From a virus (lineage: Duplodnaviria > Caudoviricetes), in IMG/VR virus record IMGVR_UViG_3300032239_000632, positions 1-59,258 of that record: a DNA stretch of 59,258 nt; one strand, 5' to 3'. Positions within the stretch are counted from its first letter, which is position 1, and every line of letters starts with the position of its first letter. Made by a program: the position numbers and the translations under genes. Under the pieces are notes generated by a model. The model was given only the letters and a program-made list of their open reading frames with translations. It was not told the DNA's origin and made no database searches. This document shows, piece by piece, positions 1-59,258 of this stretch.

Positions 1-576
1 TACTCTTAAGGTACTATCTAAATTAGCAGCACCAGTTGATCTTAATGCACCAGTATGAGTTAAACCTGTTGTTACAAAATTAGCAGCAGTAGTGTTTCCA
101 CTTGAGTCTACTGTTGAAAAATCAGCACGATTAACTACTCGCAAGGTACTATCTAAGTTAGCAGCACCAGTTGATCTTAATGCACCAGTATGAGTTAAAC
201 CTGTTGTTACAAAATTAGCAGCAGTTGTATTACCGCTGGAATCCACAGTTGAAAAATTAGCGCCACCTGTTACTCTTAAGGTACTATCTAAATTAGCAGC
301 ACCAGTTGATCTTAATGCACCAGTATGAGTTAAACCTGTTGTTACAAAATTAGCGGCAGTTGTATTACTACTAGAATCCACAGTTGAAAAATTAGCACCA
401 CCTGTTACTCGTAAGGTACTATCTAAATTAGCAGCACCAGTAGCTCTTAAACCATTAGTATAAGTTAAGCCGGTAGTTACAAAATTAGCGGCAGTTGTAT
501 TACCACTGGAATCTACCGTTGAAAAATCAGCACGATTAACTACCCTTAAGGTACTATCAAGATTGGCAGCACCAGT
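1..576. repeat. 135-bp (45-aa) coding tandem repeat, >4 copies
   Basis: Units starting tac(t/c)c..aaggtactatc recur at 1, 136, 271, 406, 541. Confidence 0.9.
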
Positions 577-1560
577 CACTCTTAAAGTGCTATCTAGATT
601 TGCAGCATTGGCAACTTTTAAAGTGCTATCTAAATTAGCAGCACCGGTTACTCTTAAGGTACTATCAAGATTAGCTGCACTGGCAACTTTTAAAGTGCTA
701 TCAAGATTTGCAGTTCCTGTCACTCTTAAGGTACTATCAAGATTAGCGGCACCAGTAACTTTTAAGGTACTTTCTAAATTAGAAGCACCAGTTGTTCTTA
801 ATGTTCCATTAATATTGGCAGCAGTAACAACTCTCAATCCATCGGTATATGTTAGTCCTGCAGTTATCGTATTACCTGTGTTCAAATTACCAAATACTAT
901 ACCATTTGTTCTAACATTTAATGTAAGTGTATTAGCAACAGCACTTAAATTTAAACTTGTACCATAGATATTTGACGAGTGTGTTGTAACACCAACAACA
1001 TCTAAAGTATCATAGATTGTTGATCTTGTTGATTTTGAATTTGTTGTTACCATATCTGTCAAGTATGCAGTATTAATACTTGCAGAACCTACATTGACAA
1101 ATACTACATTACCAGTACCTGTCATACTTAGTTTGTTTACAATAGATGCATTTCTACCTATTGCAATATCATTATTTGTTGAAATATTACTTGTTGTAAT
1201 ATTATTAGTTACTTGTAGATTTAAGTTTGCTAAAACATTATTAGCAACATAAAGTGCAGTACCTTTACCATATATGTAAGCATTTGCACCAACAGTTAAA
1301 TTGCCCGTTTGAGCTGATTGAGAACCGAGTGAGATACTAGTGCCAACTATAACATCAGTAGAGAATAGAACTGCATTTGCAACTTGTAATGCTGTGCCAT
1401 TTGCAGTAATTACTATTTTAGAATTACCAGTTAATGCAAGAGTGCCATTAGACTTTGTATAGTCTCCAGTCTCTAATGTATTTAAAGCATTAGCCGACTG
1501 ATTGGTTTGAATTCGCCATTCATCTATTGTATTATTTTTGGTGATATTAGTTATTGCCAT
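1..1560 (-). CDS. Tail fibre / repeat-rich virion protein, truncated at window edge
   Basis: ATG at 1560 (MAITNITKNNTIDEWRIQTN...). The same frame gives the TGAANLDSTLRV repeats down to position 1. Missing from the ORF track because it has no stop in the window. Confidence 0.8.
   Translation of the reverse strand, partial: MAITNITKNNTIDEWRIQTNQSANALNTLETGDYTKSNGTLALTGNSKIVITANGTALQVANAVLFSTDVIVGTSISLGSQSAQTGNLTVGANAYIYGKGTALYVANNVLANLNLQVTNNITTSNISTNNDIAIGRNASIVNKLSMTGTGNVVFVNVGSASINTAYLTDMVTTNSKSTRSTIYDTLDVVGVTTHSSNIYGTSLNLSAVANTLTLNVRTNGIVFGNLNTGNTITAGLTYTDGLRVVTAANINGTLRTTGASNLESTLKVTGAANLDSTLRVTGTANLDSTLKVASAANLDSTLRVTGAANLDSTLKVANAANLDSTLRVTGAANLDSTLRVVNRADFSTVDSSGNTTAANFVTTGLTYTNGLRATGAANLDSTLRVTGGANFSTVDSSSNTTAANFVTTGLTHTGALRSTGAANLDSTLRVTGGANFSTVDSSGNTTAANFVTTGLTHTGALRSTGAANLDSTLRVVNRADFSTVDSSGNTTAANFVTTGLTHTGALRSTGAANLDSTLRV
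541..800. repeat. 36-bp (12-aa) coding tandem repeat, ~7 copies
   Basis: Units at 541, 577, 613, 649, ... encoding xxAANLDSTL(R/K)V on the - strand. Confidence 0.9.
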
Positions 1561-1563
1561 TTA

Positions 1564-1794
1564 TTATCTACTTTTTTCTAATAGTTGATTTAACAAAGAC
1601 TTGATTTCTTTCATATCAGATGACATCTCCTGAACTTGATTCTTCAATCTATTTATTTCATTATTTTTCTCTGTCATACTTTTACTTAATTTTTTTCGTG
1701 CTTCATTCTCTTGTATTAAAGACCTATTAGTCGCCAATAATGCACGACTATTAGTATCTTTAGAATAAGGTGTTCCTTCAACTTTTAATAACAT
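1564..1794 (-). CDS. Small coiled-coil protein typical of T4-like tail loci
   Basis: ORF with KDTNSRALL and a C-terminal heptad EINRLKNQVQEMSSDMKEIKSLL. Confidence 0.7.
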   Translation of the reverse strand: MLLKVEGTPYSKDTNSRALLATNRSLIQENEARKKLSKSMTEKNNEINRLKNQVQEMSSDMKEIKSLLNQLLEKSR

Positions 1795-1796
1795 AA

Positions 1797-4700
1797 TTAT
1801 TCTGCGGGTAATGCAATTATACGTAAATTTTTAACTCTAGGAACAATTGTAGGATCACCCGATCTCAATACAATCTTAATTGATAAAGTTACAAATGTAT
1901 CGTATGTTACACCATTTGTTGAAGTGTATGTAATAAAATTATCAATTGCAGATGGACGATATTCGTAATCTGTAAAAGTATATGGTGTTAATGCTGCGGC
2001 TACTGTAGGATTAATATTAACTAATTTTTGATATCTTCTATCTTTAAATGCTGTGCCATCAGAACCAGACAATATCTTACAGAATACATCTACTTCAGTA
2101 CCTAGAGGTTTATTTGCAGTTAAGAATACTCGTAAATCACCCGCATCAAAACCATCTGCTAATTGAATTTGTCTTGTAATATATCTTGCGAGACATGGAC
2201 CACCACTTGAATCGTATTCAGTATTCAATACAACACTTCCACCAGAACCAGATGCGGCAACAGCAGGATAGTTTGTATTTGCACCAATAGTTATAGTATA
2301 GTCATCAATGTAACCAGAACCAGGAGAAGAAACATACACACTAAGAATATTTCCACTAGAATCACATGAAAGATTACCAGTGAAACCTATACCAGTATTA
2401 CTGCTAATAACGATAACATTAGAATTTCCATAACCAGTTCCCGAAGCAACAATTGTAAAATCTTCTGAATTTACTTCTGCATCATCAACATAATTTTCCC
2501 AAATATTTAAAAATGCTTTTTCTACTGATATAATAGGTGTGACTGATTCATCTGTTGTTGACATATCTACTTTAACAGTAAAGTCACCTTTATAACCTAA
2601 AGTCTTTCTTCTATAACCAACTGCATATAAATCATCATTTTCAAATGATATTGTTGTTGCTGGTACAATTGCACGATAATCTGTTTCCATTAAACCGGCA
2701 ATTGTATTTGCTTTTAATGAATACCCAAGAGAAGTTCCAGTTGGAACAATTGATGTTTCCAATAATCTAACTTTATCTACATTGTAAATTACATCCTGTT
2801 CATCACTTTGTAATACTAATGATGCGGGTGATGTTGAGAACGAACATCTATTTAATCTAAACATCAAATCTTCATTAATATATGGTACATATTCCATAGA
2901 ATTTTGTGAACGATATAATGTTCCAACATATGGGTTAATACCAATATACTGATTACTTGTTGATAATTATCCTTTTTCTGCTTCCCACAATATATAATCT
3001 GGTGAATCAGTTATTACAACAACTGCATATAAACCAGGTTTTAAGAATAACGGAGTATAAAATTCAAAGTTTGTTATTGTTGTTGAATCATCAACTGAAG
3101 GTGATGCATCTGAAATATTAACTTCAGATGGCACTTTAGTTACAACTGATTCTGGATACCAAAAATCAGATGAAGGTGCACCATTTACAGTTGGTCTTAT
3201 TTGAACCCATACTGGTAAAGTATCGTCTTTTGCTTTGAAAAACAAATCTACACTATTCAAGAAAATACCATATGGATATCTTGCCGGATCAACAAAGAAA
3301 GTTTGTGCTAATGGATCAACATAATAGGTACCCAATAATTGTGATCCAGCTGATCTTGATGATACTAATCTATCTGATGTAGTTGTTCCAACAATCTTAG
3401 AATCAACATCATAGTTATATACAGTATCTACTAATTCTGTTTTACTTAAACTTAATCCAGATGCAACATATAATTTATCTGCAAATGAAATTGAATCACC
3501 ATCATATGTATTATTGAATGATTCTGTTACACGGAAGTTTCTTTGACCGGATCTAAATGTTGCAGTTGGTATATAAAATGCACCACCGGCTTGACCATAT
3601 TTGTTAGTTTTATTAGTACCAATGCTATAAACAACAGAACCTTGTGTTGTTGGTGTAGCACTTATTGTTGCCGTTTTTGTAGAACCAACATAAGAACTAA
3701 TCGTAAATTGTTCACCAATACCTACTTCAGAAGTGGCTGTATGAATAATTGATACAGTATTGCCATTATAGTAATCGTTAGTTGTAGATGCATTATCATC
3801 AAATACAATGGTTGCACTTGATACAGTTCCTAATCCAGAATGATGTTCATTTATTGAAGATATTGTTAATGTTACACCACTATCTAAACCATAAACATAT
3901 TTACTTGTGAGTGAAAAACCAGATTCATTAATGAATGAAACATTTGAACTACCTTTTTCACTAACAGCAACATAACCATATTTGTATGATGTTCCACCAC
4001 TTAATAGTGATACTAAATTTGCCGTTAAATCTGCAGTTGAACTTGCAAACAACACAGGTTCGCCAGCAATCAATGTTGTATTGACATTCATTGTAACTTT
4101 ATTTGGTACAACAACATATTTGTTTACATCAACTTCATCAAAGAATGAATATACAGTTGTTGATGGGCGTAGACCATTTGTCGTAAATAATACTTGTTTT
4201 GATTTCATGTATGGTTGAATCGCTAAATCAGTTACAAATTCACCAACACTTTGTTGTGATGCAGACGTTGATATTTGTTGTTGACTTAATTCAGCACCAG
4301 CAGTTAAATAAGTGTTGTCATTGTATGCTTGATAAACACCCCATAGACCACCACCTGCTTGATGACCACCACCCATCCATTGACTGTAAATATCACCACT
4401 TTTTTCATTTCGTGTTTGATACCATTTTGAATCTGCAATTTGTGCAAAAGGACTATTTTTATCATCAGACCATTGTTTTTGATTATCAGCAATATATTTA
4501 AATGCATCATTAATAAAATTAAATGCATTTTCAATACCTTGATTGGAATTCAATACAACTTTTGCAGTTGTTTCTGAATCAACATCACCAGTGAATTCTG
4601 GAAATAAACGCATTGTTCCTTTAAATGAAGAATACAAAGCTGCAGCAATTGCTGATGATTTTGTTGCATATGGTTGTTGAGCAAGAACCGATGTTGTATA

Positions 4701-7700
4701 ATCCAACATCATAATCTTTTGTTGATTTATACCAGGCGTTATTAATTTTGTTCCGCCAGTAGATATTAAAGTATTTGCCTGTAAATTAATTGTTCTCATT
4801 AATGATGCTGGTTTTAATTCACCCCCATCAATTAAACATCTATTATCAAATTGAACTTGTGTTGTTGGTGCTTTAACATCATCTGAAGTAAAGTTATCAG
4901 TTAAGATACCATACTTTGATCTGTCTAAACCATTTGCATCTGTAATTTTTGTTGATGTTGCATCTTTTTCCAATGAATTTAGAGAAACATAATATTCTAA
5001 TTGTTTGATGCGATTTTCAAATGCACCGATATCTTGCATTGTATATCTACGATGATTTTGAAAATTGGCACGAATATCTTTTACATTTTCTGTATATGCA
5101 GGTATTGATAATGTGTAAATTAACATATCACCAGAATTTACATTTGGTGCAATAGGTTTAATTGCTGATGTGCCAGATACTACTTCAAAATTTCTAGATT
5201 GTTTAACTACCACACGATCAATTCTACCTAGATAATAATCAAAATTACTTGTTAATGATTGATTTGGTAATGGATTAACTGCACCAGATATATTTGTTGT
5301 ACCAACACCTCTTGTTGGTCTGAAGTCAAATGCTGATCTTAATGGTATTAATTTATTATCTTCTTTATTATTAAAGTAAAAAATTTCATCGTAAGTAAAA
5401 TTAGAACCTGCTTTTAGATATGAGTCTACAGTAAACAAACCATCATTTTGTGGTGATGGTGCAGATTGATGACTTAGATATTTGTAGGTAACATAAACTT
5501 TACCACGTGGTGCACTATACCCACGTTTCAATGTAATTGTTGCATGGTCATAATGTGTTTTACGTTGACCGTTATCAAAATCATAATGTGTAGTAACATC
5601 ATATGTTGAACTTGACAACATTGCAGTTGTTACATTAGCAGCAGAACTTCTTGAGTCTGTAATTCTAACAATTTGTAATACATCAGGTACTTGTAAACTA
5701 ACTGCTTTACCTGGTGTTCTTAAATCTGTTAATGTTGTAGTATCATCAAAGAATGTTGAACCAACAGTATTAAATACATAACCTACTCCACTAACTGAAG
5801 TTTTTGATGATGTATTTGCTGTATAAAGACTTGTTGTACCAGGAGAACCTGCACCATTAGTAAACTCATATGGAACTAATGAATGTAAATTTAATCCAGC
5901 TGTTGATGGTATTAATTGTTTACCACGAATTGCACCCGAAGATGCATTTTCTGCATTATTAACTTTAGAGTTAATTAATAAATCAACTTTTACACCTGCA
6001 GTATTAACATCAATTTCAAAATTTGTTGAACTGATTGCAGTTACCGTAAATAAATTATTTGCTAGTCCAAGAATAGTATTCGCAGCAATACCTGATGTTG
6101 CATTTGCAGCAGTATCATAACGAACCATACAAATAATATTATCTCTAATATTTGAATCAGAAATAACACCAGGTGAACCGCAGAATGAGAATGTATCTGT
6201 ACCTTCTGCACTAATACTAATTACACCACCAGCATCTGCAGTTTTATTACTATAAAATTTCTTCGCATAAAAATCCATATTTGTCAAAGTAGAAGCTTTT
6301 ATTGCTTGATATGGTACATCAAATATTAATGAGGATCTTTGTGGTCCTGAAATCATTGCAAAACCAGTTGTTGTATCTTTAGAATCACTATTGATATTAC
6401 CAGCAAATGTTTTTGTAGTACCACTTTTAATTACAAATGATTCTGCATTTTTAAAATCTGAATCAATAGAGAATGTATTTGATGTTGGGGTAATTGGCCA
6501 TGCAGACTGTAAGTAGATATGTGTTGCATTAGATGATTGAATTAATACTGGAGAAATTCCTGTACCACCTGCATCAGTAACTCTAAAATACATATTTGCA
6601 TATGCATTGGTACCTACAGTTGAAGAAAAACCAGCAGGCATACGAATTGATCTTGTATTTGAACCTGATGCTTGAGTTGTACCAGTGATTGATATACCAT
6701 TAGCAGCAAATGTATGAACAGTAAATGAATGTGTATTACCAATTTCTAATGTCGTTGAATCGTTATAATCCATCATATTGGCACGTATTTCACCAATCTT
6801 TGTAGAATTATATGCCGTAGTGGTTGTTGTATTAACACTTGTATGTGCAACACTGTGAACATCTAATAATGGATAATTTGTAATATCTAATGTACCATAC
6901 ACAGTATCTAATACAATAGAACTTTCATAATTTGTTGATACATCATAACCTTCAACATTAGCAACTTCTCTTGCTCGATCTAATTGGATTGTTGTTGGTG
7001 CAATAGTTTGAAATTCATATCCACTAACATAGGCTTTACCAGGATCAAGAACAATATTAAACATACCATTTGCAGAATCACCTTCTTCAATAGAAATAAC
7101 GAATGGGTCTACAGTATAGTTGCCTGACTCATCGTATGTTCTACGAGCTAACATTTTTTCAATTTCACTATAGATTGGGTAATCAATTTCTTTTGTCTTT
7201 ACACCATCTACTAAACGAATAACTTCAAAGAATGAAGATACATCTGCAGAATCTAATGATCTTTTTGATAATGCTGTGTTGATTACAAATCGTTCTGCGC
7301 CTGGCGCTTGATAATTAAATGCGCCTTGTGCAGGATCCAATAATGAAGTATCATCAACTTCATCTACAATAGTTGAATCAAATTCAACACCAATCTTATA
7401 TGATGGTTGTTTATTGATTGTCGTAGAAGAACCCAATCTATAGAATAACTCAACTACTAAAAATTGCGGTGTAACTTTTACAAATTGTCCTTTGAAGTAA
7501 TATACACCATCTTGAATACTTGCAACGTAAGAAGAACCATAAGCAGCAGTATCTTTTAATTGTGCATAGATATTTTGACCATAAATCTTTAACTCATCCG
7601 ATTCAACAAACCGATCACCACTAAGATATTTAATAACCAATACTGGATTTGTACCAACACTATCAACAGCAATAACTTTTGCTCTTGCCAATTTTGTAGA

Positions 7701-8000
7701 GTTGTATGATACAATTGTTTTTCCTAGATAATCGGAAGGAACAATATCTGCGTTATTATATTGTGCATTTAAGATAATATAGTTAGCAGCAGTATCTAAA
7801 GAAATTTTACCACCAATTATTGGACTACCACTTTGAAATATATGATTACCAAATTTTTCTATTTGACTTGATAAAATTGTTTGCAGTTGAGTAAGCTCTC
7901 TTGCCTGAACTGAATATCCAGGACGGAAAAGAACCCGCATAAAGTTTTTATCTTCATTGAAATCATCGTAATATGGATCGTAATTGAATAGAGTAGTCAT
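1797..8000 (-). CDS. Large virion structural protein (VrlC/DUF4815-like), interrupted by one in-frame TAA at 2967-2969
   Basis: N-terminus PYYDDF...RVLFRPGYSVQARELTQLQ, DPLAQTFFV, C-terminal KIVLRS..P..VPRVKNLRIIA. The ORFs 2967..8000 and 1797..2897 are in frame, joined by 23 sense codons. Confidence 0.8.
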
Positions 8001-8010
8001 TTATTCCTCG

Positions 8011-9336
8011 TTAAAAACTCAGTATAAAACGGATTCGTTCGGTTTGTGCATCATCACGGGTTATTGGTGTTTTACTTGTTATGTATAATATTTTTCCTGA
8101 ATACAAATCAAGTGTAGGCGTTTGTATTGAATTTACAACACGAATTGCACCACTATCTCTTCCTTTTACCGCAGAATTTACATTTAGTGTGCCACGAACA
8201 TTATTTACATAAAGATGATTTTCTACAGTATCGAATGATATAACTTCTGCTTTATATGTTGCAGTATCATATGTTGCGCCTTGATAAACAACTTCATCAA
8301 CACCAAAATCACCTACACCAGGTGATGTTGTTATTCTTGTATATAAAGTATATGCTTCACCAGTTGCAGGATTTATTGTATTGTATAAATGTGGATTGTG
8401 TAATAAAACCACTTGTCTAAAATCATTATCTGTTGGTAATACACCAGATTCATTTTGATTGAATTCAACATTAAACATTAAATTAGATGCAGATAATTCA
8501 TATACTGGATCATATCCATGACCATCATGTGGTGCAATAGAAACTAAAGCAGTAGCATTATTACCAACACCACCAGTAACATCTGTAAATGTTAAATCTG
8601 CATATGTGTATTGTGTTCCACGATTTTGAATAATAACATCAACAACATGTCCATTTGTTACATTTGCTTTTAATATTGCACCAGTGCCATCACCATCTAT
8701 TGATATAATACTTTGTGTTGTGCCATTGGTATAATTATTTCCTGAATTTTTTATAGTAACAATATCAAGTCCACCACCAACTGCTGCGGCAGTAACAAAC
8801 TTATTATTAACTACTGGCATCCAATCATCAGTTAAAAATCTTTGTTTTTGTACCGATGAAACAGTATACAAATATTTCCACTTATAACCATCTGCAGTTA
8901 AAACATATGGTTCTTCTAATGAAGTTGTAGATAATGATAATGCAGGTTCAGATGTAGAATTTGCGCTTGAGTTATTTGCTAAACATTTAAATACTTGATC
9001 TTTACTATTCAACACATAAAAATTAGTATTTGCTTCGTAAGTGTTATATTTTGTATTTGCAGTCCAATTATTCCTATCTACGACCAAAGATGCATTAGTA
9101 TATGATAATTGTTTTGCCAATATACCATATCTATAGTAATCATTCATCACAGAATCTGTTTCTGTAGGGGTAACTGGAACTTCAGTACCAGCATTCCAAG
9201 GCAATTGTTTACCTATAAATGCATACATGTATGATCTTCTTGATGTAGGAAGATATGAATTTGCCGTCAAATCTAATAGATTATAAAATTGTTTGGCAAG
9301 TAATACTTTTAAATTTTTTGTTATGAGTGATGACAT
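8011..9336 (-). CDS. gp8: Baseplate wedge subunit gp8-like
   Basis: FYVLNS..VFKCLANN, DGYKWKYLY, NDFRQV, ITRDDAQTERIRFILSF. Confidence 0.85.
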   Translation of the reverse strand: MSSLITKNLKVLLAKQFYNLLDLTANSYLPTSRRSYMYAFIGKQLPWNAGTEVPVTPTETDSVMNDYYRYGILAKQLSYTNASLVVDRNNWTANTKYNTYEANTNFYVLNSKDQVFKCLANNSSANSTSEPALSLSTTSLEEPYVLTADGYKWKYLYTVSSVQKQRFLTDDWMPVVNNKFVTAAAVGGGLDIVTIKNSGNNYTNGTTQSIISIDGDGTGAILKANVTNGHVVDVIIQNRGTQYTYADLTFTDVTGGVGNNATALVSIAPHDGHGYDPVYELSASNLMFNVEFNQNESGVLPTDNDFRQVVLLHNPHLYNTINPATGEAYTLYTRITTSPGVGDFGVDEVVYQGATYDTATYKAEVISFDTVENHLYVNNVRGTLNVNSAVKGRDSGAIRVVNSIQTPTLDLYSGKILYITSKTPITRDDAQTERIRFILSF

Positions 9337-9344
9337 AATTGTAT

Positions 9345-12143
9345 TTATTTAACTTTTAAGACGTTTGTGACAATATTTTTAGTATTTGAAGTAAATGCAG
9401 TATCTACTTTAATAGTATTAGCATTTACAAAAGTAACAGTTTTAGTCTCATCAAAATATAAATTGATTGTCACATTATTTGCAGTAACACCAAGAGTATT
9501 TTGAGTAATTAGATATTTACTATTTGATACACTTAATACGGTTTCTGTATTGCCAGTTGATAAGTAAATAATATCACCATCAAGAATATCATTAATAAAG
9601 TTACAAGTATTACCAAATACTGTATTAGAACCAAGTGATATATTAACTGTATTTGCAACATTACGATACACACCAGTAAAGATTACAACATCACCAACAT
9701 TGACATAATTCATTAAATTGGCAGTTGAATTTGTAGTTGCATTAGCACCATATACAATATTAAATTTTGTTGGTAATGCTTTTATTGTAATGCTTTGATT
9801 AACATCATTTGCAGAGACATTTTCAGAATTATTATCAATTCTTGTAACAAATGTTTTTGTACCTAACGGATGAACAATATCGTTTAAAGGTTTTTTAAAT
9901 TTATTGTAATCTGTCTGTGAACTAATTACATATGAAAAATTGTGATATTTGTTACCATCTTGCATAACTTTATCTGCACTCAAATGACCATCTGTATTCA
10001 AATAGATACCAGGATAACGAATCAAACCATTTTCAAATTTTGCAGTTGCTTTACCACGACCATCACCATATACTGTTGTGCTACCTAAAACAACATTACC
10101 TGATACTATACCATCATCAGAATGAATTGTTTTAGTTATATCAAGAGTTCCCCTATAATCAAACAATCTAATAAATCCAGTGCTTTGATTAAATTGATCA
10201 ACATATGCAGAAAATGTTGTTGTAAGATTACTTGATCCCTGATATATTTTTGTATTTGATACAAACAATTGTCCAGAAGTAACATTCTGTAAAGTTAAAT
10301 CCATATTTCTTAATGATATCATAGGAGCTTCAACATAATCATAACCATAACTAACTACACGTATAGAAGTTATAGCACCAATTCTTGAAGTGGATAATGA
10401 ATATTGTTCACCATCACCAAGAACTTCACTGACATACACATTAGCACCAGCGCCAGAAACTGTGTTTATTGTGATTGTTGGTAATGCATTTCTAGTATAT
10501 CCTTCACCACCCAATACATATGCATTTGAAGAATGATTATTAATTGTTACTGTTTTAATACCACTGTTGCCAGTATGTATAGCACTAACATATGCATTGG
10601 CACCATAACCAGAACCACCAGTAAATGTTAATGTTTGATTAACTGCATAATTACTACCACCATCTGCAATAATAATTCTTCCTAATGAACCTATCTTATA
10701 TAAATCATTTCTTACAATTTTATATACTGAAACACCAGAAACATCATTTGCAAAATTATTAGCAAAAGATATTGTATGCGTAGTAACTCCAGTAATTTGA
10801 AATATATCCTCCATCTTATTTACAACATATAATCTCACATAGTTACCAACTTCAAATGATGTAGTCAAATCTTGAGTTAAATCTGTTAATATATTTGTAT
10901 CTTTTACAATATTACAAGATGTTATAACAAGAACGTCATCATTAATTTCATTGTAAAAACTATAAGTATCTAAAGTTGGTTTTGCTCTGTATCCGCCACC
11001 ACCTTGATCTAATGAAACAAATGATAATGGATATACATTAAATGATTGATATGTGCCAATATTAGAAATTGTAATAGCATTAGCAACATTGATGTTTGCA
11101 TATAGTCCATTTAAAGTTTCAATGGACATATTTCTTAAATTTACTTTACGAACGACTGAAGTATCTACTAAATTTATAGATGCTTTTGCTTCTGCCCCAT
11201 ATGGCGCATTTTCAAATCCACCTTTAAAATCTAAAGTTGAAACTGATGCATCATAAGATGAACTTATTTCACTTGTCGTTCTAAATCCAAAACCTGGATT
11301 AGTCAATATAACTTCAGTAACAGAACCCTTTGTTGTATTACCAACGTATGCTAAAGCACCCACTGGATTATTTGCAGTTGGATTTAAACCACCTACAATA
11401 GTAACTGGATCACCATTATATGGTATTAATGGATCATATCCATTATAATACAAACCACGATTTAATGGATTAATTTTAATCTCTGATAATGCACCAATTA
11501 AACGACCAGATACAGTTACATCAACAACACCATTATTGTATGTTGCATCTACAGTTTCACCTGTTTCAAACAATCGTTCAACATTAGATACATAAACTTC
11601 AATGTATTTAATACCTAATTGACGATCAATTGATTCAATAACTTTTTCTACTACTGCAGTTGCTTTAGATATTCTACCTGTTATTTTTGTTTTTTCAATA
11701 TTAAAAATATTGTTGTCACTAGTATCAATTCTAAGTGCTAAAGGCAATACCCATTTACCATCAGATACTTTTAAGATATCATCTTTAGGATAATAAATGT
11801 CTATATTTTCATTATATAATGCACGAAATAAAAACTTTACTGAATCTTGTGTACCATTAGATTTATAAAATGTGGTAATTAATTTTAAAAATAATCTTTT
11901 ATCTGCCAGTATATTCTCTGGAAAATAAGGCATTAAATCTCTCTTTAACAAATTTAGATAATCATTATCTGCTGTATCTAAATCTATAGAATCATTTAAT
12001 GCTTTTATTTCATAACTAACTTGATTATTGGTTTCTAACCATTCATAATACTTTTGAAGAAATGTTACAAATATAGGATATTCTTCCCGAACAAATTCGG
12101 GTAATTGTCTCTCTACAATTTTAGAAGTTAAAACTTGATCCAT
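9345..12143 (-). CDS. gp7: Baseplate wedge initiator gp7-like
   Basis: QLPEFVREEYPIFVTFLQKYYEWLE, FYKSNGT..SVKFLFRALY, YHNFSYVI..VHPLG; lies between gp6 and gp8. Confidence 0.75.
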   Translation of the reverse strand: MDQVLTSKIVERQLPEFVREEYPIFVTFLQKYYEWLETNNQVSYEIKALNDSIDLDTADNDYLNLLKRDLMPYFPENILADKRLFLKLITTFYKSNGTQDSVKFLFRALYNENIDIYYPKDDILKVSDGKWVLPLALRIDTSDNNIFNIEKTKITGRISKATAVVEKVIESIDRQLGIKYIEVYVSNVERLFETGETVDATYNNGVVDVTVSGRLIGALSEIKINPLNRGLYYNGYDPLIPYNGDPVTIVGGLNPTANNPVGALAYVGNTTKGSVTEVILTNPGFGFRTTSEISSSYDASVSTLDFKGGFENAPYGAEAKASINLVDTSVVRKVNLRNMSIETLNGLYANINVANAITISNIGTYQSFNVYPLSFVSLDQGGGGYRAKPTLDTYSFYNEINDDVLVITSCNIVKDTNILTDLTQDLTTSFEVGNYVRLYVVNKMEDIFQITGVTTHTISFANNFANDVSGVSVYKIVRNDLYKIGSLGRIIIADGGSNYAVNQTLTFTGGSGYGANAYVSAIHTGNSGIKTVTINNHSSNAYVLGGEGYTRNALPTITINTVSGAGANVYVSEVLGDGEQYSLSTSRIGAITSIRVVSYGYDYVEAPMISLRNMDLTLQNVTSGQLFVSNTKIYQGSSNLTTTFSAYVDQFNQSTGFIRLFDYRGTLDITKTIHSDDGIVSGNVVLGSTTVYGDGRGKATAKFENGLIRYPGIYLNTDGHLSADKVMQDGNKYHNFSYVISSQTDYNKFKKPLNDIVHPLGTKTFVTRIDNNSENVSANDVNQSITIKALPTKFNIVYGANATTNSTANLMNYVNVGDVVIFTGVYRNVANTVNISLGSNTVFGNTCNFINDILDGDIIYLSTGNTETVLSVSNSKYLITQNTLGVTANNVTINLYFDETKTVTFVNANTIKVDTAFTSNTKNIVTNVLKVK

Positions 12144-14215
12144 TAGATTGCCATTGTCTTAACTACAATACTTGTTGGGTCTTGATCATCCAATACTAAC
12201 ATTTTATTCAAACTAGATTGTATAATATTACTTATTGGTTTAATGTGTATCATAATATCACCAAAATCATTATTGACTGCACTAGGATTAAAATTATTAA
12301 TATATATTTTACCTAGTTTATAATCAATCGTTCCAGTAACACCATTATTTTTGGAACTATTAATAATAACTTTGGTACTTTGACTACTGATCTCATCAGT
12401 TTTGTAGTATGAGATTCTTATTTGTCCATATCTACCTTGAAGAATTGCAAGACCTTCTCCTAATAACCCACCGCCTCCTGTAATCTGAACTGCTGCAGAT
12501 GTATAACCAACACCTGGTGTTAATACTGTAATTGATGATATTTTACCATTAACGATAGTTGCGGATGCTGTTGCACCTGTGCCGTCACCAACGATAGTTA
12601 CTATAGGTGTAGATGTATAATTAACACCAGGATTTGATACTGTTATAGATTCAACCCCACTAAAAGATGATGGAACTTCTTCAAAAAAACATTGTCTATC
12701 TATAGCATTTTCATCTGCAATAGTAAAGTCTGGCGATGAATAGAAATTTTCATTTGTTGTTCCACGAGTCAATTCAAATCCAAAATCCAAAATATAATTA
12801 TCTGAATTAATTAAATCTGGTCTAAATTTCTTTGCAACAAATAAAGTTGCTTCATTAGAAACGATTGATCTATCCCAAGCATCAATTCTTGTTTCCATAC
12901 CAGAAAAATTAAAATAACTATTAAATTTATTCAAATTAGTAGAACAATAATTACTGATTATACTTTTGACATCCGTTGTTAATTGTGATTGACTTGAAGA
13001 TAATTTTGCTTTATCATAATAAACTTTTGAAGATACTTTAAGATAATTATAATCTACATCTACAATTTCTGGTGTAACAGTCAACATACTAATTGGTTTC
13101 AAAATAGTATTCTTTACATAATCTTTTTCTGTTTGTGATACTTCAAAACCTAATTTTGGTTTTGCAGATACAAATACTTTACCATAAATTGGTGGGTTGT
13201 TTTCTTCTCCACCCCAAACATTAACTGCTTCAAACTGTGGATATTTTTGTTGTATTAATCTGATATAATCATTTTTTGTTACTGCACGATTTTGTGCCAA
13301 TAAACTTAATGGTGCTCCAAATTTAATTGAATCTGTAGTTTCTCTATCAGAACCACCAGCTGATCTTACTAAAGGATCAACAATAATAGTTGAATATCCT
13401 GAAATAGAACCACTTGCTATAAAATTGTTTGCGTAATTTGCGGCTGAACCATTTGTTATTAAATACTCTGTAGTAATAATACCTGCATCAGGTATTGATT
13501 TACTCAATACATCATCACCAAAGTAAATGTCATATTTACCATCAGTACCTTCTTGAAGAAAATAAACTTCAGAATTAGCAGTAATATTTAAGTCATTTTC
13601 TGACCTATCATAAACAATAGTTGTAGTATTTGAAACTGATTGTCTAACACTAACTATCAATGTATCTGTGTCAATATTAGAATCGTTCAAAGTAAATAAT
13701 TGTTTTGGATTTGTTGAATAACTATTTACAAATGAATATGAAGTATATTGACCTTCATAGATTGGTATATCAGTAAAAGTATAATTGTATCCAACTTTAT
13801 CTACTGTATATGAATTTAACGTAACAAATTTGAATGATAACCCATTAATCTGTTCTGAGAAAAATGAATATCCTTTAGGTATTGTTAAAGACCCTGCAGT
13901 TGTATTTGGTGTAACTACTGTTATATTAACAATTGCCCTAGCAGAAGCTGATGATCTTGGTACATAATTAAGTTTTTTGGCATGAGAAACGACTGATGTT
14001 CTAAGTAATGCAGTATCTAAAAATGATTCATTTGCAATCATATTGAGATAATAGGCATTATAATGTGTATTGTATGCTAATACATCCAAAAGAATATTAA
14101 GACCAGAACCTTCAAAATCATAATCTTGAAATTGTGATTGTTGTTTTAAGAAAGTTTTTAGATTTGATTTAATCTGGTCAAAATCTAATTCAGTAACTTT
14201 TAATCTATCAGCCAT
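12143..14215 (-). CDS. gp6: Baseplate wedge subunit gp6
   Basis: ELDFDQIKSNLK..FQDYDFEGSGLNILLDVLAYNTHY, QNRAVTKNDY, VWGGEEN. Confidence 0.95.
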   Translation of the reverse strand: MADRLKVTELDFDQIKSNLKTFLKQQSQFQDYDFEGSGLNILLDVLAYNTHYNAYYLNMIANESFLDTALLRTSVVSHAKKLNYVPRSSASARAIVNITVVTPNTTAGSLTIPKGYSFFSEQINGLSFKFVTLNSYTVDKVGYNYTFTDIPIYEGQYTSYSFVNSYSTNPKQLFTLNDSNIDTDTLIVSVRQSVSNTTTIVYDRSENDLNITANSEVYFLQEGTDGKYDIYFGDDVLSKSIPDAGIITTEYLITNGSAANYANNFIASGSISGYSTIIVDPLVRSAGGSDRETTDSIKFGAPLSLLAQNRAVTKNDYIRLIQQKYPQFEAVNVWGGEENNPPIYGKVFVSAKPKLGFEVSQTEKDYVKNTILKPISMLTVTPEIVDVDYNYLKVSSKVYYDKAKLSSSQSQLTTDVKSIISNYCSTNLNKFNSYFNFSGMETRIDAWDRSIVSNEATLFVAKKFRPDLINSDNYILDFGFELTRGTTNENFYSSPDFTIADENAIDRQCFFEEVPSSFSGVESITVSNPGVNYTSTPIVTIVGDGTGATASATIVNGKISSITVLTPGVGYTSAAVQITGGGGLLGEGLAILQGRYGQIRISYYKTDEISSQSTKVIINSSKNNGVTGTIDYKLGKIYINNFNPSAVNNDFGDIMIHIKPISNIIQSSLNKMLVLDDQDPTSIVVKTMAI

Positions 14216-14216
14216 T

Positions 14217-14624
14217 TTATCGTTCTCTTGCTAAGAAAAATTCTATATTAATTGGATTTGTTTTATTGCCGATTATAAAATTCATAGTAACTGAAAATCT
14301 ATTATTATCATAATCTGGACTAACTTTTAATTGATTAAGTGTTACTCTAGGTTCAAAATTTATTATTGTTTGTTGTATTTCTTTTTCTAAAATGTTTGCA
14401 CTAATTGAATCCATATTGTCAAATAACAATCTGCGAACATTACTTCCAATTTCTGGATGAAATGGTTTTTCATAATGATTCATCAAAAGTAAATTTTTCA
14501 AACTAGTAATTACTGCTCGCTCATCATATAAAGTATTGATATCTTTTTTTACTGGATGAATTGCAAAATTCAAATCCAAATCACTGTATCGTGATATACC
14601 TATATTTGTAATTGAGGTTGCCAT
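14217..14624 (-). CDS. gp25: Baseplate wedge subunit gp25
   Basis: YSDLDLNF..HPV, SLKNLLL...EKPFHPEIGS, FEPRV. Confidence 0.92.
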   Translation of the reverse strand: MATSITNIGISRYSDLDLNFAIHPVKKDINTLYDERAVITSLKNLLLMNHYEKPFHPEIGSNVRRLLFDNMDSISANILEKEIQQTIINFEPRVTLNQLKVSPDYDNNRFSVTMNFIIGNKTNPINIEFFLARER

Positions 14625-14643
14625 GTGTTATTTATCTGTCTTT

Positions 14644-15489
14644 CTAATCACTTACCAATTTTTCTTTATATAAATCTGTGCCTACCATAGTATTAATTAA
14701 ATATGTTTGTGTATTTCCAATATGAGATAATCTAGTCAATGTAGAATAATCACTTAGTATATTACAAGATTCTGCATAATAATCACAATCATGTGTTCTT
14801 CTAGTCCATAATAAATTGTTTGCCGTAAGTGCATGACTATACAATGCATCTACACCCGCAGACGATAAATTAGAAGATACAGTGGTAACAAAAGTATCTG
14901 GATCACTTGTAATACGTAATGAATTTTGTAATGTAATAACATCTGCAGCAATAATTGCAGTATTTAATGATATCTCAGTATTAACGTATAGACTAGTCAT
15001 ACATGCTAATACAGGTAATGCATTTGCAACATTATCAGTTTTATTTGTTATAACTAATATTGAACGCCCAATTGCCATTACTTTATTATAATCTGGTGTT
15101 TGTGGATTACCTGTAGATATAGTTAATCCAGAAATATTTGATGTATGTTTCTTAAAATATACAATTGTAGAATTAGAAAAAGTAGTATATAAAGTGTTTG
15201 CACTTTGAGCAACTGCAGAATTATTATCCCATACGGTAACTGTATTAATTACAGACTTCATTAAATCTACTTGAGTTTTTAAGAGTGCAATAACATTTGC
15301 AGTTGGGTCTTTATAATAATCTGAGATTACTATATTACCATTTGCAAGTGCTTGTTTTTGCCAATTCTTCAAATCGGAAGGAGCATTGTTTAATGTAGCT
15401 TTTGAATTTGCAGATAAATTAATAGCATCTCCAAATTTTGTAGTATCAAAATCATAATGTAATCTTCCAAGAACTGTATTTGCTGCCAT
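14644..15489 (-). CDS. Hypothetical virion protein
   Basis: 281-aa ORF in the baseplate cluster. Confidence 0.65.
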   Translation of the reverse strand: MAANTVLGRLHYDFDTTKFGDAINLSANSKATLNNAPSDLKNWQKQALANGNIVISDYYKDPTANVIALLKTQVDLMKSVINTVTVWDNNSAVAQSANTLYTTFSNSTIVYFKKHTSNISGLTISTGNPQTPDYNKVMAIGRSILVITNKTDNVANALPVLACMTSLYVNTEISLNTAIIAADVITLQNSLRITSDPDTFVTTVSSNLSSAGVDALYSHALTANNLLWTRRTHDCDYYAESCNILSDYSTLTRLSHIGNTQTYLINTMVGTDLYKEKLVSD

Positions 15490-15500
15490 AATATTTTCCT

Positions 15501-16610
15501 TTAGATAAGTGTGCCAAACATTGGAAAAACAGGAATGGTAGTTGGACCATATGGTGCGATATGAAAATGTAAATTATGTTCAAAACGAATACCTTCCATT
15601 GATCCAAATGCATCTGTAGTATATAGACCCAACATTAATGGCGCAGTAACTAATATTGTAGATGATATAAATCCATCAGTAAAAATTCCTAATCCATTAA
15701 CTACAATCATAGGTGTAAATGGTGTAGATGCAGGTAAACCTATAAACAACCCACCCAATTCAGTCAAAAATCCATATGGTCCTGCTACTACTTGTGTACC
15801 TGCAGTAACTTTATAATCTGCAACAACATCTACTCCCGTAACAACACCATCAACACTCAAATCGCAAAACATATGAACTCTATCATGTGAATTGAAATAG
15901 ATTACACCCGTACCCAATACACCGCCAGATGTAACTGTATAATCTTCACCAGAACTAATTCTAGTTTCTTTACCAACAACTCTAGTATAATTACCAGCAA
16001 CTTGTAAAGTATAATCTCCTTCTACTCGTTCTACTAAATTTCCTTTTATATTTAATTGAACATTACCTTCTATTTCAACAGTGCATTTACCAGTTATCTT
16101 TACATTATTATCACCAAGAACAATTAGATAGTTATTGTTTTGTATTTTATTTACTTGTTTACCATCTGGATGTATTTCTAAAAATGTTTTACTTTTGTGT
16201 TCTAATCGTATTCTTTCTTTTGCAGGCGTATCATCAAAATGCATAGCTGAACCACTACCAAATTCAAATACTTGATTACGACCATAAATTGGTTCACCTG
16301 TAGGACCATACTTAGCATCTTCATTAAACACTGATGCAGGTTCAAACCATGCATGAGCAGCTGCGGGTGGGTCTGCAGGTTCTTTTCCATCATTTGGATT
16401 TTCAGGTACAACATTCTCTGGTGCAATTGTTTGAACAGTAGATGCTGACGTAGAAGTTACACCAGTTAAACTATCAGTAATTATTACTCCTACTTTATCA
16501 CCAGTTACTGTAGTTGTGGTTGTAGTAGTACCTTCAGTGTTTACAACTTTCGTTACTGCACTATTTATTTTTGAAGATATGTATTGATTTATACCATCAT
16601 TTATTGCCAT
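15501..16610 (-). CDS. gp5-like C-terminal beta-helix spike protein
   Basis: HFDDTPAKERIRLEHKSKTFLEIHPDG, VxG repeats, C-terminal HxH (HNLHFHIAP). Confidence 0.75.
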   Translation of the reverse strand: MAINDGINQYISSKINSAVTKVVNTEGTTTTTTTVTGDKVGVIITDSLTGVTSTSASTVQTIAPENVVPENPNDGKEPADPPAAAHAWFEPASVFNEDAKYGPTGEPIYGRNQVFEFGSGSAMHFDDTPAKERIRLEHKSKTFLEIHPDGKQVNKIQNNNYLIVLGDNNVKITGKCTVEIEGNVQLNIKGNLVERVEGDYTLQVAGNYTRVVGKETRISSGEDYTVTSGGVLGTGVIYFNSHDRVHMFCDLSVDGVVTGVDVVADYKVTAGTQVVAGPYGFLTELGGLFIGLPASTPFTPMIVVNGLGIFTDGFISSTILVTAPLMLGLYTTDAFGSMEGIRFEHNLHFHIAPYGPTTIPVFPMFGTLI

Positions 16611-16623
16611 AGTTTATATTCTC

Positions 16624-17442
16624 TCATATAATTGATACTACTTGTGCAGTAGGTTGTTTGGGTGCTTCTCGTGGTGTATAACTATCTATTTGACTTTGAG
16701 TTGGTGCACTTGCTAATACAGTTGCTAAATTTTGATTTGCAGCATCTACTGCTGCTAATGCTTGAGTTGGATTTAAAGATATATTTGTATTCAATGTTGC
16801 ATTTAGAATTTGTCCTGGTATTTGTGCTAATGCTAATGTATTTTTGAATACTGATTTTGCTTCATTAAATGTTGATTTCATTTCAGTAGTTAATGTTTTG
16901 AATTCTGGTCCTAAAATACCATCACCAGAACTTCCAAGTAAATCATTACCTAAAGATAAAATTGATTGAAAAAAAGCAAATGCACATTCTTTCGCCATCT
17001 GTAGTAACATAGCAGGTAATGACATAATCCAATTAATTACTGCACGAACAATAATAATATAATAAATTAATGCATCTGCTACTGCCTTAACAAATTTTAG
17101 AAATTTATTAACTTCTTGTAATATCTCTTTAATCTTTTTAACTTTTTCTACTATTGAGGTTGTTACACCAGTAGGTAAAATACCACGACCAGCAAAATAT
17201 GCTTTTAATGCGGTACGTGCGGCTCTAACAGAAACATTATCTTGTAAATATTTCCATGCTGCGGTTCTTCTTACATCAGCACTAATATCGCAAGTATGTG
17301 CTAAATTTTTATTCGTTAATGATGTTAATGTATTTTTAGTAGTAATTGCAGCATTTGGAACATTTGAAGGCATACCATAACTGCCAGAAAGAATAACTCC
17401 AGCGGGTGGTATAGGAGGAAATAAAGCAGAAGGTCTATACAT
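16624..17442 (-). CDS. Hypothetical baseplate-associated protein with a hydrophobic helix
   Basis: Likely start ATG 17442 (MYRPSALF) behind an AGGT SD; lies between the two gp5-like genes. Confidence 0.6.
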   Translation of the reverse strand: MYRPSALFPPIPPAGVILSGSYGMPSNVPNAAITTKNTLTSLTNKNLAHTCDISADVRRTAAWKYLQDNVSVRAARTALKAYFAGRGILPTGVTTSIVEKVKKIKEILQEVNKFLKFVKAVADALIYYIIIVRAVINWIMSLPAMLLQMAKECAFAFFQSILSLGNDLLGSSGDGILGPEFKTLTTEMKSTFNEAKSVFKNTLALAQIPGQILNATLNTNISLNPTQALAAVDAANQNLATVLASAPTQSQIDSYTPREAPKQPTAQVVSII

Positions 17443-17450
17443 TTTTTTAC

Positions 17451-17759
17451 CTATACAGTAGTTGTAATACCAGGAATAACACCTAATATAATTGGTTGAA
17501 GTGCTTGAGCACCATCTATATAAAATCCAATAACCCAATCATTAGGTCTTGCATCTATTGTTTTTCGTGTCATATTAGCAGAAAGTATACAAGGTGCCCA
17601 AGGTAAACTTTCTGTTGGTGTTGCATTTGTATCTATAGTATCTTTACCCCAAACCCGAACTTGAACTCTACCTGATTTTTCTGGATCATCAATGCTTTCA
17701 ATAGCACCAATGAACCAATACATACTAGAATTTACACCAGGAAAACTAAAATCTGACAT
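17451..17759 (-). CDS. gp5: gp5 N-terminal OB-fold domain, stand-alone
   Basis: WFIGAIESIDDPEKSGRVQVRVWG...LPWA...WVIGFYIDG..AQ.PIILG. Confidence 0.85.
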   Translation of the reverse strand: MSDFSFPGVNSSMYWFIGAIESIDDPEKSGRVQVRVWGKDTIDTNATPTESLPWAPCILSANMTRKTIDARPNDWVIGFYIDGAQALQPIILGVIPGITTTV

Positions 17760-17765
17760 TATTAA

Positions 17766-19052
17766 TTATACTCCCACGGGTCTATAAAGTTGTTTCTTAT
17801 TAGTTGAATCTGTAGATATTTCAATTATTGTTTCATGTTTTTGATATGTAATAACATTTCTACATGCTAACACTATATATTTACCGCTAACAGATTCATC
17901 TTTACTATCTGCTTCCATATTCTGTGCCCTACTGGATACCAACAAATCAACTACTGTACCACATGCTAAATTAAAGTTACCAGGCATTACTAATTTAATT
18001 CTCTTTGATGTATACTTACGCATCAAAGCTGGTCTTTCAGTAAAATATTTCGTTGTATCATCTATAATATTAGTAGAAGTTGGATTATGTTCTTTTGTCC
18101 AAGGATTTCTAGACCCTATAACAGTAGGTCCATAGTAAACTCTGGTACATAAACTTGGATCTACTGCTTCTGGTATTGGTGCCAAATCTGGTGTTTTATT
18201 TAATTGTGTTGATTTATTATTAAATGATATGGGTCCAGTTTGTTTAGTCAATACTTGTCTATTAAATATATCAACAAATACACCAGTTGAACCATATACA
18301 CCACTATCAATATTTTTCTGAACATCAAATTGTGAAACTATTTCCATATATCTAGCACCAGTATATGAATTATCTCTTGTTTCACTTTCAAACATTTTTG
18401 GTTCATAATTAATAGTTGCTACAGGTAATTGTTTGGCAATATTAGATAATGATATAAAATTAAAACCATTGCGATTTTCAAAAAATACAAATGTTGGAGA
18501 TTGATCATCCGTTGTTATTGCTTTTTTCGTGATATCTATAATACAATCAAATGGTGTTCTACTATTGCTTGGATATTTTATTAAACCAGCAGTTGGTTCA
18601 ATTTTATATCCATATTGTATTGATAAATCATTAGTTAAAATTTCATTAACAATATCTGAAAATGTTCTTTGGTCATAAACTTTTTTAATTTTTTTTGTTT
18701 TTGAAGTGTAGTATTCTTCAGAAACAAAATATAAAGCATATTGTTCTGAAGTTGAATTTAATGGTATTGTTTTACCTTTTTTATATATCTTAAACGTCTT
18801 AGTAAATGATGCAGCTACATTCTCATTTTTACTAATACTAATCTTAAGTAAATCTGATCCATCAAAATTGAATTTAGAAGTTAAATCTATAGCATCAGTA
18901 ATTAATATTATACCCGTCATACATGGGCAAAAGATATTATCAAATATGTTTAACTCTTCAAACTTATCAGAGATATCAAAGTTACCAACTTTTGTTACTA
19001 TAGTTAGCTCTTTAATAAAATGACTAAGATTATTACTTATTGTTTCAGCCAT
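17766..19052 (-). CDS. Baseplate hub / tail protein (gp27-like)
   Basis: IFDNIFCPCMTG.ILITD, FVFFENRNGFNFISL, PGNFNL..G, SGKYIV; lies between gp53 and gp5. Confidence 0.7.
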   Translation of the reverse strand: MAETISNNLSHFIKELTIVTKVGNFDISDKFEELNIFDNIFCPCMTGIILITDAIDLTSKFNFDGSDLLKISISKNENVAASFTKTFKIYKKGKTIPLNSTSEQYALYFVSEEYYTSKTKKIKKVYDQRTFSDIVNEILTNDLSIQYGYKIEPTAGLIKYPSNSRTPFDCIIDITKKAITTDDQSPTFVFFENRNGFNFISLSNIAKQLPVATINYEPKMFESETRDNSYTGARYMEIVSQFDVQKNIDSGVYGSTGVFVDIFNRQVLTKQTGPISFNNKSTQLNKTPDLAPIPEAVDPSLCTRVYYGPTVIGSRNPWTKEHNPTSTNIIDDTTKYFTERPALMRKYTSKRIKLVMPGNFNLACGTVVDLLVSSRAQNMEADSKDESVSGKYIVLACRNVITYQKHETIIEISTDSTNKKQLYRPVGV

Positions 19053-19656
19053 TCAACAATACTCTCTCTAATTCATCTTTTATTGCATTTTTATATTCTG
19101 CTTTAATAACTCTAATGTTTCTTTTATTTTCATTCAATTGAACTTCAGTATCAAAATAAGTAAATCTTTCTTTAGTAATATCAACTTGCATTACTGTACC
19201 ATCAGTCAAAGTATATTGTGTTGTTGACGGTGTTAAACTTGCATATGTATCCGCATCAATAGTTGCATATTCTTCAATAGATTCACCAGTTTTAACTAAT
19301 GTTCTAGTTTCAATTTTATAATATGTTTTATAATTTGTTTGTGCCCAAGTAATACCATATAGATGATCTATTGATTCCATTAATTGAGAATATGTTAATG
19401 GCCAATCAGTATTCAAATTCATTATACCATTGATTCTCATTATTAACCAATGATATTCTGGATCATTATAAATTTTATATGAAACTATTTCAGGAGTATC
19501 ACCTTCAGATATTACATAATCAAAATATGCTTGTGTGGCATCAATAGATTTTTGTAGGATAGAAAAATTTGCAGTTAAATTTATAACAGTATCTAAATCA
19601 TTAGATTGATCTATTTTATATAATGTTCTTGGAAATAAATTAAAAAAGTTAGACAT
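19045..19656 (-). CDS. gp53: Baseplate wedge component gp53
   Basis: FFNLFP, GDTPEIVSYKIYNDPEYHWLI, DWPL, NENKRNIRV. Confidence 0.9.
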   Translation of the reverse strand: MSNFFNLFPRTLYKIDQSNDLDTVINLTANFSILQKSIDATQAYFDYVISEGDTPEIVSYKIYNDPEYHWLIMRINGIMNLNTDWPLTYSQLMESIDHLYGITWAQTNYKTYYKIETRTLVKTGESIEEYATIDADTYASLTPSTTQYTLTDGTVMQVDITKERFTYFDTEVQLNENKRNIRVIKAEYKNAIKDELERVLLNG

Positions 19657-19657
19657 A

Positions 19658-21040
19658 TTATTTTTCCTCTGACTTATACTTTTGCCAATTTCTCACCCAA
19701 TTCATACCGGTGGCGGCACCCCCTGCAGTAGAATTGAATGATGTAACTGTACCACCAAAATAACCACCAAGTTTAGGAGGAGGAGGTACTTTTTCTTTAG
19801 GAGCATTTGAAACTTTATTTGCAACAGTGGGTTCTGATTTAGGTGGTGCCGGTATTGTCTCATTTTGAACTTTTTCACCAGAAAGAAATTGTTTAGTGAT
19901 ATACCTAGTTTCCTTAAATCGTAATGTCATCCTAATAGTAACTGGCATACCAGTACCACCTTTTGATGGATTTATTTGATCATCAGTTTCAAAGGTGTGA
20001 AATCCACCTGGTGCAAAATCTACAGTAACATCTTCTAGAACACAAGTAACAATACTAGGTATATTTGGATTTTTTTTACCACGATACATGAATGAAATAT
20101 CAAATACTGATGGTGGTACTAAAAAGTAACCACCTGTACCATCTCTAATCTCTGGGGCTTGATGATAGATAAAGGTATCAATTATTTTCTGAACCTGCAT
20201 TGCTTCTGGTTGACTTCTAGGATTAAAAACATACTCAAAATTAAAACTACGCAAACTTGGTTTTGAATATATAACTTCAACCATTGGATTTGGAACACCA
20301 AATTTACCCACAAATGCCGCATTAAATGTATTGCTACCAAGTATAGGTGCATTAGGAAATTGTTTTCTTGCCGCACTAAGAAGAAAAGCACCTACGTTTG
20401 TTGCTGCTTTTTCACTACCATCATAATTATCATAAAGAGATTTGCCTACTGATGCTAATGTCAATGCATCACCTGATAATTCTGGTGTTTCATAAATTGC
20501 GTGTGATGTAAATGCTAGTGTATCAGGCATATAAATTGCAATATTATCTACTAATTGTGCAACATTATTATTAAATGATGCTGAGTCTTGATTGGTTATA
20601 TCCTTAAACACATTAGCAATTGATGTGGTTGCTACATCAACAACACCATTAACACCGGCTTGAATTCCAGGTGTTGTGAATTTGTTAAGTATAGCATTTC
20701 CGATATTAGATATTCCATTTACTACATCTTGCACAGATTTATTATCGGTAATAGCTTTTACAGAATTACCTATTGCTTGTAATCCCAAAGCACCATTTAC
20801 AGTACCTTCATCTATTCTAGATTGTGCTAAAGTATTTAATCCAGATTTTGTCATTCCTGGAGTGCTTGCTTGTTTAGATAGTTTTTGGACAAAAATATTA
20901 AACAACATATAATGTCCTTTATCTTCGGATCCAATATCTTGAGGATATCTATATGTCGCAACAGAAGTATCGCCATAAAAAAGGTTTCTTGACTGAGCGG
21001 GTTCTACGTAATTTACACTTGAAACTAAAAACTGTGACAT
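19658..21040 (-). CDS. gp48: Baseplate tail tube cap gp48
   Basis: YRYP, IYMPD, NPMVEVIYSKPSLRSFNFEYVFNPRS..EA, LRFKE. Confidence 0.85.
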   Translation of the reverse strand: MSQFLVSSVNYVEPAQSRNLFYGDTSVATYRYPQDIGSEDKGHYMLFNIFVQKLSKQASTPGMTKSGLNTLAQSRIDEGTVNGALGLQAIGNSVKAITDNKSVQDVVNGISNIGNAILNKFTTPGIQAGVNGVVDVATTSIANVFKDITNQDSASFNNNVAQLVDNIAIYMPDTLAFTSHAIYETPELSGDALTLASVGKSLYDNYDGSEKAATNVGAFLLSAARKQFPNAPILGSNTFNAAFVGKFGVPNPMVEVIYSKPSLRSFNFEYVFNPRSQPEAMQVQKIIDTFIYHQAPEIRDGTGGYFLVPPSVFDISFMYRGKKNPNIPSIVTCVLEDVTVDFAPGGFHTFETDDQINPSKGGTGMPVTIRMTLRFKETRYITKQFLSGEKVQNETIPAPPKSEPTVANKVSNAPKEKVPPPPKLGGYFGGTVTSFNSTAGGAATGMNWVRNWQKYKSEEK

Positions 21041-21085
21041 TTCTATTCCTTAATTTACCACATATTTATGTGTGGTTTATTATTT

Positions 21086-23434
21086 TTATACTCTTATATT
21101 TCCTGTACCTGTAGATTGTGCAAAAAATAATTCAAAGGATTCTTTACTCCAAGCATCAGTAGTTGAATTGTTAGGTACTTGTTGTGGTGGTTTTTGTGTT
21201 TGTTGTTGAGCACCACTAGAATTATTTCCCAGAACTGGTTGTGCGAAGCCCGTTATCATCTGTCCCATTAATTCAAAAACTTGATCCAATATACCACCCG
21301 AATTTCCAGAGATAGATGAATTATCTGAAAGTAATCCACCAGGTAATAATGAAGGAGTTCCTGATGATGCAACTGCTTGTCCTGGTGTATTTGGATTTGT
21401 ATCTAAATTTCTTGGTTTCTGTGCAAAGAATGTTACTGGATCTATATTATTACTTCCTTCTTTAATACCAAAATGTAAATGTGATCCTCTAGATTTACCG
21501 GTATTACCAACTGCACCAATAACTTGACCTGGAGTTACTGCTTGTCCTTGTGCAACATTTATCTTACTTAAATGTGAATATGTTGTTTTCTTTCCATCAC
21601 CATGGTCTACCTCAATATGATTACCAAAACCAGGAGTTGCGCCTGCAAAAGATACGGTACCTGCAACAGGAACTTTAACTGGTGATCCCGTTGGAGCACC
21701 AATATCCCAACCTTTGTGAAATGTTCCATCTCGTGGTTTAAAACCACTAGTAAATACACCACCAGGAACTATATCTTGAATTGAATTTGCGCCAAATCCA
21801 CTTTGTGTTGAACCACTTGAGGCACCATCATTACTGGTTCCCGTTGGTGTTGGTGATGTGGATGCAGCACTAGGTGATGTTTGTGTTGGTGATGTGCTTT
21901 GTGTTGGTTTAGTAGTTGCACCAGATGTTGTTGGTATTGCAACAGGTGATGTAGAATTAGCAGTAGTTGTATTTTGTGTATTTACTAGAGTTGGTGATGT
22001 AACTTCTTCATCATCTGGAAGATTACTATATTCTTTCCAAAAATTCCATAATGTATAAAGATCATATGCAGACATTGCTAAATTAAATGCTGCACCTATC
22101 CATCCCGCAAAAGGTATGGTTGCTAATGCACCAGCAGCAAGTAATTTTTCTCCTAATCTTATAAAAAAAGCAGGAGCTCTTTTTGATAAAAATTGCATAA
22201 ATTTAGCCCATGCACCTTTAGGAGCTTTCTTTTGAGCAATTTTTTCTTCTGCTGTCATTAAAAATCCTGGTTTATTACCAGCACCAGCAGTAGAATTCCA
22301 AGCATCTTTTATTTCTGGACCAAAATTCTTCACCGTTTGATAACCAGAATATGCAAGACTACCAGCCGCAGCAGTTGCTCCAATTTTACTTCCCAGACTC
22401 ATTTCTGTTTTAGGAGGTTGTGTATTACCGGGTGTATTACCAGATTTAGGAGGTTGTGTATTACCGGGTGTATTACCAGATGTATTATTTGTTGTATTTT
22501 CTTGATTAGATAGTAAATAAGATCCCAATAATCCTGCGCCAGCTGATAAAACAGCACCTCTCCATCCTCCACCACCTTTCTTAACAGAAACACCTTTGTT
22601 TGGCATATTAGGCGCAGGTATGCCTCCTGCCATTGCCCATTTTGCTGCTAATCCAAATATCACTCCACTCAATGCATTAAATGCTACATACAATCCCGCT
22701 ATAGCACCAACTACAACCAAAGCACCAGTTTTAATTTGATCCCAAACTTGAGCAAGACCCGTACCCTGCAATATAAGTTGAAAACCTTCCTTAATAGATT
22801 TTGCAAATTCTGGATCAGTAAACATTGCTTTTACAAATGCACCAATACCTACAAGTGTTAATGTCTTTAACATTATAGATACTAAACCACCACTAAAAAA
22901 TTCACCAACTAATCCTAAAAGCATTGAACCTATTCCAGGTTTTTCTTCACCTTCTACTTTTGTTGGTGCTAATTTTGAAGAAGAATCTTTTTTAAATTTA
23001 CTTTCATATGAATCTTCTTGAGCTTTTCTTGCACCAAAAAATGCAGAAGATGCTTTTGTTGCAGGTATAATACCAGTTGATTTAACTAATTTAGCAATAT
23101 TCTGCCTCATTAGATTCATATCTTTTGCCATTTGAGGCAAGAATAAACTATTCTTTGCAGTAATTTCTCCATTCATGCTAATTTTTGTCAACAATGATTT
23201 TGATTCTATATTACTAGAACCGAAATCACCACCTTTAGAACCACTAGCACGATAAGGTTTACCAAACATTTTTTGAGAGATGGCACCAGATATTCCACTT
23301 TGAGGTAGAATTCTTCTTATATCAGTTTTTTCTCTACCACGTTCTCCTAATGCTGAAAGATAGGCACTAACAAGACCTTTATCTTTGTTAAGTTCTTGAC
23401 GAAATATCTCAGCAATTCTTGAATCTTTAGCCAT
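21086..23434 (-). CDS. Tape-measure-like protein with C-terminal M23 peptidase
   Basis: Hydrophobic Ala/Gly helices; M23 motifs HKGWD, YSHL, HLHF; lies directly downstream of gp26/gp51. Confidence 0.75.
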   Translation of the reverse strand: MAKDSRIAEIFRQELNKDKGLVSAYLSALGERGREKTDIRRILPQSGISGAISQKMFGKPYRASGSKGGDFGSSNIESKSLLTKISMNGEITAKNSLFLPQMAKDMNLMRQNIAKLVKSTGIIPATKASSAFFGARKAQEDSYESKFKKDSSSKLAPTKVEGEEKPGIGSMLLGLVGEFFSGGLVSIMLKTLTLVGIGAFVKAMFTDPEFAKSIKEGFQLILQGTGLAQVWDQIKTGALVVVGAIAGLYVAFNALSGVIFGLAAKWAMAGGIPAPNMPNKGVSVKKGGGGWRGAVLSAGAGLLGSYLLSNQENTTNNTSGNTPGNTQPPKSGNTPGNTQPPKTEMSLGSKIGATAAAGSLAYSGYQTVKNFGPEIKDAWNSTAGAGNKPGFLMTAEEKIAQKKAPKGAWAKFMQFLSKRAPAFFIRLGEKLLAAGALATIPFAGWIGAAFNLAMSAYDLYTLWNFWKEYSNLPDDEEVTSPTLVNTQNTTTANSTSPVAIPTTSGATTKPTQSTSPTQTSPSAASTSPTPTGTSNDGASSGSTQSGFGANSIQDIVPGGVFTSGFKPRDGTFHKGWDIGAPTGSPVKVPVAGTVSFAGATPGFGNHIEVDHGDGKKTTYSHLSKINVAQGQAVTPGQVIGAVGNTGKSRGSHLHFGIKEGSNNIDPVTFFAQKPRNLDTNPNTPGQAVASSGTPSLLPGGLLSDNSSISGNSGGILDQVFELMGQMITGFAQPVLGNNSSGAQQQTQKPPQQVPNNSTTDAWSKESFELFFAQSTGTGNIRV
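22409..22480. repeat. Perfect 36-bp duplication (SGNTPGNTQPPK x2)
   Basis: tttaggaggttgtgtattaccgggtgtattaccaga at 22409 and 22445. Confidence 0.95.
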
Positions 23435-23437
23435 CTC

Positions 23438-23584
23438 TTATTTCCTATTTTTACTTGCTGCTTGTTGTGCTTTTATCTTCTCTCTCTCTTCATCTAAATG
23501 TTGCACCAATAAACTAACATATATTTCTCGTTCCCAAGGTATCATATTTTCAAGTTCTGTAAGACTATACTTGTGATGTTGCAT
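23438..23584 (-). CDS. gp51: gp51-like baseplate hub assembly protein, probably the C-terminal part of a gp26 frameshift product
   Basis: Hand translation MQHHKYSLTELENMIPWEREIYVSLLVQHLDEE...; the frame stays open upstream to the gp26 end (YYKTNFSL). Confidence 0.85.
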   Translation of the reverse strand: MQHHKYSLTELENMIPWEREIYVSLLVQHLDEEREKIKAQQAASKNRK

Positions 23585-23634
23585 TAATGAAAAATTAGTC
23601 TTATAGTAATTTCCTAGGGTATCATAACCAAATA

Positions 23635-24366
23635 TTATCCGAAAAAATCTTGGATTCCCTCTAATGTAATATCTTCATGATATCCACATTTTTTGCAAAC
23701 ATACCCAACTTGTTTTTGAATCTTAGGCATTGTATCAAAGAATACACGAATCTTTTCTAAATCTTTTTGTTGTATACCATCAATAAATTCTTCTAGTTCT
23801 TGTCTTGAAACATCTTTAACATAATAGATTTCATTTTCATCATATATGTAATCTAAACATGCGTAAATTGTTTCCATAACTGATTCAGCACCATCTCTAT
23901 CTGCCATATCACGTAATAATTCAAAAGTTGGATATTTCATAACAACACCAATTTTATCTGTCAATTGAATTTTATTGGTATGATCTGGATTAATTACCGG
24001 TTCAATTTCTAATACATTAACTGAAACTTCATTTACGGTACCACATTTCTTTTCACCTTCTTCTGCATCTGGTATGTTATTATTGCATTTATATTTTAAC
24101 TGTAATACTTCTGACACTGATCTACCACGAAGATTAATAAACAAATATTCTAAATCAAATACTGGTAAATTATCAACATCAATATCACTAATAATACAAT
24201 TCTTTAATACTTGTCTAATCACATCAATTGTATCTTGTGGATTAGTATTGTCGGCATTCATTAAAAACAATTTTTGTTCTTTTACTAAGAACGGTCTAAA
24301 TGTAACTTTTTCTTTTGTAGAAGGCAAGTTTACATTATATAAAGGCACATCAATTTTAGGTAACAT
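23635..24366 (-). CDS. gp26: Baseplate hub subunit gp26
   Basis: MLPKIDVPLY..LPST...FRPFLVKEQK, FDLEYLFINLRGRSV, FFDTMPK, LEGIQDFF. Confidence 0.92.
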   Translation of the reverse strand: MLPKIDVPLYNVNLPSTKEKVTFRPFLVKEQKLFLMNADNTNPQDTIDVIRQVLKNCIISDIDVDNLPVFDLEYLFINLRGRSVSEVLQLKYKCNNNIPDAEEGEKKCGTVNEVSVNVLEIEPVINPDHTNKIQLTDKIGVVMKYPTFELLRDMADRDGAESVMETIYACLDYIYDENEIYYVKDVSRQELEEFIDGIQQKDLEKIRVFFDTMPKIQKQVGYVCKKCGYHEDITLEGIQDFFG

Positions 24367-24384
24367 AATTTCTCCAATTAATAA

Positions 24385-25290
24385 TTAAAATCTATACGTA
24401 TCTGTTATTTGTCGTTTCGTTTGAACAAATGGTTGTAATACTACTTGTTTTGCATATCTAGCAGTAAATTGATTTTTCAAATTAAATAAATTCAAATCTA
24501 CTGGTGTTCCTGTGGATGGTAAATTGCGATTAATAGCTATTGGTTGTTCTCTTCCATATGTTTGTGATTTTGGATTTACACTCTCTGTGTATTTTGCTAA
24601 TCCACCAAATACATCCTGTGCTACTGATTCAACATCAAATCCACCATTATAAATTGTTCTAAATTTTTGATATGAAAATTGAACAGATACTCTATGAAAA
24701 TTATCATCTGACCAACTCAATGGTTGTGCGGCAACACCAATAGGAAATGCATCTATTAATTCTACTGCATATATCTGTTTAACATAATCATCAAATTGAA
24801 CAATCATAATATTAGTTACATATCCATCTGTACCATCTGTGCCTTTAGAAAATCTAACATTATTCGTATTATTTGGTGCAATAGATTCTAACCATATATC
24901 AAATAATTTTCTTTCATAAAAAGATTCGGCAGTAGATAAAAATTGTAATGTAGTTTCTGTATATTGTGCCAAATAAGGAACTTTATATCCAGGACCATAT
25001 ACTCTAGCATCTGAAGTTAATAATGTTTTTCCAGGTAACTCTGCCTGCTCACATTGCAATGATAACCATCTCGGAATGTTTTCACTTAATCCAAATGGTC
25101 CTCCAGTTTGAGTGTTTTCTAATCCTAATTGAAATCTTTGCATTGATCCATCATCTGCAGTTGTTTCTTGTCCACTAACAAATTTACTTATATATGAAGG
25201 TATAGGTAATATAACATGAAACCTATTGGGTTTTACTAATCCATTTTTACTGTTTATGTTTGAAAGAAATGATTGTGGTGTAAATGCCAT
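24385..25290 (-). CDS. Tail tube initiator (gp54/gp19-like)
   Basis: KPNRFHV, CEQAELPG, LIDAFPIGV..PLSW, VQFSY. Confidence 0.75.
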   Translation of the reverse strand: MAFTPQSFLSNINSKNGLVKPNRFHVILPIPSYISKFVSGQETTADDGSMQRFQLGLENTQTGGPFGLSENIPRWLSLQCEQAELPGKTLLTSDARVYGPGYKVPYLAQYTETTLQFLSTAESFYERKLFDIWLESIAPNNTNNVRFSKGTDGTDGYVTNIMIVQFDDYVKQIYAVELIDAFPIGVAAQPLSWSDDNFHRVSVQFSYQKFRTIYNGGFDVESVAQDVFGGLAKYTESVNPKSQTYGREQPIAINRNLPSTGTPVDLNLFNLKNQFTARYAKQVVLQPFVQTKRQITDTYRF

Positions 25291-25868
25291 TAGAATTTTT
25301 TCCTTGAATCAGACCAGACTTTTCCGGTACTTGCTTTTTCAAATCTTTCAACTGGCAACAATGCAGCGATATCCCATTCATTAGCATCTATATTAACAAA
25401 TCTAGATTGAACATGATTTGCCAAATATCTTTTAATGCATGGGGTTGCTTCAAATGATTTTGAAGCAGCACTCAATAAAGAATAACTTAATTTGAGTTTT
25501 GTTGTTGCATCATACTTATCATTAGTAGCATATTCACTTAACTTATCCAGAAGAATGATTCGTTGCTTTGGATGAATGTAATGCAAATTCAACCCTAAAA
25601 AACCGTCTGAGTATTGTTCTATTGGTATGACCAATGGGAACCTATCATAATATGGCAACGAATTCTTTGTCTTTGGATCATAATAAAAGAAGAACATACC
25701 CCCAATAAATTGATTATTTCTCATTCTTTGTTTATCTTTTAATATGGTTGAAGGTGTAGGTTTTAGTTCCCCTATCTTTGCCCGCAACCAATCTCTGGCA
25801 CGCCTAGTACCGGCATTGTATCCTGATTTTTGTAATTCTTGATTTATTCTGGTAATTAAGTAAGCCAT
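25290..25868 (-). CDS. gp2: DNA end protector protein gp2
   Basis: FYYDPKTK..LPYYDRFPLV, GFLGLNLHY, PCIKRYL..HV.SRF. Confidence 0.95.
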   Translation of the reverse strand: MAYLITRINQELQKSGYNAGTRRARDWLRAKIGELKPTPSTILKDKQRMRNNQFIGGMFFFYYDPKTKNSLPYYDRFPLVIPIEQYSDGFLGLNLHYIHPKQRIILLDKLSEYATNDKYDATTKLKLSYSLLSAASKSFEATPCIKRYLANHVQSRFVNIDANEWDIAALLPVERFEKASTGKVWSDSRKKF

Positions 25869-25946
25869 GATCTATTTATTCGCATTTTAACCAATATTTA
25901 ACAAAAAAAACATATAAGTATTGCTGTCCTTGGTTGATTTATAACT

Positions 25947-26396
25947 CTATTTGATACCTAATTCTCTTTCAGTAATGATCTGAAACACCCAACCATGTTC
26001 TTGACAGAATTCATCTGCTGCTTTCCATTTACATTGATTAATAACATATGTTGCTGCTTCATTAATATATCTTTTAGTCTTTCTCTTCTGTATTGGTTTC
26101 TGTGTTTGTGCTGATGGTTTAACTTCAATAACATATGTCATTACTTTACCATCTTTTTGTTTTACTTTAATAATGAAATCTGGAAAGTATCTGTGCATTT
26201 TATTATCTACAGGTGAGAAATATGGTATTGAAAACTCTTCAGATGCCCACCAAACTACCTTTTCCTGATCATCAAAATACTTCATACATCTAAGTTCCCA
26301 TGACGAACGATAGATTATGTTATTAGGATTGCCTTTATATTTCTGAGGATTCCTAGGTTTGAACAACCCTTTATAAGTATTTTTTCCATAAGACAT
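25947..26396 (-). CDS. gp4: Head completion nuclease gp4
   Basis: NPQKYKG, YRSSWE, WASEE, HRYFPDF, IEVKP, NQCKWKAA. Confidence 0.95.
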   Translation of the reverse strand: MSYGKNTYKGLFKPRNPQKYKGNPNNIIYRSSWELRCMKYFDDQEKVVWWASEEFSIPYFSPVDNKMHRYFPDFIIKVKQKDGKVMTYVIEVKPSAQTQKPIQKRKTKRYINEAATYVINQCKWKAADEFCQEHGWVFQIITERELGIK

Positions 26397-26413
26397 ACTT
26401 TTATGTATATGAT

Positions 26414-26437
26414 AAAAAACCCCACCGAAGTGGGGTT
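26414..26437 (-). terminator. Rho-independent terminator with C(UUCG)G loop after gp32
   Basis: - strand AACCCCAC-TTCG-GTGGGGTT followed by a U run. Confidence 0.9.
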
Positions 26438-26443
26438 CTTATT

Positions 26444-27337
26444 TTACGACTTCTCTGCAAGAGATTTGAAGTAGTCCATATCTTCATCATCTGCAGAATT
26501 CTTAAATACAGGTACATCAACATCCTCATGAAAACTATGAATAGAATCTTCTGCTTTAGTTTTCATATTAACTGAACCTTCTAATCCAAGAACTTTTTCT
26601 AATCTAGATTTCATTTGGTCATAAGATTTGAAATTCTTAGGATCATGAAATTCTTTTAATGAATATTCTTGATTGAATACTGCCTCAAGTTTATCACGAT
26701 CACCATCTAACAATGCACTTGGTTTATCAAATTCAGATTTATCATAATTGCGATAATTTTCTACATTACGAATCTTAATCTTAAAATTTGCACCTTCTAA
26801 TAGATGAAATGGATTGATTGGTGTTTCATCTGCAAATTCAGGATCCATTGCCTCTTTAAGTTTATCATAAATTTTAGTACCATACTTAAACAGTTTTACC
26901 TGTCCTTCATTTTCTTTATTGCTTGGATCAGAAACAATATAGACATTTGAATAATAACTTAACTTACGTTTTTGATTCCGTGCAAGGTTTTTGTTTGCAT
27001 CAATACCAGAATTCCATAATGTTGAATTGTGTTCACATACTGGACATTTACCATTGTTGATTGTAGTTAAACATTCATCAATCAACCATCCACCTGGTCC
27101 TTGAAAGCCATGTTTGAATACTCGTACCCAAGGAATACCATCATCACCACCATCTACTGCAGATGGAGGAAGAAACCGAATAATTGCCATACCGTTTCCT
27201 GCTTTATCTACTGATGGTTGCCATATTCTAGCATCATCTTTAGAACCAGAATCTGCAGTCCTACTTGTGTTCTCAATTTTCTTAATTAAACTATCTAAAC
27301 TATTTTGACTCTTCATCAATTTATCAAATGCACTCAT
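26444..27337 (-). CDS. gp32: Single-stranded DNA binding protein gp32
   Basis: DKAGNGMAIIRFLP, HGFQGPGGW, CPVCE, GANFKIKIR, YRNYDKSEF, acidic tail YFKSLA. Confidence 0.97.
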   Translation of the reverse strand: MSAFDKLMKSQNSLDSLIKKIENTSRTADSGSKDDARIWQPSVDKAGNGMAIIRFLPPSAVDGGDDGIPWVRVFKHGFQGPGGWLIDECLTTINNGKCPVCEHNSTLWNSGIDANKNLARNQKRKLSYYSNVYIVSDPSNKENEGQVKLFKYGTKIYDKLKEAMDPEFADETPINPFHLLEGANFKIKIRNVENYRNYDKSEFDKPSALLDGDRDKLEAVFNQEYSLKEFHDPKNFKSYDQMKSRLEKVLGLEGSVNMKTKAEDSIHSFHEDVDVPVFKNSADDEDMDYFKSLAEKS

Positions 27338-27410
27338 TTGTTTTGCCTCGTATTAGTTGTATGTTAATATATCGTCTTGTCCACATGATTCATAATATAA
27401 AAGTATTTAG

Positions 27411-27998
27411 TCATGCAAACTCCTTCAATAATATAGATTTCATTTTATCACATTCAAAGTGAATAAACGGCAAATATTTCAAACATTTCCGATTGAACTG
27501 TGGCCAACGAATAGTATCAGTAATTCGTTTAGACCACATCGGAAAAAAATTCATTAGAGAATTCATAATACATAAAGTCTCTAATTGAATATCTCTTTGA
27601 AGAGTCATCGTTAATAACTTTGGATAATCTCCATTAGTCTTAAACAAATCATTTGTATTCTCACAATTCTCTCTAATGTATTTGCAATCATTAGTAAAAT
27701 TGTAAGTCAATGCTTGGATTATCTTCATACGTTCTTTGTGACGTACCATAGCATCCTCTTCAAGTAACTTACCAACCCACATGTTTTCTTCACATAAAAA
27801 ATTAGATATAAAAAATTCTATACAATCTTCTTTCTCATTTCTACGTGATAACTTGTAAAAATAATATTTGTCTTTACGATTTTCAAAAGATTCAATAGTT
27901 ATTCTAGATTTACCTTGATACTTAAAATAATCATATGAATCAGTTGAAAAATGTAATTTAAGAGAATTGTATAAAGAGAAAACTTCATAACCTGTCAT
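27411..27998 (-). CDS. gp59: Helicase loader gp59
   Basis: LKLHF..YDYFKYQGK, FENRKDKYYFYKL, IQLETL, KYLPF. Confidence 0.92.
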   Translation of the reverse strand: MTGYEVFSLYNSLKLHFSTDSYDYFKYQGKSRITIESFENRKDKYYFYKLSRRNEKEDCIEFFISNFLCEENMWVGKLLEEDAMVRHKERMKIIQALTYNFTNDCKYIRENCENTNDLFKTNGDYPKLLTMTLQRDIQLETLCIMNSLMNFFPMWSKRITDTIRWPQFNRKCLKYLPFIHFECDKMKSILLKEFA

Positions 27999-28003
27999 AA
28001 TAA

Positions 28004-28225
28004 TTAAAAAGGTAATCGTGCTGATTTAGGCAATAGATTATGGTCTTGTGCATCCATTTCAATCTTTTCTTTGAGACTGTTATTTACTAATGTTGCAGCT
28101 ACTTCAACTTCAAGACCTGTTGTATTACAGTATTCAATTATAGCTTCATAATGAGTATAATTGGTATCTGAAACAATATTTTCAATTGCTTTAGCAAATT
28201 CCTTCATTTCCTCTTTAGTTGCCAT
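28004..28225 (-). CDS. gp33: Late transcription coactivator gp33
   Basis: FAKAIE, EAIIEYC...LEVE, SLKEKIE, ARLP. Confidence 0.9.
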   Translation of the reverse strand: MATKEEMKEFAKAIENIVSDTNYTHYEAIIEYCNTTGLEVEVAATLVNNSLKEKIEMDAQDHNLLPKSARLPF

Positions 28226-28497
28226 TACTTTACAATCGTTTGATACAGAGTTTCAAATTGCTCATGCACAGCAACTTCTTCATCATAATTTTGTTTATGA
28301 TAAACTTTTACCATACGATTAACAATTTTCTTGGGAATATTTAATTGAGTGCAGATATCTGATACTGCATTTTTAATTAAATCTTTTTCACCCTCTACTC
28401 TAGTTAATGCACCAGAACATTCACGTAATACACCAAGTAACTTCTGTTGGTCTGCCGGATTACTAATCATATTAATACTCAACTGTGTAACTGACAT
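28225..28497 (-). CDS. dsbA: T4-type double-stranded DNA binding protein DsbA
   Basis: KVYHKQNYDEE...FETLY; upstream of gp33 as in T4. Confidence 0.8.
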   Translation of the reverse strand: MSVTQLSINMISNPADQQKLLGVLRECSGALTRVEGEKDLIKNAVSDICTQLNIPKKIVNRMVKVYHKQNYDEEVAVHEQFETLYQTIVK

Positions 28498-28510
28498 AAT
28501 ATATTCTCCT

Positions 28511-28720
28511 TTATTTTTTCATTGCATAGGTAATACAAATTGCATCTGGATTTGTTGTATATGCACACTTAACTGAAAGTGGATCTACTCCTTTTGCAAT
28601 GGCTTGTTCAATATTTCTTGACATTAAAGTCCTATCATTAATCATATACATTGTTACTGAAACTGCACCAACAATTAACATACCAATCATTGTTATTGGA
28701 AACCAATCTAATTCTTTCAT
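28511..28720 (-). CDS. Small membrane protein
   Basis: N-terminal transmembrane helix, GVDPLSVKCAY. Confidence 0.65.
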   Translation of the reverse strand: MKELDWFPITMIGMLIVGAVSVTMYMINDRTLMSRNIEQAIAKGVDPLSVKCAYTTNPDAICITYAMKK

Positions 28721-29274
28721 AATTTTAACTCCTTTGTTAGATCATTCAAATCACTCTGCTTCTTATAAAAAATGTGTCTGCCTATCTGTATAGTCTTAAG
28801 TAAGTTCCAACCTGGATTTACATAATCTGCATGATAGTATGTTGCACCTTCAGTCACATCATCTATAAATTCATAATTCATTAATACTCTTACTGCTATT
28901 TCACGTATACTATTATACAACAAAGTATCTGTGATTGTCAAGGGTTTATTTAAGTTTGCCCTCTCACACACCCAAGAAAATTGACATATATTATTTTTCT
29001 TCTGATGAACTACACTACAAATTGTCGGTGCATAGTTACCAGATGCTAAACGATTCAAAGTTACAAGTGCTACTGCTACCTTACCAACATCCGATTCATG
29101 TCCCGCTTCAAAGTAAATATTCTCTGCTAAACAATCAACTTGTTTTTTAACAGGTTCAGTTAAACTTCTATATGAAACATTGATCGGTAAGAAATAAGTA
29201 TTTGGTACATTAACTGATAATATAACTACAGAAAATGCTACACAAATACTCATCATGGTTAATGGTATTCGCAT
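28717..29274 (-). CDS. Cell wall hydrolase (SleB/Hydrolase_2)
   Basis: CLAENIYFEA, AVALVTLNR, CQFSW, GATYYHADYVNP.W, IGRHIFY; N-terminal anchor. Confidence 0.92.
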   Translation of the reverse strand: MRIPLTMMSICVAFSVVILSVNVPNTYFLPINVSYRSLTEPVKKQVDCLAENIYFEAGHESDVGKVAVALVTLNRLASGNYAPTICSVVHQKKNNICQFSWVCERANLNKPLTITDTLLYNSIREIAVRVLMNYEFIDDVTEGATYYHADYVNPGWNLLKTIQIGRHIFYKKQSDLNDLTKELKL

Positions 29275-29292
29275 TGTTTTCTCCCTATGATT

Positions 29293-29605
29293 GTGATAGG
29301 TTATTCTGTTACGAGGAAACCTATCGAAACCCTAAGTAGCCGTTAAGCTGCTAATTGATAAACGCTTTCGTTTGCATTTATTGATTTTACTTTTAACGAC
29401 TATCTGTGTCGTGTTGTCTGTTTCGTTACTCATTGCCCTGTCGAAACTATTCACCCCCATCAAAAACACACTGGTACTCTAAGCCTGTTATGACTATTGT
29501 AATCAGAAATAAGAACTGGTCTGCTTTCCCAATGTGTTTATGGTGGAGGTGGGGGGATTCGCACCCCCGTCCAGAACACCTTTTACTTCACTTCATACAA
29601 CAATT
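29293..29605 (-). ncRNA. ssrA: Circularly permuted (two-piece) tmRNA; tag peptide (A)ANESVYQLAA
   Basis: On the - strand the T-arm/acceptor GACGGGGGTGCGAATCCCCCCACCTCCACCA ends at 29541 and precedes the 5' end GGGGGTGAATAGTTTCGAC at 29458. The acceptor stem has G3.U70. Tag ORF at 29375-29343. Outer boundaries are approximate. Confidence 0.92.
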
Positions 29606-29620
29606 CTATTAAATATCCTA

Positions 29621-30070
29621 TTAGAAGGATACTTTAACACCTGCACCGATTGAATTACCATCAAATGATGATACACGACTTTGACCAATCTGATAACGAT
29701 AATCAATTGTTGCTGCTACATTCTTAACAATAGGATATGATAAACCAACGCCACCTGTTACAGCATATCCATCTTTACTAGTTTGATTATCAAGCATTGC
29801 GGCACCAGCTTTAACTGAAACTTGAACTGGACCAACTTTGGCAACATCATAAGCACTAACTAAACTATAACGATCCTGATTGTTTTTGCCTTTAGTAAAC
29901 TGGTCATAACCTAAAGTAGCAGTAACACTACCAAATTTTTGACCAACGGTAATACCTTGACTATTACGATCTGTACCACTATAATCTTTAGTTACATTAA
30001 CACCTACTTCTACGCTTTGTGCTGAACCAATAATTGCCATCAATGAAACTGCTAGAATAGACTTCTTCAT
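29621..30070 (-). CDS. Small outer-membrane beta-barrel protein (OmpA/Ail/Lom-like)
   Basis: Signal peptide MKKSILAVSLMA..AQS, amphipathic strands, C-terminal GVKVSF. Confidence 0.8.
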   Translation of the reverse strand: MKKSILAVSLMAIIGSAQSVEVGVNVTKDYSGTDRNSQGITVGQKFGSVTATLGYDQFTKGKNNQDRYSLVSAYDVAKVGPVQVSVKAGAAMLDNQTSKDGYAVTGGVGLSYPIVKNVAATIDYRYQIGQSRVSSFDGNSIGAGVKVSF

Positions 30071-30138
30071 AATAACTCCTCTTTGTTTTGTTTAACTACC
30101 TTTAATACAGTCAAAAAATGAAATGACTTTATGTATTT

Positions 30139-30167
30139 ATTATACATCATACTTCATTACATGTCAA
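30139..30167 (-). promoter_or_regulatory. Sigma70-type promoter with overlapping late-type ATAAATA (30134-30140)
   Basis: TTGACA-17 bp-TATAAT on the - strand. Confidence 0.75.
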
Positions 30168-30827
30168 GTAATACTTTTTGACATATTCCTCTAGTTTTCC
30201 CTTATAATCATCAGGATTTTTGATGAATACTTGAGCAACTCCCGTTTCACAGGCAATCATTACCACTATTTGTTCTACTTTCTTGCCTGTTATCTCTTCA
30301 AACATAATCGCATATGCGGTACATTGAAGAAAATAGTTTTCAATCCAATCTTCTTTTTTCTCTTTGGTAGATGTCTTATAATCTATAATTGATATCTTAC
30401 CATCATACTCTGCAATACAATCTACACGACCAGCAACCTTCAAATGATTACTAAACAATGGTTGTTCTATTGCATATACAGTATTAATCTTATCTGTTAT
30501 AATAGGTTTCAACTGCAAGAATAATTCTTTTATATGTGGTATTAAATTTGCCATATAAAACGAATCAACTTTACCATTCAACAAATCTTCACAAACAGTA
30601 TGCATTGCAGTACCACGTGAAGAGGCTTTTTGTGTTATCTTAGCCGCTTCTTTCTCTCCTACTCTATTACGCCATTCTTGTAATGCTTTTTTATTACCAA
30701 AATGTGATAACACAGTAGTGATAGATGCATACTTACCTTTAGGTGTTGCATAATATCTACCACTAGATAATGTTTCAGATTTTAATTCAAAATCTAATTC
30801 AGGCAACTTAACAAAATTGAAACTCAT
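30147..30827 (-). CDS. PD-(D/E)XK exonuclease (exonuclease A / Cas4-like fold)
   Basis: SITTVL, EWR.RVG, RGTAMH, AGRVDCI, IIDYKT, YFLQ..AY. Confidence 0.88.
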   Translation of the reverse strand: MSFNFVKLPELDFELKSETLSSGRYYATPKGKYASITTVLSHFGNKKALQEWRNRVGEKEAAKITQKASSRGTAMHTVCEDLLNGKVDSFYMANLIPHIKELFLQLKPIITDKINTVYAIEQPLFSNHLKVAGRVDCIAEYDGKISIIDYKTSTKEKKEDWIENYFLQCTAYAIMFEEITGKKVEQIVVMIACETGVAQVFIKNPDDYKGKLEEYVKKYYLTCNEV

Positions 30828-31147
30828 GTAACTCCAAGTCTCTTAGTAATTTTATCTACATGTTCTTTAACAATCCTATCAGTCCTTGTTTTCTGAATTG
30901 ATTTTCTACCATGTCGTTCACCTACTGCACTATTAGGATGTGCCTCAGCAACTTTAGATAATACCTCTTTGAACCCATCTGGAACTCTATTTGACTTCGA
31001 TACTGATACACCAGATACAATCATTGGTGCTGTGATGATTGTTTGAATATGAGGATTCAGTTTTAGATATTCTTCTCTTTCTGATATCTTCATAATTGTT
31101 TCAAACTCTTCACCCGTTTCAGTATCTAAAAAATTATATGTTGGCAT
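30824..31147 (-). CDS. FmdB-like small protein
   Basis: MPTYNF.D..TGEEFE, PDGFKEVLSKV...HP. Confidence 0.7.
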   Translation of the reverse strand: MPTYNFLDTETGEEFETIMKISEREEYLKLNPHIQTIITAPMIVSGVSVSKSNRVPDGFKEVLSKVAEAHPNSAVGERHGRKSIQKTRTDRIVKEHVDKITKRLGVT

Positions 31148-31685
31148 TAAACCACTCCGGTATGTTTCTATTTTTCCATTTTGCTAAATGCATCTTGTTC
31201 TTTATATAGTAATTGCGATATGAAGCAATAGAATCATGCTCAACTTTAATATCATCTGGCATTGCTGGTGTTGGTTCTGTAAATTTACCAATTGCTATAT
31301 TATTTGGTGATTTTTGTAAAGCATCAACTAAACCAGAACTTTCACATTTATGAACTTTACCATAACGATAGGTATATTCTTTACAACAAGTAACCAATAG
31401 TGAATGTAACCATAAATAGTTTTCTAGATTAGAACGACACCATATTGCTGAAGGATGATTGATATGAGTTGCCCGATAAAGCACATTATCACGATTATCA
31501 GGGAGTATATACGTGGTTCGTTGTCTGCCAGTTGCACCTCCCCTATCAATAGTAGAAACGCCATCAAGCACCCTATGAGCGGTAGAAAGTAATTGAGCAT
31601 ATTCAAGTATCATCTTTACGCAATGTTTATCATTATGCATCTCTGCACAAGTTTTTGGATCTTTATCTAGGTAAAATATATTCAC
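31134..31685 (-). CDS. Pyrimidine-dimer DNA glycosylase family protein
   Basis: MNIFYLD..P, DKHCVKMILEYAQLLSTAH, THINHPS, EYTYRYGKVH, SYRNYY. Confidence 0.85.
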   Translation of the reverse strand: MNIFYLDKDPKTCAEMHNDKHCVKMILEYAQLLSTAHRVLDGVSTIDRGGATGRQRTTYILPDNRDNVLYRATHINHPSAIWCRSNLENYLWLHSLLVTCCKEYTYRYGKVHKCESSGLVDALQKSPNNIAIGKFTEPTPAMPDDIKVEHDSIASYRNYYIKNKMHLAKWKNRNIPEWFNANI

Positions 31686-31948
31686 GATAATTTTTTCTTC
31701 ATAACATTATTTAATCCATCAAAATTATATCTTTTGTATGTGATTGTATTAGGTTGATCTAACACTGACATAACAATATCATCTTTAATCATATCAACTA
31801 CACTAAGATATGGCCAACGTGATTGAAATGGACACAAATCTTTCCATCGTTTGTTTACCATATAGTATTTGAATTCTTCTAAATCTTTTTGACTCTTAGC
31901 ATCAAATACACGCTTGCGCTCATTAATTTCAGTAATTTTATTATACAT
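31682..31948 (-). CDS. Hypothetical protein
   Basis: ORF in operon, WKDLCPF motif. Confidence 0.65.
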   Translation of the reverse strand: MYNKITEINERKRVFDAKSQKDLEEFKYYMVNKRWKDLCPFQSRWPYLSVVDMIKDDIVMSVLDQPNTITYKRYNFDGLNNVMKKKLS

Positions 31949-31964
31949 TTTTTGTTTCTATTAA

Positions 31965-31988
31965 ATGGGGAGACCGAAGTCTCCCATT
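31965..31988 (-). terminator. C(UUCG)G hairpin, probable terminator or processing site
   Basis: - strand ATGGGAGAC-TTCG-GTCTCCCCAT with a short U tail. Confidence 0.7.
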
Positions 31989-31995
31989 GTTAATG

Positions 31996-32325
31996 TTAGG
32001 CAACTTGTTCAGTTACCTGTTCGGTTACTTGTTCGGCAGTCAAATCGTTTAGTGATTCAACTGCAGGTTTAACACTTAGTAACCCAACTTTGGAAAGATA
32101 TTGTTTACATTCATCAATATTAGCCAATTGATAACTAGAAACTTTACGACCATCTTTCTCAACTTTAACAATACCGCCGCCATACTTTTTAATAGCATAG
32201 ATATAAGTAGACAAACGATACATTAAACGAGCTTCAAATTGAGCTCCAATTTCTTCTTTAGTAACTTTATTACCTGACAACATAATCAACATCAATTTTT
32301 CAAACGGTTTTGCTTTCTTACTCAT
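31996..32325 (-). CDS. Hypothetical early protein, possible winged helix
   Basis: Strong SD (AGGAG) and its own sigma70 promoter. Confidence 0.7.
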   Translation of the reverse strand: MSKKAKPFEKLMLIMLSGNKVTKEEIGAQFEARLMYRLSTYIYAIKKYGGGIVKVEKDGRKVSSYQLANIDECKQYLSKVGLLSVKPAVESLNDLTAEQVTEQVTEQVA

Positions 32326-32367
32326 AATAAACTCCTATTAAATTAAAAATAACTACACTGAACAATC

Positions 32368-32395
32368 ATTATACTACACCTGTGCCATATGTCAA
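32368..32395 (-). promoter_or_regulatory. Sigma70-type early promoter
   Basis: TTGACA-16 bp-TATAAT. Confidence 0.75.
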
Positions 32396-32398
32396 GCA

Positions 32399-32737
32399 TT
32401 ATCGCCTCATGTTTGCTTGATCTCGGGCATCTTCTTTACTGAAAATTGGTACCGCATTAGATTTATGTAAAGTACCAATACCCAACATTTTAGTACCAGT
32501 ATAATACTTATCTGCTGGTCTACTACAAGCGTCACCTGTAAAGGGTAAACTTTTAATTGTAGGTGTCTCTCTTCGAAACGGTTGGGGTTCTTTTAGAGAC
32601 AATGAAGATTTAATATTCTTTTTGCCTGAAAAATTAGATGAAATGCTTTTAACACTACTTAACCAATCTTGATATTGCGCCACAACCTGTTTAGGTTTGC
32701 GCTTTTTCTTAGACTTTTGACTCATGTATATAATCAT
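32399..32737 (-). CDS. Conserved T4-like hypothetical basic protein
   Basis: YTGT...GIGTLHKSNAVPIF...A.MRR. Confidence 0.75.
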   Translation of the reverse strand: MIIYMSQKSKKKRKPKQVVAQYQDWLSSVKSISSNFSGKKNIKSSLSLKEPQPFRRETPTIKSLPFTGDACSRPADKYYTGTKMLGIGTLHKSNAVPIFSKEDARDQANMRR

Positions 32738-32767
32738 AATGTATATCTCTCTATCATTTTAACTACT

Positions 32768-32796
32768 ATTATATCACAGATATTGCCTAATGTCAA
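32768..32796 (-). promoter_or_regulatory. Sigma70-type early promoter
   Basis: TTGACA-17 bp-TATAAT. Confidence 0.8.
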
Positions 32797-32827
32797 GCGT
32801 TAAAAATAACCTTTATAAAACAGTTAC

Positions 32828-32986
32828 TTATCCCTTAAGTAAAACTTGACTATTTCCTTGATTATTTTCAGATAATTGGCGTTTTAATCTGTCTAGTTCC
32901 ATTGAGATAGATTCAGTTTCTCGATGAGAATAGGTTAACTGTACCTGAAGTAATCTAATTTTTTCCTGTATCTCTTCAGTAGTCAT
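32828..32986 (-). CDS. Small coiled-coil protein (52 aa)
   Basis: Hand translation MTTEEIQEKIRLLQVQL...; SD AGGAG. Confidence 0.6.
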   Translation of the reverse strand: MTTEEIQEKIRLLQVQLTYSHRETESISMELDRLKRQLSENNQGNSQVLLKG

Positions 32987-33128
32987 TACTTCTCTCCTGT
33001 TTTAATAACCGATATGTGGTTTTGTCTTTATGTTTTTTTCTGAACTGTTTGAAAGTATCTTTACCATCTTCATGTTTACGCATTTTAGATTTGTTCAATT
33101 TCTCAAACTTCTTACTACCTGCAATCAT
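32976..33128 (-). CDS. Small basic protein (50 aa)
   Basis: Hand translation MIAGSKKFEKLNKSKMRKHE...; coupled to the galE stop. Confidence 0.55.
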   Translation of the reverse strand: MIAGSKKFEKLNKSKMRKHEDGKDTFKQFRKKHKDKTTYRLLKQERSNDY

Positions 33129-34093
33129 ATTACTTCCTTATTTTTAATATGCCACTCATATGCTGTTTTAATAATTGATTCAATATCATGTTTAGGGTTG
33201 AAAATCTTTTTACTTTTTGCCAATGAACTATCAGCAACAAGACTATCTGGATCACCAAAACGTCTTTTACCAAATGTATATTTAACATCAACATATTTTT
33301 TCAATGCATCAATAATTTCTAATACTGAATAGCCTTTCCCATTACCTAAATTTAATGTGAAAGATTCATTATCAATATATGATGCTGCAGTTACATGAGC
33401 ATCTGCTACATCTGATACATGAACATAATCTCTAACACAAGTACCATCTTTTGTTTTATAATCATTTCCATACACTACAAAACTATTTAGATTTTGTAAA
33501 ATGTTAGGTATCAAATGTGTTTCTGGGTTATGATTTTCACCCATTTCACCATCTGGATCCGCACCAGCAAGATTGAAGTATCTGAATATACCATACTTCA
33601 ATCCAGAATCTCTAATCATCTGCTCACAAGCCATTTTAGTATTACCATAAACTGAATTTTTATTAGTGAGTCCATGATCTTCTTTTATTGTATAATCATT
33701 CCATGGACTGATATAATTTGTTCTATATACCGCAGCAGTAGAACTGAATACAATTTTATTGATATTAAATGATTTCATACATTTTAATAACATGGCAGTA
33801 CCGGCAACATTATTATACCAAAACTCTGTTGGATGTTTCATTGATTCACCAACTTCAATTCTACCTGCAAGATGAAATACAGTATCAAATTTTCCTTCAA
33901 AATTATCAAATACTATAGATAACTGATCACGATTACATATGTCACCATAATAATAATCATAATTACTATAATCAAAACTTGGTTTTACTAAATCAAATAT
34001 AACTACTTCCCATCCTGCTTTATTAAGTGCTTTACTTAAATGACTACCGAGATACCCGGACCCACCTGTAATAAGCGCTCTTTTACTTTCCAT
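33125..34093 (-). CDS. galE: UDP-glucose 4-epimerase
   Basis: ITGGSGYLGSH, FSSTAAVY, YGNTK, RYFNLAGA, DGTCVRDYVHVSD. Confidence 0.92.
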   Translation of the reverse strand: MESKRALITGGSGYLGSHLSKALNKAGWEVVIFDLVKPSFDYSNYDYYYGDICNRDQLSIVFDNFEGKFDTVFHLAGRIEVGESMKHPTEFWYNNVAGTAMLLKCMKSFNINKIVFSSTAAVYRTNYISPWNDYTIKEDHGLTNKNSVYGNTKMACEQMIRDSGLKYGIFRYFNLAGADPDGEMGENHNPETHLIPNILQNLNSFVVYGNDYKTKDGTCVRDYVHVSDVADAHVTAASYIDNESFTLNLGNGKGYSVLEIIDALKKYVDVKYTFGKRRFGDPDSLVADSSLAKSKKIFNPKHDIESIIKTAYEWHIKNKEVI

Positions 34094-34782
34094 GGATACT
34101 CACCTTGATATTTTTCATGTTGTATACTGTTACCTTTATCAAAAAATTCTTGTGTTACTGAATTAGGATTACCATCTAATCTATAACTCATTGTATGTTC
34201 ATTATTACATTCATACTTTGGAAAATGTTGCTTGATTGCATTAAAAAACTTTCTATCTGCACCCCATTGCCCATACCATGCATGTCCTATTTTAACTGCA
34301 ACATCTCTACGAATAGCAAAACTAGATGTGTCAATATGATTTACTTTATCATCAAAATACACTGGCCATTTACCTAATGATTCACAGTTATCTTCACACA
34401 AATAGTTGCCTTCTTTATCATAGATTTTCCTTAGTGAATATGCCCAATCATTACCTTCTTCTAAAATTTTAACTAATGATTCAACATGATTAGGTTCAAA
34501 CCAATTATCTTCATCTAGATAACAGATAACATCTGCATTAACTAAAAAAGAACATGCCGCATAGACACGATGACCATACCAACCTTGCCCAACATTATCT
34601 TCCATTACTACAAATTTAGTTTTAGATGCACCTTCGCAAGTATCAAATACATTTCTTCTATGTGCATATCCATCTACAAAAATATAATGAACAATATCTG
34701 CATATGATTGATTTTCTATAGATGCAACACATTTGTTAAGATGTGTAGAACCAATTGTTGGAGTAACTATAGCAACTTTCAT
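34036..34782 (-). CDS. Glycosyltransferase, GT2/GT-A fold
   Basis: VAIVTPT, IFVDG, YLDEDN. Confidence 0.85.
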   Translation of the reverse strand: MKVAIVTPTIGSTHLNKCVASIENQSYADIVHYIFVDGYAHRRNVFDTCEGASKTKFVVMEDNVGQGWYGHRVYAACSFLVNADVICYLDEDNWFEPNHVESLVKILEEGNDWAYSLRKIYDKEGNYLCEDNCESLGKWPVYFDDKVNHIDTSSFAIRRDVAVKIGHAWYGQWGADRKFFNAIKQHFPKYECNNEHTMSYRLDGNPNSVTQEFFDKGNSIQHEKYQGEYPWKVKERLLQVGPGISVVI

Positions 34783-35543
34783 TTTCTCTCAATATCCTCT
34801 TCAATACATTTGTCACCATATTGTATTTCAATAATCTTACATGGTTCATCAAATGGGTTTGTTAATTGATGCCATCCATTAATTGGAATCTTCATATTGC
34901 TATGTTTATATAAAGTTTGTGATGGTAACATATAACCTTGTTCTAACATTGAATTAATAACTGCACAACCTTCTGCAACATGCCAATACTCGGCACGATG
35001 TTTATGTCTCTGTATTGATAAACTAGATTTAGGATTAATAGTAAGTTCCTTCACTTTAGTTCCATCAACTTCATACAATACACGATAGTAACCCCATGGT
35101 CGTTGTGTCTTTGATTGTTCCCAATCTTGTAATATAACACTTGATGAATTCTTTTTATAATTACCACCAACACCAAATTCAAAAATAATACCTTCAATAT
35201 TCATCTCTGGTATATTTTTTTCTGTTCTATCACCACCATTTGCAAAAATAATAACATCATCAGGATATTTAATCCTTGCTTTTCTTAATAGATCACATGC
35301 AGTATTATCATTATCATTAAATATAATTACTTCATCAACCATTTTCATATTACTTACAATTGCATGGCGTTCATCATAAAGTAAAAATGATTTACCTTTC
35401 TTTCGTTCTAACCATGCATCGGAATTAATACCTACAATTAAATGATCACCTAATTCTTTTGCTTCACTAAACATAGAAATATGACCACTATGAATAGGAT
35501 CAAATCCACCAGAAACAATAACAATAACTCTCTGCATAATCAA
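34779..35543 (-). CDS. Cytidylyltransferase-like plus cupin (mannose-6-phosphate isomerase type II-like) fusion
   Basis: SGGFDPIHSGH, FANGGDR, KKNSSS; RPWGYY, SLSIQRHKHRAEYW, IIEIQYG..EEDIER. Confidence 0.88.
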   Translation of the reverse strand: MIMQRVIVIVSGGFDPIHSGHISMFSEAKELGDHLIVGINSDAWLERKKGKSFLLYDERHAIVSNMKMVDEVIIFNDNDNTACDLLRKARIKYPDDVIIFANGGDRTEKNIPEMNIEGIIFEFGVGGNYKKNSSSVILQDWEQSKTQRPWGYYRVLYEVDGTKVKELTINPKSSLSIQRHKHRAEYWHVAEGCAVINSMLEQGYMLPSQTLYKHSNMKIPINGWHQLTNPFDEPCKIIEIQYGDKCIEEDIERK

Positions 35544-35971
35544 TCCTGAATGTTTATATTTGGGTATGCTTCTTTAATTAGTTTTGCGGTTAAGAAAGGA
35601 ACTTTTAAATCTTTCTTAAATAGATTAACAAGTAATTCAGCTTCATCTTTATGTAAAGTTTCTAATACCTGCATCAATAAATTACTTTGTTTTTTGCCTA
35701 CAAGTCTAGGTGCTCGTTGCGGGTGACCTTTAATAAACCGATATAGTTTTCTTACTTCATTTTGTAGATACATGTAATTTAGACCTGCTGGATCCTTTGA
35801 TGGTCTATAATCAGGAATCTCCACATCAAATTCAATATCTTTTATAAATGCTAAAACTAAGAACTCACGGAATCTTTCACTATCATTCTTCCGTAATACA
35901 TCTAATCTTTCTGCTTTTGTAGATACTAATTTAAAATCATCTAGAATCTCAGAAAATAATTTAGAATTCAT
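35540..35971 (-). CDS. Conserved T4-like hypothetical protein
   Basis: LFSEIL, LFMQ-like LLMQVLETLHKDEAELL; next to rnh. Confidence 0.7.
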   Translation of the reverse strand: MNSKLFSEILDDFKLVSTKAERLDVLRKNDSERFREFLVLAFIKDIEFDVEIPDYRPSKDPAGLNYMYLQNEVRKLYRFIKGHPQRAPRLVGKKQSNLLMQVLETLHKDEAELLVNLFKKDLKVPFLTAKLIKEAYPNINIQD

Positions 35972-36803
35972 CGAGTACCTCAATTAAATTTACCAATCTG
36001 TTCGCAATCATATAATTCATAAACTGCTGTTTGGTTGCTGGTTTAACTTCTTCATATCTACTTATAATAGTTTTTACAAGAGATTGTGGAATCTCTGATA
36101 AATCAATCAATTGTTTATTACGTGCCCAATTACGTTTTAACTCATCGTTACCGTGAAGTGGAATAATCATACTCATCATCTCATTCAATTTAACTTTGGT
36201 AATTGATTTCTGACGAATACCATCTACAATAAAATTATCACCAGATAAGATATTAGGTACACCGTCACCTTTATCACCATTAATAATTAATTCTTTCAAT
36301 TGATCAGCCGCATTATCAGTCTTAATAAATTTCTTCATTGATGGTGAATACTGTTGAACATTAGGATTAATCTGTAACTGAACAAAATCTTTATCAGATG
36401 ATAGAATAATTACCTTTTCTTTTTCAGAATACTGTTGAACCAATACACCAATGATATCGTCGGCTTCTGCACCTTCAATATCAATAACTTTGTATGGTGA
36501 AAATTCTTTTAATTCAGACCGAACTTTATTCATACATTCAAATATTGATGCCCAATCGTGACCAGAACTATCTCTATTTTTCTTTCTGTTACCTTTATAG
36601 AATGGAAATACATCACGGCGCCAATACTTTTTACTATCACATGCAATAATTACTTCACCATAGTCTCTGAATTTTTTAATATTACTTCTAATACTATTTA
36701 AAATCATATGGCGAACAAGTGATTCTTCAACGGGTTTCTTTGAAGATCCAATTTGTTCCATCAGATTAGAAATTACAATCTGGTTAAAGTCAAATAAAAT
36801 CAT
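35961..36803 (-). CDS. rnh: T4-type RNase H (5'-3' exonuclease)
   Basis: MILFDFNQ, YWRR..FPFYK.NR, EADDIIG, SSDKDF.QL, GDKGDGVPN. Confidence 0.95.
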   Translation of the reverse strand: MILFDFNQIVISNLMEQIGSSKKPVEESLVRHMILNSIRSNIKKFRDYGEVIIACDSKKYWRRDVFPFYKGNRKKNRDSSGHDWASIFECMNKVRSELKEFSPYKVIDIEGAEADDIIGVLVQQYSEKEKVIILSSDKDFVQLQINPNVQQYSPSMKKFIKTDNAADQLKELIINGDKGDGVPNILSGDNFIVDGIRQKSITKVKLNEMMSMIIPLHGNDELKRNWARNKQLIDLSEIPQSLVKTIISRYEEVKPATKQQFMNYMIANRLVNLIEVLDEF

Positions 36804-36813
36804 TTTAATATCC

Positions 36814-37893
36814 TTAATTAATTTTCAGTAATATTGTATCAGAATTTAAACGACCTGTCAAGCTTTTTTCTTTTGCTTTAATGGTACTCATTACATTTCG
36901 CAAGAATACTTTACCACCTTTAAGGATATCTGGTAATATTGTTTCTGGTTTACGCAATGTCTTACAAATTGAATTTCGGTCACTAAAGTTAATAATACTA
37001 CTACCTTTCACAGATAAGCCACTAGAATCATCTGCGTTATACACACCGATCTTTTTAGTCTTAGTATTAAATACCCATAACTGATTAGCACCTATAATCT
37101 CTTTAGCCGATATAGATTTAATCTTATATGTATCATCTTCAATACACACATTAACCTTTGATACCAATTGTTCAGGACTCTTAGCCTTGCGCTTGCGAGG
37201 TTTACGATTTAGTTTAGCAGTACCAGTGATCTTTAAGGCATCACTAATAATTAAATCATGATAGGCAATAATTTTCTTAATTTCTGCTTTAGAATATTTC
37301 GCATAGCCTTCTACTAATTGCTCATCAGTGCCATCTAATACTTGTAAAAATTCTTCTCTATCATACTTAAAAATGGCAATGATTCTACTTGCATGAACTG
37401 ATTTAATAGTATCTTGCATAACACTTAATGGTGATGGTACTTTCTTAAACCCACCTAAAATATATTCATCTAGTGATGAATCTAGTAAACCAGCAACTTC
37501 TAAAGTCTTTTCGTTTATACGATCTTGAATTGATATAACATTGGTTACAGGTTTATCAATTACTTCTACCACTTCAGGTTTAACTTTATCTAGGAATTGC
37601 TTAAATCTAATTTCATGTTTTTCAGATAACACTGCACCACGTAATTTCATACGGCATAGAAAACCGAATGTAGATACTATTTTATTCAACCCATCAGTAT
37701 TATATTTAATTTTATTTTTCTTAAGATAATCTTCAGTATACTTTGATGCCGATTTACCATCTTTATTTTGTGAATACCAAGTAAGTGTGTGTCCAACTTG
37801 TTCTTCAGTTAGAACATCACTGGTAGTAAACTTGGGTTCACCACCACTCATTGCATCTTGAATTTCGGTTATTGATTTGCGAACTTTAGCCAT
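36814..37893 (-). CDS. Conserved T4-like hypothetical protein
   Basis: IIGANQLWVFNTK, GLSVKGSSI, KTLRKP, GRLN. Confidence 0.75.
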   Translation of the reverse strand: MAKVRKSITEIQDAMSGGEPKFTTSDVLTEEQVGHTLTWYSQNKDGKSASKYTEDYLKKNKIKYNTDGLNKIVSTFGFLCRMKLRGAVLSEKHEIRFKQFLDKVKPEVVEVIDKPVTNVISIQDRINEKTLEVAGLLDSSLDEYILGGFKKVPSPLSVMQDTIKSVHASRIIAIFKYDREEFLQVLDGTDEQLVEGYAKYSKAEIKKIIAYHDLIISDALKITGTAKLNRKPRKRKAKSPEQLVSKVNVCIEDDTYKIKSISAKEIIGANQLWVFNTKTKKIGVYNADDSSGLSVKGSSIINFSDRNSICKTLRKPETILPDILKGGKVFLRNVMSTIKAKEKSLTGRLNSDTILLKIN

Positions 37894-38167
37894 CAGTCAA
37901 TTCCTTAAATGTATAATTTTGATAATCGCTAATAAACATGATACCATCATCCGTTTCAGTATACGATTTACTTAAATGCTGTGCAAAGTATAATGCATTT
38001 AATTCTTTTTCAAAAGGATAAGATAAATCAAATGCTTCTTTAATCGCAGATTTATTTGGTTCATATTTTATTGTATCATCATTAAAGGCACCGAAAAAGT
38101 TTTCATATAAATCGGAGTAAGCAACACGGTACCCATCTATTGTTTTTAATATATAAATTCCAGTCAT
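37886..38167 (-). CDS. Hypothetical protein
   Basis: GIYILKT..YRVAY; likely start 38167. Confidence 0.6.
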   Translation of the reverse strand: MTGIYILKTIDGYRVAYSDLYENFFGAFNDDTIKYEPNKSAIKEAFDLSYPFEKELNALYFAQHLSKSYTETDDGIMFISDYQNYTFKELTDG

Positions 38168-38168
38168 G

Positions 38169-38585
38169 TTATAAGACAACCTCAAATGGTTTGTTCCAAC
38201 GTCCAACATTTAAGTGGACATAGTATGCGGTATTGAAATAATCTGTCTGAGCATCAGAATTATCATAGTAATCTGCACTATACAAACAACTTACAATCTT
38301 TTCCATAATCTCAAGTGCCTTACCAGAATAATGATTTTTATAGTGGTATGTATTTACTTGTGCATATCCAGATTCATTAGGTTGAAAGCCACGAACAACT
38401 TGGTAAGAATCTTTCTGGCAGGTTTCATTACTGTTAGCAATAAAATCTATAGGTGCCGATTTAATGGTGCAAACAATTGCCAAATGATTTGACACTGATA
38501 AACTGTATTTGACACCAGTTCCTTTTAGTGCTTTTTTCAAATTCTCGGCAATCTTTGCTTTTTTCTCTTGATTCATATAAGCCAT
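38169..38585 (-). CDS. Hypothetical early protein
   Basis: MAYMNQEKK, YDNSDAQTDYF..AYY..LNVGRWNKP; SD and promoter. Confidence 0.75.
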   Translation of the reverse strand: MAYMNQEKKAKIAENLKKALKGTGVKYSLSVSNHLAIVCTIKSAPIDFIANSNETCQKDSYQVVRGFQPNESGYAQVNTYHYKNHYSGKALEIMEKIVSCLYSADYYDNSDAQTDYFNTAYYVHLNVGRWNKPFEVVL

Positions 38586-38618
38586 TATTTACTACTCCTT
38601 ATCAACTAATCAGACTCT

Positions 38619-38646
38619 ATTATACTATAATTGGTACGAATGTCAA
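38619..38646 (-). promoter_or_regulatory. Sigma70-type early promoter with upstream conserved box
   Basis: TTGACA-16 bp-TATAAT; a second TTGACA at 38759-38764. Confidence 0.75.
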
Positions 38647-38742
38647 GCGTTTTGTAATTCATTGATTTATAAAGGTTTTTTCTATTATGTAACTTATTGA
38701 TTTTATTGATCATTTGTTTACTCATTTCAGTATCTATAATAC

Positions 38743-38750
38743 TATAAATA
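38743..38750 (+). promoter_or_regulatory. T4 late promoter TATAAATA for the + strand island
   Basis: Exact consensus about 33 nt before ATG 38783. Confidence 0.7.
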
Positions 38751-38782
38751 GGTATAAATGTCAAGCACTTTATGGGGTTAAA

Positions 38783-39061
38783 ATGGACTTTTTCAAACTT
38801 GTAGCAGAATTAGGATTTCCAATTGCCGCAGCGATGGCTGGTGGATACTTCATTTTCTTAACTTTAAAATTTATATTGGCAGGTGTCATGAGTTCCATTA
38901 AAGGGTTAACTGGAATTATTGGTGCACTAGATAATAGAGTAAAGACAATGAATCATGACGTTATACGTATTGATACAATTGTTTCAAATGCTTTAGGATT
39001 AAAACCTGATACAAACCGAATTGCACGAGCAGACGGTAAAAATGATGCTAGGAGAGATTGA
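38783..39061 (+). CDS. Small membrane protein (paralog A)
   Basis: MDFFKLVAELGFPIAAA transmembrane helix plus coiled coil LDNRVKTMNHDVIRID. Confidence 0.75.
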   Translation: MDFFKLVAELGFPIAAAMAGGYFIFLTLKFILAGVMSSIKGLTGIIGALDNRVKTMNHDVIRIDTIVSNALGLKPDTNRIARADGKNDARRD

Positions 39062-39243
39062 TGATATTTGTTGATTACATTTTTGATTTAGGACCTGATG
39101 GTTCAATATTCATGGATAAAGAATTAAAGGCAGCGATGATAGATGTTAAAGAGGGTGATATTTTTGTTGCTCAGGTAGTTAATGATCAAGTATTTTTTAG
39201 AAAAACAAAAAGGACATTGTGTGAATGTCCACCAAAAGAATAG
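39058..39243 (+). CDS. Small hypothetical protein, possibly AbrB-like
   Basis: 61-aa ORF coupled to the upstream stop. Confidence 0.55.
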   Translation: MMIFVDYIFDLGPDGSIFMDKELKAAMIDVKEGDIFVAQVVNDQVFFRKTKRTLCECPPKE

Positions 39244-39261
39244 AAATAACAGGAGAAATTT

Positions 39262-40281
39262 ATGCAACCTATAAAATTACGTTGGTTAATTGCTCATACA
39301 CCAGCATATCTTTTTGTTAGAACTGCAGAAGCGTTTGCCGCAGAACTAGAAAAAGAATTGCCTGGGCAGTTTGAGATTGAAATTTTAACCATGAGAGAAT
39401 ATATAGAAAAGTATGGAGATATTCCAGAACTCAAAATGCGGTATGGAACTGTTGATGGAATTGAAAAGTTACCTAATAGTGATTTTTTTACTCCTGTTGA
39501 ATTGAATGATGCAAAGAAGAAATGGACTGCATTTTTTAATGGTATAAAAGATACTAAGATACATTTAAGTCAAACACAAGTGAGCATTGTTGGTTGGCAT
39601 CTTTATAAAAAATTATCAACTTTAGATTTACCATTTTTGTTTAATAGTCACGATCATGTAACAGAAGTATTGGATGGAGAAATTGGTGATAATCTGCGTA
39701 AAGAATTATTTGAAAAAACAAATATTAACGGTTTAGCATTTACCTATTCTGGTGGTTATCGTATTGTTGGTTCAAATCAACCAATTGAAAATCTTGAAGA
39801 GTTAAAGGATGTAAACATTACTACAACCCCAATGACTCAAACATTATTTGGAAAATTTGCTAAAAAAGCAACCAGTAAAATGAATCAAAAACTTGATGAA
39901 ACATCTGAACAAGTCACAAAAGGTGGTGCTATTGAAACTACATATTTACGGTTTGCAGGTAAAAATGTTCTTAAAACTAATCATAGTATGTTCTTGACAA
40001 CAATATTAGTTGGTGGATCATTTTTTAATACATTAACAAAAGAACAACAAGAAGTATTTCAAAAAACTGCAAAAATTGTTGCTAAGTTGGAACGTAAATG
40101 GTCATTAGAAGATGCACAAAAATATGAAGATGAAGCTGTATCTAAAGGAATTACTATTAAAGAAATTACTGTAGAAGAAAGTCAAAAACTAAAAGATGCT
40201 TCTCCAGATCAATATACAACTGCTTATACAATTATTGAAGGCAGTAAAGAATTAGTTAACAAAATTAAAAACAAAGGTTGA
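39262..40281 (+). CDS. TRAP transporter solute-binding (DctP-like) protein
   Basis: LDLPFLFNSHDH...LDGEIG, LAFTYSGGYR, PI..LEELK; no signal peptide. Confidence 0.75.
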   Translation: MQPIKLRWLIAHTPAYLFVRTAEAFAAELEKELPGQFEIEILTMREYIEKYGDIPELKMRYGTVDGIEKLPNSDFFTPVELNDAKKKWTAFFNGIKDTKIHLSQTQVSIVGWHLYKKLSTLDLPFLFNSHDHVTEVLDGEIGDNLRKELFEKTNINGLAFTYSGGYRIVGSNQPIENLEELKDVNITTTPMTQTLFGKFAKKATSKMNQKLDETSEQVTKGGAIETTYLRFAGKNVLKTNHSMFLTTILVGGSFFNTLTKEQQEVFQKTAKIVAKLERKWSLEDAQKYEDEAVSKGITIKEITVEESQKLKDASPDQYTTAYTIIEGSKELVNKIKNKG

Positions 40282-40285
40282 TAAA

Positions 40286-41059
40286 ATGAAAAAAATAATT
40301 TATGCTTTATTATTTGTTTGCGCTAATGTATTAGCAAATCCTATTGACGATAACTGCCCACAATTCGTTTTACGTGGTGCACCAGTGAGTAAATTAACTC
40401 AGAACACTACAAAATACCTATGTAAAAAAAACTATGCTATTCATTACAGAAACGATACCAAAACTGCAGAATATGTTGTTGAACATCTTACATTACCTGC
40501 AGTAACAGGTACAGTTAAACGCCAAGATGATTTTAGACCTGATCCCGATATTCCTAAACAAAATCAATCTTTACTATCAGACTATGCTGGCAACCCATAT
40601 GATAGAGGTCATCTATCACCAGCAGGTAACAATACACAATCAGCAATTGTTATGAGTGAGAGTTTCTTTTTATCTAATATGGTACCACAAGTACCTAATC
40701 ACAATCGTGGTATTTGGAAACAATTAGAAACCTATACTCGTAATTGGGTAATTGAAGGTGGTGATCTGTATGTTGTTACAGGAACATTCTATGCGCCCGA
40801 ACATTTAACTATTGGTGCTAATAAAGTTGGTGTACCTACTCATTTATGGAAAGTAATTGTTGACCGTAAGAATGTTAAATCAATTGCATTTTTCTTTCCT
40901 AATGAAGCATTACCAGTACCAGATTTGCCAAAGTATGCAGTATCAATTGCAGATATTGAAGGTATAACACAAATTGATTTTATGCCTCAGTTACCACCTG
41001 AATTGAAGAGATTAGAAGAAAACAAACCAGACTTAACTAAGTGGAGTGGATTGCACTAA
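40286..41059 (+). CDS. Exported DNA/RNA non-specific endonuclease (NucA/EndoG family)
   Basis: Signal peptide; YDRGHLSPA, ESFFLSNMVPQ...NRGIWKQLE, VPTHLWKV. Confidence 0.93.
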   Translation: MKKIIYALLFVCANVLANPIDDNCPQFVLRGAPVSKLTQNTTKYLCKKNYAIHYRNDTKTAEYVVEHLTLPAVTGTVKRQDDFRPDPDIPKQNQSLLSDYAGNPYDRGHLSPAGNNTQSAIVMSESFFLSNMVPQVPNHNRGIWKQLETYTRNWVIEGGDLYVVTGTFYAPEHLTIGANKVGVPTHLWKVIVDRKNVKSIAFFFPNEALPVPDLPKYAVSIADIEGITQIDFMPQLPPELKRLEENKPDLTKWSGLH

Positions 41060-41379
41060 TGGATGCTGTAGAACTCGTCAACAAATATGGTTTTCCTATT
41101 GTCGCTGCGGGTGGCATGGGATACATGATTTACTTTGTATGGGAATGGGCTACTAAAGAAGTTAAACCTGTTCTCAGTGAAGCAAATGCAACTTTAATCG
41201 GTTTAATTGATAGAATCAGAATGTTAGATAATGATTTAATTAGATTGAATCAAAAGGTTGATGTTGTTCTACATCTCCGTGGTAAAACAATTGAACACGA
41301 ACGGGTATTGGCAGAACAAAAAATTAACGCATTTGTGGATGAAGAGGATAAGAAAACTGCATCAGCCGGTGAAGGTTAG
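41059..41379 (+). CDS. Small membrane protein (paralog B)
   Basis: MDAVELVNKYGFPIVAAGG transmembrane helix plus LIDRIRMLDNDLIRL. Confidence 0.75.
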   Translation: MDAVELVNKYGFPIVAAGGMGYMIYFVWEWATKEVKPVLSEANATLIGLIDRIRMLDNDLIRLNQKVDVVLHLRGKTIEHERVLAEQKINAFVDEEDKKTASAGEG

Positions 41380-41409
41380 GTTTATATAATCTATTCACAA
41401 GATTTAGTA

Positions 41410-41568
41410 TCATTTGTTTTGTTCTTGATCCCGTTTTCTATCTTCAACCTTTCCTATTTGAACTTCATGATGCGTATCTGGTTCAACATATTTGTTCCAA
41501 ACTTTTTGTCCTGTGTTCCAACCAAATACAGTAATAAATCCAGCTGCAAGATACGTTAATATAACCAT
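41410..41568 (-). CDS. Small membrane protein (52 aa)
   Basis: Hand translation MVILTYLAAGFITVFGWNTGQKVW...; SD AAGGA. Confidence 0.55.
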   Translation of the reverse strand: MVILTYLAAGFITVFGWNTGQKVWNKYVEPDTHHEVQIGKVEDRKRDQEQNK

Positions 41569-41578
41569 GAATATTCCT

Positions 41579-43585
41579 TTATTTTGATGTTGCTTTATAA
41601 GTTCCTGCCCAATCGGCTGGTTTACCTTCTTCTAATCTATCTATCATCAATTTATAATATTCACACATTTCTTTATTCATGATCATCTGTGTTCTTGCAG
41701 TTACTAATGCTTCATCCCAGTTACCTTCATAGTACCAATACAGAAACGCATTTTGTCCTTCTGCTTGCTTTGACAAGGTATATATCTTAACACCTTCTTT
41801 TTTACCTTTAACTGCAATACAATCTAATTCAAATACATCATATTCATCCTGAACTAATCTGGCGGTTTCTGGACCCAATATAATACGTACCCCATAATTT
41901 TTTGACTGGCCTTCAAGGCGGCTTGCAAGATTAACTCCATCACCAAGACAAGTATAATCAAAACGCTGAGAGGAACCCATATTGCCGACAACAACAATAT
42001 CACTATTAATACCCAACCCCATACCAAACGCTGGTATACCTTCTTTAGTAACTTCTTCATTAAATCCATCTAAACTCTCCATCATCTCTAGTGCGGTTTT
42101 AACTGCCATTTTTGCATGATTTGGTTCATCTAGTGGTGCATTCCAAAATGCCATCTGTGCATCACCGATATACTTATCTAGTGTTCCATTGTTTTCTAAA
42201 ATCTTTGCTGTCATTGCAGTCATGTAACGATTCATAATTTTAGTAAGACCTTGAACATCTTTACCATAATGTTCACTGATACTTGTAAATCCCCTTACAT
42301 CGGTAAACATAATTGATAATTGTCTTGATTCACCACCTAATGTTAATAACTCAGGATTCTTTTGTAATTTTTCAACAAGTGCAGGTGATAGATATGTACC
42401 AAACTGTTTCTTGATTTGCATCTTTTGTAAAAATTCAGATACAAACTTTACGGCATAACAATGTAGACTAACCAAAACAAAACATACAACCAAAGCAGTT
42501 GAGTCCAGTAGGGACAAAAACGTATCATAATAAACAAAACTACCACCAACACTGCCAGCAATAACCAATGCTGCAAATCCGATCCCCACATATGTCCACC
42601 TTGATAAAAGAATAATTAATAAACTACCAAAAATCATTAATAATATTTCAGCGCCATCTGCCCAATCAGGTCTTTGAATATTAGTTTGGCTAGTTAAAGT
42701 ATCTAAAACTGCCGCTTGAAGATAATGAGGGTAGACTGCGCCGATAGAAGTAGCGACCGGGTTATTAAACCCTTTCGCTGTGAGACCAACAATGACGATT
42801 CCGCTATCGAAGGACTTAGGTAATTTAGTAAGGGAATGTTCTTTAGGTCTTGATTTCCAATCAACCCAAATTCTACCGAACTCATCTGTTGTGATTTTTC
42901 CAAATTTAGGAATTCTAACTGCTTCAATTCCTGTCTCTGTAACTTTAACTTGAAAACTTGGATCTCCTGAGGCAACTCGCAATGTTTCAAGACTGATACT
43001 TGGATACAATTTTTCTTCAAATCTGACGACCATTGGTATTCTTCGGGTGACGCCATCAATTTCGGGAAGTGTATTAACAACACCAATGCCAGCAGCACTT
43101 TCATTTATTATCCTCGTGTTAGGTTGAATACTATTATATTCAATACCTACTGTACCAGAACCAATAACTGATACACCAGGTCTGAATGGATCATAATTTA
43201 CTTTAATTTGATCATCACTTCCTGTATGAGGAAGAATTACTGGATATTTTTTTAATGTTTGTGCTAATTGAGCGTCCTGACCAAAGCGATCACGCTCAGG
43301 CATAAAGATGTTAAAGACAACCAAGCCAGCGTTGCGAGAATACAGATCAGAAATGATTTCTGAATATTTGTTTCTTGGGAATGGGAATTGACCTTCTTTT
43401 TGAATAAACTCATCGTCTATGTTTACTACATGTATCTGTTTGGATACAGTAGTCTCCTTATTAGTTATTAACGTATCAAAATAACGAAGTCTTACCGATT
43501 CAACAAATGAGGGATTAACGATTCTAATGCATACTAATAATATTAATGTTAGTATTGCAGTCCACGGAGATAATAATTTTTTCAT
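41579..43585 (-). CDS. CHASE2-domain class III adenylate/guanylate cyclase
   Basis: TM-CHASE2 (FPFPR, DGVTRRIP)-3TM-cyclase with FTDVRGFT, DKYIGDA, RFDYT.LGD.VNLASRLEG. Confidence 0.95.
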   Translation of the reverse strand: MKKLLSPWTAILTLILLVCIRIVNPSFVESVRLRYFDTLITNKETTVSKQIHVVNIDDEFIQKEGQFPFPRNKYSEIISDLYSRNAGLVVFNIFMPERDRFGQDAQLAQTLKKYPVILPHTGSDDQIKVNYDPFRPGVSVIGSGTVGIEYNSIQPNTRIINESAAGIGVVNTLPEIDGVTRRIPMVVRFEEKLYPSISLETLRVASGDPSFQVKVTETGIEAVRIPKFGKITTDEFGRIWVDWKSRPKEHSLTKLPKSFDSGIVIVGLTAKGFNNPVATSIGAVYPHYLQAAVLDTLTSQTNIQRPDWADGAEILLMIFGSLLIILLSRWTYVGIGFAALVIAGSVGGSFVYYDTFLSLLDSTALVVCFVLVSLHCYAVKFVSEFLQKMQIKKQFGTYLSPALVEKLQKNPELLTLGGESRQLSIMFTDVRGFTSISEHYGKDVQGLTKIMNRYMTAMTAKILENNGTLDKYIGDAQMAFWNAPLDEPNHAKMAVKTALEMMESLDGFNEEVTKEGIPAFGMGLGINSDIVVVGNMGSSQRFDYTCLGDGVNLASRLEGQSKNYGVRIILGPETARLVQDEYDVFELDCIAVKGKKEGVKIYTLSKQAEGQNAFLYWYYEGNWDEALVTARTQMIMNKEMCEYYKLMIDRLEEGKPADWAGTYKATSK

Positions 43586-44667
43586 CTTTGTATAATAGTA
43601 ATTGTTGTTGTTCCTCCACTATTAATTCTTTGATACAATGGAGCACCACTTTGTGTAATATTTAGTATTAAATTTGCTTCTTTTCCTACGATCACTTGTG
43701 CAAAATGAACACCACCTTTTGTTAATACCAATCTATCATATTCATCAATAGCATATATTAAACCAGATGCCGGATCATATCCAGGTAACATTGATAACTC
43801 TGCAGTCAATACATCTTGACTGGCAAACAATGCCGCATTAACTTGGTCTAATACATTTGGTAATAAATCAAAATCTAAAAAATTAATATCTAAAGCATTA
43901 TATCTTAATACATCTTGATCTAATACAGATGTCTTTAATAAATCTTTATTCAAAAAATTTACATCAAGTGCGTTTCTATTTTCTGGACCTTTTTGTTCAT
44001 TTTGTTCTTTCTGAATCTCTCTTGGTGGATCAATAATTAACATATTATTAATATTCATTTGGTCTATATTAACAATAACCGGTCTTGTTGGTGGTGTAGT
44101 TAATGATGTTACTAATGTTGCTTGATATGCAACATCCATGTGAACTGTACCTGAATCATTTGTAACTGATATTGCACCAGTAACACATGCATTTGCATCA
44201 CATGACGGCAGCAACATAACCATACTTCTACCTAATTCATCTACTGTCATTGAAAAATCTGTACCTCTTACTGCTATTGTTGCAGTTGGTGTTTGTATGT
44301 TTACACTTTGAGGATTACTTTTTGCTATTTGACCACTAGCATATCTAGCAGTACCTAATGCTACTTTCATTGCTAATTTGCCTGTTCCCTTTGCAGGGTC
44401 GTAGACAAAATCATCAATGATTAATTTTGATTGTTCTGTAATTCTTACTGTTGTGGCATCTTCAAATGTCAATTGTGCTTTAGACTTAGCAGTTGATATA
44501 GTATCATTCATTTCAATACCAGTATTTACCGCACTGGATATTGATTTTTTATTTCTAATAATTTCAGTGGGACCGGTTTGTTCAGTTACTTTACCGACAC
44601 CACCGAAACTAATTAGACTGGTGAATACTAATACTGTTGCTATTACCAGTTGAATTAACTGTGACAC
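43582..44667 (-). CDS. FecR-domain periplasmic protein
   Basis: LTFEDAT.VRITEQS.LIIDDFVYDP, TPTATIAVRGTDF; likely GTG start near 44667 with signal peptide. Confidence 0.85.
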   Translation of the reverse strand: MSQLIQLVIATVLVFTSLISFGGVGKVTEQTGPTEIIRNKKSISSAVNTGIEMNDTISTAKSKAQLTFEDATTVRITEQSKLIIDDFVYDPAKGTGKLAMKVALGTARYASGQIAKSNPQSVNIQTPTATIAVRGTDFSMTVDELGRSMVMLLPSCDANACVTGAISVTNDSGTVHMDVAYQATLVTSLTTPPTRPVIVNIDQMNINNMLIIDPPREIQKEQNEQKGPENRNALDVNFLNKDLLKTSVLDQDVLRYNALDINFLDFDLLPNVLDQVNAALFASQDVLTAELSMLPGYDPASGLIYAIDEYDRLVLTKGGVHFAQVIVGKEANLILNITQSGAPLYQRINSGGTTTITIIQR

Positions 44668-45205
44668 TTTTTGCCGTTGTTCCACTTTGTGTAACTCCAA
44701 TTGTATTTGTGTTTCCGGTTGCAGTAATATAAGCATTTGCTGTGCCAGTATTTGTTGATGTATGCGTAATAGTATTAGTATCACCAACAACTGTAATTTC
44801 ACTTATATGTGATCCTCCAGAACCCAAATTTGTTGTTACTGTGTTATCATCACCAGTAATAATTTGCTTTATTGTTGATCCAGAACATGTAGCTGTTGAA
44901 GATGTTCCACATGTGATAGATTGTAAATTGTTATTGCCATGTGTGGTAACAGTCGTATTCGTTGCGGCACCATTTACAATCATTGCTAATGTATTGTTAT
45001 CACCAATTTGTTCTATTGTAACTGTATTAGAACCACCACCTATGTAGGCGGAAACTAGTGAATCTCCAATAGCATTTCCAACACCATCTTGTGTAATGGT
45101 AACCGTAGAACTGTCGCCCACTTGTTCAACATACAATTCATTAGCAAATACATTATTAGCAAATAACAACAAAGCCATAATGATATAGCCTGTTATTTTT
45201 TTCAT
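44609..45205 (-). CDS. Curlin-repeat (CsgA/CsgB-like) secreted protein
   Basis: Signal peptide; repeats EQVGDSS, TQDGVGN, EQIGDNN, TGDDN, VGDTN, TGNSN. Confidence 0.75.
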   Translation of the reverse strand: MKKITGYIIMALLLFANNVFANELYVEQVGDSSTVTITQDGVGNAIGDSLVSAYIGGGSNTVTIEQIGDNNTLAMIVNGAATNTTVTTHGNNNLQSITCGTSSTATCSGSTIKQIITGDDNTVTTNLGSGGSHISEITVVGDTNTITHTSTNTGTANAYITATGNTNTIGVTQSGTTAKSVTVNSTGNSNSISIHQSN

Positions 45206-45987
45206 TTCTGTTCTTCCTTTTGTTTGAACTTCCATATACCTTTTTGTTCACCATCTATAATCATTTGAAACACAGCATGTTCTATTGCTACACGAACAGC
45301 GTATGTCGTTGGTTCATTTAATGCGTTTCCATTCTCTAATTCTAAAGCATGAGTACCTGCATCAATAAACTTCATCACACCTACATTATGTGCAGTGCTA
45401 TAAATCGTCTTAGATACAGAATTAGTCAACATTACTTCTCCACTGGTTACACTAATTAACCGTATAGAAATAACAACTTCATCAACTCTGTATTGCTGAC
45501 TTGCACCAATTCCTAAAAATCTTGCACCATTACCACCAGAACGAATATTACTATCATATCCAATAATACCACCTTCAATCATTACACCTGCAACTGTCAA
45601 TGGTTTTAATGGCTTTGCTTCTTTACCTTCATATACTTCTCTTTGATTCCTAATCAATTGCCGTTCTTTAACAAGATTCTCTAATCCAACTCTTTCAACA
45701 ACTTTGAACCAATTCTTTGAATCTTGTAATGCTTTAATTAAAAATACTTCTGCGCCTTGTGTTACTGCTTTACTAAACAGAGCCATCTTATCACTAGATT
45801 TGTTTTGTCCTGTTCTATCTAAAAAACCATATACAGCAATTGCAAGCGGGGGTCCATCTAAATCTGGCATTTTATCCAATAAAGATTCTTTAACGGTCAA
45901 CTTGACCGGTTCTTCTTGCATATATTCCATTTGTTTAGATGCACACCCCGACAACATAATAACTAACAAAATAACATAATATTTCAT
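45202..45987 (-). CDS. csgG: Curli secretion channel lipoprotein CsgG
   Basis: Lipobox LSGC; AVYGFLDRTGQ, AVTQGA, WFKVVER.GLENLVKERQLIR, GGIIGYDSN, NEP. Confidence 0.93.
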   Translation of the reverse strand: MKYYVILLVIMLSGCASKQMEYMQEEPVKLTVKESLLDKMPDLDGPPLAIAVYGFLDRTGQNKSSDKMALFSKAVTQGAEVFLIKALQDSKNWFKVVERVGLENLVKERQLIRNQREVYEGKEAKPLKPLTVAGVMIEGGIIGYDSNIRSGGNGARFLGIGASQQYRVDEVVISIRLISVTSGEVMLTNSVSKTIYSTAHNVGVMKFIDAGTHALELENGNALNEPTTYAVRVAIEHAVFQMIIDGEQKGIWKFKQKEEQK

Positions 45988-45988
45988 A

Positions 45989-48034
45989 TTAGAAGAATAT
46001 TCTTAATTTGAATATCATAGAATCAGTTTTGTTACCTTCTTTTTGTTGTTGTGATATTTGTATACCTGCATTACTATTTTTCTGCAATTCATAAAATGCA
46101 CCAACCGAGGCAGTTAAATAACCATCTGTTGTTGAACTTAACTGACCAGTAACACTAATCTTGTTATCAAACTTCTTACGGATCATTGCACCAAACTCAG
46201 CATAATCAAAACTTCTTGAATTACTATCTACTGATCTGGCACTTTGAATACTACCTTGTTCAGTGTAACTATTTACTTTTGTTGTACCAAATGTATAACC
46301 AGCAAATAGTCTAATCATTTGTGAAAGCTCTGGACTATAAACTTTATTTGATAACCAACTATCTGTTCCTTTTGTTGAATAGTAATTTCTAAATAGTCCT
46401 TCAATATTTCTTACTGAACCAATATCATTACTTGCACTACCAATATTAGTTGATAAAATCAAATCTTTAGGCAATTTGTAAACACTATACAATCCAAAAT
46501 GTTGCTTTTCTTGTTTTGTAAGACTATCTACACCTGGCATTCTTGTTGATACTGTTCCATATTGAGCGCCAATCTTAAAATCAGAATTTATATCTTTATC
46601 AAAAGCAATTGCGGCAATATCACTCTTAGAACTATAACCATCTGCCATTGAAGTTTTCATATTGCCTATTGTAGTGTAAAATGTTCCATTGTCTGTCTTG
46701 TAACCATCTTGACGAAACGGATCCATATCTAAACTACGATTGATACCTTTGTTGAGATCAGACAATTGAGCTTGTTGATCAATACGTCCAGAGAAACTAT
46801 CATTGGCAACTGAAGTGTCTACATTATTAACTAATGATGATGCAGCACTTGTAGCACTGTCAGCTGTTGTTACAGAACCATCACTCCATGTTGTTGTGGT
46901 GCGAACTAATGTGGTAATTGTTCGTGTGAATGGAGTTGTAACATTAGTGGTTGTTTCTCTTGCGATAATTTGCTTTGTTGCATTTTCACTTGCAACATGA
47001 TGTGCAGTGCTGGCAGTGATTACAGGCAATGCAGTATTAACAACTGTATTATCTGAAACTGTAACTGTAGCAGTGCTTGTGCTAACTACTGTAGGTGCGG
47101 CAGGTTTTGTAGGAGTAACTCCAACCATATCGCAACTTGATGTGCAACCAGGAACAACACCAGGAGTACCACCACCAGCACCCGAATTTACAGCAGTAGC
47201 ACCAGCAGTTAATGTTGATGGACCAAAAATATATGCATATTGAAATTTAACAATATCACCAACTGCGACTGATGGAACAAGAAAACCTAAACCAATTGTA
47301 TAGTCACCAGTGCCATTATTGACACCATTGTAATATTGAATTGGATCGGTTGTCCATCCACTGCTAATACCTGCACCAACATTAGATGCAGCAGAATATA
47401 AACCTAATGCATACTTTGATGATAGTGCTTCAGAGAATACAACTTGCTTTACACCAATAGGACTAAACCCTAAAGTATTGGTTGTTGCAGAACTATCACC
47501 TGCGGCAGCTCTAGCATCTGGATCAGTAAAACGACCAAAGTAAAGATTAGTCATTGCTACCGATGATGTTAATGTTGTAGTGATATCAACAAATTTTTGA
47601 TTGTTATTAAAACGAACATCGTTGATTAAACTGTAACCATTACCGTTACCAGTCCAAACTGCACGATTATCAAATGTAGAACCTGAATAAGCAATTCCAC
47701 TATAGTTAGTTAAAATACCACCAGTGATAGAAGTAGCACCAGTGTTATTATTTGTTTGTGTTATAACTGTACCCGCACCATTCGTATACTTAACAGTGAA
47801 CCCCTCAAACGGAGTTCCTGGAGTTAAATAATCGTATGCTGTATTAAATGTTCTTGTACCGGTATTATCATAGAGAATACCAGGACTTACAGTTCCTTTA
47901 CTACCTATTGTACCATAATCACTCACGCCAATTTTAATATAGTCGCCTGTGAGTGCAAAAATCGAACCAGTTGTTTGTGCATATAAACATGACGAAAAAC
48001 ATAACAGTAAACTTGTTATAATTTTTCTAAACAT
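45989..48034 (-). CDS. Autotransporter-like outer-membrane protein (passenger, Thr-rich stalk, beta-barrel)
   Basis: Signal peptide, beta-rich N-terminal domain, T/S/P linker, C-terminal amphipathic strands ending FKLRIFF. Confidence 0.65.
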   Translation of the reverse strand: MFRKIITSLLLCFSSCLYAQTTGSIFALTGDYIKIGVSDYGTIGSKGTVSPGILYDNTGTRTFNTAYDYLTPGTPFEGFTVKYTNGAGTVITQTNNNTGATSITGGILTNYSGIAYSGSTFDNRAVWTGNGNGYSLINDVRFNNNQKFVDITTTLTSSVAMTNLYFGRFTDPDARAAAGDSSATTNTLGFSPIGVKQVVFSEALSSKYALGLYSAASNVGAGISSGWTTDPIQYYNGVNNGTGDYTIGLGFLVPSVAVGDIVKFQYAYIFGPSTLTAGATAVNSGAGGGTPGVVPGCTSSCDMVGVTPTKPAAPTVVSTSTATVTVSDNTVVNTALPVITASTAHHVASENATKQIIARETTTNVTTPFTRTITTLVRTTTTWSDGSVTTADSATSAASSLVNNVDTSVANDSFSGRIDQQAQLSDLNKGINRSLDMDPFRQDGYKTDNGTFYTTIGNMKTSMADGYSSKSDIAAIAFDKDINSDFKIGAQYGTVSTRMPGVDSLTKQEKQHFGLYSVYKLPKDLILSTNIGSASNDIGSVRNIEGLFRNYYSTKGTDSWLSNKVYSPELSQMIRLFAGYTFGTTKVNSYTEQGSIQSARSVDSNSRSFDYAEFGAMIRKKFDNKISVTGQLSSTTDGYLTASVGAFYELQKNSNAGIQISQQQKEGNKTDSMIFKLRIFF

Positions 48035-48044
48035 TTTTTTCCTT

Positions 48045-48503
48045 TTAAAAACCAAATGTGCCAATAGGTACAGTTATATCTGTTCTATTGCCATTTGTTT
48101 CAGTTATTGTTAATGTTACATCTGTGCTTGATTTAACCCATGATATATTGGTACCCTGAAAATCCATTGTACCAGATGTTGCACCATTATCGGTAAACAT
48201 AGAATCTGCTAATTGTTTTGATAATTGTGCATAAATTCGTGATTCAACATTAACCAAAAATTTAGCCAAGTTAGTGCTAGCCGCAGCACGAGTAGCCGCA
48301 TCGGCGGCGGCTTTGGCATCATCTTTTAATTTCTGTTTGCGTTGTTGTTCAATCTGCTCAATAGTCAGGACATGCGAAGAATATCCTGAACCCGAAAAGG
48401 CAGGACTATTGAATTGTTGAATCAACTCACCGGCACTTGCAGTAAAAACCGCAAAGAATGTATAATAACAAATAACACAAATTACTTTGGTTATTGTTCT
48501 CAT
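48045..48503 (-). CDS. csgF: Curli assembly protein CsgF
   Basis: Signal peptide then ELIQQFNSPAFSG, similar to the CsgF F.NP.FGG motif; VESRIYAQLSKQL; T.ITVP. Confidence 0.82.
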   Translation of the reverse strand: MRTITKVICVICYYTFFAVFTASAGELIQQFNSPAFSGSGYSSHVLTIEQIEQQRKQKLKDDAKAAADAATRAAASTNLAKFLVNVESRIYAQLSKQLADSMFTDNGATSGTMDFQGTNISWVKSSTDVTLTITETNGNRTDITVPIGTFGF

Positions 48504-48507
48504 GGAA

Positions 48508-49041
48508 CTATTTATGTTTTATTATTATGGTTTCGTGAGTATATAGTTGGGTTGTGTCTTTATGTCTTTTTAGTGAAAATTTATCAAAATTCATGTAATT
48601 ATCAGCGTCACCAGAGTCAAAAAGATAGATTTTCTCTTCTTGGCAATCAATTTTCGTCACTACAGACCAATGGTGCCACGGGGGTCCAAACGAAACAATT
48701 GCAACTTTTTTCTCATTTAGATGTTCATTTAGACACGCAAAATATTCATATTGATCATCAAATATATCATCTTCAAATATCACCTCAAATTCAATCTTTT
48801 TTTCTTTTTGAGTTATTTTATGTAATATTTTTGTAATGTTCTCTAAGTAAGTCCCCTCAGCGTAATATTTGTGAAAAAGATTTGGATTAATTTCCAACAT
48901 CTCTCTCATCAATTTTTCAGCACGATTTTGATTATACTTTGAATTTAGATAATAGAAAGAATTGATAATAGAATAGAATCCACAAAGACCATCAAGTAGT
49001 CCTTGTTTGTATGGTTCTTTTTTAATTATCTTTTTATTCAT
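48508..49041 (-). CDS. Papain-like (C39-type) cysteine peptidase
   Basis: YKQG..DGLCGFYSIIN, HWSVV, YLFDS give a Q/C/H/D arrangement. Confidence 0.6.
   Translation of the reverse strand: MNKKIIKKEPYKQGLLDGLCGFYSIINSFYYLNSKYNQNRAEKLMREMLEINPNLFHKYYAEGTYLENITKILHKITQKEKKIEFEVIFEDDIFDDQYEYFACLNEHLNEKKVAIVSFGPPWHHWSVVTKIDCQEEKIYLFDSGDADNYMNFDKFSLKRHKDTTQLYTHETIIIKHK
48509..48515 (-). promoter_or_regulatory. Late-type promoter ATAAATA directly before csgF
   Basis: Same motif precedes gp8 (9342), gp25 (14629), gp48 (21063) and gp2 (25873). Confidence 0.6.
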
Positions 49042-49054
49042 AACTCTATATATT

Positions 49055-49129
49055 TGGCCTGCCTACCCGGAGTCGAACCAGGAAATACGCCTTAGAAGGG
49101 CGTTGTTATATCCATTTAACTATAAGCAG
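49055..49129 (-). tRNA. tRNA-Arg(UCU)
   Basis: Cloverleaf, anticodon loop CTTCTAA, GTTCGACTC, encoded CCA. Confidence 0.92.
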
Positions 49130-49133
49130 AAAA

Positions 49134-49209
49134 TGGTCGGTGATGCAAGGTTTGAACTTGCGACCTCATGCTCCCAAAGCACGTATTCTACCAACTGAAC
49201 TAATCACCG
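49134..49209 (-). tRNA. tRNA-Pro(UGG)
   Basis: CGGTGAT acceptor, loop TTTGGGA, CCA. Confidence 0.93.
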
Positions 49210-49217
49210 ATAAATTT

Positions 49218-49291
49218 TGGTGCTCCGTGACAGAATTGAACTGCCAATTGATGATTACAAATCAACCGTTATACCATTTAACTAACAGAGC
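49218..49291 (-). tRNA. tRNA-Thr(UGU)
   Basis: GCTCTGT acceptor, loop TTTGTAA, CCA. Confidence 0.92.
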
Positions 49292-49297
49292 AAAATT

Positions 49298-49385
49298 TGG
49301 CGGAAGCTGTGAGATTCGAACTCACGGACCCTTTCAGATCGGCAGTTTTCAAGACTGCTGGTTTAAACCTCTCACCCAAACTTCC
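49298..49385 (-). tRNA. tRNA-Ser(UGA)
   Basis: Long variable arm, loop CTTGAAA, GTTCGAATC, GCCA. Confidence 0.93.
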
Positions 49386-49389
49386 ATAA

Positions 49390-49842
49390 CTATTCTGTGT
49401 ATGCTTTATGTATTTTAAATATTAAATCTGATATTACATGAGGTTTCATATTAGTGCCATTATTATCTTCAAATGGTATTACATCCCACCTAGCATCATC
49501 AGAACTATACCAAGCATAGATACAAACCTCTTCATCTGGTCTATGAATAATCCATGAACCAAATGATGTTGGAAATACTTCATGTTCAGGAAAATGTTTA
49601 TTACGTAATGATTCTTTATGAACAAATACTGCATATGATTCTGTCTTAAGATCAGGTTGTCCATCATCTAATTCAGCATAACCATCAAAGATAATCTTCA
49701 CACCAGGAAATGTATCTCCCGAATCATCACCTTGAACTGAAATGCCATCACTTGGATTAGGATCCATTGTTGCTCTGAATTCTTCTAACCAAGATTGAAT
49801 TACATTACTATAATCTCTTTTATCATCCATAAAAAATTCCAT
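49390..49842 (-). CDS. Hypothetical acidic protein
   Basis: 150-aa ORF. Confidence 0.65.
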   Translation of the reverse strand: MEFFMDDKRDYSNVIQSWLEEFRATMDPNPSDGISVQGDDSGDTFPGVKIIFDGYAELDDGQPDLKTESYAVFVHKESLRNKHFPEHEVFPTSFGSWIIHRPDEEVCIYAWYSSDDARWDVIPFEDNNGTNMKPHVISDLIFKIHKAYTE

Positions 49843-49845
49843 AAT

Positions 49846-50211
49846 TTATTCCCATCGTCTATGCTTTTCAGCGACCCATTCTTCTCCATCATACTCACCA
49901 ATTTCCCAATCAACATCATCAGGCACATCAACAACTTTTAATTCTGCATGAGCACCATATGAATGAATACCTAAATCTTCAACTGTCTGAACTAGGTGTG
50001 GACAGTTTCTTGGCAAATCATAATATGTCCAATAATTGTTATCTGCAATTTCATTCAAATAATACTTCTTTGGAATAACACTTTTCAATTCTTCAGGTAT
50101 ATCTTCTTGCTCAACAACAATTAAATTCATACCACTTAATTCAGCATATCGCATAACACCTTCATGTGATAAACCAAATCCACCAAAACATTTATTAATC
50201 ACGACTTTCAT
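49846..50211 (-). CDS. Conserved phage hypothetical protein
   Basis: MKVVINKCFGGFGLS...LKVVDVPDDVDWEIGEYDGEEWVAEKHR. Confidence 0.75.
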   Translation of the reverse strand: MKVVINKCFGGFGLSHEGVMRYAELSGMNLIVVEQEDIPEELKSVIPKKYYLNEIADNNYWTYYDLPRNCPHLVQTVEDLGIHSYGAHAELKVVDVPDDVDWEIGEYDGEEWVAEKHRRWE

Positions 50212-50584
50212 CTCTATACTCCAATTCTTTATCAAATAATTCTTTTACCCATGGTTCTAATTTACAATTATCTTGTATAGCAAAAATATGCTCTGTTGTC
50301 ATATCTGCTAATGGTACCCAAGTTAATGGTTGTTTACCATCTTTGCCATATGTGCCCCAATGAAATGCTTCTCTAATCTCTACAAAAGGATTATCCATCA
50401 TTAATGATAATTCTATATATGGTGCATCATCGTGAACATTTCTACGAAGATAATATAGACCACCATCAACCATATATTCTTTACCATTCTTATCGGTATA
50501 TGTTTTATAATCGTGTCTATGGTATGATTGTAGAATAGTACCATCCGGTGTTTTAATTCTATTTGCTACAATTTGATTATTCAT
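50195..50584 (-). CDS. Conserved phage hypothetical protein
   Basis: TPDGTILQSYHRHDY, YMVDGG..YLRR, WGTYGKDG. Confidence 0.75.
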   Translation of the reverse strand: MNNQIVANRIKTPDGTILQSYHRHDYKTYTDKNGKEYMVDGGLYYLRRNVHDDAPYIELSLMMDNPFVEIREAFHWGTYGKDGKQPLTWVPLADMTTEHIFAIQDNCKLEPWVKELFDKELEYRDESRD

Positions 50585-50960
50585 TTTCTTTATTACTAAT
50601 TTTATTTAATTTATCATTCAGAATAAACTCTTCAAGTATCATCTCACACATTTGATTTAATGTAATATCTCTATCATGTGCCATTAACATTAAATTATGT
50701 AATTCATCTTTTTCTAACTCCAATTCAATTTCTTTTTTTTCTTCTTTCTCTTGTTGTTCTTTTTTCCAAGCACTATATGACTCTATTCTCAAATTATTTT
50801 CCATATTCCAAGCACGATTCAAATAATATTCTTTTGTTGCACCAATAAACAAATTCATTCTATCGTATGTTTTATAACCATCATATCCTTCTGGATCGTT
50901 TAATGCACGATCAACAACAATACCATACTTGATTGCAAAATTCTTAATAGTTTCATTCAT
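50577..50960 (-). CDS. Hypothetical protein
   Basis: LMLMAHDRDITLNQ motif. Confidence 0.65.
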   Translation of the reverse strand: MNETIKNFAIKYGIVVDRALNDPEGYDGYKTYDRMNLFIGATKEYYLNRAWNMENNLRIESYSAWKKEQQEKEEKKEIELELEKDELHNLMLMAHDRDITLNQMCEMILEEFILNDKLNKISNKENE

Positions 50961-50969
50961 GTTAGTCTC

Positions 50970-51590
50970 CTAGTCCCATAATGCTCTGTAATATTTACAA
51001 AATAACTCCAAACCTTCTGTTATCATTGCTTCATGTTTCTTTGATGCTTCCATATCATATTTACCAAGTTGTTTCCATTTCATCTTTGTCACACCATTTT
51101 CACTTTTCATATTATCAAAATCCATTATTGGTTCTTCAATCCAAAATTGTTTATCATTATCATCATCTAATAATTGTTCAAAAGACCAAATCATTTTATC
51201 CATGATTTTATCCCATTCTTGCTCTGCAGATTTGAATGCTGCATCATCTCCTTCTTTATAAAACTCAAAACATGATTGGTCACTATTACTATCATACTTT
51301 ACCAAACAGCCAGGAATACCATGTTGAGTTGCTTTTAACTGTTTCAACATTGGTAAGATAATCATTGCTAAAGTGTGATCCATACTCCAAGTATCCCACT
51401 TATCAATCTGAATTGATATTTTTCGGTTATTCTTACTATGGATCCATTCACACAAATTATTTACAAAAGTATTAGATAACCATTCACCAATCTTATAACA
51501 GGTATCTTCAGACACACCAACTTTTTGAAGTAAATCAGCAAATTGATATGGACCCCACCAGTTTATGTATGGTCCAATTTTTACTTTCAT
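50970..51590 (-). CDS. Conserved T4-like hypothetical protein
   Basis: DTWSMDHTLA.IILPMLKQLK..HG.P, MIWSF, GLELFCKYY..LWD. Confidence 0.78.
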   Translation of the reverse strand: MKVKIGPYINWWGPYQFADLLQKVGVSEDTCYKIGEWLSNTFVNNLCEWIHSKNNRKISIQIDKWDTWSMDHTLAMIILPMLKQLKATQHGIPGCLVKYDSNSDQSCFEFYKEGDDAAFKSAEQEWDKIMDKMIWSFEQLLDDDNDKQFWIEEPIMDFDNMKSENGVTKMKWKQLGKYDMEASKKHEAMITEGLELFCKYYRALWD

Positions 51591-51820
51591 GATATTATCT
51601 TTTTTTCTTCAATCAATTCTTCAAAAGTATCCCATAGTTTATTAAATCTCCATTCATATAATTGCTCAATACCAATCAAAACATTAATTATTACATCTTT
51701 AGTTATATCTGTTTCGCAAATATTTTCTGTTAGCAATTTAATCTCTTCATTAATTTTCCAACAGGCTAAAATTTCTTGTTCCAAATCAAACCGATTTTTA
51801 GGTTCTAAATTTTTTTCCAT
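51587..51820 (-). CDS. Hypothetical protein
   Basis: RFDLEQEILACW...LYEWRFNKLWDTFE. Confidence 0.65.
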   Translation of the reverse strand: MEKNLEPKNRFDLEQEILACWKINEEIKLLTENICETDITKDVIINVLIGIEQLYEWRFNKLWDTFEELIEEKKIIS

Positions 51821-51821
51821 T

Positions 51822-52016
51822 TTATTTTGCTTTCAATAAATTAAATGATAAAAATGATGTTAATAAAAATGCCGCACACCACGTATCAAGAGTATATGGA
51901 ATTGCTAAAACAGGAAACAAAGTATTCAAACACCAAATAGATAAAAGTGGTGAAAAAACAATAATACTTGCCGCCATAACAAATAAACCAATTATCAATA
52001 ATATTTTCATATTCAT
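51822..52016 (-). CDS. Small membrane protein
   Basis: Two hydrophobic segments, IWCLNTLFP. Confidence 0.65.
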   Translation of the reverse strand: MNMKILLIIGLFVMAASIIVFSPLLSIWCLNTLFPVLAIPYTLDTWCAAFLLTSFLSFNLLKAK

Positions 52017-52297
52017 TTAACACCTTCTAAAACAACTTCAACTTGTTTAATAGAGTCATATCTAAAACTACGCCAACCTTGATTCTCTAAATCAAATACT
52101 GCAATAACTTCATCATTTACTTTTCGGTTACTTTCAGATTTTGGAATAAATTCTTGTGGAATAACATTCTCGTTTAATGTTGCCTTCATTACACGCTCAG
52201 TACCATCCTTTTTAGTAAATGTAACAATAGCACCTTCTTTACTTAGTAACTGCTTCAACCATGTCTTACTTTTTTTATCCGCAAATAATTGTTCCAT
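52013..52297 (-). CDS. WYL-like / Sm-like SH3-barrel protein
   Basis: VTFTKKDGTERVMKATL, VFDLENQGWRSFR. Confidence 0.8.
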   Translation of the reverse strand: MEQLFADKKSKTWLKQLLSKEGAIVTFTKKDGTERVMKATLNENVIPQEFIPKSESNRKVNDEVIAVFDLENQGWRSFRYDSIKQVEVVLEGVK

Positions 52298-52306
52298 AAT
52301 AATCTC

Positions 52307-52687
52307 CTAATTGTTAGCAATACTTTCTGCCATCTCTTTTACATTTTTTTGTTTCTTCATAATTTCTAATAACATACACTGTAAATAATTCTCAAACCAT
52401 TCTACCGATTTATCTGTTTTCTTCAAAAACATACCATAAAATTTAGGCAATAAACTTTTTGCATAATAAACTGGATCTGAAAATATTGCTTCAAAACTTT
52501 CTTCAAAATGTAGGTCATTATCTTCATTATGCTTAAACAATATTACATGAAACTTTTCACCTATTGAAGTGGTTTCTATAGCAACACCACCTTTATAAGG
52601 TTCTTCTTTCAAATCAAAAAAACATATATCTACATTACCCTCATCATCTGGTGCCATTACAAATCCATCATATTTTTCATCACCCAT
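52307..52687 (-). CDS. Hypothetical protein
   Basis: 126-aa ORF with SD. Confidence 0.65.
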   Translation of the reverse strand: MGDEKYDGFVMAPDDEGNVDICFFDLKEEPYKGGVAIETTSIGEKFHVILFKHNEDNDLHFEESFEAIFSDPVYYAKSLLPKFYGMFLKKTDKSVEWFENYLQCMLLEIMKKQKNVKEMAESIANN

Positions 52688-52702
52688 ATTGTAATTCTCC
52701 GA

Positions 52703-53434
52703 TTATTTAAGTCTAATTCTAAAAACTACCGCATATCGCATTTCTTTAGCCCAAATGGCTACGGGTTTTGTTGTGTGTAATGCTCTTCCATCATAAAGAA
52801 TTATTCTACCTGGAATAGGTGGAATTATCTTAAATGGATAACCAACATTAAAATCTCTACTTTGTCCAAATCCATTTTGAAACTGTTGTGTATCACCTGT
52901 TGTATCATCATCTGCATAAAAAACATTTTCTGACATCCAACTTGGATACCATTCTAAATTAGCCATATACAATAATGTAAAATTACGATCTTCATCTAAA
53001 TTAATTGTATCACGGTGAATAGCATGACTACGCTTTATTGTCTCTTCTAATTGTATGTTTACATATACTCTAGCTTTCGGAGAATTACGATCTACAAATT
53101 TTTCTTGATCTCCGTTAATTTCAAAACGATTAAAAAAATAATTATTGATTCTATTCCATAAATCTCTAATAGGTACATGTTGTTCCAAATCTTTTTCATT
53201 ATCACCAAAAATACACCGATGCATATATTGATTATTCACACCTGGAATTGCATCATTCATATATTCTTTATAACCATCTGCAGGTTTATAATGAAGAATT
53301 CTTCCAAATGTTTTAATCGGAACATCTTTACGTACCGCATGAAATTCTTGTTGTTGAATATGATCCCAAATTTCTTTACGTAAATCATATGAGATTACAT
53401 CATCATATGATTCTACAGTATATTCTTTATGCAT
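52703..53434 (-). CDS. 2OG-Fe(II) oxygenase superfamily protein
   Basis: IHRD, TLLY.AN.EW, PGRIILYDG..LH, MRYAVVFR. Confidence 0.8.
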   Translation of the reverse strand: MHKEYTVESYDDVISYDLRKEIWDHIQQQEFHAVRKDVPIKTFGRILHYKPADGYKEYMNDAIPGVNNQYMHRCIFGDNEKDLEQHVPIRDLWNRINNYFFNRFEINGDQEKFVDRNSPKARVYVNIQLEETIKRSHAIHRDTINLDEDRNFTLLYMANLEWYPSWMSENVFYADDDTTGDTQQFQNGFGQSRDFNVGYPFKIIPPIPGRIILYDGRALHTTKPVAIWAKEMRYAVVFRIRLK

Positions 53435-53567
53435 ATAGCAACTCTTTAATCATTTTTGATTTTTCTTTTTTACGATTATACATCTTTGCAAGAGGTATCA
53501 CCCGCATCTTATATTTCGGTGTTCGTAAATCTTTTGCTATTGCATTAAATTTTTTAATAGTAGCCAT
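53427..53567 (-). CDS. Small basic protein (46 aa), weakly ArfA-like
   Basis: Hand translation MATIKKFNAIAKDLRTPKYKMRVIPLAKMYNRKKEK...; SD AGGT. Confidence 0.65.
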   Translation of the reverse strand: MATIKKFNAIAKDLRTPKYKMRVIPLAKMYNRKKEKSKMIKELLYA

Positions 53568-53651
53568 ATTAATATACCTATAACTGTCCATTCAGTAAAT
53601 GTAAATTGATAACACCAATCGGGTAATCGGTAACTTATATAATCCCACATT

Positions 53652-53903
53652 TTAATTGATAAAACGTCCTAATTGACTTTTAGCGGCATAAACGGATGTA
53701 AATTTTTCTTTGTTTATTAATATATATCTCGGACCATAAACTTTTACAATACCATACTTAAATGGAATCTTGTAAAATACTTTTTTATCTGTTATTTTTT
53801 CTCTTAATCTTGTTAAGAGAGGTGCATCGGTAAGTCCAGCATATTGAATGGTCTCTTCAATCTCTTGTGCTGTTTGACTTCGAGCAAACGAAATAGGAAT
53901 CAT
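53652..53903 (-). CDS. Hypothetical protein
   Basis: Likely start 53903, behind the promoter at 53931-53959. Confidence 0.6.
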   Translation of the reverse strand: MIPISFARSQTAQEIEETIQYAGLTDAPLLTRLREKITDKKVFYKIPFKYGIVKVYGPRYILINKEKFTSVYAAKSQLGRFIN

Positions 53904-53930
53904 AATATAAACTTTCTCAATTAAAAACAT

Positions 53931-53959
53931 ATTATACAACAACTAAAAACGAATGTCAA
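53931..53959 (-). promoter_or_regulatory. Sigma70-type early promoter
   Basis: TTGACA-17 bp-TATAAT. Confidence 0.75.
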
Positions 53960-54561
53960 CTATACCGAGTAATATTGCCATTCTCATGAACAAAAAATGC
54001 TTCAAAATTAATATTGCTAAATTCTTTTTTCAATCCTAAAAATGCATCTAGATTACCTGCATGGTCATCAAACATCCTAGCAATACTATACTTACCTTTT
54101 TTCAATTTGTTCCGTGTAATCTCAGCTTTTGCCTCAGGTCCGGGCATTGATAGATTACCCGCACGATGCACATGCACCCGCTTGATATCAAAACCATACT
54201 TGTCAAAGGTCTTTAAGAATAAATTTTTATCATCTAAATCAACCCGAGCAGTAATTATGATAATCTCTTTTTGAGGTGTTTTCTTAAACTTATCGAGCAT
54301 CCGCTTTGCAGTCTTAAATACTGTATCAACTGGTTTAGCGGTTTTATTAAATATTGCAGATGACCTAAATTCGGAAAAATCAAATTCTTCACCCTTCTTT
54401 TTATCATATACATTATATTCAGCAGGTGTAAGTGAACCAATTTTTTTACCATCTTTCATTACAAGCACTGAACTCTTGGTACGGAACAAAGTATCATCAA
54501 TATCAAATATTGATAAACTTGATTCTACATCTTCTTTAATAAATTCTTTGAAAGATATCAT
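53956..54561 (-). CDS. HAD-superfamily phosphatase-like protein
   Basis: IFDIDDTLF, IITAR, K, MFDD...NL. Confidence 0.8.
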   Translation of the reverse strand: MISFKEFIKEDVESSLSIFDIDDTLFRTKSSVLVMKDGKKIGSLTPAEYNVYDKKKGEEFDFSEFRSSAIFNKTAKPVDTVFKTAKRMLDKFKKTPQKEIIIITARVDLDDKNLFLKTFDKYGFDIKRVHVHRAGNLSMPGPEAKAEITRNKLKKGKYSIARMFDDHAGNLDAFLGLKKEFSNINFEAFFVHENGNITRYS

Positions 54562-54724
54562 AATACTATTTATTAATTGAACCCCTGAAATACTTTATAA
54601 ACAAAATCAAAACCAGACAATTTAAAAGTCTGAGTAAAATTTCCCGATTTTATCTGATACCAACCATTGGATAATTCATATAAGGTAACTTTTCTTTTAT
54701 TAACAACTCTAGATAAGATATACA

Positions 54725-54937
54725 TCATTTGAAGAATCCTATAACGTAAATTAGTAAAAGTCCGATATTAACTGCTATCATCGCAGAATCTTTAATACGT
54801 ATACTCCATATAAGGAATAGAAAAGCTCCAGCGTTAAGTAAATATATATTTAACGGGTCAATTCTAAAACTGGTACACAATGCTCCAGCAAGTGTTACCA
54901 CCGTTGCAATCCACTTCAAGTAATTATTTATCATCAT
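54725..54937 (-). CDS. Small three-TM membrane protein
   Basis: YLKWIAT, PLNIY, three hydrophobic segments. Confidence 0.7.
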   Translation of the reverse strand: MMINNYLKWIATVVTLAGALCTSFRIDPLNIYLLNAGAFLFLIWSIRIKDSAMIAVNIGLLLIYVIGFFK

Positions 54938-54944
54938 GTGTACC

Positions 54945-54972
54945 ATTATACATGATCCCCGCCAAATGTCAA
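54945..54972 (-). promoter_or_regulatory. Sigma70-type early promoter
   Basis: TTGACA-16 bp-TATAAT. Confidence 0.72.
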
Positions 54973-54997
54973 GCGCAATTTTAACCCTTTGATTTTA

Positions 54998-55201
54998 TTA
55001 AGTTTTTTCTAATGCAAAATGTGCCTTTATTTCTTCTACGCCAACATAATTACCGTAAATGTTTGGATAACCATTATCAATCAATACTTTAATACATTCT
55101 TCTACTGTTAACCGCATAAACTGTTCCAAAGTATCACCACCCACTAATGGATAATGACTGCCACCCGCCATCAATGCTAATTCTTTACACTTAGGACTCA
55201 T
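54998..55201 (-). CDS. Hypothetical protein
   Basis: ELALMAGGSHYP..LEQF...IKAHF. Confidence 0.6.
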   Translation of the reverse strand: MSPKCKELALMAGGSHYPLVGGDTLEQFMRLTVEECIKVLIDNGYPNIYGNYVGVEEIKAHFALEKT

Positions 55202-55315
55202 CTTTATCCTTTATACCTTTTGATCTTTCAACATCTCTACCTGCATAAAATCCCGCTAAAAATACTATAATAACCACAAGTAACAAACCAATAACTTGTT
55301 CATCATTAGCGGGCA

Positions 55316-55612
55316 TCATAGATATTCACCTTCCACATAATCTTCATCCATGCCATATCCTGCTGAAGTCATAGCACTATCAAAGTCACCATCCATATAT
55401 GGATGGTCACCATCCATACTATCATCATAAACATAACTATCATCATAATCATAACTATCATCATAATCATAACTATCATCATTAAGATAATTATGAACAA
55501 CATAATTTACATCGGCAAAATCTATCTTCAACATCCGTGCAACTTCTAACGGAGACCAACCATCTTCAAAGAGTTCCACGATTTGTTCCTGAACATTAGA
55601 AAAGTAACCCAT
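55316..55612 (-). CDS. Acidic hypothetical protein with DDSYDY repeats
   Basis: Ends DGDFDSAMTSAGYGMDEDY. Confidence 0.7.
   Translation of the reverse strand: MGYFSNVQEQIVELFEDGWSPLEVARMLKIDFADVNYVVHNYLNDDSYDYDDSYDYDDSYVYDDSMDGDHPYMDGDFDSAMTSAGYGMDEDYVEGEYL
55418..55480. repeat. 18-bp coding tandem repeat (3.5 copies)
   Basis: actatcatcataa(t/a)cata units at 55418, 55436, 55454, 55472. Confidence 0.9.
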
Positions 55613-55782
55613 TATATAGTCTCTCCATAAAATTGTGCATCATTATCATAAGAATTAGCAGCATACTCTCGCATTTCACATTCTCGCATGTTATACTCAA
55701 ATGCCATTTCCTCAATTTCTTCCTCTGAGGGTTCCCAATTACTATCATTCAATAAATCATACAAACTATTAATCGGTTCCAT
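55612..55782 (-). CDS. Small acidic early protein
   Basis: Start 55782 after a GGGAG SD. Confidence 0.6.
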   Translation of the reverse strand: MEPINSLYDLLNDSNWEPSEEEIEEMAFEYNMRECEMREYAANSYDNDAQFYGETI

Positions 55783-55806
55783 CACAATCTCCCTATTAAA
55801 GAATAC

Positions 55807-55835
55807 ATTATATAACAGAATCACTTCAATGTCAA
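55807..55835 (-). promoter_or_regulatory. Sigma70-type early promoter with upstream conserved box
   Basis: TTGACA-17 bp-TATAAT. Confidence 0.8.
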
Positions 55836-55842
55836 GCGTTTT

Positions 55843-56040
55843 CTAAGTTGTTGATTTATAAAGGTTTTTTCTATTAAGTTTACGGCATTCTTCTTTTGCC
55901 CATACAGGTATATCTGGACTAATCTCTGCTATTCTACAATCAATTATCCGTTCTCTTACATTAAAGATGCTGTAATTTTGTATAATCCATATAACCATTA
56001 GAATACCTATTACTGCTATAATAAAGTATTTGATATTCAT
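55843..56040 (-). CDS. Small membrane-anchored protein
   Basis: TM helix plus DCRIAEISPDIP...KEECRK. Confidence 0.65.
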   Translation of the reverse strand: MNIKYFIIAVIGILMVIWIIQNYSIFNVRERIIDCRIAEISPDIPVWAKEECRKLNRKNLYKSTT

Positions 56041-56285
56041 TCATTCAATTCCCAATTTGATTTAATCAAGTCTGCAGTATTAGGTAATGTAAGACCCGCT
56101 AAACTCTCTCCATACTTCACATAATTAATATGATTAGAATCTGCAATTGATGCACACTCTCTTACGATATCTGTTATAAATTCTTCTAATTGTTCTTGAG
56201 TAAATTCATAGTAAATACCTACACGACTTTTAGGCATTACTCTAGAAAACATTACAGTTTTGGATTTGAATAATTCATCGTTCAT
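56037..56285 (-). CDS. Hypothetical protein
   Basis: LEEF...IVRECA motif. Confidence 0.6.
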   Translation of the reverse strand: MNDELFKSKTVMFSRVMPKSRVGIYYEFTQEQLEEFITDIVRECASIADSNHINYVKYGESLAGLTLPNTADLIKSNWELNE

Positions 56286-56447
56286 ACAGTAACATCCACT
56301 TTATGTTGGGTTTCTTTAATACGAATTTCTTGCTGTAGTTTTTTTTCTTCTAGTTCTATCATTTGCTTTTGTTGGGCAATATCTTCTATTCGTCTTTCAT
56401 ATGTTTTTTGCTCAATAACTCTTCGGTATTGTTCTATATTCATAGTT

Positions 56448-56942
56448 TTAAACCTCTGCTACAGGAATATTACATTTACGTAAAAAAGATAATCCTTCTA
56501 TACTTCTATATTCTTTATTATAATAAAATGCTTTAATACCAGATTGATAGATTAACTTTGCACAATCTAAACAAGGTGCATGGGTGCATACCATTATTGC
56601 ACCATCACCAGATTCAGTAGACCTTGCTAACTTAGATATCGCATTAGACTCAGCATGAATTACTTCTGGTTTAGTTTTTAAACGATACCAACCTTTACCA
56701 GTGCCGGTAAATCCTAATCGCTTCATTTCATCTGGAGAGGGGATTTGTTCGTTATTACCAACGTATTCGGTATTCTCACAAGTATTATCCCATCCAGAAG
56801 GCGTACCATTATAACCAATACTTATAATCCGATTATCTTTAATAATCAATGCACCAACCTTTAATCGCACTGCACTACTCAACTTCGCATACACATGTGC
56901 TGCTTCCATATGTGCTTGAAGATGTTTTGGATTAATTTCCAT
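56448..56942 (-). CDS. cd: dCMP deaminase
   Basis: KVGALI, GYNGTPSG, HAESNAI, PCLDC. Confidence 0.93.
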   Translation of the reverse strand: MEINPKHLQAHMEAAHVYAKLSSAVRLKVGALIIKDNRIISIGYNGTPSGWDNTCENTEYVGNNEQIPSPDEMKRLGFTGTGKGWYRLKTKPEVIHAESNAISKLARSTESGDGAIMVCTHAPCLDCAKLIYQSGIKAFYYNKEYRSIEGLSFLRKCNIPVAEV

Positions 56943-57099
56943 GCTTTGCTTCCAATACTCTTAGATCATTGGCAGCGTCACTAACGCCATGCCAGTCACT
57001 CTCTTCTACTTTCAATAGCAAATAATTGATGTATATTTGTCTATTTTCTTGAAACTTCTTTTCATCTTCAGTATATACTACTTTCCAATTACTCATCAT
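56932..57099 (-). CDS. Small hypothetical protein
   Basis: Hand translation ...YLLLKVEESDWHGVSDAANDLR. Confidence 0.55.
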   Translation of the reverse strand: MMSNWKVVYTEDEKKFQENRQIYINYLLLKVEESDWHGVSDAANDLRVLEAKHGN

Positions 57100-57244
57100 T
57101 TTCCTTTAATTTTAATACAGGTACAATTAACTTTTTTTTCTTGTAATGCTTTCATTGTTTCAATACAATCTGCTTGATCGTCATACCTGTAGTGTATCTC
57201 GGGTTGAGGATTCATAGTACCAACAATGATTACTAATGCCCACA

Positions 57245-57559
57245 TCATGAGTATTGTATCTCCATTACTTTAACATTATCAGGCATAATTTCCATTGGAT
57301 ACTTCTTCATAAACCCACTTAATACGCCAGCACCGTAACCTGTTGTTCCATATGAAGTTTTTCTACATTGATATACAGAACCACTATGGCCATGGAAGTA
57401 ATAATAGTCATCATCCTCTGTAACACTCTTAACACCAGAATTTAATTGCCAACTATCACCAGTAGTATATCCACCACTCCATGTAGCAAATATCTTATAG
57501 AATGTTTCTTTATCATTAGCAATCTTTATCATTAACCATCTATTTGGTTTGTAATTCAT
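57245..57559 (-). CDS. Conserved phage hypothetical protein
   Basis: YKIFATWSGGYTTGDSWQLNSG, GHSGSVYQC. Confidence 0.75.
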   Translation of the reverse strand: MNYKPNRWLMIKIANDKETFYKIFATWSGGYTTGDSWQLNSGVKSVTEDDDYYYFHGHSGSVYQCRKTSYGTTGYGAGVLSGFMKKYPMEIMPDNVKVMEIQYS

Positions 57560-57749
57560 CTTTCCACTCCCATCCGAGCAATTCAATAGTATTCTTGATT
57601 TGTTGTTCTGTAGGTTTCTTTTTTATTGCAATATGAAAATTCTCTCCAATCGTCCAATACCCATCATATTTTGGTGATATAAAAAATGTAGTGGGCATAT
57701 AGGAAAATGATACATTAGCAATTGGCAGAGTAATACTATCATTAGACAT
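57540..57749 (-). CDS. Hypothetical protein
   Basis: KKP...LLGWEWKD. Confidence 0.55.
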   Translation of the reverse strand: MSNDSITLPIANVSFSYMPTTFFISPKYDGYWTIGENFHIAIKKKPTEQQIKNTIELLGWEWKDELQTK

Positions 57750-57773
57750 TATATTTTTCCTTTATCAATTTAA

Positions 57774-57968
57774 TTACCCTTTCCGCAGGCGTTCCTTACG
57801 CCATTCAGGGAAACTTATCTTATATGGTAGCATAGGGTTTTCTTCGCATAGTTTACGCCATTCATCATTAAGACTAACGGTTTTTCTTATCTTGGATTGC
57901 AAACTGCGAGTTACATCTCTTGCCACGTGGTTATGCGGATTAAGACCTTTGGCATTTTTATTTCCCAT
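57774..57968 (-). CDS. Hypothetical protein
   Basis: Coupled small ORF. Confidence 0.5.
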   Translation of the reverse strand: MGNKNAKGLNPHNHVARDVTRSLQSKIRKTVSLNDEWRKLCEENPMLPYKISFPEWRKERLRKG

Positions 57969-58204
57969 TATATATTATATTTTTCCTTTATCAATTTAAT
58001 TGCTTTAGCCATTGCTGTATCTATTACATCTCTAGTAAATGTAGTTAAACCATGATGCCTGATAGAATCATCATTCTTTAGTATATCTATAATCTCAGAT
58101 GGAATTCTTGCCGCTTCTTCTAGTTGGCTTTCGTCTTTAGTCATTTGTCTTGTCCTCTTGCTCTGATGGCTAGAGCTAATGGCTGACGAATTTTGTTTGG
58201 CCAC
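57968..58204 (-). CDS. Hypothetical protein
   Basis: Small ORF, start uncertain. Confidence 0.45.
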   Translation of the reverse strand: MAKQNSSAISSSHQSKRTRQMTKDESQLEEAARIPSEIIDILKNDDSIRHHGLTTFTRDVIDTAMAKAIKLIKEKYNI

Positions 58205-58332
58205 TCAGGTAAAAGAAGCTGCTCACAAATAGTTGCACACGCCTCACGCTCTGCTTCTACTGCTTTTTGTATTTCTTCTATACGATTGTCTACATAATTA
58301 ATCATCGGTGTTTTAGTCATTCTTTAAATCCT

Positions 58333-58779
58333 TTAATTCAGAATGTTTTTGAATCCATAGAATCTATCTCTATAAATCTCTATAGCATGATTTAAAAAAG
58401 TTTCATATAAACCATTCATATAATCTTCTTCGCTCATAAAAGTCAAAGGATCAATAGCCATTAATAGCTGAGTCTCATCTGAATAGGTGAAATGATCGTA
58501 TTTTAATTTACTTTCTCTATTATAAATCTCGTCAACTATAGATTGTTGAATACGATTATTTTTAGCATATTCTGATCTAATTTTTTTATATTCTTCCATC
58601 TGCTGCTGGAGGTAGCTATTATATTCGGCTATAGTCATCTTTGAAATCATTTCTTCAGTTTCAATTAAGATAGCGGGAGCATTTATTGCTTTTAATCGGT
58701 TTAATTTCAATAGTCTTTCTTTTTGAAATGCTTTATTTCTACTAATAGTATCTTCAATAACTTCATTAATTTTTTTCAT
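58333..58779 (-). CDS. Hypothetical protein
   Basis: 148-aa ORF. Confidence 0.6.
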   Translation of the reverse strand: MKKINEVIEDTISRNKAFQKERLLKLNRLKAINAPAILIETEEMISKMTIAEYNSYLQQQMEEYKKIRSEYAKNNRIQQSIVDEIYNRESKLKYDHFTYSDETQLLMAIDPLTFMSEEDYMNGLYETFLNHAIEIYRDRFYGFKNILN

Positions 58780-58780
58780 A

Positions 58781-59258
58781 TTATTCTCGTATTAAGTCAA
58801 TAATTTTATTAATTCTGTTCTTATTCTCAAGCATCTTAAACCATAGTCTTAATGTATTAAATGCATCATTATCTGCACGATGTGGTTCACCGATAAATTT
58901 CATATGATACCAAGCCATTGCAGACCGTAATCCTGCACTGGGACTCTTACCCGCTGCAACTCTATCTAATACAAATAAAGTCTTTAGATCAATCCATCTC
59001 CTACCAAAATGGAGGAAAGGTATATTTCTCTCTCTAAATTCAGCCTTTAATTCTTCACTATCAGCGCTACCCCATGTGATAGGATTAAGAAAGCACTGGT
59101 TAGCAGTAAGTAAATAACTAATAGAATTAGCAACGAATTCATGTGATTCTCCATGAGTAATTATATCATCATCAGTAATGCCTGTCAACTCTGTAATGAA
59201 CGGATATATCTTTTCTTCCGGATTAAAATACCATTTATAAGTGGCTATCTTATCATCA
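58781..59258 (-). CDS. DEDDh 3'-5' exonuclease, N-terminus outside window
   Basis: Frame open to the window edge: PFITELTGITDDDI, TWG..D, WIDLK, HRADNDA. Confidence 0.8.
   Translation of the reverse strand, partial: DDKIATYKWYFNPEEKIYPFITELTGITDDDIITHGESHEFVANSISYLLTANQCFLNPITWGSADSEELKAEFRERNIPFLHFGRRWIDLKTLFVLDRVAAGKSPSAGLRSAMAWYHMKFIGEPHRADNDAFNTLRLWFKMLENKNRINKIIDLIRE

Follow-up and report, generated by a model that had tools for sequence, protein, structure and literature searches.

A beta-type circularly permuted two-piece tmRNA gene in a T4-like phage genome

Genomic setting of the locus

The locus described here lies in the window, i.e., the whole 59,258-base stretch of DNA that was analysed, which is an entire, linear IMG/VR virus record and amounts to approximately 35% of a genome according to CheckV. 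Its genes follow one another in the order PD-(D/E)XK nuclease, OMP-like open reading frame (ORF), tmRNA, cell-wall hydrolase, 69-aa ORF, DsbA-like ORF, gp33, gp59 and gp32. The nuclease gene (30147-30827) is the upstream neighbour, and the OMP-like ORF of 149 aa (29621..30070, minus strand), with sub-threshold Pfam similarity to BBP2_2, OMP_b-brl and OmpA_membrane, stops 19 nt short of the first tmRNA helix and is kept in L009, one of the related viral loci compared below. The cell-wall hydrolase gene (28717-29274) is the 3′ neighbour of the tmRNA, and gp33 is found at 28004-28225.

Matching of 51 window ORFs to PHROGs returned the profile of a T4-like myovirus, including baseplate wedge and hub, tail tube, the gp2 end protector, gp4 head closure, gp32, gp59, gp33 and DsbA, while no integrase family was matched among the 51 proteins scanned. 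The G+C content is about 29-36%. Judged by gp6, the nearest cultured phage is Methylophilales phage Melnitz (42% identity over 70% of the query), followed by Pelagibacter phage Mosig (39.7%) and Pelagibacter phage HTVC008M (37.6%). The window also carries four tRNA genes and a polynucleotide-kinase-like gene.

At least half of the words sampled from a 501-base stretch around the gene were present in 10 run rows, which are lake-water, freshwater or unlabelled metagenomes; the 20 holders of the stretch come from 12 studies, and two of the rows may be the source sample. RNA libraries contained only small shares of its words. Four runs, three of RNA and one recorded as RNA but probably DNA, were aligned as assembled contigs and yielded fragments of relatives with 88-99% likeness, without joints or informative ends; one 522-nt contig among them covers a relative's whole tmRNA gene. 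Given where its DNA is found, the window is read as belonging to a freshwater phage. A search of bacterial genomes for a host with a 24-nt T-arm pattern returned mostly Chloroflexota, Saccharibacteria and others, the pattern being too generic, and among 151 order-level genomes around a Deefgea genome, RF04321 scored above its cut-off in 7 and strongly in only 3; locus L214, from a genome flagged as unpublished (G032), was excluded from the comparisons.

A sigma-70-type promoter, TTGACA-17-TATAAT, which matches the consensus at 12/12 positions, lies upstream of the OMP-like ORF on the minus strand (30139..30167). Apart from this site, the only strong promoter on that strand is at 28941-28912, and none is located directly upstream of the tmRNA; the sole promoter-like site nearer to it on the minus strand (29696-29668) is weak, with 9/12 matches. 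No terminator-like site was found on the minus strand, and the tmRNA is followed without a break by the ribosome-binding site and start codon (ATG) that belong to the hydrolase ORF. The promoter at 30167-30139 would be the likeliest source of the precursor, with which the OMP-like ORF is probably co-transcribed.

Anatomy of the permuted gene

The gene is encoded on the minus strand in permuted order, so that the 3′ tRNA domain ending in CCA comes upstream, followed by a spacer of 82 nt and then by the 5′ tRNA domain, as given both by ARAGORN and by direct reading. The acceptor piece (29541..29602, with a provisional 5′ end) contains the 5′ strands of P2 (29602-29598 and 29578-29572), a T arm read from the sequence as GGGGG/UGCGAAU/CCCCC (29568-29552), and the 3′ acceptor strand CACCTCC (29551-29545), which is followed by ACCA (29544-29541). 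The ends of the 82-nt intervening segment (29459..29540) pair as a stem of 11 bp including one G.U, in which AAACACATTGG (29539-29529) faces CCAGTGTGTTT (29474-29464).

The coding piece (29295..29458, with a provisional 3′ end) begins with the 5′ acceptor strand GGGGGTG (29458-29452) and a UUCGAC loop. The 3′ strands of P2 follow at 29440-29434 and 29416-29412, such that CAGGGCA (29440-29434) pairs across the pieces with TGTTCTG (29578-29572), and a 4-bp hairpin (29411-29397) comes next. The resume context is AAUAAAU-GCA, where AAUAAAUGCAAACGAAAG agrees with the ARAGORN resume consensus, and it opens a tag reading frame, GCA...TAA (29343..29375), called by ARAGORN as ANESVYQLAA*. The piece closes with a 3′ hairpin formed by GATAGGTT (29325-29318), the loop UCCUCGUAACAGAAU and AACCTATC (29302-29295). 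Every element that the earlier note had listed from the letters is present at its place on this strand by direct reading.

The set of alanine identity features is complete, comprising a 7-bp acceptor stem (GGGGGTG/CACCTCC) with G3.U70, a discriminator A and an encoded CCA. The gene as a whole folds more stably than its shuffled versions (z = -4.45), and its minimum-energy fold stacks the acceptor stem on the spacer stem; folded by itself, the spacer is unremarkable (z = -1.74).

Detection and classification

ARAGORN called a permuted tmRNA at 29252-29633 on the minus strand with the same tag peptide and LAA end as the earlier note had proposed, under the label 'Tag not identified'. Covariance models were taken from Rfam 15 with the curated cut-off of each family. 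The tmRNA_permuted model (RF04321), a merged model of the tRNA-like domain as described in PMC11915505, was matched over positions 1-213 of 213 with 131.4 bits against a cut-off of 47 (E 1.7e-25). The beta_tmRNA model (RF01850) reached 104.6 bits against 84, with an E of 8.7e-31 over the whole window, and alpha_tmRNA (RF01849) also passed, with 72.8 bits against 50. The earlier note had pointed to ARAGORN and to the alpha, beta and cyanobacterial models for verification; all of these returned the gene except cyano_tmRNA (RF01851), which failed with 43.9 bits against 70. Among the beta, alpha and cyanobacterial models, the gene thus scores highest with the beta model, noting that bit scores across models are only roughly comparable. 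The tag frame is in register in the Rfam alignment.

Both detectors bear out the central proposal of the earlier note, a circularly permuted two-piece tmRNA carried by a phage, as do the covariation seen in the alignment and the gene order shared with annotated phage ssrA genes, and the assignment of the gene to the beta type is supported by its model scores.

Some parts of the models are altered or missing. RF04321 includes a 4-bp middle helix in P2 that does not form in the window, where three of the four pairs are non-canonical. No second stem of a PK1 pseudoknot was seen by eye, only the 4-bp hairpin at 29411-29397, which is poorly conserved as aligned. The first 3′ hairpin of the beta_tmRNA model is present, and the second 3′ hairpin or terminator (9 bp) is deleted in the window alignment. 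The second position of the T loop UGCGAAU is G instead of the U found in tRNAs and in the four bacterial beta-type sequences discussed below; this loop is common to the phage group L013-L022, L008 differs from it by one base (UGCAAAU), and the G is absent from all four bacterial genes.

Covariation and selection on the gene

The alignment comprised 22 sequences, i.e., 18 from phages (the window, 16 relatives of the beta type, and L071, afterwards typed as alpha by Rfam) and four bacterial beta-type two-piece tmRNAs. Of 985 cells, 85.8% were paired, a level reached in 0/500 shuffles, compared with 70.8% after shuffling and 45-50% when the partners were slid by 1-3 columns; since the structure was taken from the window's own row, it is favoured relative to the slid controls, while the double changes are independent of that choice. 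Changes on both sides occur in 29 of the 46 pairs.

The evidence is distributed unevenly among the helices. The acceptor stem (7 pairs) and the T arm (5 pairs) are both 100% paired with three double-change pairs each, and the G3.U70 determinant pointed out in the earlier note is a G.U in 22/22 aligned sequences. Inner P2 (6 pairs) is 93.9% paired with three double-change pairs, and outer P2 (5 pairs) is 87.6% paired with two. The largest numbers of double changes belong to the spacer-closing stem (11 pairs, 92.9% paired), where they affect 10 pairs, and to the 3′ hairpin (8 pairs, 72.2% paired), where they affect all eight; the loop of this hairpin is conserved among the phage sequences. The hairpin after P2 (4 pairs) is only 35.7% paired, with no double changes.

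The comparison with L009, which shares 93% identity with the window in the mature parts of the tmRNA, is instructive at the level of single pairs. Its acceptor stem is GGGCCGG/CCGGTCC, as opposed to GGGGGTG/CACCTCC in the window, so that three pairs differ by compensatory changes while G3.U70 persists. L009 encodes the tag peptide of the window by way of a synonymous GCT-to-GCC change, and L008 also encodes this peptide. Such compensatory changes, together with a tag that is conserved among diverged phages, reveal purifying selection on the gene. Since the tag frame is intact and conserved, as seen in its resume context, the synonymous change and the (L/M/V/I)AA ends, the coding part is under selection as well.

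Occurrence at the nuclease-linked locus

A search that used the nuclease protein as its query found a relative encoded in 598 viral stretches, from which the 80 best loci were retained. A permuted tmRNA lies downstream of the nuclease gene in 49 of these best 80 of 598 loci. ARAGORN was positive in 42 of the 80 (33/60 and 9/20), and profiles of both pieces, built from the ARAGORN hits, recovered both in 47 and the coding piece only in two more. Rfam was run on 52 of the 80 loci, namely the 49 positives together with L010, L014 and L024, which are top-ranked and blank in ARAGORN, and confirmed 48 of the 52; the one positive that it missed is L009, which was read by eye. The other 28 loci were negative in ARAGORN and in the piece profiles and were left out of the Rfam run. 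No tmRNA is shown in 31 of the 80 loci, some of which end early downstream.

Typed by the best clan family, the best 80 loci include 20 beta and 27 alpha genes, whereas L021 scores above the cut-off with RF04321 only. In a maximum-likelihood tree built from the nuclease protein (81 rows), the label beta, alpha or none requires 13 changes, against a mean of 37.8 for shuffled labels, none of 200 of which was as low; here, the window, L009 and L021 were set as beta by similarity, the latter two without an RF01850 hit. The window falls within a well-supported clade of seven rows, six of them beta and one without a tmRNA. The tree shows only that the tmRNA type goes with the phage backbone and does not address the cause, since relatives share labels.

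The permuted tmRNAs called by ARAGORN number 48, from the window, 42 viral loci, Mosig and four bacteria. All 48 tags end in L/M/V/I-A-A. Five different acceptor-stem sequences occur among these genes, each fully paired, and neither the stem nor the tag frame is disrupted in any of the 48.

Comparison with known systems

The phage two-piece tmRNA is not new in kind, having been published in 2022, with the nearest cultured relatives of the window among the examples, as seen in PMC9004378. There, Buchholz et al. report 133 unique tmRNA structures in 402 of 18,146 phage genomes, 53 of which are two-piece genes called by ARAGORN, 50 of these from marine or aquatic phages. Permuted tmRNAs occur in 17 of 47 Melnitz-like contigs, and the tree places phage genes with alpha, gamma/beta and cyanobacterial lineages (PMC9004378). 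The 2025 tmRNA database counts 79 unique bacteriophage sequences (PMC11915505).

The ssrA of Melnitz EXVC044M (MZ577097.1, 45984-46436) is, like the window gene, a two-piece permuted tmRNA in a T4-like aquatic myophage, according to PMC9004378. It occupies the same position, in the order nuclease, two ORFs, SsrA, gp33, gp59 and, further on, a ssDNA-binding protein; unlike Melnitz, the window has the cell-wall hydrolase gene and two small ORFs between the tmRNA and gp33. The Melnitz gene is of the alpha type, scoring 106.7 bits with RF01849, and its tag, ANDNYVPVDYALAA, has 14 residues, whereas the window gene is of the beta type with a 10-residue tag. A glutamine riboswitch (RF01739, 52.8 bits) lies directly 3′ of the Melnitz ssrA, whereas a search of 28600-30200 in the window gave no RF01739 hit at E <= 10. 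Melnitz is marine, while DNA of the window is found in lake and freshwater metagenomes. The SsrA of Mosig EXVC030M (MT647606.1, 111467-111805) sits in the same slot, between a nuclease gene plus one ORF and gp33, and is likewise permuted, with 87% identity to the window over 54 nt of the T-arm/acceptor region. It is of the alpha type (67.6 bits), with the ARAGORN tag GEDNFALAA and a spacer of 44 nt.

Four bacterial beta-type two-piece tmRNAs (RF01850; genomes G006, G136, G031 and G071) have tRNA-like domains that are 78-86% identical to that of the window, although their mature parts overall share only 53-56% identity with it. Like the window gene, they have 10-residue tags (ANDERFALAA and similar), P2a and P2c helices, a 3′ hairpin with a related loop, and a spacer-closing stem. 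They differ from it in having shorter spacers (25-43 nt against 82 nt), a second 3′ hairpin or terminator that the phage gene does without, a UUCRAYU T loop where the window has UGCGAAU, and, in three of the four genes, an unencoded last A of the CCA that the window encodes.

The two-piece tmRNA of Caulobacter is reportedly due to Keiler, Shapiro and Williams in 2000, a work that both PMC9004378 and PMC11915505 cite. It follows the same logic as proposed here, in that a permuted gene yields a precursor cut by tRNA-processing enzymes into two base-paired RNAs, as outlined in PMC11915505. It belongs to the alpha lineage, and its function has been shown experimentally, whereas that of the window gene is predicted from sequence. 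Phage-borne ssrA is also represented by the one-piece tmRNAs of the mycobacteriophage Bxz1 group and Bacillus phage G and by the TLD-only RNA of DS6A, which have the standard gene order or no tag frame and belong to unrelated phage groups; the available part of PMC4131195, from which this is taken, mentions no phage smpB for them.

The intervening segment

Compared with its near-identical relatives, the window gene has one hypervariable, cargo-accepting spot, which is the spacer. In bins of 25 positions between 29000 and 29900, L008 and L009 each share 22-25 with the window; the exception is the interval 29450-29549, where identity drops to as low as 6/25 (L008) and 10/25 (L009). The spacer interior is unrelated in these two relatives and the flanks are 92-100% identical; the closing stem is preserved in both through compensatory changes. 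Spacers of beta-type phage genes measure 32-175 nt, and 531 nt in L009, compared with 25-43 nt in the four bacteria. No second copy of the window's spacer interior was found in the window at <=3 mismatches, and no exact 25-mer of it matched elsewhere in IMG/VR. An ORF in this spacer was considered and rejected, since it has no ATG, GTG or TTG start and the sole open frame would by eye begin with ATT.

Several relatives carry genes in this position. The L009 spacer contains a gene for a 152-aa HNH homing endonuclease (phrog_655, E 2.6e-15; Pfam HNH below cut-off), and because of this long spacer the locus was missed by both ARAGORN and Rfam. The three compensatory acceptor-stem changes of L009 flank this endonuclease-bearing spacer. 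A conserved 50-aa ORF is present in the spacers of L011, L012 and L021, a 52-aa ORF in L084, and a 68-aa, DUF2061-like ORF in L082 and L083; the spacer of L015 holds a tRNA-like element with G3.U70. Among the papers searched for a homing endonuclease in the intervening segment of a permuted tmRNA, only PMC11915505 joins these topics, and the part of that paper available reports endonuclease genes only in group I introns and calls a tRNA-Ala inside one intervening sequence unique.

On this basis, the tmRNA gene of the phage lineage could tentatively be viewed as a slot for mobile cargo, of which the window would represent an empty allele. The endonuclease might home into the tmRNA gene, with the stem changes shielding its own allele while the RNA stays functional, a scheme that we regard as possible and rather doubtful. 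It is equally conjectural that a hairpin-closed spacer would let tRNA-processing enzymes cut out any insert, making an intron unneeded, and that the window's allele would be a natural cleavage target.

Proposed function and alternative explanations

A search for SmpB (PF01668) found none in the window, in agreement with the earlier note, and none in five related records, which include Mosig and a 150,107-base record with terminal repeats rated as 100% complete; as a control, the search scored above the cut-off in 10 of 14 control genomes. Since no phage SmpB was found, function must rely on host SmpB and host factors. Based on its anatomy and the selection acting on it, we propose, with a probability of roughly 0.8, that the gene is a functional beta-type permuted ssrA of a freshwater T4-like myophage that takes part in trans-translation with host SmpB.

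The gene would be part of a longer early RNA, which probably starts from the promoter at 30167-30139 and reads through the upstream ORF, with no terminator after the tmRNA. Host RNase P is expected to cut the precursor at G29458, and 3′ trimming back to the CCA at 29541 would release the 82-nt hairpin spacer, leaving an acceptor and a coding piece that base pairing in the P2 helices and in the 7-bp acceptor stem would keep together. Host AlaRS would charge this RNA by recognizing G3.U70 and A73, after which host SmpB and EF-Tu would bring it to stalled ribosomes. Translation is predicted to restart at GCA 29375 and to add (A)ANESVYQLAA, the LAA end of which would mark the product for ClpXP-type proteolysis. 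The likely benefit would be that ribosomes are kept free and amino acids recycled while host and phage mRNAs are degraded during infection; the earlier note had suggested a purpose against host tRNA- or mRNA-cleaving defences, which is speculation, the only observation of relevance being that four tRNA genes and a polynucleotide-kinase-like gene are also present in the window.

The alternative that survives best, although improbable, is a re-tagging device with an altered degron, which would address products to other proteases or adaptors, or would tag host proteins selectively for amino-acid recycling. In the window tag, labelled by ARAGORN as not identified, LAA is preceded by Q and the third residue is E, and a residue other than A or S before LAA is found only in the window, L008 and L066 (R) among the 48 tags; L009, read by eye, has the window tag. 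The LAA end is kept, however, and ClpX reads the LAA end of the tag. Moreover, trans-translation acts on stalled ribosomes, and we know of no means by which it could choose host proteins, which counts against re-tagging. Selective tagging is offered as an alternative for Melnitz in PMC9004378.

It is less probable still that the RNA mainly competes with or inhibits host tmRNA, by titrating SmpB or occupying stalled ribosomes, instead of rescuing them. With SmpB absent from the phage records searched, this RNA must draw on the pool of the host, and PMC4131195 describes the sequence of mycobacteriophage DS6A as little more than a TLD, a similar molecule being a strong inhibitor of tmRNA. Against this reading, the tag frame of the window gene is, unlike in DS6A, intact and conserved with a consensus resume context; L008 and L009 encode the same peptide, with one synonymous change, and 48/48 tags have the (L/M/V/I)AA end.

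Least credible is a drifting, non-functional passenger, whether a captured host gene or an integration-site leftover: ssrA fragments derived from attachment sites are frequent in temperate phages (PMC9004378), and the tmRNA, not shown in 31 of the 80 related loci (some of which end early downstream), is dispensable for the phage lineage, but the compensatory changes and conserved tag across diverged phages speak for purifying selection, and an attachment-site remnant is rejected because the gene is complete rather than a 3′ fragment and the genome is T4-like, with no integrase match in 51 proteins.

Significance

By itself, a functional permuted ssrA in this phage is of small import, as two-piece tmRNAs of aquatic T4-like phages have already been described. 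It is a clean freshwater example of the beta type at a locus where the marine phages Melnitz and Mosig have the alpha type, and the alpha/beta split at one locus bears on the published argument that host transitions can be followed through the type of the tmRNA. Whether the gene at this fixed locus is alpha or beta may report the class of the host. Standard finders overlook relatives with gene-bearing spacers, as L009 escaped both ARAGORN and Rfam. Judged from these sequences, what is of comparative interest is the combination of a hypervariable, cargo-accepting spacer with the alpha/beta split at one fixed locus, and for uncultured freshwater myophages the tmRNA is a useful annotation and a possible host-prediction marker.

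Insertions in the Spacer of Phage tmRNA Genes

The intervening segment of the two-piece tmRNA accommodates additional genes in several relatives of the window. The clearest example is L009, one of the two viral loci closest to the window over the tmRNA region, in which the mature parts of the tmRNA are 93% identical to those of the window. The counterpart of the window's spacer (29459–29540) extends over 531 nt in this locus (L009:4788–5319) and carries an ORF for an HNH homing endonuclease of 152 aa (L009:4859–5317). The TGA stop codon of this ORF lies 1 nt ahead of the 5' G of the tmRNA, and the acceptor stem around the insert displays three compensatory changes. This tmRNA was detected by neither ARAGORN nor Rfam.

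Other ORFs occupy the tmRNA spacers of further viral loci. An ORF of 50 aa (MKYKIVVK...) is present at L011:4284–4436, L012:950–1102, and L021:4249–4401 and is common to tmRNAs whose tags differ; its L011 and L021 versions are distinguished by several amino-acid substitutions along with silent changes. Additionally, the spacer of L084 contains a 52-aa ORF (4265–4423), and those of L082 (3559–3765) and L083 (4281–4487) contain a 68-aa ORF with a sub-threshold match to DUF2061.

In the spacer of L015, ARAGORN called a tRNA-Arg(ccg) (L015:4360–4433), which possesses an acceptor stem GGGTATA/TATATCC with G3.U70, a discriminator A, CCA, and a T loop resembling that of the tmRNA; its anticodon stem is weak, and the element falls below the cut-off of the Rfam tRNA model. 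L016, a close relative of L015, is devoid of this spacer element.

T Loop of the tmRNA

In the T loop of the window's tmRNA, UGCGAAU (29557–29563, minus strand), a G occupies the site equivalent to U55 of tRNAs; all four bacterial beta-type genes compared lack this G. The identical loop occurs in the phage group L013–L022, and that of L008, the other nearest relative, reads UGCAAAU.

Genomic Neighborhood of the tmRNA Gene

Directly 5' of the tmRNA is a minus-strand ORF of 149 aa (29621–30070), preceded by a consensus promoter (30167–30139, minus strand) and kept in L009. Its product, which ends in ...GVKVSF, looks like a small outer-membrane beta-barrel protein; the Pfam matches (BBP2_2, OMP_b-brl, and OmpA_membrane) are all sub-threshold, and no PHROG was assigned to it. 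Between the tmRNA and gp33 lies a cell-wall hydrolase of 185 aa (28717–29274, minus strand; PF07486, 74 bits) with an apparently hydrophobic N terminus, whose ribosome-binding site is located ~10 nt past the 3' hairpin of the tmRNA.

Some relatives have riboswitch-like RNAs close to their tmRNA genes: a glutamine riboswitch immediately 3' of the tmRNA in the Methylophilales phage Melnitz (L227:1886–1934), manA RNA after that of L036 (5478–5686) and in the Pelagibacter phage Mosig (L002:7383–7590), and SAM-V just upstream in L063 (4122–4187) and L065 (4088–4153). None of the three was found in the window.

Other Features of the Window

The only plus-strand block in this minus-strand genome (38714–41379), at which the GC skew changes sign, may be an inserted module. 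At its edges are two paralogous ORFs of phrog_18771 (38714–39061 and 41041–41379, plus strand), and between them lie an ORF of 339 aa and a nuclease (phrog_14168).

Genes for four tRNAs (Ser-tga, Thr-tgt, Pro-tgg, and Arg-tct) are clustered at 49055–49385 on the minus strand with gaps of 4–8 nt, and a 201-aa minus-strand ORF (53956–54561) matches polynucleotide kinase weakly (phrog_415, E 6.3e-9). In combination with the tmRNA, these tRNAs and the kinase-like ORF hint at a toolkit for translation maintenance or RNA repair.

Follow-up and report, generated by a model that had tools for sequence, protein, structure and literature searches.

A packed string of minus-strand genes in the 59,258-nt stretch of DNA analyzed here (the window) is best explained, at a probability of roughly 0.5, as a freshwater T4-like phage copy of the viral curli (T8SS), FecR, and adenylate cyclase module, in which an export unit and a sensor unit are joined and would be expressed as one string. 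The linkage of csg genes, FecR, and cyclase is already published and is not new: T8SS clusters of marine pelagiphages contain FecR and an adenylate cyclase (Wittmers et al. 2022, PMC9599517). The records of HTVC008M (NC_020484) and Melnitz (MZ577097) carry the same module. An earlier note on this DNA had correctly placed csgF and csgG in aquatic T4-like phages. What we add is the complete co-occurrence of the genes, the secretion of FecR, the alphaproteobacterial pairing, the bacterial copies, the single cyclase clade, a curlin-like FecR tail, and a predicted autotransporter.

The open reading frame list and domain searches place the string at positions 41410 to 49041, in the order C39-like lead, csgF, autotransporter, csgG, curlin, FecR, CHASE2 cyclase, and 52-aa membrane protein (Table 1). 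All six genes that the earlier note had described, csgF through the cyclase, are genuine open frames with the stated domains, and their secretion signals were borne out, but it had missed a 177-aa gene upstream and the 52-aa membrane gene downstream. The 177-aa gene is the first past a tRNA block and precedes csgF, in the same orientation, by 4 nt. Its product has no match in Pfam or PHROG, and an Atlas feature search leads to clusters named "Peptidase C39 domain-containing protein" (0.97), which makes a C39-like cysteine peptidase possible as a lead. Homologues were found only in loci L004, L005, L079, and L080; those of the 52-aa protein, which has no family match in Pfam profile searches, were found only in the nearest relatives, L004 and L005. 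The neighboring endonuclease gene is convergent with the string, and signal-peptide proteins of 237 to 254 aa like it (judged by eye from the N termini) lie in the FecR-cyclase gap of L057, L059 to L062, L064 to L068, L070, L071, and L075. The pair of small transmembrane (TM) proteins also recurs beside the cluster in other loci; L007, L049, and L051 have proteins like them in their gaps.

Table 1. Features of the gene string and its flank (positions in the window)
Feature	Position	Strand	Basis or remark
C39-like cysteine peptidase (putative), cytoplasmic, 177 aa	48508..49041	-	Atlas feature search lead
ATAAATA motif	48509..48515	-	5 nt before csgF ATG
csgF, signal peptide, 152 aa	48045..48503	-	Pfam CsgF E 1.3e-16
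Type Va autotransporter (predicted), 681 aa	45989..48034	-	AlphaFold2 + Foldseek
csgG, outer-membrane lipoprotein channel subunit, 261 aa, lipobox LSGC	45202..45987	-	Pfam CsgG E 1.1e-51
Curlin-repeat fibre subunit (putative), 198 aa, signal peptide	44609..45205	-	Curlin_rpt E 1.7e-8
FecR-domain protein, secreted, periplasmic, 367 aa	43582..44685	-	Pfam FecR E 7e-12
CHASE2 class III adenylate cyclase (predicted), 668 aa	41579..43585	-	CHASE2 E 2.9e-38, Guanylate_cyc E 1.1e-19
Single-TM protein, 52 aa, ends string	41410..41568	-	ORF list; no family match
Endonuclease_NS (DNA/RNA non-specific), secreted	40286..41059	+	Pfam E 1.3e-49
Small TM protein	38783..39061	+	No Pfam match; pairs with 41059..41379 (+)

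The earlier note placed an ATAAATA late-type promoter ahead of csgF. The motif is present and covers the stop codon of the 177-aa gene, but the site reads CATAAATA and is not the exact T4 octamer. The window has far fewer ATAAATA copies than expected (12 observed versus 52.7). In five of the 12, a sizeable frame opens with ATG 4 to 5 nt further on, and one of these five frames, of 441 aa, belongs to the baseplate gene run. Such depletion and placement suggest that the motif behaves like a functional start signal, and the copy near csgF may be a late-promoter-like element or start signal. The string is probably expressed with the late genes. The spacing of ATAAATA ahead of csgF matches that at the baseplate-run frames, and we counted it toward the module reading.

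Co-inheritance of the genes was assessed across 75 related loci from viruses, which form 44 clusters at a CsgG identity of 95%, with loci that had enough flank as denominators. The string carries csgF in 72/72 loci, a signal-peptide curlin after csgG in 64/64, FecR downstream of the csg genes in 55/55, and the cyclase in 49/49; the failure of FecR and cyclase to co-occur with csgF and csgG, which the earlier note had listed among the grounds for refuting its proposal, was thus not seen. The curli-linked cyclases form a single clade (SH-aLRT 100). Many relatives have 0.7 to 7 kb of unrelated cargo between FecR and the cyclase, and the cyclase is on the opposite strand in 3 of 54, so coupling at the operon level looks looser in relatives than in the window. 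Locus L085 has curlin and FecR with no cyclase in reach. The relatives include viral contigs of 289 to 344 kb, and the complete six-gene cluster also occurs on high-GC bacterial MAG contigs.

Among the export genes, the CsgF match covers profile positions 5 to 132 of 132, and CsgG aligns to Escherichia coli CsgG (3x2r) over its full length (E 3.8e-48). In the presumed constriction loop, Phe is retained and Asn is replaced by Leu. The likeliest start of the curlin gene is ATG 45205, which overlaps the stop codon of csgG; Curlin_rpt matches four stretches of its product, and the homologue alignment shows about eight conserved Q-x-G-x-x-N rungs and two conserved Cys. CsgE was found in 0/4 sequence sets (the window, its 96%-complete relative, and two bacterial genomes with the cluster), confirming the absence that the earlier note had reported, and neither CsgC nor CsgD was seen alongside the phage csg genes. 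We propose that, in an infected cell, the CsgG lipoprotein and CsgF would build a channel through the outer membrane and that this channel would export the curlin-repeat protein, which may polymerize into surface fibres.

CsgG and CsgF have also been viewed as a pore alone, either a solute-uptake channel, as proposed in PMC7029224, or a pinholin- or secretin-like lysis timer, with fibres absent (Zaragoza-Solas 2020; Buchholz 2022). The missing CsgE gate and the recurrent small TM pairs fit this view, as do the structural modelling by Buchholz et al. and their observation of no clumping of Melnitz-infected cells (PMC9004378), which argues against conspicuous fibre-mediated aggregation. However, the invariable presence of a signal-peptide curlin with conserved rungs makes a pore alone quite unlikely, and Wittmers et al. 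(PMC9599517) corrected the earlier premise of absent fibre genes, which does not hold for the window, where curlin is present.

The 681-aa protein between csgF and csgG is predicted to be a type Va autotransporter, which would display an additional surface domain. It has a signal peptide, a beta-sandwich passenger, a Thr/Ser-rich beta region, a linker helix, and a 12-strand barrel ending in Phe. In the AlphaFold2 model (mean pLDDT, 71; barrel region, 80 to 90), the barrel best matches the NalP translocator in Foldseek (1uyo; E 8e-11; target TM, 0.80), with further matches to EstA, Hbp, EspP, BrkA, and AIDA-I. There is no Pfam match at E up to 10 and none in PHROG, leaving the assignment unsupported at the sequence level, and profile and structure searches gave no family lead for the passenger fold. 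The gene is a recurrent but optional member of the cluster (13 homologues aligned).

For the FecR gene, the likeliest start codon is GTG 44685, preceded by GGAG, rather than the 44802 of the earlier note; its 5′ end overlaps the 3′ end of the curlin gene by 77 nt (about 75 nt across the clade). Cleavable signal peptides and two invariant or near-invariant Cys run through 18 homologues; the phage protein has such a signal peptide and neither a cytoplasmic anti-sigma part nor a membrane anchor. It therefore cannot relay signals like E. coli FecR. Compared by hhalign, the C-terminal 45 residues resemble the final repeats of curlin (score, 27.8; P = 4.4e-4; reached by 0/150 column shuffles, the best scoring 26.1), in an alignment of only 42 columns with an hhalign probability of 34%. 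The predicted model of FecR is poor (mean pLDDT, 58).

FecR and the CHASE2 cyclase are a common alphaproteobacterial pair. In a set of 301 genomes from a single alphaproteobacterial order, a phage-type FecR occurs at 31 places, 22 of which have a CHASE2 match no more than 3 kb away; the fetched neighbors are CHASE2 cyclases in 18 of 20 cases, and 14 further loci have the pair. In 18/20 bacterial regions the pair occurs without csg genes nearby, indicating a pairing independent of curli. This speaks against the idea that FecR is a curli accessory, a periplasmic chaperone or surface nucleator replacing CsgE, CsgC, or CsgB, and the cyclase an independent host-manipulation gene traveling alongside. 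We consider that idea doubtful, for all that CsgE is missing, the window has one curlin gene versus two in HTVC008M and Melnitz, the FecR tail is curlin-like with overlapping genes, and L085 pairs curlin and FecR.

The cyclase start overlaps the FecR stop as ATGA. The protein has one TM helix, a periplasmic CHASE2 domain, three TM helices, and a cytoplasmic cyclase domain that keeps both presumed metal-binding Asp residues, the presumed Lys and Thr substrate pair, Asn, and Arg (aligned to 2w01, 6fht, and 3r5g). The phage Lys aligns with Glu of the guanylate cyclase Cya2 (2w01) and Lys of an adenylate cyclase derivative (6fht), and we infer that the product is cAMP. The domain also matches the Pycsar PycC models of PADLOC (E 1.7e-23), so the nucleotide product is putative. 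A Pycsar-type cyclic nucleotide, a secreted nuclease, and surface proteins could together block rival phages. This envelope guard would draw on the nuclease, glycosyltransferase, and phosphoesterase cargo within or beside the cluster and on bacterial copy L082, where a PycTM effector (Pfam E 8.8e-25) follows the cyclase by 445 nt. It is nevertheless highly unlikely, since PycC belongs to the same fold family as adenylate cyclases, which makes the match unspecific; the Lys/Thr pair fits ATP; PADLOC models found no effector in the window; and a jackhmmer search of all fetched frames found PycTM in one locus only.

The module reading would have soluble FecR contact the inner-membrane CHASE2 cyclase, so that the two turn a periplasmic cue into cytoplasmic cAMP. 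Curlin itself (its periplasmic load or secretion state) may be the cue, read via the curlin-like repeat of FecR. Since the search for a phage cNMP-binding protein came up empty (cNMP_binding domain, 0/3 near-complete relatives), the cAMP would have to act on putative host receptors. The single cyclase clade and the curlin-like tail favor some coupling of csg and sensor genes, and the function of the cluster is read from sequence throughout.

The earlier note went further, making the CsgG/CsgF pore or filament the sensor head of a circuit through FecR and CHASE2 to a cyclic nucleotide that tunes lysis or aggregation. Strict co-inheritance, the cyclase clade, and the FecR tail agree with it, and in Sinorhizobium meliloti the outer-membrane barrel NsrA feeds the CHASE2 cyclases CyaK and CyaD1/D2, a tested precedent (PMC7529298, PMC13001267). 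However, the known role of CsgG is that of an export channel rather than a receptor; FecR lacks an anchor and anti-sigma part; neither a TonB-box nor an STN-type partner was seen; and nothing within the window links the cluster to lysis genes. The locus numbers of S. meliloti cyaD1 (SMc02176) and smc02177 are adjacent, and the latter, the only studied cyaD1-adjacent FecR-domain gene, was dispensable for plant-signal perception and is itself cAMP/Clr activated (PMC5498481), so such FecR proteins may be outputs rather than inputs, a point that also weighs against the sensor unit of the module reading. We regard this circuit as improbable and the idea that it senses contact or superinfection as purely conjectural.

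The pelagiphage module (PMC9599517) shares with the window the one-strand order csgF, csgG, curlin, FecR, and cyclase and the lack of csgE, csgC, and csgD; the cyclase is 37 to 38% and gp6 about 40 to 42% identical to those of Melnitz, HTVC008M, or Mosig. It differs in that the window has the autotransporter, one curlin gene, and FecR abutting the cyclase, with a histidine kinase absent (0/2 records), and in that the window sequence occurs in freshwater sequencing runs and has large viral contigs as relatives. CsgG, CsgF, and Curlin_rpt repeats are common to the CsgBAC-CsgDEFG system of E. coli and Salmonella, to which the phage adds FecR, cyclase, and autotransporter while lacking CsgE, CsgC, and CsgD; its curlin has two conserved Cys. 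The autotransporter matches NalP, EstA, Hbp, and EspP in signal peptide, passenger, helix in a 12-strand barrel, and C-terminal Phe, but sits within a curli cluster and has a passenger without family match. As in the S. meliloti NsrA-CyaD1/CyaD2/CyaK-Clr cascade, a CHASE2 class III cyclase adjoins a secreted FecR gene, and each system has an outer-membrane barrel protein, a predicted one in the phage; the Crp-like receptor of that cascade was found in 0/3 near-complete phage relatives. Finally, the LysM/FecR (COG4254) and CHASE2 histidine kinase operon of Burkholderia ("BiofilmReg") and Pseudomonas aeruginosa, linked to biofilm control, likewise sets a periplasmic FecR beside a CHASE2 sensor (PMC5192318), but there a histidine kinase and its response regulator form the output and FecR carries LysM, whereas the phage output is a cyclase and Pfam detected no LysM in its FecR.

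The string of six curli, FecR, and cyclase genes described in the earlier note is real: its junctions are tight and its domains are matched by profile searches, which confirms the observation, with two starts corrected. Eight close-packed frames occupy the - strand between 41410 and 49041, and csgF and csgG are separated by a gene for a 681-aa protein. The curlin start overlaps the csgG stop, and the cyclase start shares an ATGA with the stop of FecR. The corrected starts are a GTG at 44685 behind GGAG for FecR and an ATG at 45205 for curlin, and the 3′ end of the curlin gene lies over the 5′ end of the FecR gene by 77 nt. Within this overlap, the sequence encoding the FecR signal peptide also encodes, in a different frame, the end of the curlin with its last repeat, over some 74 to 77 nt in the window (44609-44685) and in two related viral loci (L009 and L012); the overlap is 23 nt in the phage Melnitz and absent in HTVC008M.

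Features of the cluster and its surroundings, with presence of each gene among related viral loci having enough flank
Feature	Position	Strand	Evidence	Presence
177-aa protein	48508-49041	-	C39-peptidase-like lead only	
CsgF	48045-48503	-	Pfam E 1.3e-16	72/72
681-aa protein	45989-48034	-	without family match	
CsgG	45202-45987	-	Pfam E 1.1e-51, lipobox LSGC	
Curlin-repeat protein	44609-45205	-	Curlin_rpt E 1.7e-8, four stretches	64/64
FecR-domain protein	43582-44685	-	Pfam FecR E 7e-12	55/55
CHASE2 + class III cyclase protein	41579-43585	-	E 2.9e-38 (CHASE2), 1.1e-19 (cyclase)	49/49
52-aa membrane protein	41410-41568	-	last frame of string	
ATAAATA copies with ATG spacing	9342-9348, 14629-14635, 25873-25879, 48509-48515, 54567-54573	-	motif count	

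The window (59,258 bases, about 35% complete, about 32% G+C) carries T4-like baseplate and tail genes according to PHROGs, with csgF and csgG in the same record. Among cultured phages, its gp6-like protein is closest to those of Methylophilales phage Melnitz (42% identity) and Pelagibacter phage Mosig (40%), followed by cyanomyophages (31 to 36%), and megablast of positions 20000-41000 against phages gave no match. Four tRNA genes (Arg-TCT, Pro-TGG, Thr-TGT, and Ser-TGA; 49055-49385, -) lie immediately upstream of the cluster. A permuted two-piece tmRNA with the tag ANESVYQLAA is found at 29252-29633 (-); Melnitz likewise has a tmRNA near its curli genes. On the other side, the cluster adjoins a DNA/RNA nonspecific endonuclease with a signal peptide (40286-41059, +), which may act on periplasmic or extracellular DNA, beside a DctP-type solute-binding protein (39262-40281, +).

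The earlier note placed the string behind a late-type ATAAATA promoter. This motif is depleted fourfold in the window (12 copies versus 52.7 expected), and five copies precede the ATG of a frame (135 to 441 aa) by exactly 4 to 5 nt. The T4-type late promoter is TATAAATA, about 6 nt ahead of the transcript start. The site upstream of csgF, CATAAATA, is located 5 nt ahead of the ATG and differs from the exact T4 octamer, which has a single copy in the window versus 15.5 expected. The spacing of 4 to 5 nt is common to the csgF motif and to frames in the baseplate gene run; together with the depletion, this hints that the cluster is expressed with the late genes. Such spacing would mean that the late transcripts are leaderless or nearly so.

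CsgG aligns over its full length to E. coli CsgG (3x2r), and the mature N terminus of CsgF is GELIQQFNSPAFSGSG, which we take to resemble the E. coli CsgF motif whose N-terminal peptide enters the CsgG barrel; by phmmer, no solved CsgF structure matched the window CsgF. The curlin has a signal peptide and conserved Q-x-G-x-x-N rungs. The lack of csgE noted from the sequence holds up, as PF10627 had no match in four records or genomes (0 of 4) and the E. coli control was positive. In many relatives (L007, L008, L011, L012, L014, and others, e.g., L008:9914-11209), the csgG frame runs 80 to 150 codons past the CsgG domain, and the CsgG of these viruses may thus be extended at its C terminus, unlike that of the window.

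The 681-aa protein matched nothing in Pfam at E values up to 10, the autotransporter beta-domain family included. Its 13 homologues from related viral loci all have a signal peptide and a terminal Phe, and the AlphaFold2 model based on their alignment (mean pLDDT, 71; C-terminal part, 80 to 90) begins with a beta-sandwich N-domain and continues with an extended beta region rich in Thr and Ser, a helix (420-443), and twelve strands (451-680). In Foldseek, the C-terminal part matched NalP (1uyo; E 8e-11; target TM, 0.80) and then EstA, Hbp, EspP, BrkA, and AIDA-I. By its predicted architecture, the protein is a type Va autotransporter. The label “adhesin” used in the earlier note is a guess; the passenger gave no Pfam, PHROG, or Atlas lead.

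To compare gene content, we scanned viral contigs with the window CsgG and obtained 75 loci (44 clusters at 95% CsgG identity), a sample biased toward relatives of this CsgG (47 to 93% identity), and counted presence only in loci with enough flank. The co-occurrence of FecR and cyclase with csgF and csgG, for which the earlier note had asked, was without exception (55 of 55 and 49 of 49 loci, respectively). The order csgG, curlin, FecR, adenylate cyclase is kept in the window and across the 75 loci; in 3 of 54 loci, the cyclase is encoded on the other strand.

Variation is found in the interval between FecR and cyclase, a cargo slot that spans from 0 to 7 kb. Homologues of the autotransporter occur in 13 of 42 loci with enough flank (phmmer), either in this slot or between csgF and csgG. 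The slot also holds other signal-peptide proteins of 850 to 1,160 aa ending in Phe, one with an F5/8 type C domain; signal-peptide proteins with N termini like that of the window endonuclease (gaps of L057-L075); a metallophosphoesterase plus a glycosyltransferase; a PBP-like solute-binding protein (L054:12438-13472); and small membrane-protein pairs like those at window 38783-39061 and 41059-41379. Slot proteins of 1,100 to 1,160 aa ending in ...TKGF (L014:12975-16316, L029:13071-16580, and L033:12979-16377), of which the L014 protein is the one with the F5/8 type C (discoidin) domain, are probably further surface-displayed barrel proteins. A second curlin, likewise in the slot, is present only in L001, L002, L040, and L063 among the related loci. 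The cluster is also found on very large viral contigs (L012, L031, and L034, 317 to 344 kb; L023 and L072, 289 to 300 kb). The two that were checked, L012 and L034 (344 kb each), were rated 99 to 100% complete, and one has repeats at its termini. The module thus extends beyond pelagimyophage-like genomes of about 150 kb.

In the cyclase, the CHASE2 domain (residues 14-325) lies between an N-terminal transmembrane helix and further transmembrane helices, the hydrophobic stretches being read by eye. We aligned the protein to the solved structures 2w01, 6fht, and 3r5g and to 17 phage homologues. The motifs FTDVRGFT, GTLDKYIGD, and DYTCLGDGVNLASRLE presumably supply both metal-binding Asp residues, the Lys/Thr pair of ATP-using class IIIb enzymes, and the transition-state Asn and Arg, and we take all six catalytic class III residues to be present, including the Lys that selects ATP. 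This Lys aligns with a Glu of Cya2 (2w01) and with the Lys of its engineered adenylate cyclase form (6fht). The phage cyclases fall into two subtypes (window residues 462-562): the window type with Lys/Thr and Asn and another with Lys/Asp and a Ser replacing the transition-state Asn.

PADLOC PycC models also match the cyclase domain (E 1.7e-23), as expected within one fold family; the match leaves cAMP as a predicted product. No Pycsar effector (PycTM or PycTIR) stands beside the cyclase among the window proteins. In a Caulobacteraceae metagenome-assembled genome (MAG), a PycTM effector does follow the CHASE2 cyclase by 445 nt (L082:13575-14165, +; Pfam E 8.8e-25; PADLOC PycTM E 9.6e-18); as a general partner, it was discarded after jackhmmer over all fetched frames matched this locus only. 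A cNMP-binding domain had no match in three near-complete relatives (0 of 3); a phage-encoded cAMP receptor was therefore discarded, and any cAMP would act on host receptors.

All FecR homologues examined, including 18 aligned ones, have a typical cleavable signal peptide, which puts the FecR domain in the periplasm, and right behind it the conserved mature N terminus reads (V/I)GK(V/I)xEQ(T/S)GP. Neither a cytoplasmic anti-sigma part nor a membrane anchor was found in the 18 aligned homologues and other listed frames, and the protein therefore cannot work as E. coli FecR does. The trans-envelope sensing circuit read into the string by the earlier note is partly supported, in that the gene linkage stands. 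No TonB-dependent transducer or ECF sigma factor was seen among the annotated neighbors of the FecR gene. The AlphaFold2 model of FecR (mean pLDDT, 58) is too poor for fold claims; Foldseek returned no match at E ≤ 0.001 and a weak one to a putative anti-sigma factor (4m0h; E 0.02).

The FecR domain contains two conserved Cys residues and is followed first by LDxNxLDxDLL repeats rich in Leu and then by a C-terminal beta part whose end reads ...NITQxG....QxVNxGGTTxIxIxQ(K/R). We built one profile from the last 80 residues of 18 FecR sequences and another from 17 phage curlins and compared the two. The tail aligned with the last curlin repeats over 42 columns (score, 27.8; P = 4.4e-4; probability, 34%), a score reached by none of 150 column shuffles (mean, 11.2; maximum, 26.1). 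The resemblance of the FecR C terminus to a curlin repeat is a suggestive lead. A complex prediction for CHASE2 residues 24-311 and FecR residues 31-367, with alignments as input, gave 0.00 in two runs, the controls not folded, and speaks neither for nor against binding.

We then looked for the module in bacteria. Scanning species-representative genomes with the FecR alignment yielded 70 loci, over which the phage-protein profiles were run. The full set of csgF, csgG, curlin(s), FecR, and CHASE2 cyclase was found in five bacterial-genome loci (L081, L082, L083, L086, and L088), and the cluster up to the contig end in three more (L084, L087, and L089); L085 had curlin and FecR only. In 14 further loci the FecR gene adjoins a CHASE2 protein without csg genes, and 47, mostly from Devosia, had FecR only by these profiles. 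L082 and L083 are Caulobacteraceae MAGs (54 to 57% G+C) and L088 is a 396-kb contig (53% G+C) of a Henriciella MAG, all with ordinary bacterial neighbors such as TonB-dependent receptors, glycosyltransferases, FAA hydrolase, and amidohydrolase. The whole six-gene unit thus exists in bacterial contigs too. L081, by contrast, a 103-kb contig of 32% G+C filed under a Luteolibacter MAG, has a cyclase that nests within a freshwater phage clade; the contig probably comes from a phage and ended up in the bacterial MAG through binning.

These loci might reflect a native operon common to Alphaproteobacteria. This explanation is weakened by a survey of the order to which the Henriciella MAG belongs: in 301 evenly sampled genomes, a full-length phage-type FecR was found only in the Henriciella genome itself, indicating that the composite cluster is rare in that order. 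The phage-type FecR profile matched 31 places in 25 of the 301 genomes and CHASE2 matched in 117 genomes; 22 of the 31 places were within 3 kb of a CHASE2 match, 8 were not, and one could not be judged. Among 20 FecR-CHASE2 regions fetched, 18 of the neighbors were CHASE2 plus cyclase and 2 had another output, and none of the 20 contained csg genes. FecR and CHASE2 cyclase are, as far as these gene neighborhoods indicate, a preexisting bacterial sensor pair. In a quick maximum likelihood tree of 48 cyclases, the 27 curli-linked sequences (20 from phages and 7 from MAG contigs) formed one clade against 21 FecR-paired bacterial sequences (SH-aLRT, 100). The high-GC bacterial cyclases form their own starred clade beside two phage groups; these three curli-linked groups are a trichotomy with long branches meeting at the root, and the tree does not tell whether the genes passed from bacteria to phages or the other way.

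The most economical model is that two units were joined: a minimal curli export unit without CsgE (CsgG, CsgF, and curlin, here with the autotransporter) and a FecR/CHASE2 cyclase sensor pair of alphaproteobacterial type. As the curli-linked cyclases form one clade, the two have been inherited together; the curlin-like FecR tail would offer a physical means of coupling them, and cAMP from the cyclase would act on host receptors. A more specific and rather unlikely reading, to which we assign a probability of about 15%, is that the FecR-like protein is both the periplasmic curlin handler missing from CsgE-less curli systems and the ligand-presenting partner of CHASE2: its curlin-like repeat would bind unpolymerized curlin and set cyclase activity, so that the cell, infected or bacterial, would read the state of its own amyloid export as cAMP. 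If true, CHASE2, stated in 2016 to have no known ligand (PMC5192318), would gain its first defined input, and an ancient curli-FecR-CHASE2 cyclase unit would be common to Alphaproteobacteria, T4-like phages, podoviruses, and 300-kb phages. The idea bears on both phage biology and the CHASE2 ligand question.

Related pairs have been studied in bacteria. In Sinorhizobium meliloti, the FecR-domain gene smc02177 comes next in locus number to the CHASE2 cyclase gene cyaD1 (SMc02176); this FecR-domain gene is required for cAMP-dependent control of secondary infection, is activated through Clr, and is dispensable for plant-signal perception (PMC5498481), which requires the outer-membrane barrel protein NsrA (PMC7529298, PMC13001267). 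In Burkholderia and Pseudomonas aeruginosa, a biofilm-switch operon has a gene for a LysM/FecR protein next to that for a CHASE2 histidine kinase (PMC5192318). For the phage genes, Buchholz et al. (2022) proposed a pinholin- or secretin-like role and observed no clumping (PMC9004378). Both the finding on smc02177 and the absence of clumping in Melnitz cultures speak against the two-unit model in its simple forms.

Phage-borne curli clusters are widespread in aquatic viruses. Zaragoza-Solas et al. (2020) reported a “curli operon,” with neither FecR nor cyclase in the main text, and did not find it in freshwater SAR11 myophages (PMC7029224). Wittmers et al. (2022) described podo- and myovirus clusters with genes for curlin, FecR, histidine kinase, and adenylate cyclase, detected the clusters at every one of the 65 GOV2.0 stations as well as in metatranscriptomes, inferred an alphaproteobacterial origin, and stated that FecR, kinase, and cyclase are not within bacterial type VIII secretion system (T8SS) operons; CHASE2 goes unmentioned in the main text (PMC9599517). 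Literature searches turned up no reports of these phage clusters other than the ones cited here. Given these reports and the annotations of HTVC008M and Melnitz, the linkage of csg genes, FecR, and cyclase as first noted is a rediscovery. Our comparative results reframe both “regulatory” genes as a bacterial sensor pair predating the module. The window also extends the module beyond marine pelagiphages: between 0.56 and 0.76 of the sampled words of the 7.1-kb stretch were present in ten runs from ten studies labeled freshwater or lake water (a possible source study left out; no RNA runs were listed), and relatives are found on viral contigs of 289 to 344 kb.

The phage curli module is thus of a known kind, of which the window carries a variant gene set. 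Its order is the same as that annotated in HTVC008M and Melnitz, the only carriers of the viral T8SS module in culture. Whereas the podovirus form has a histidine kinase before csgF, the window has a C39-like lead in its place, and HATPase_c had no match in either the window or a 96%-complete relative (0 of 2). The myovirus form often has a second curlin between FecR and cyclase; in the window, by contrast, the FecR stop directly meets the cyclase start, and the gene set shows that an autotransporter can belong to the module.
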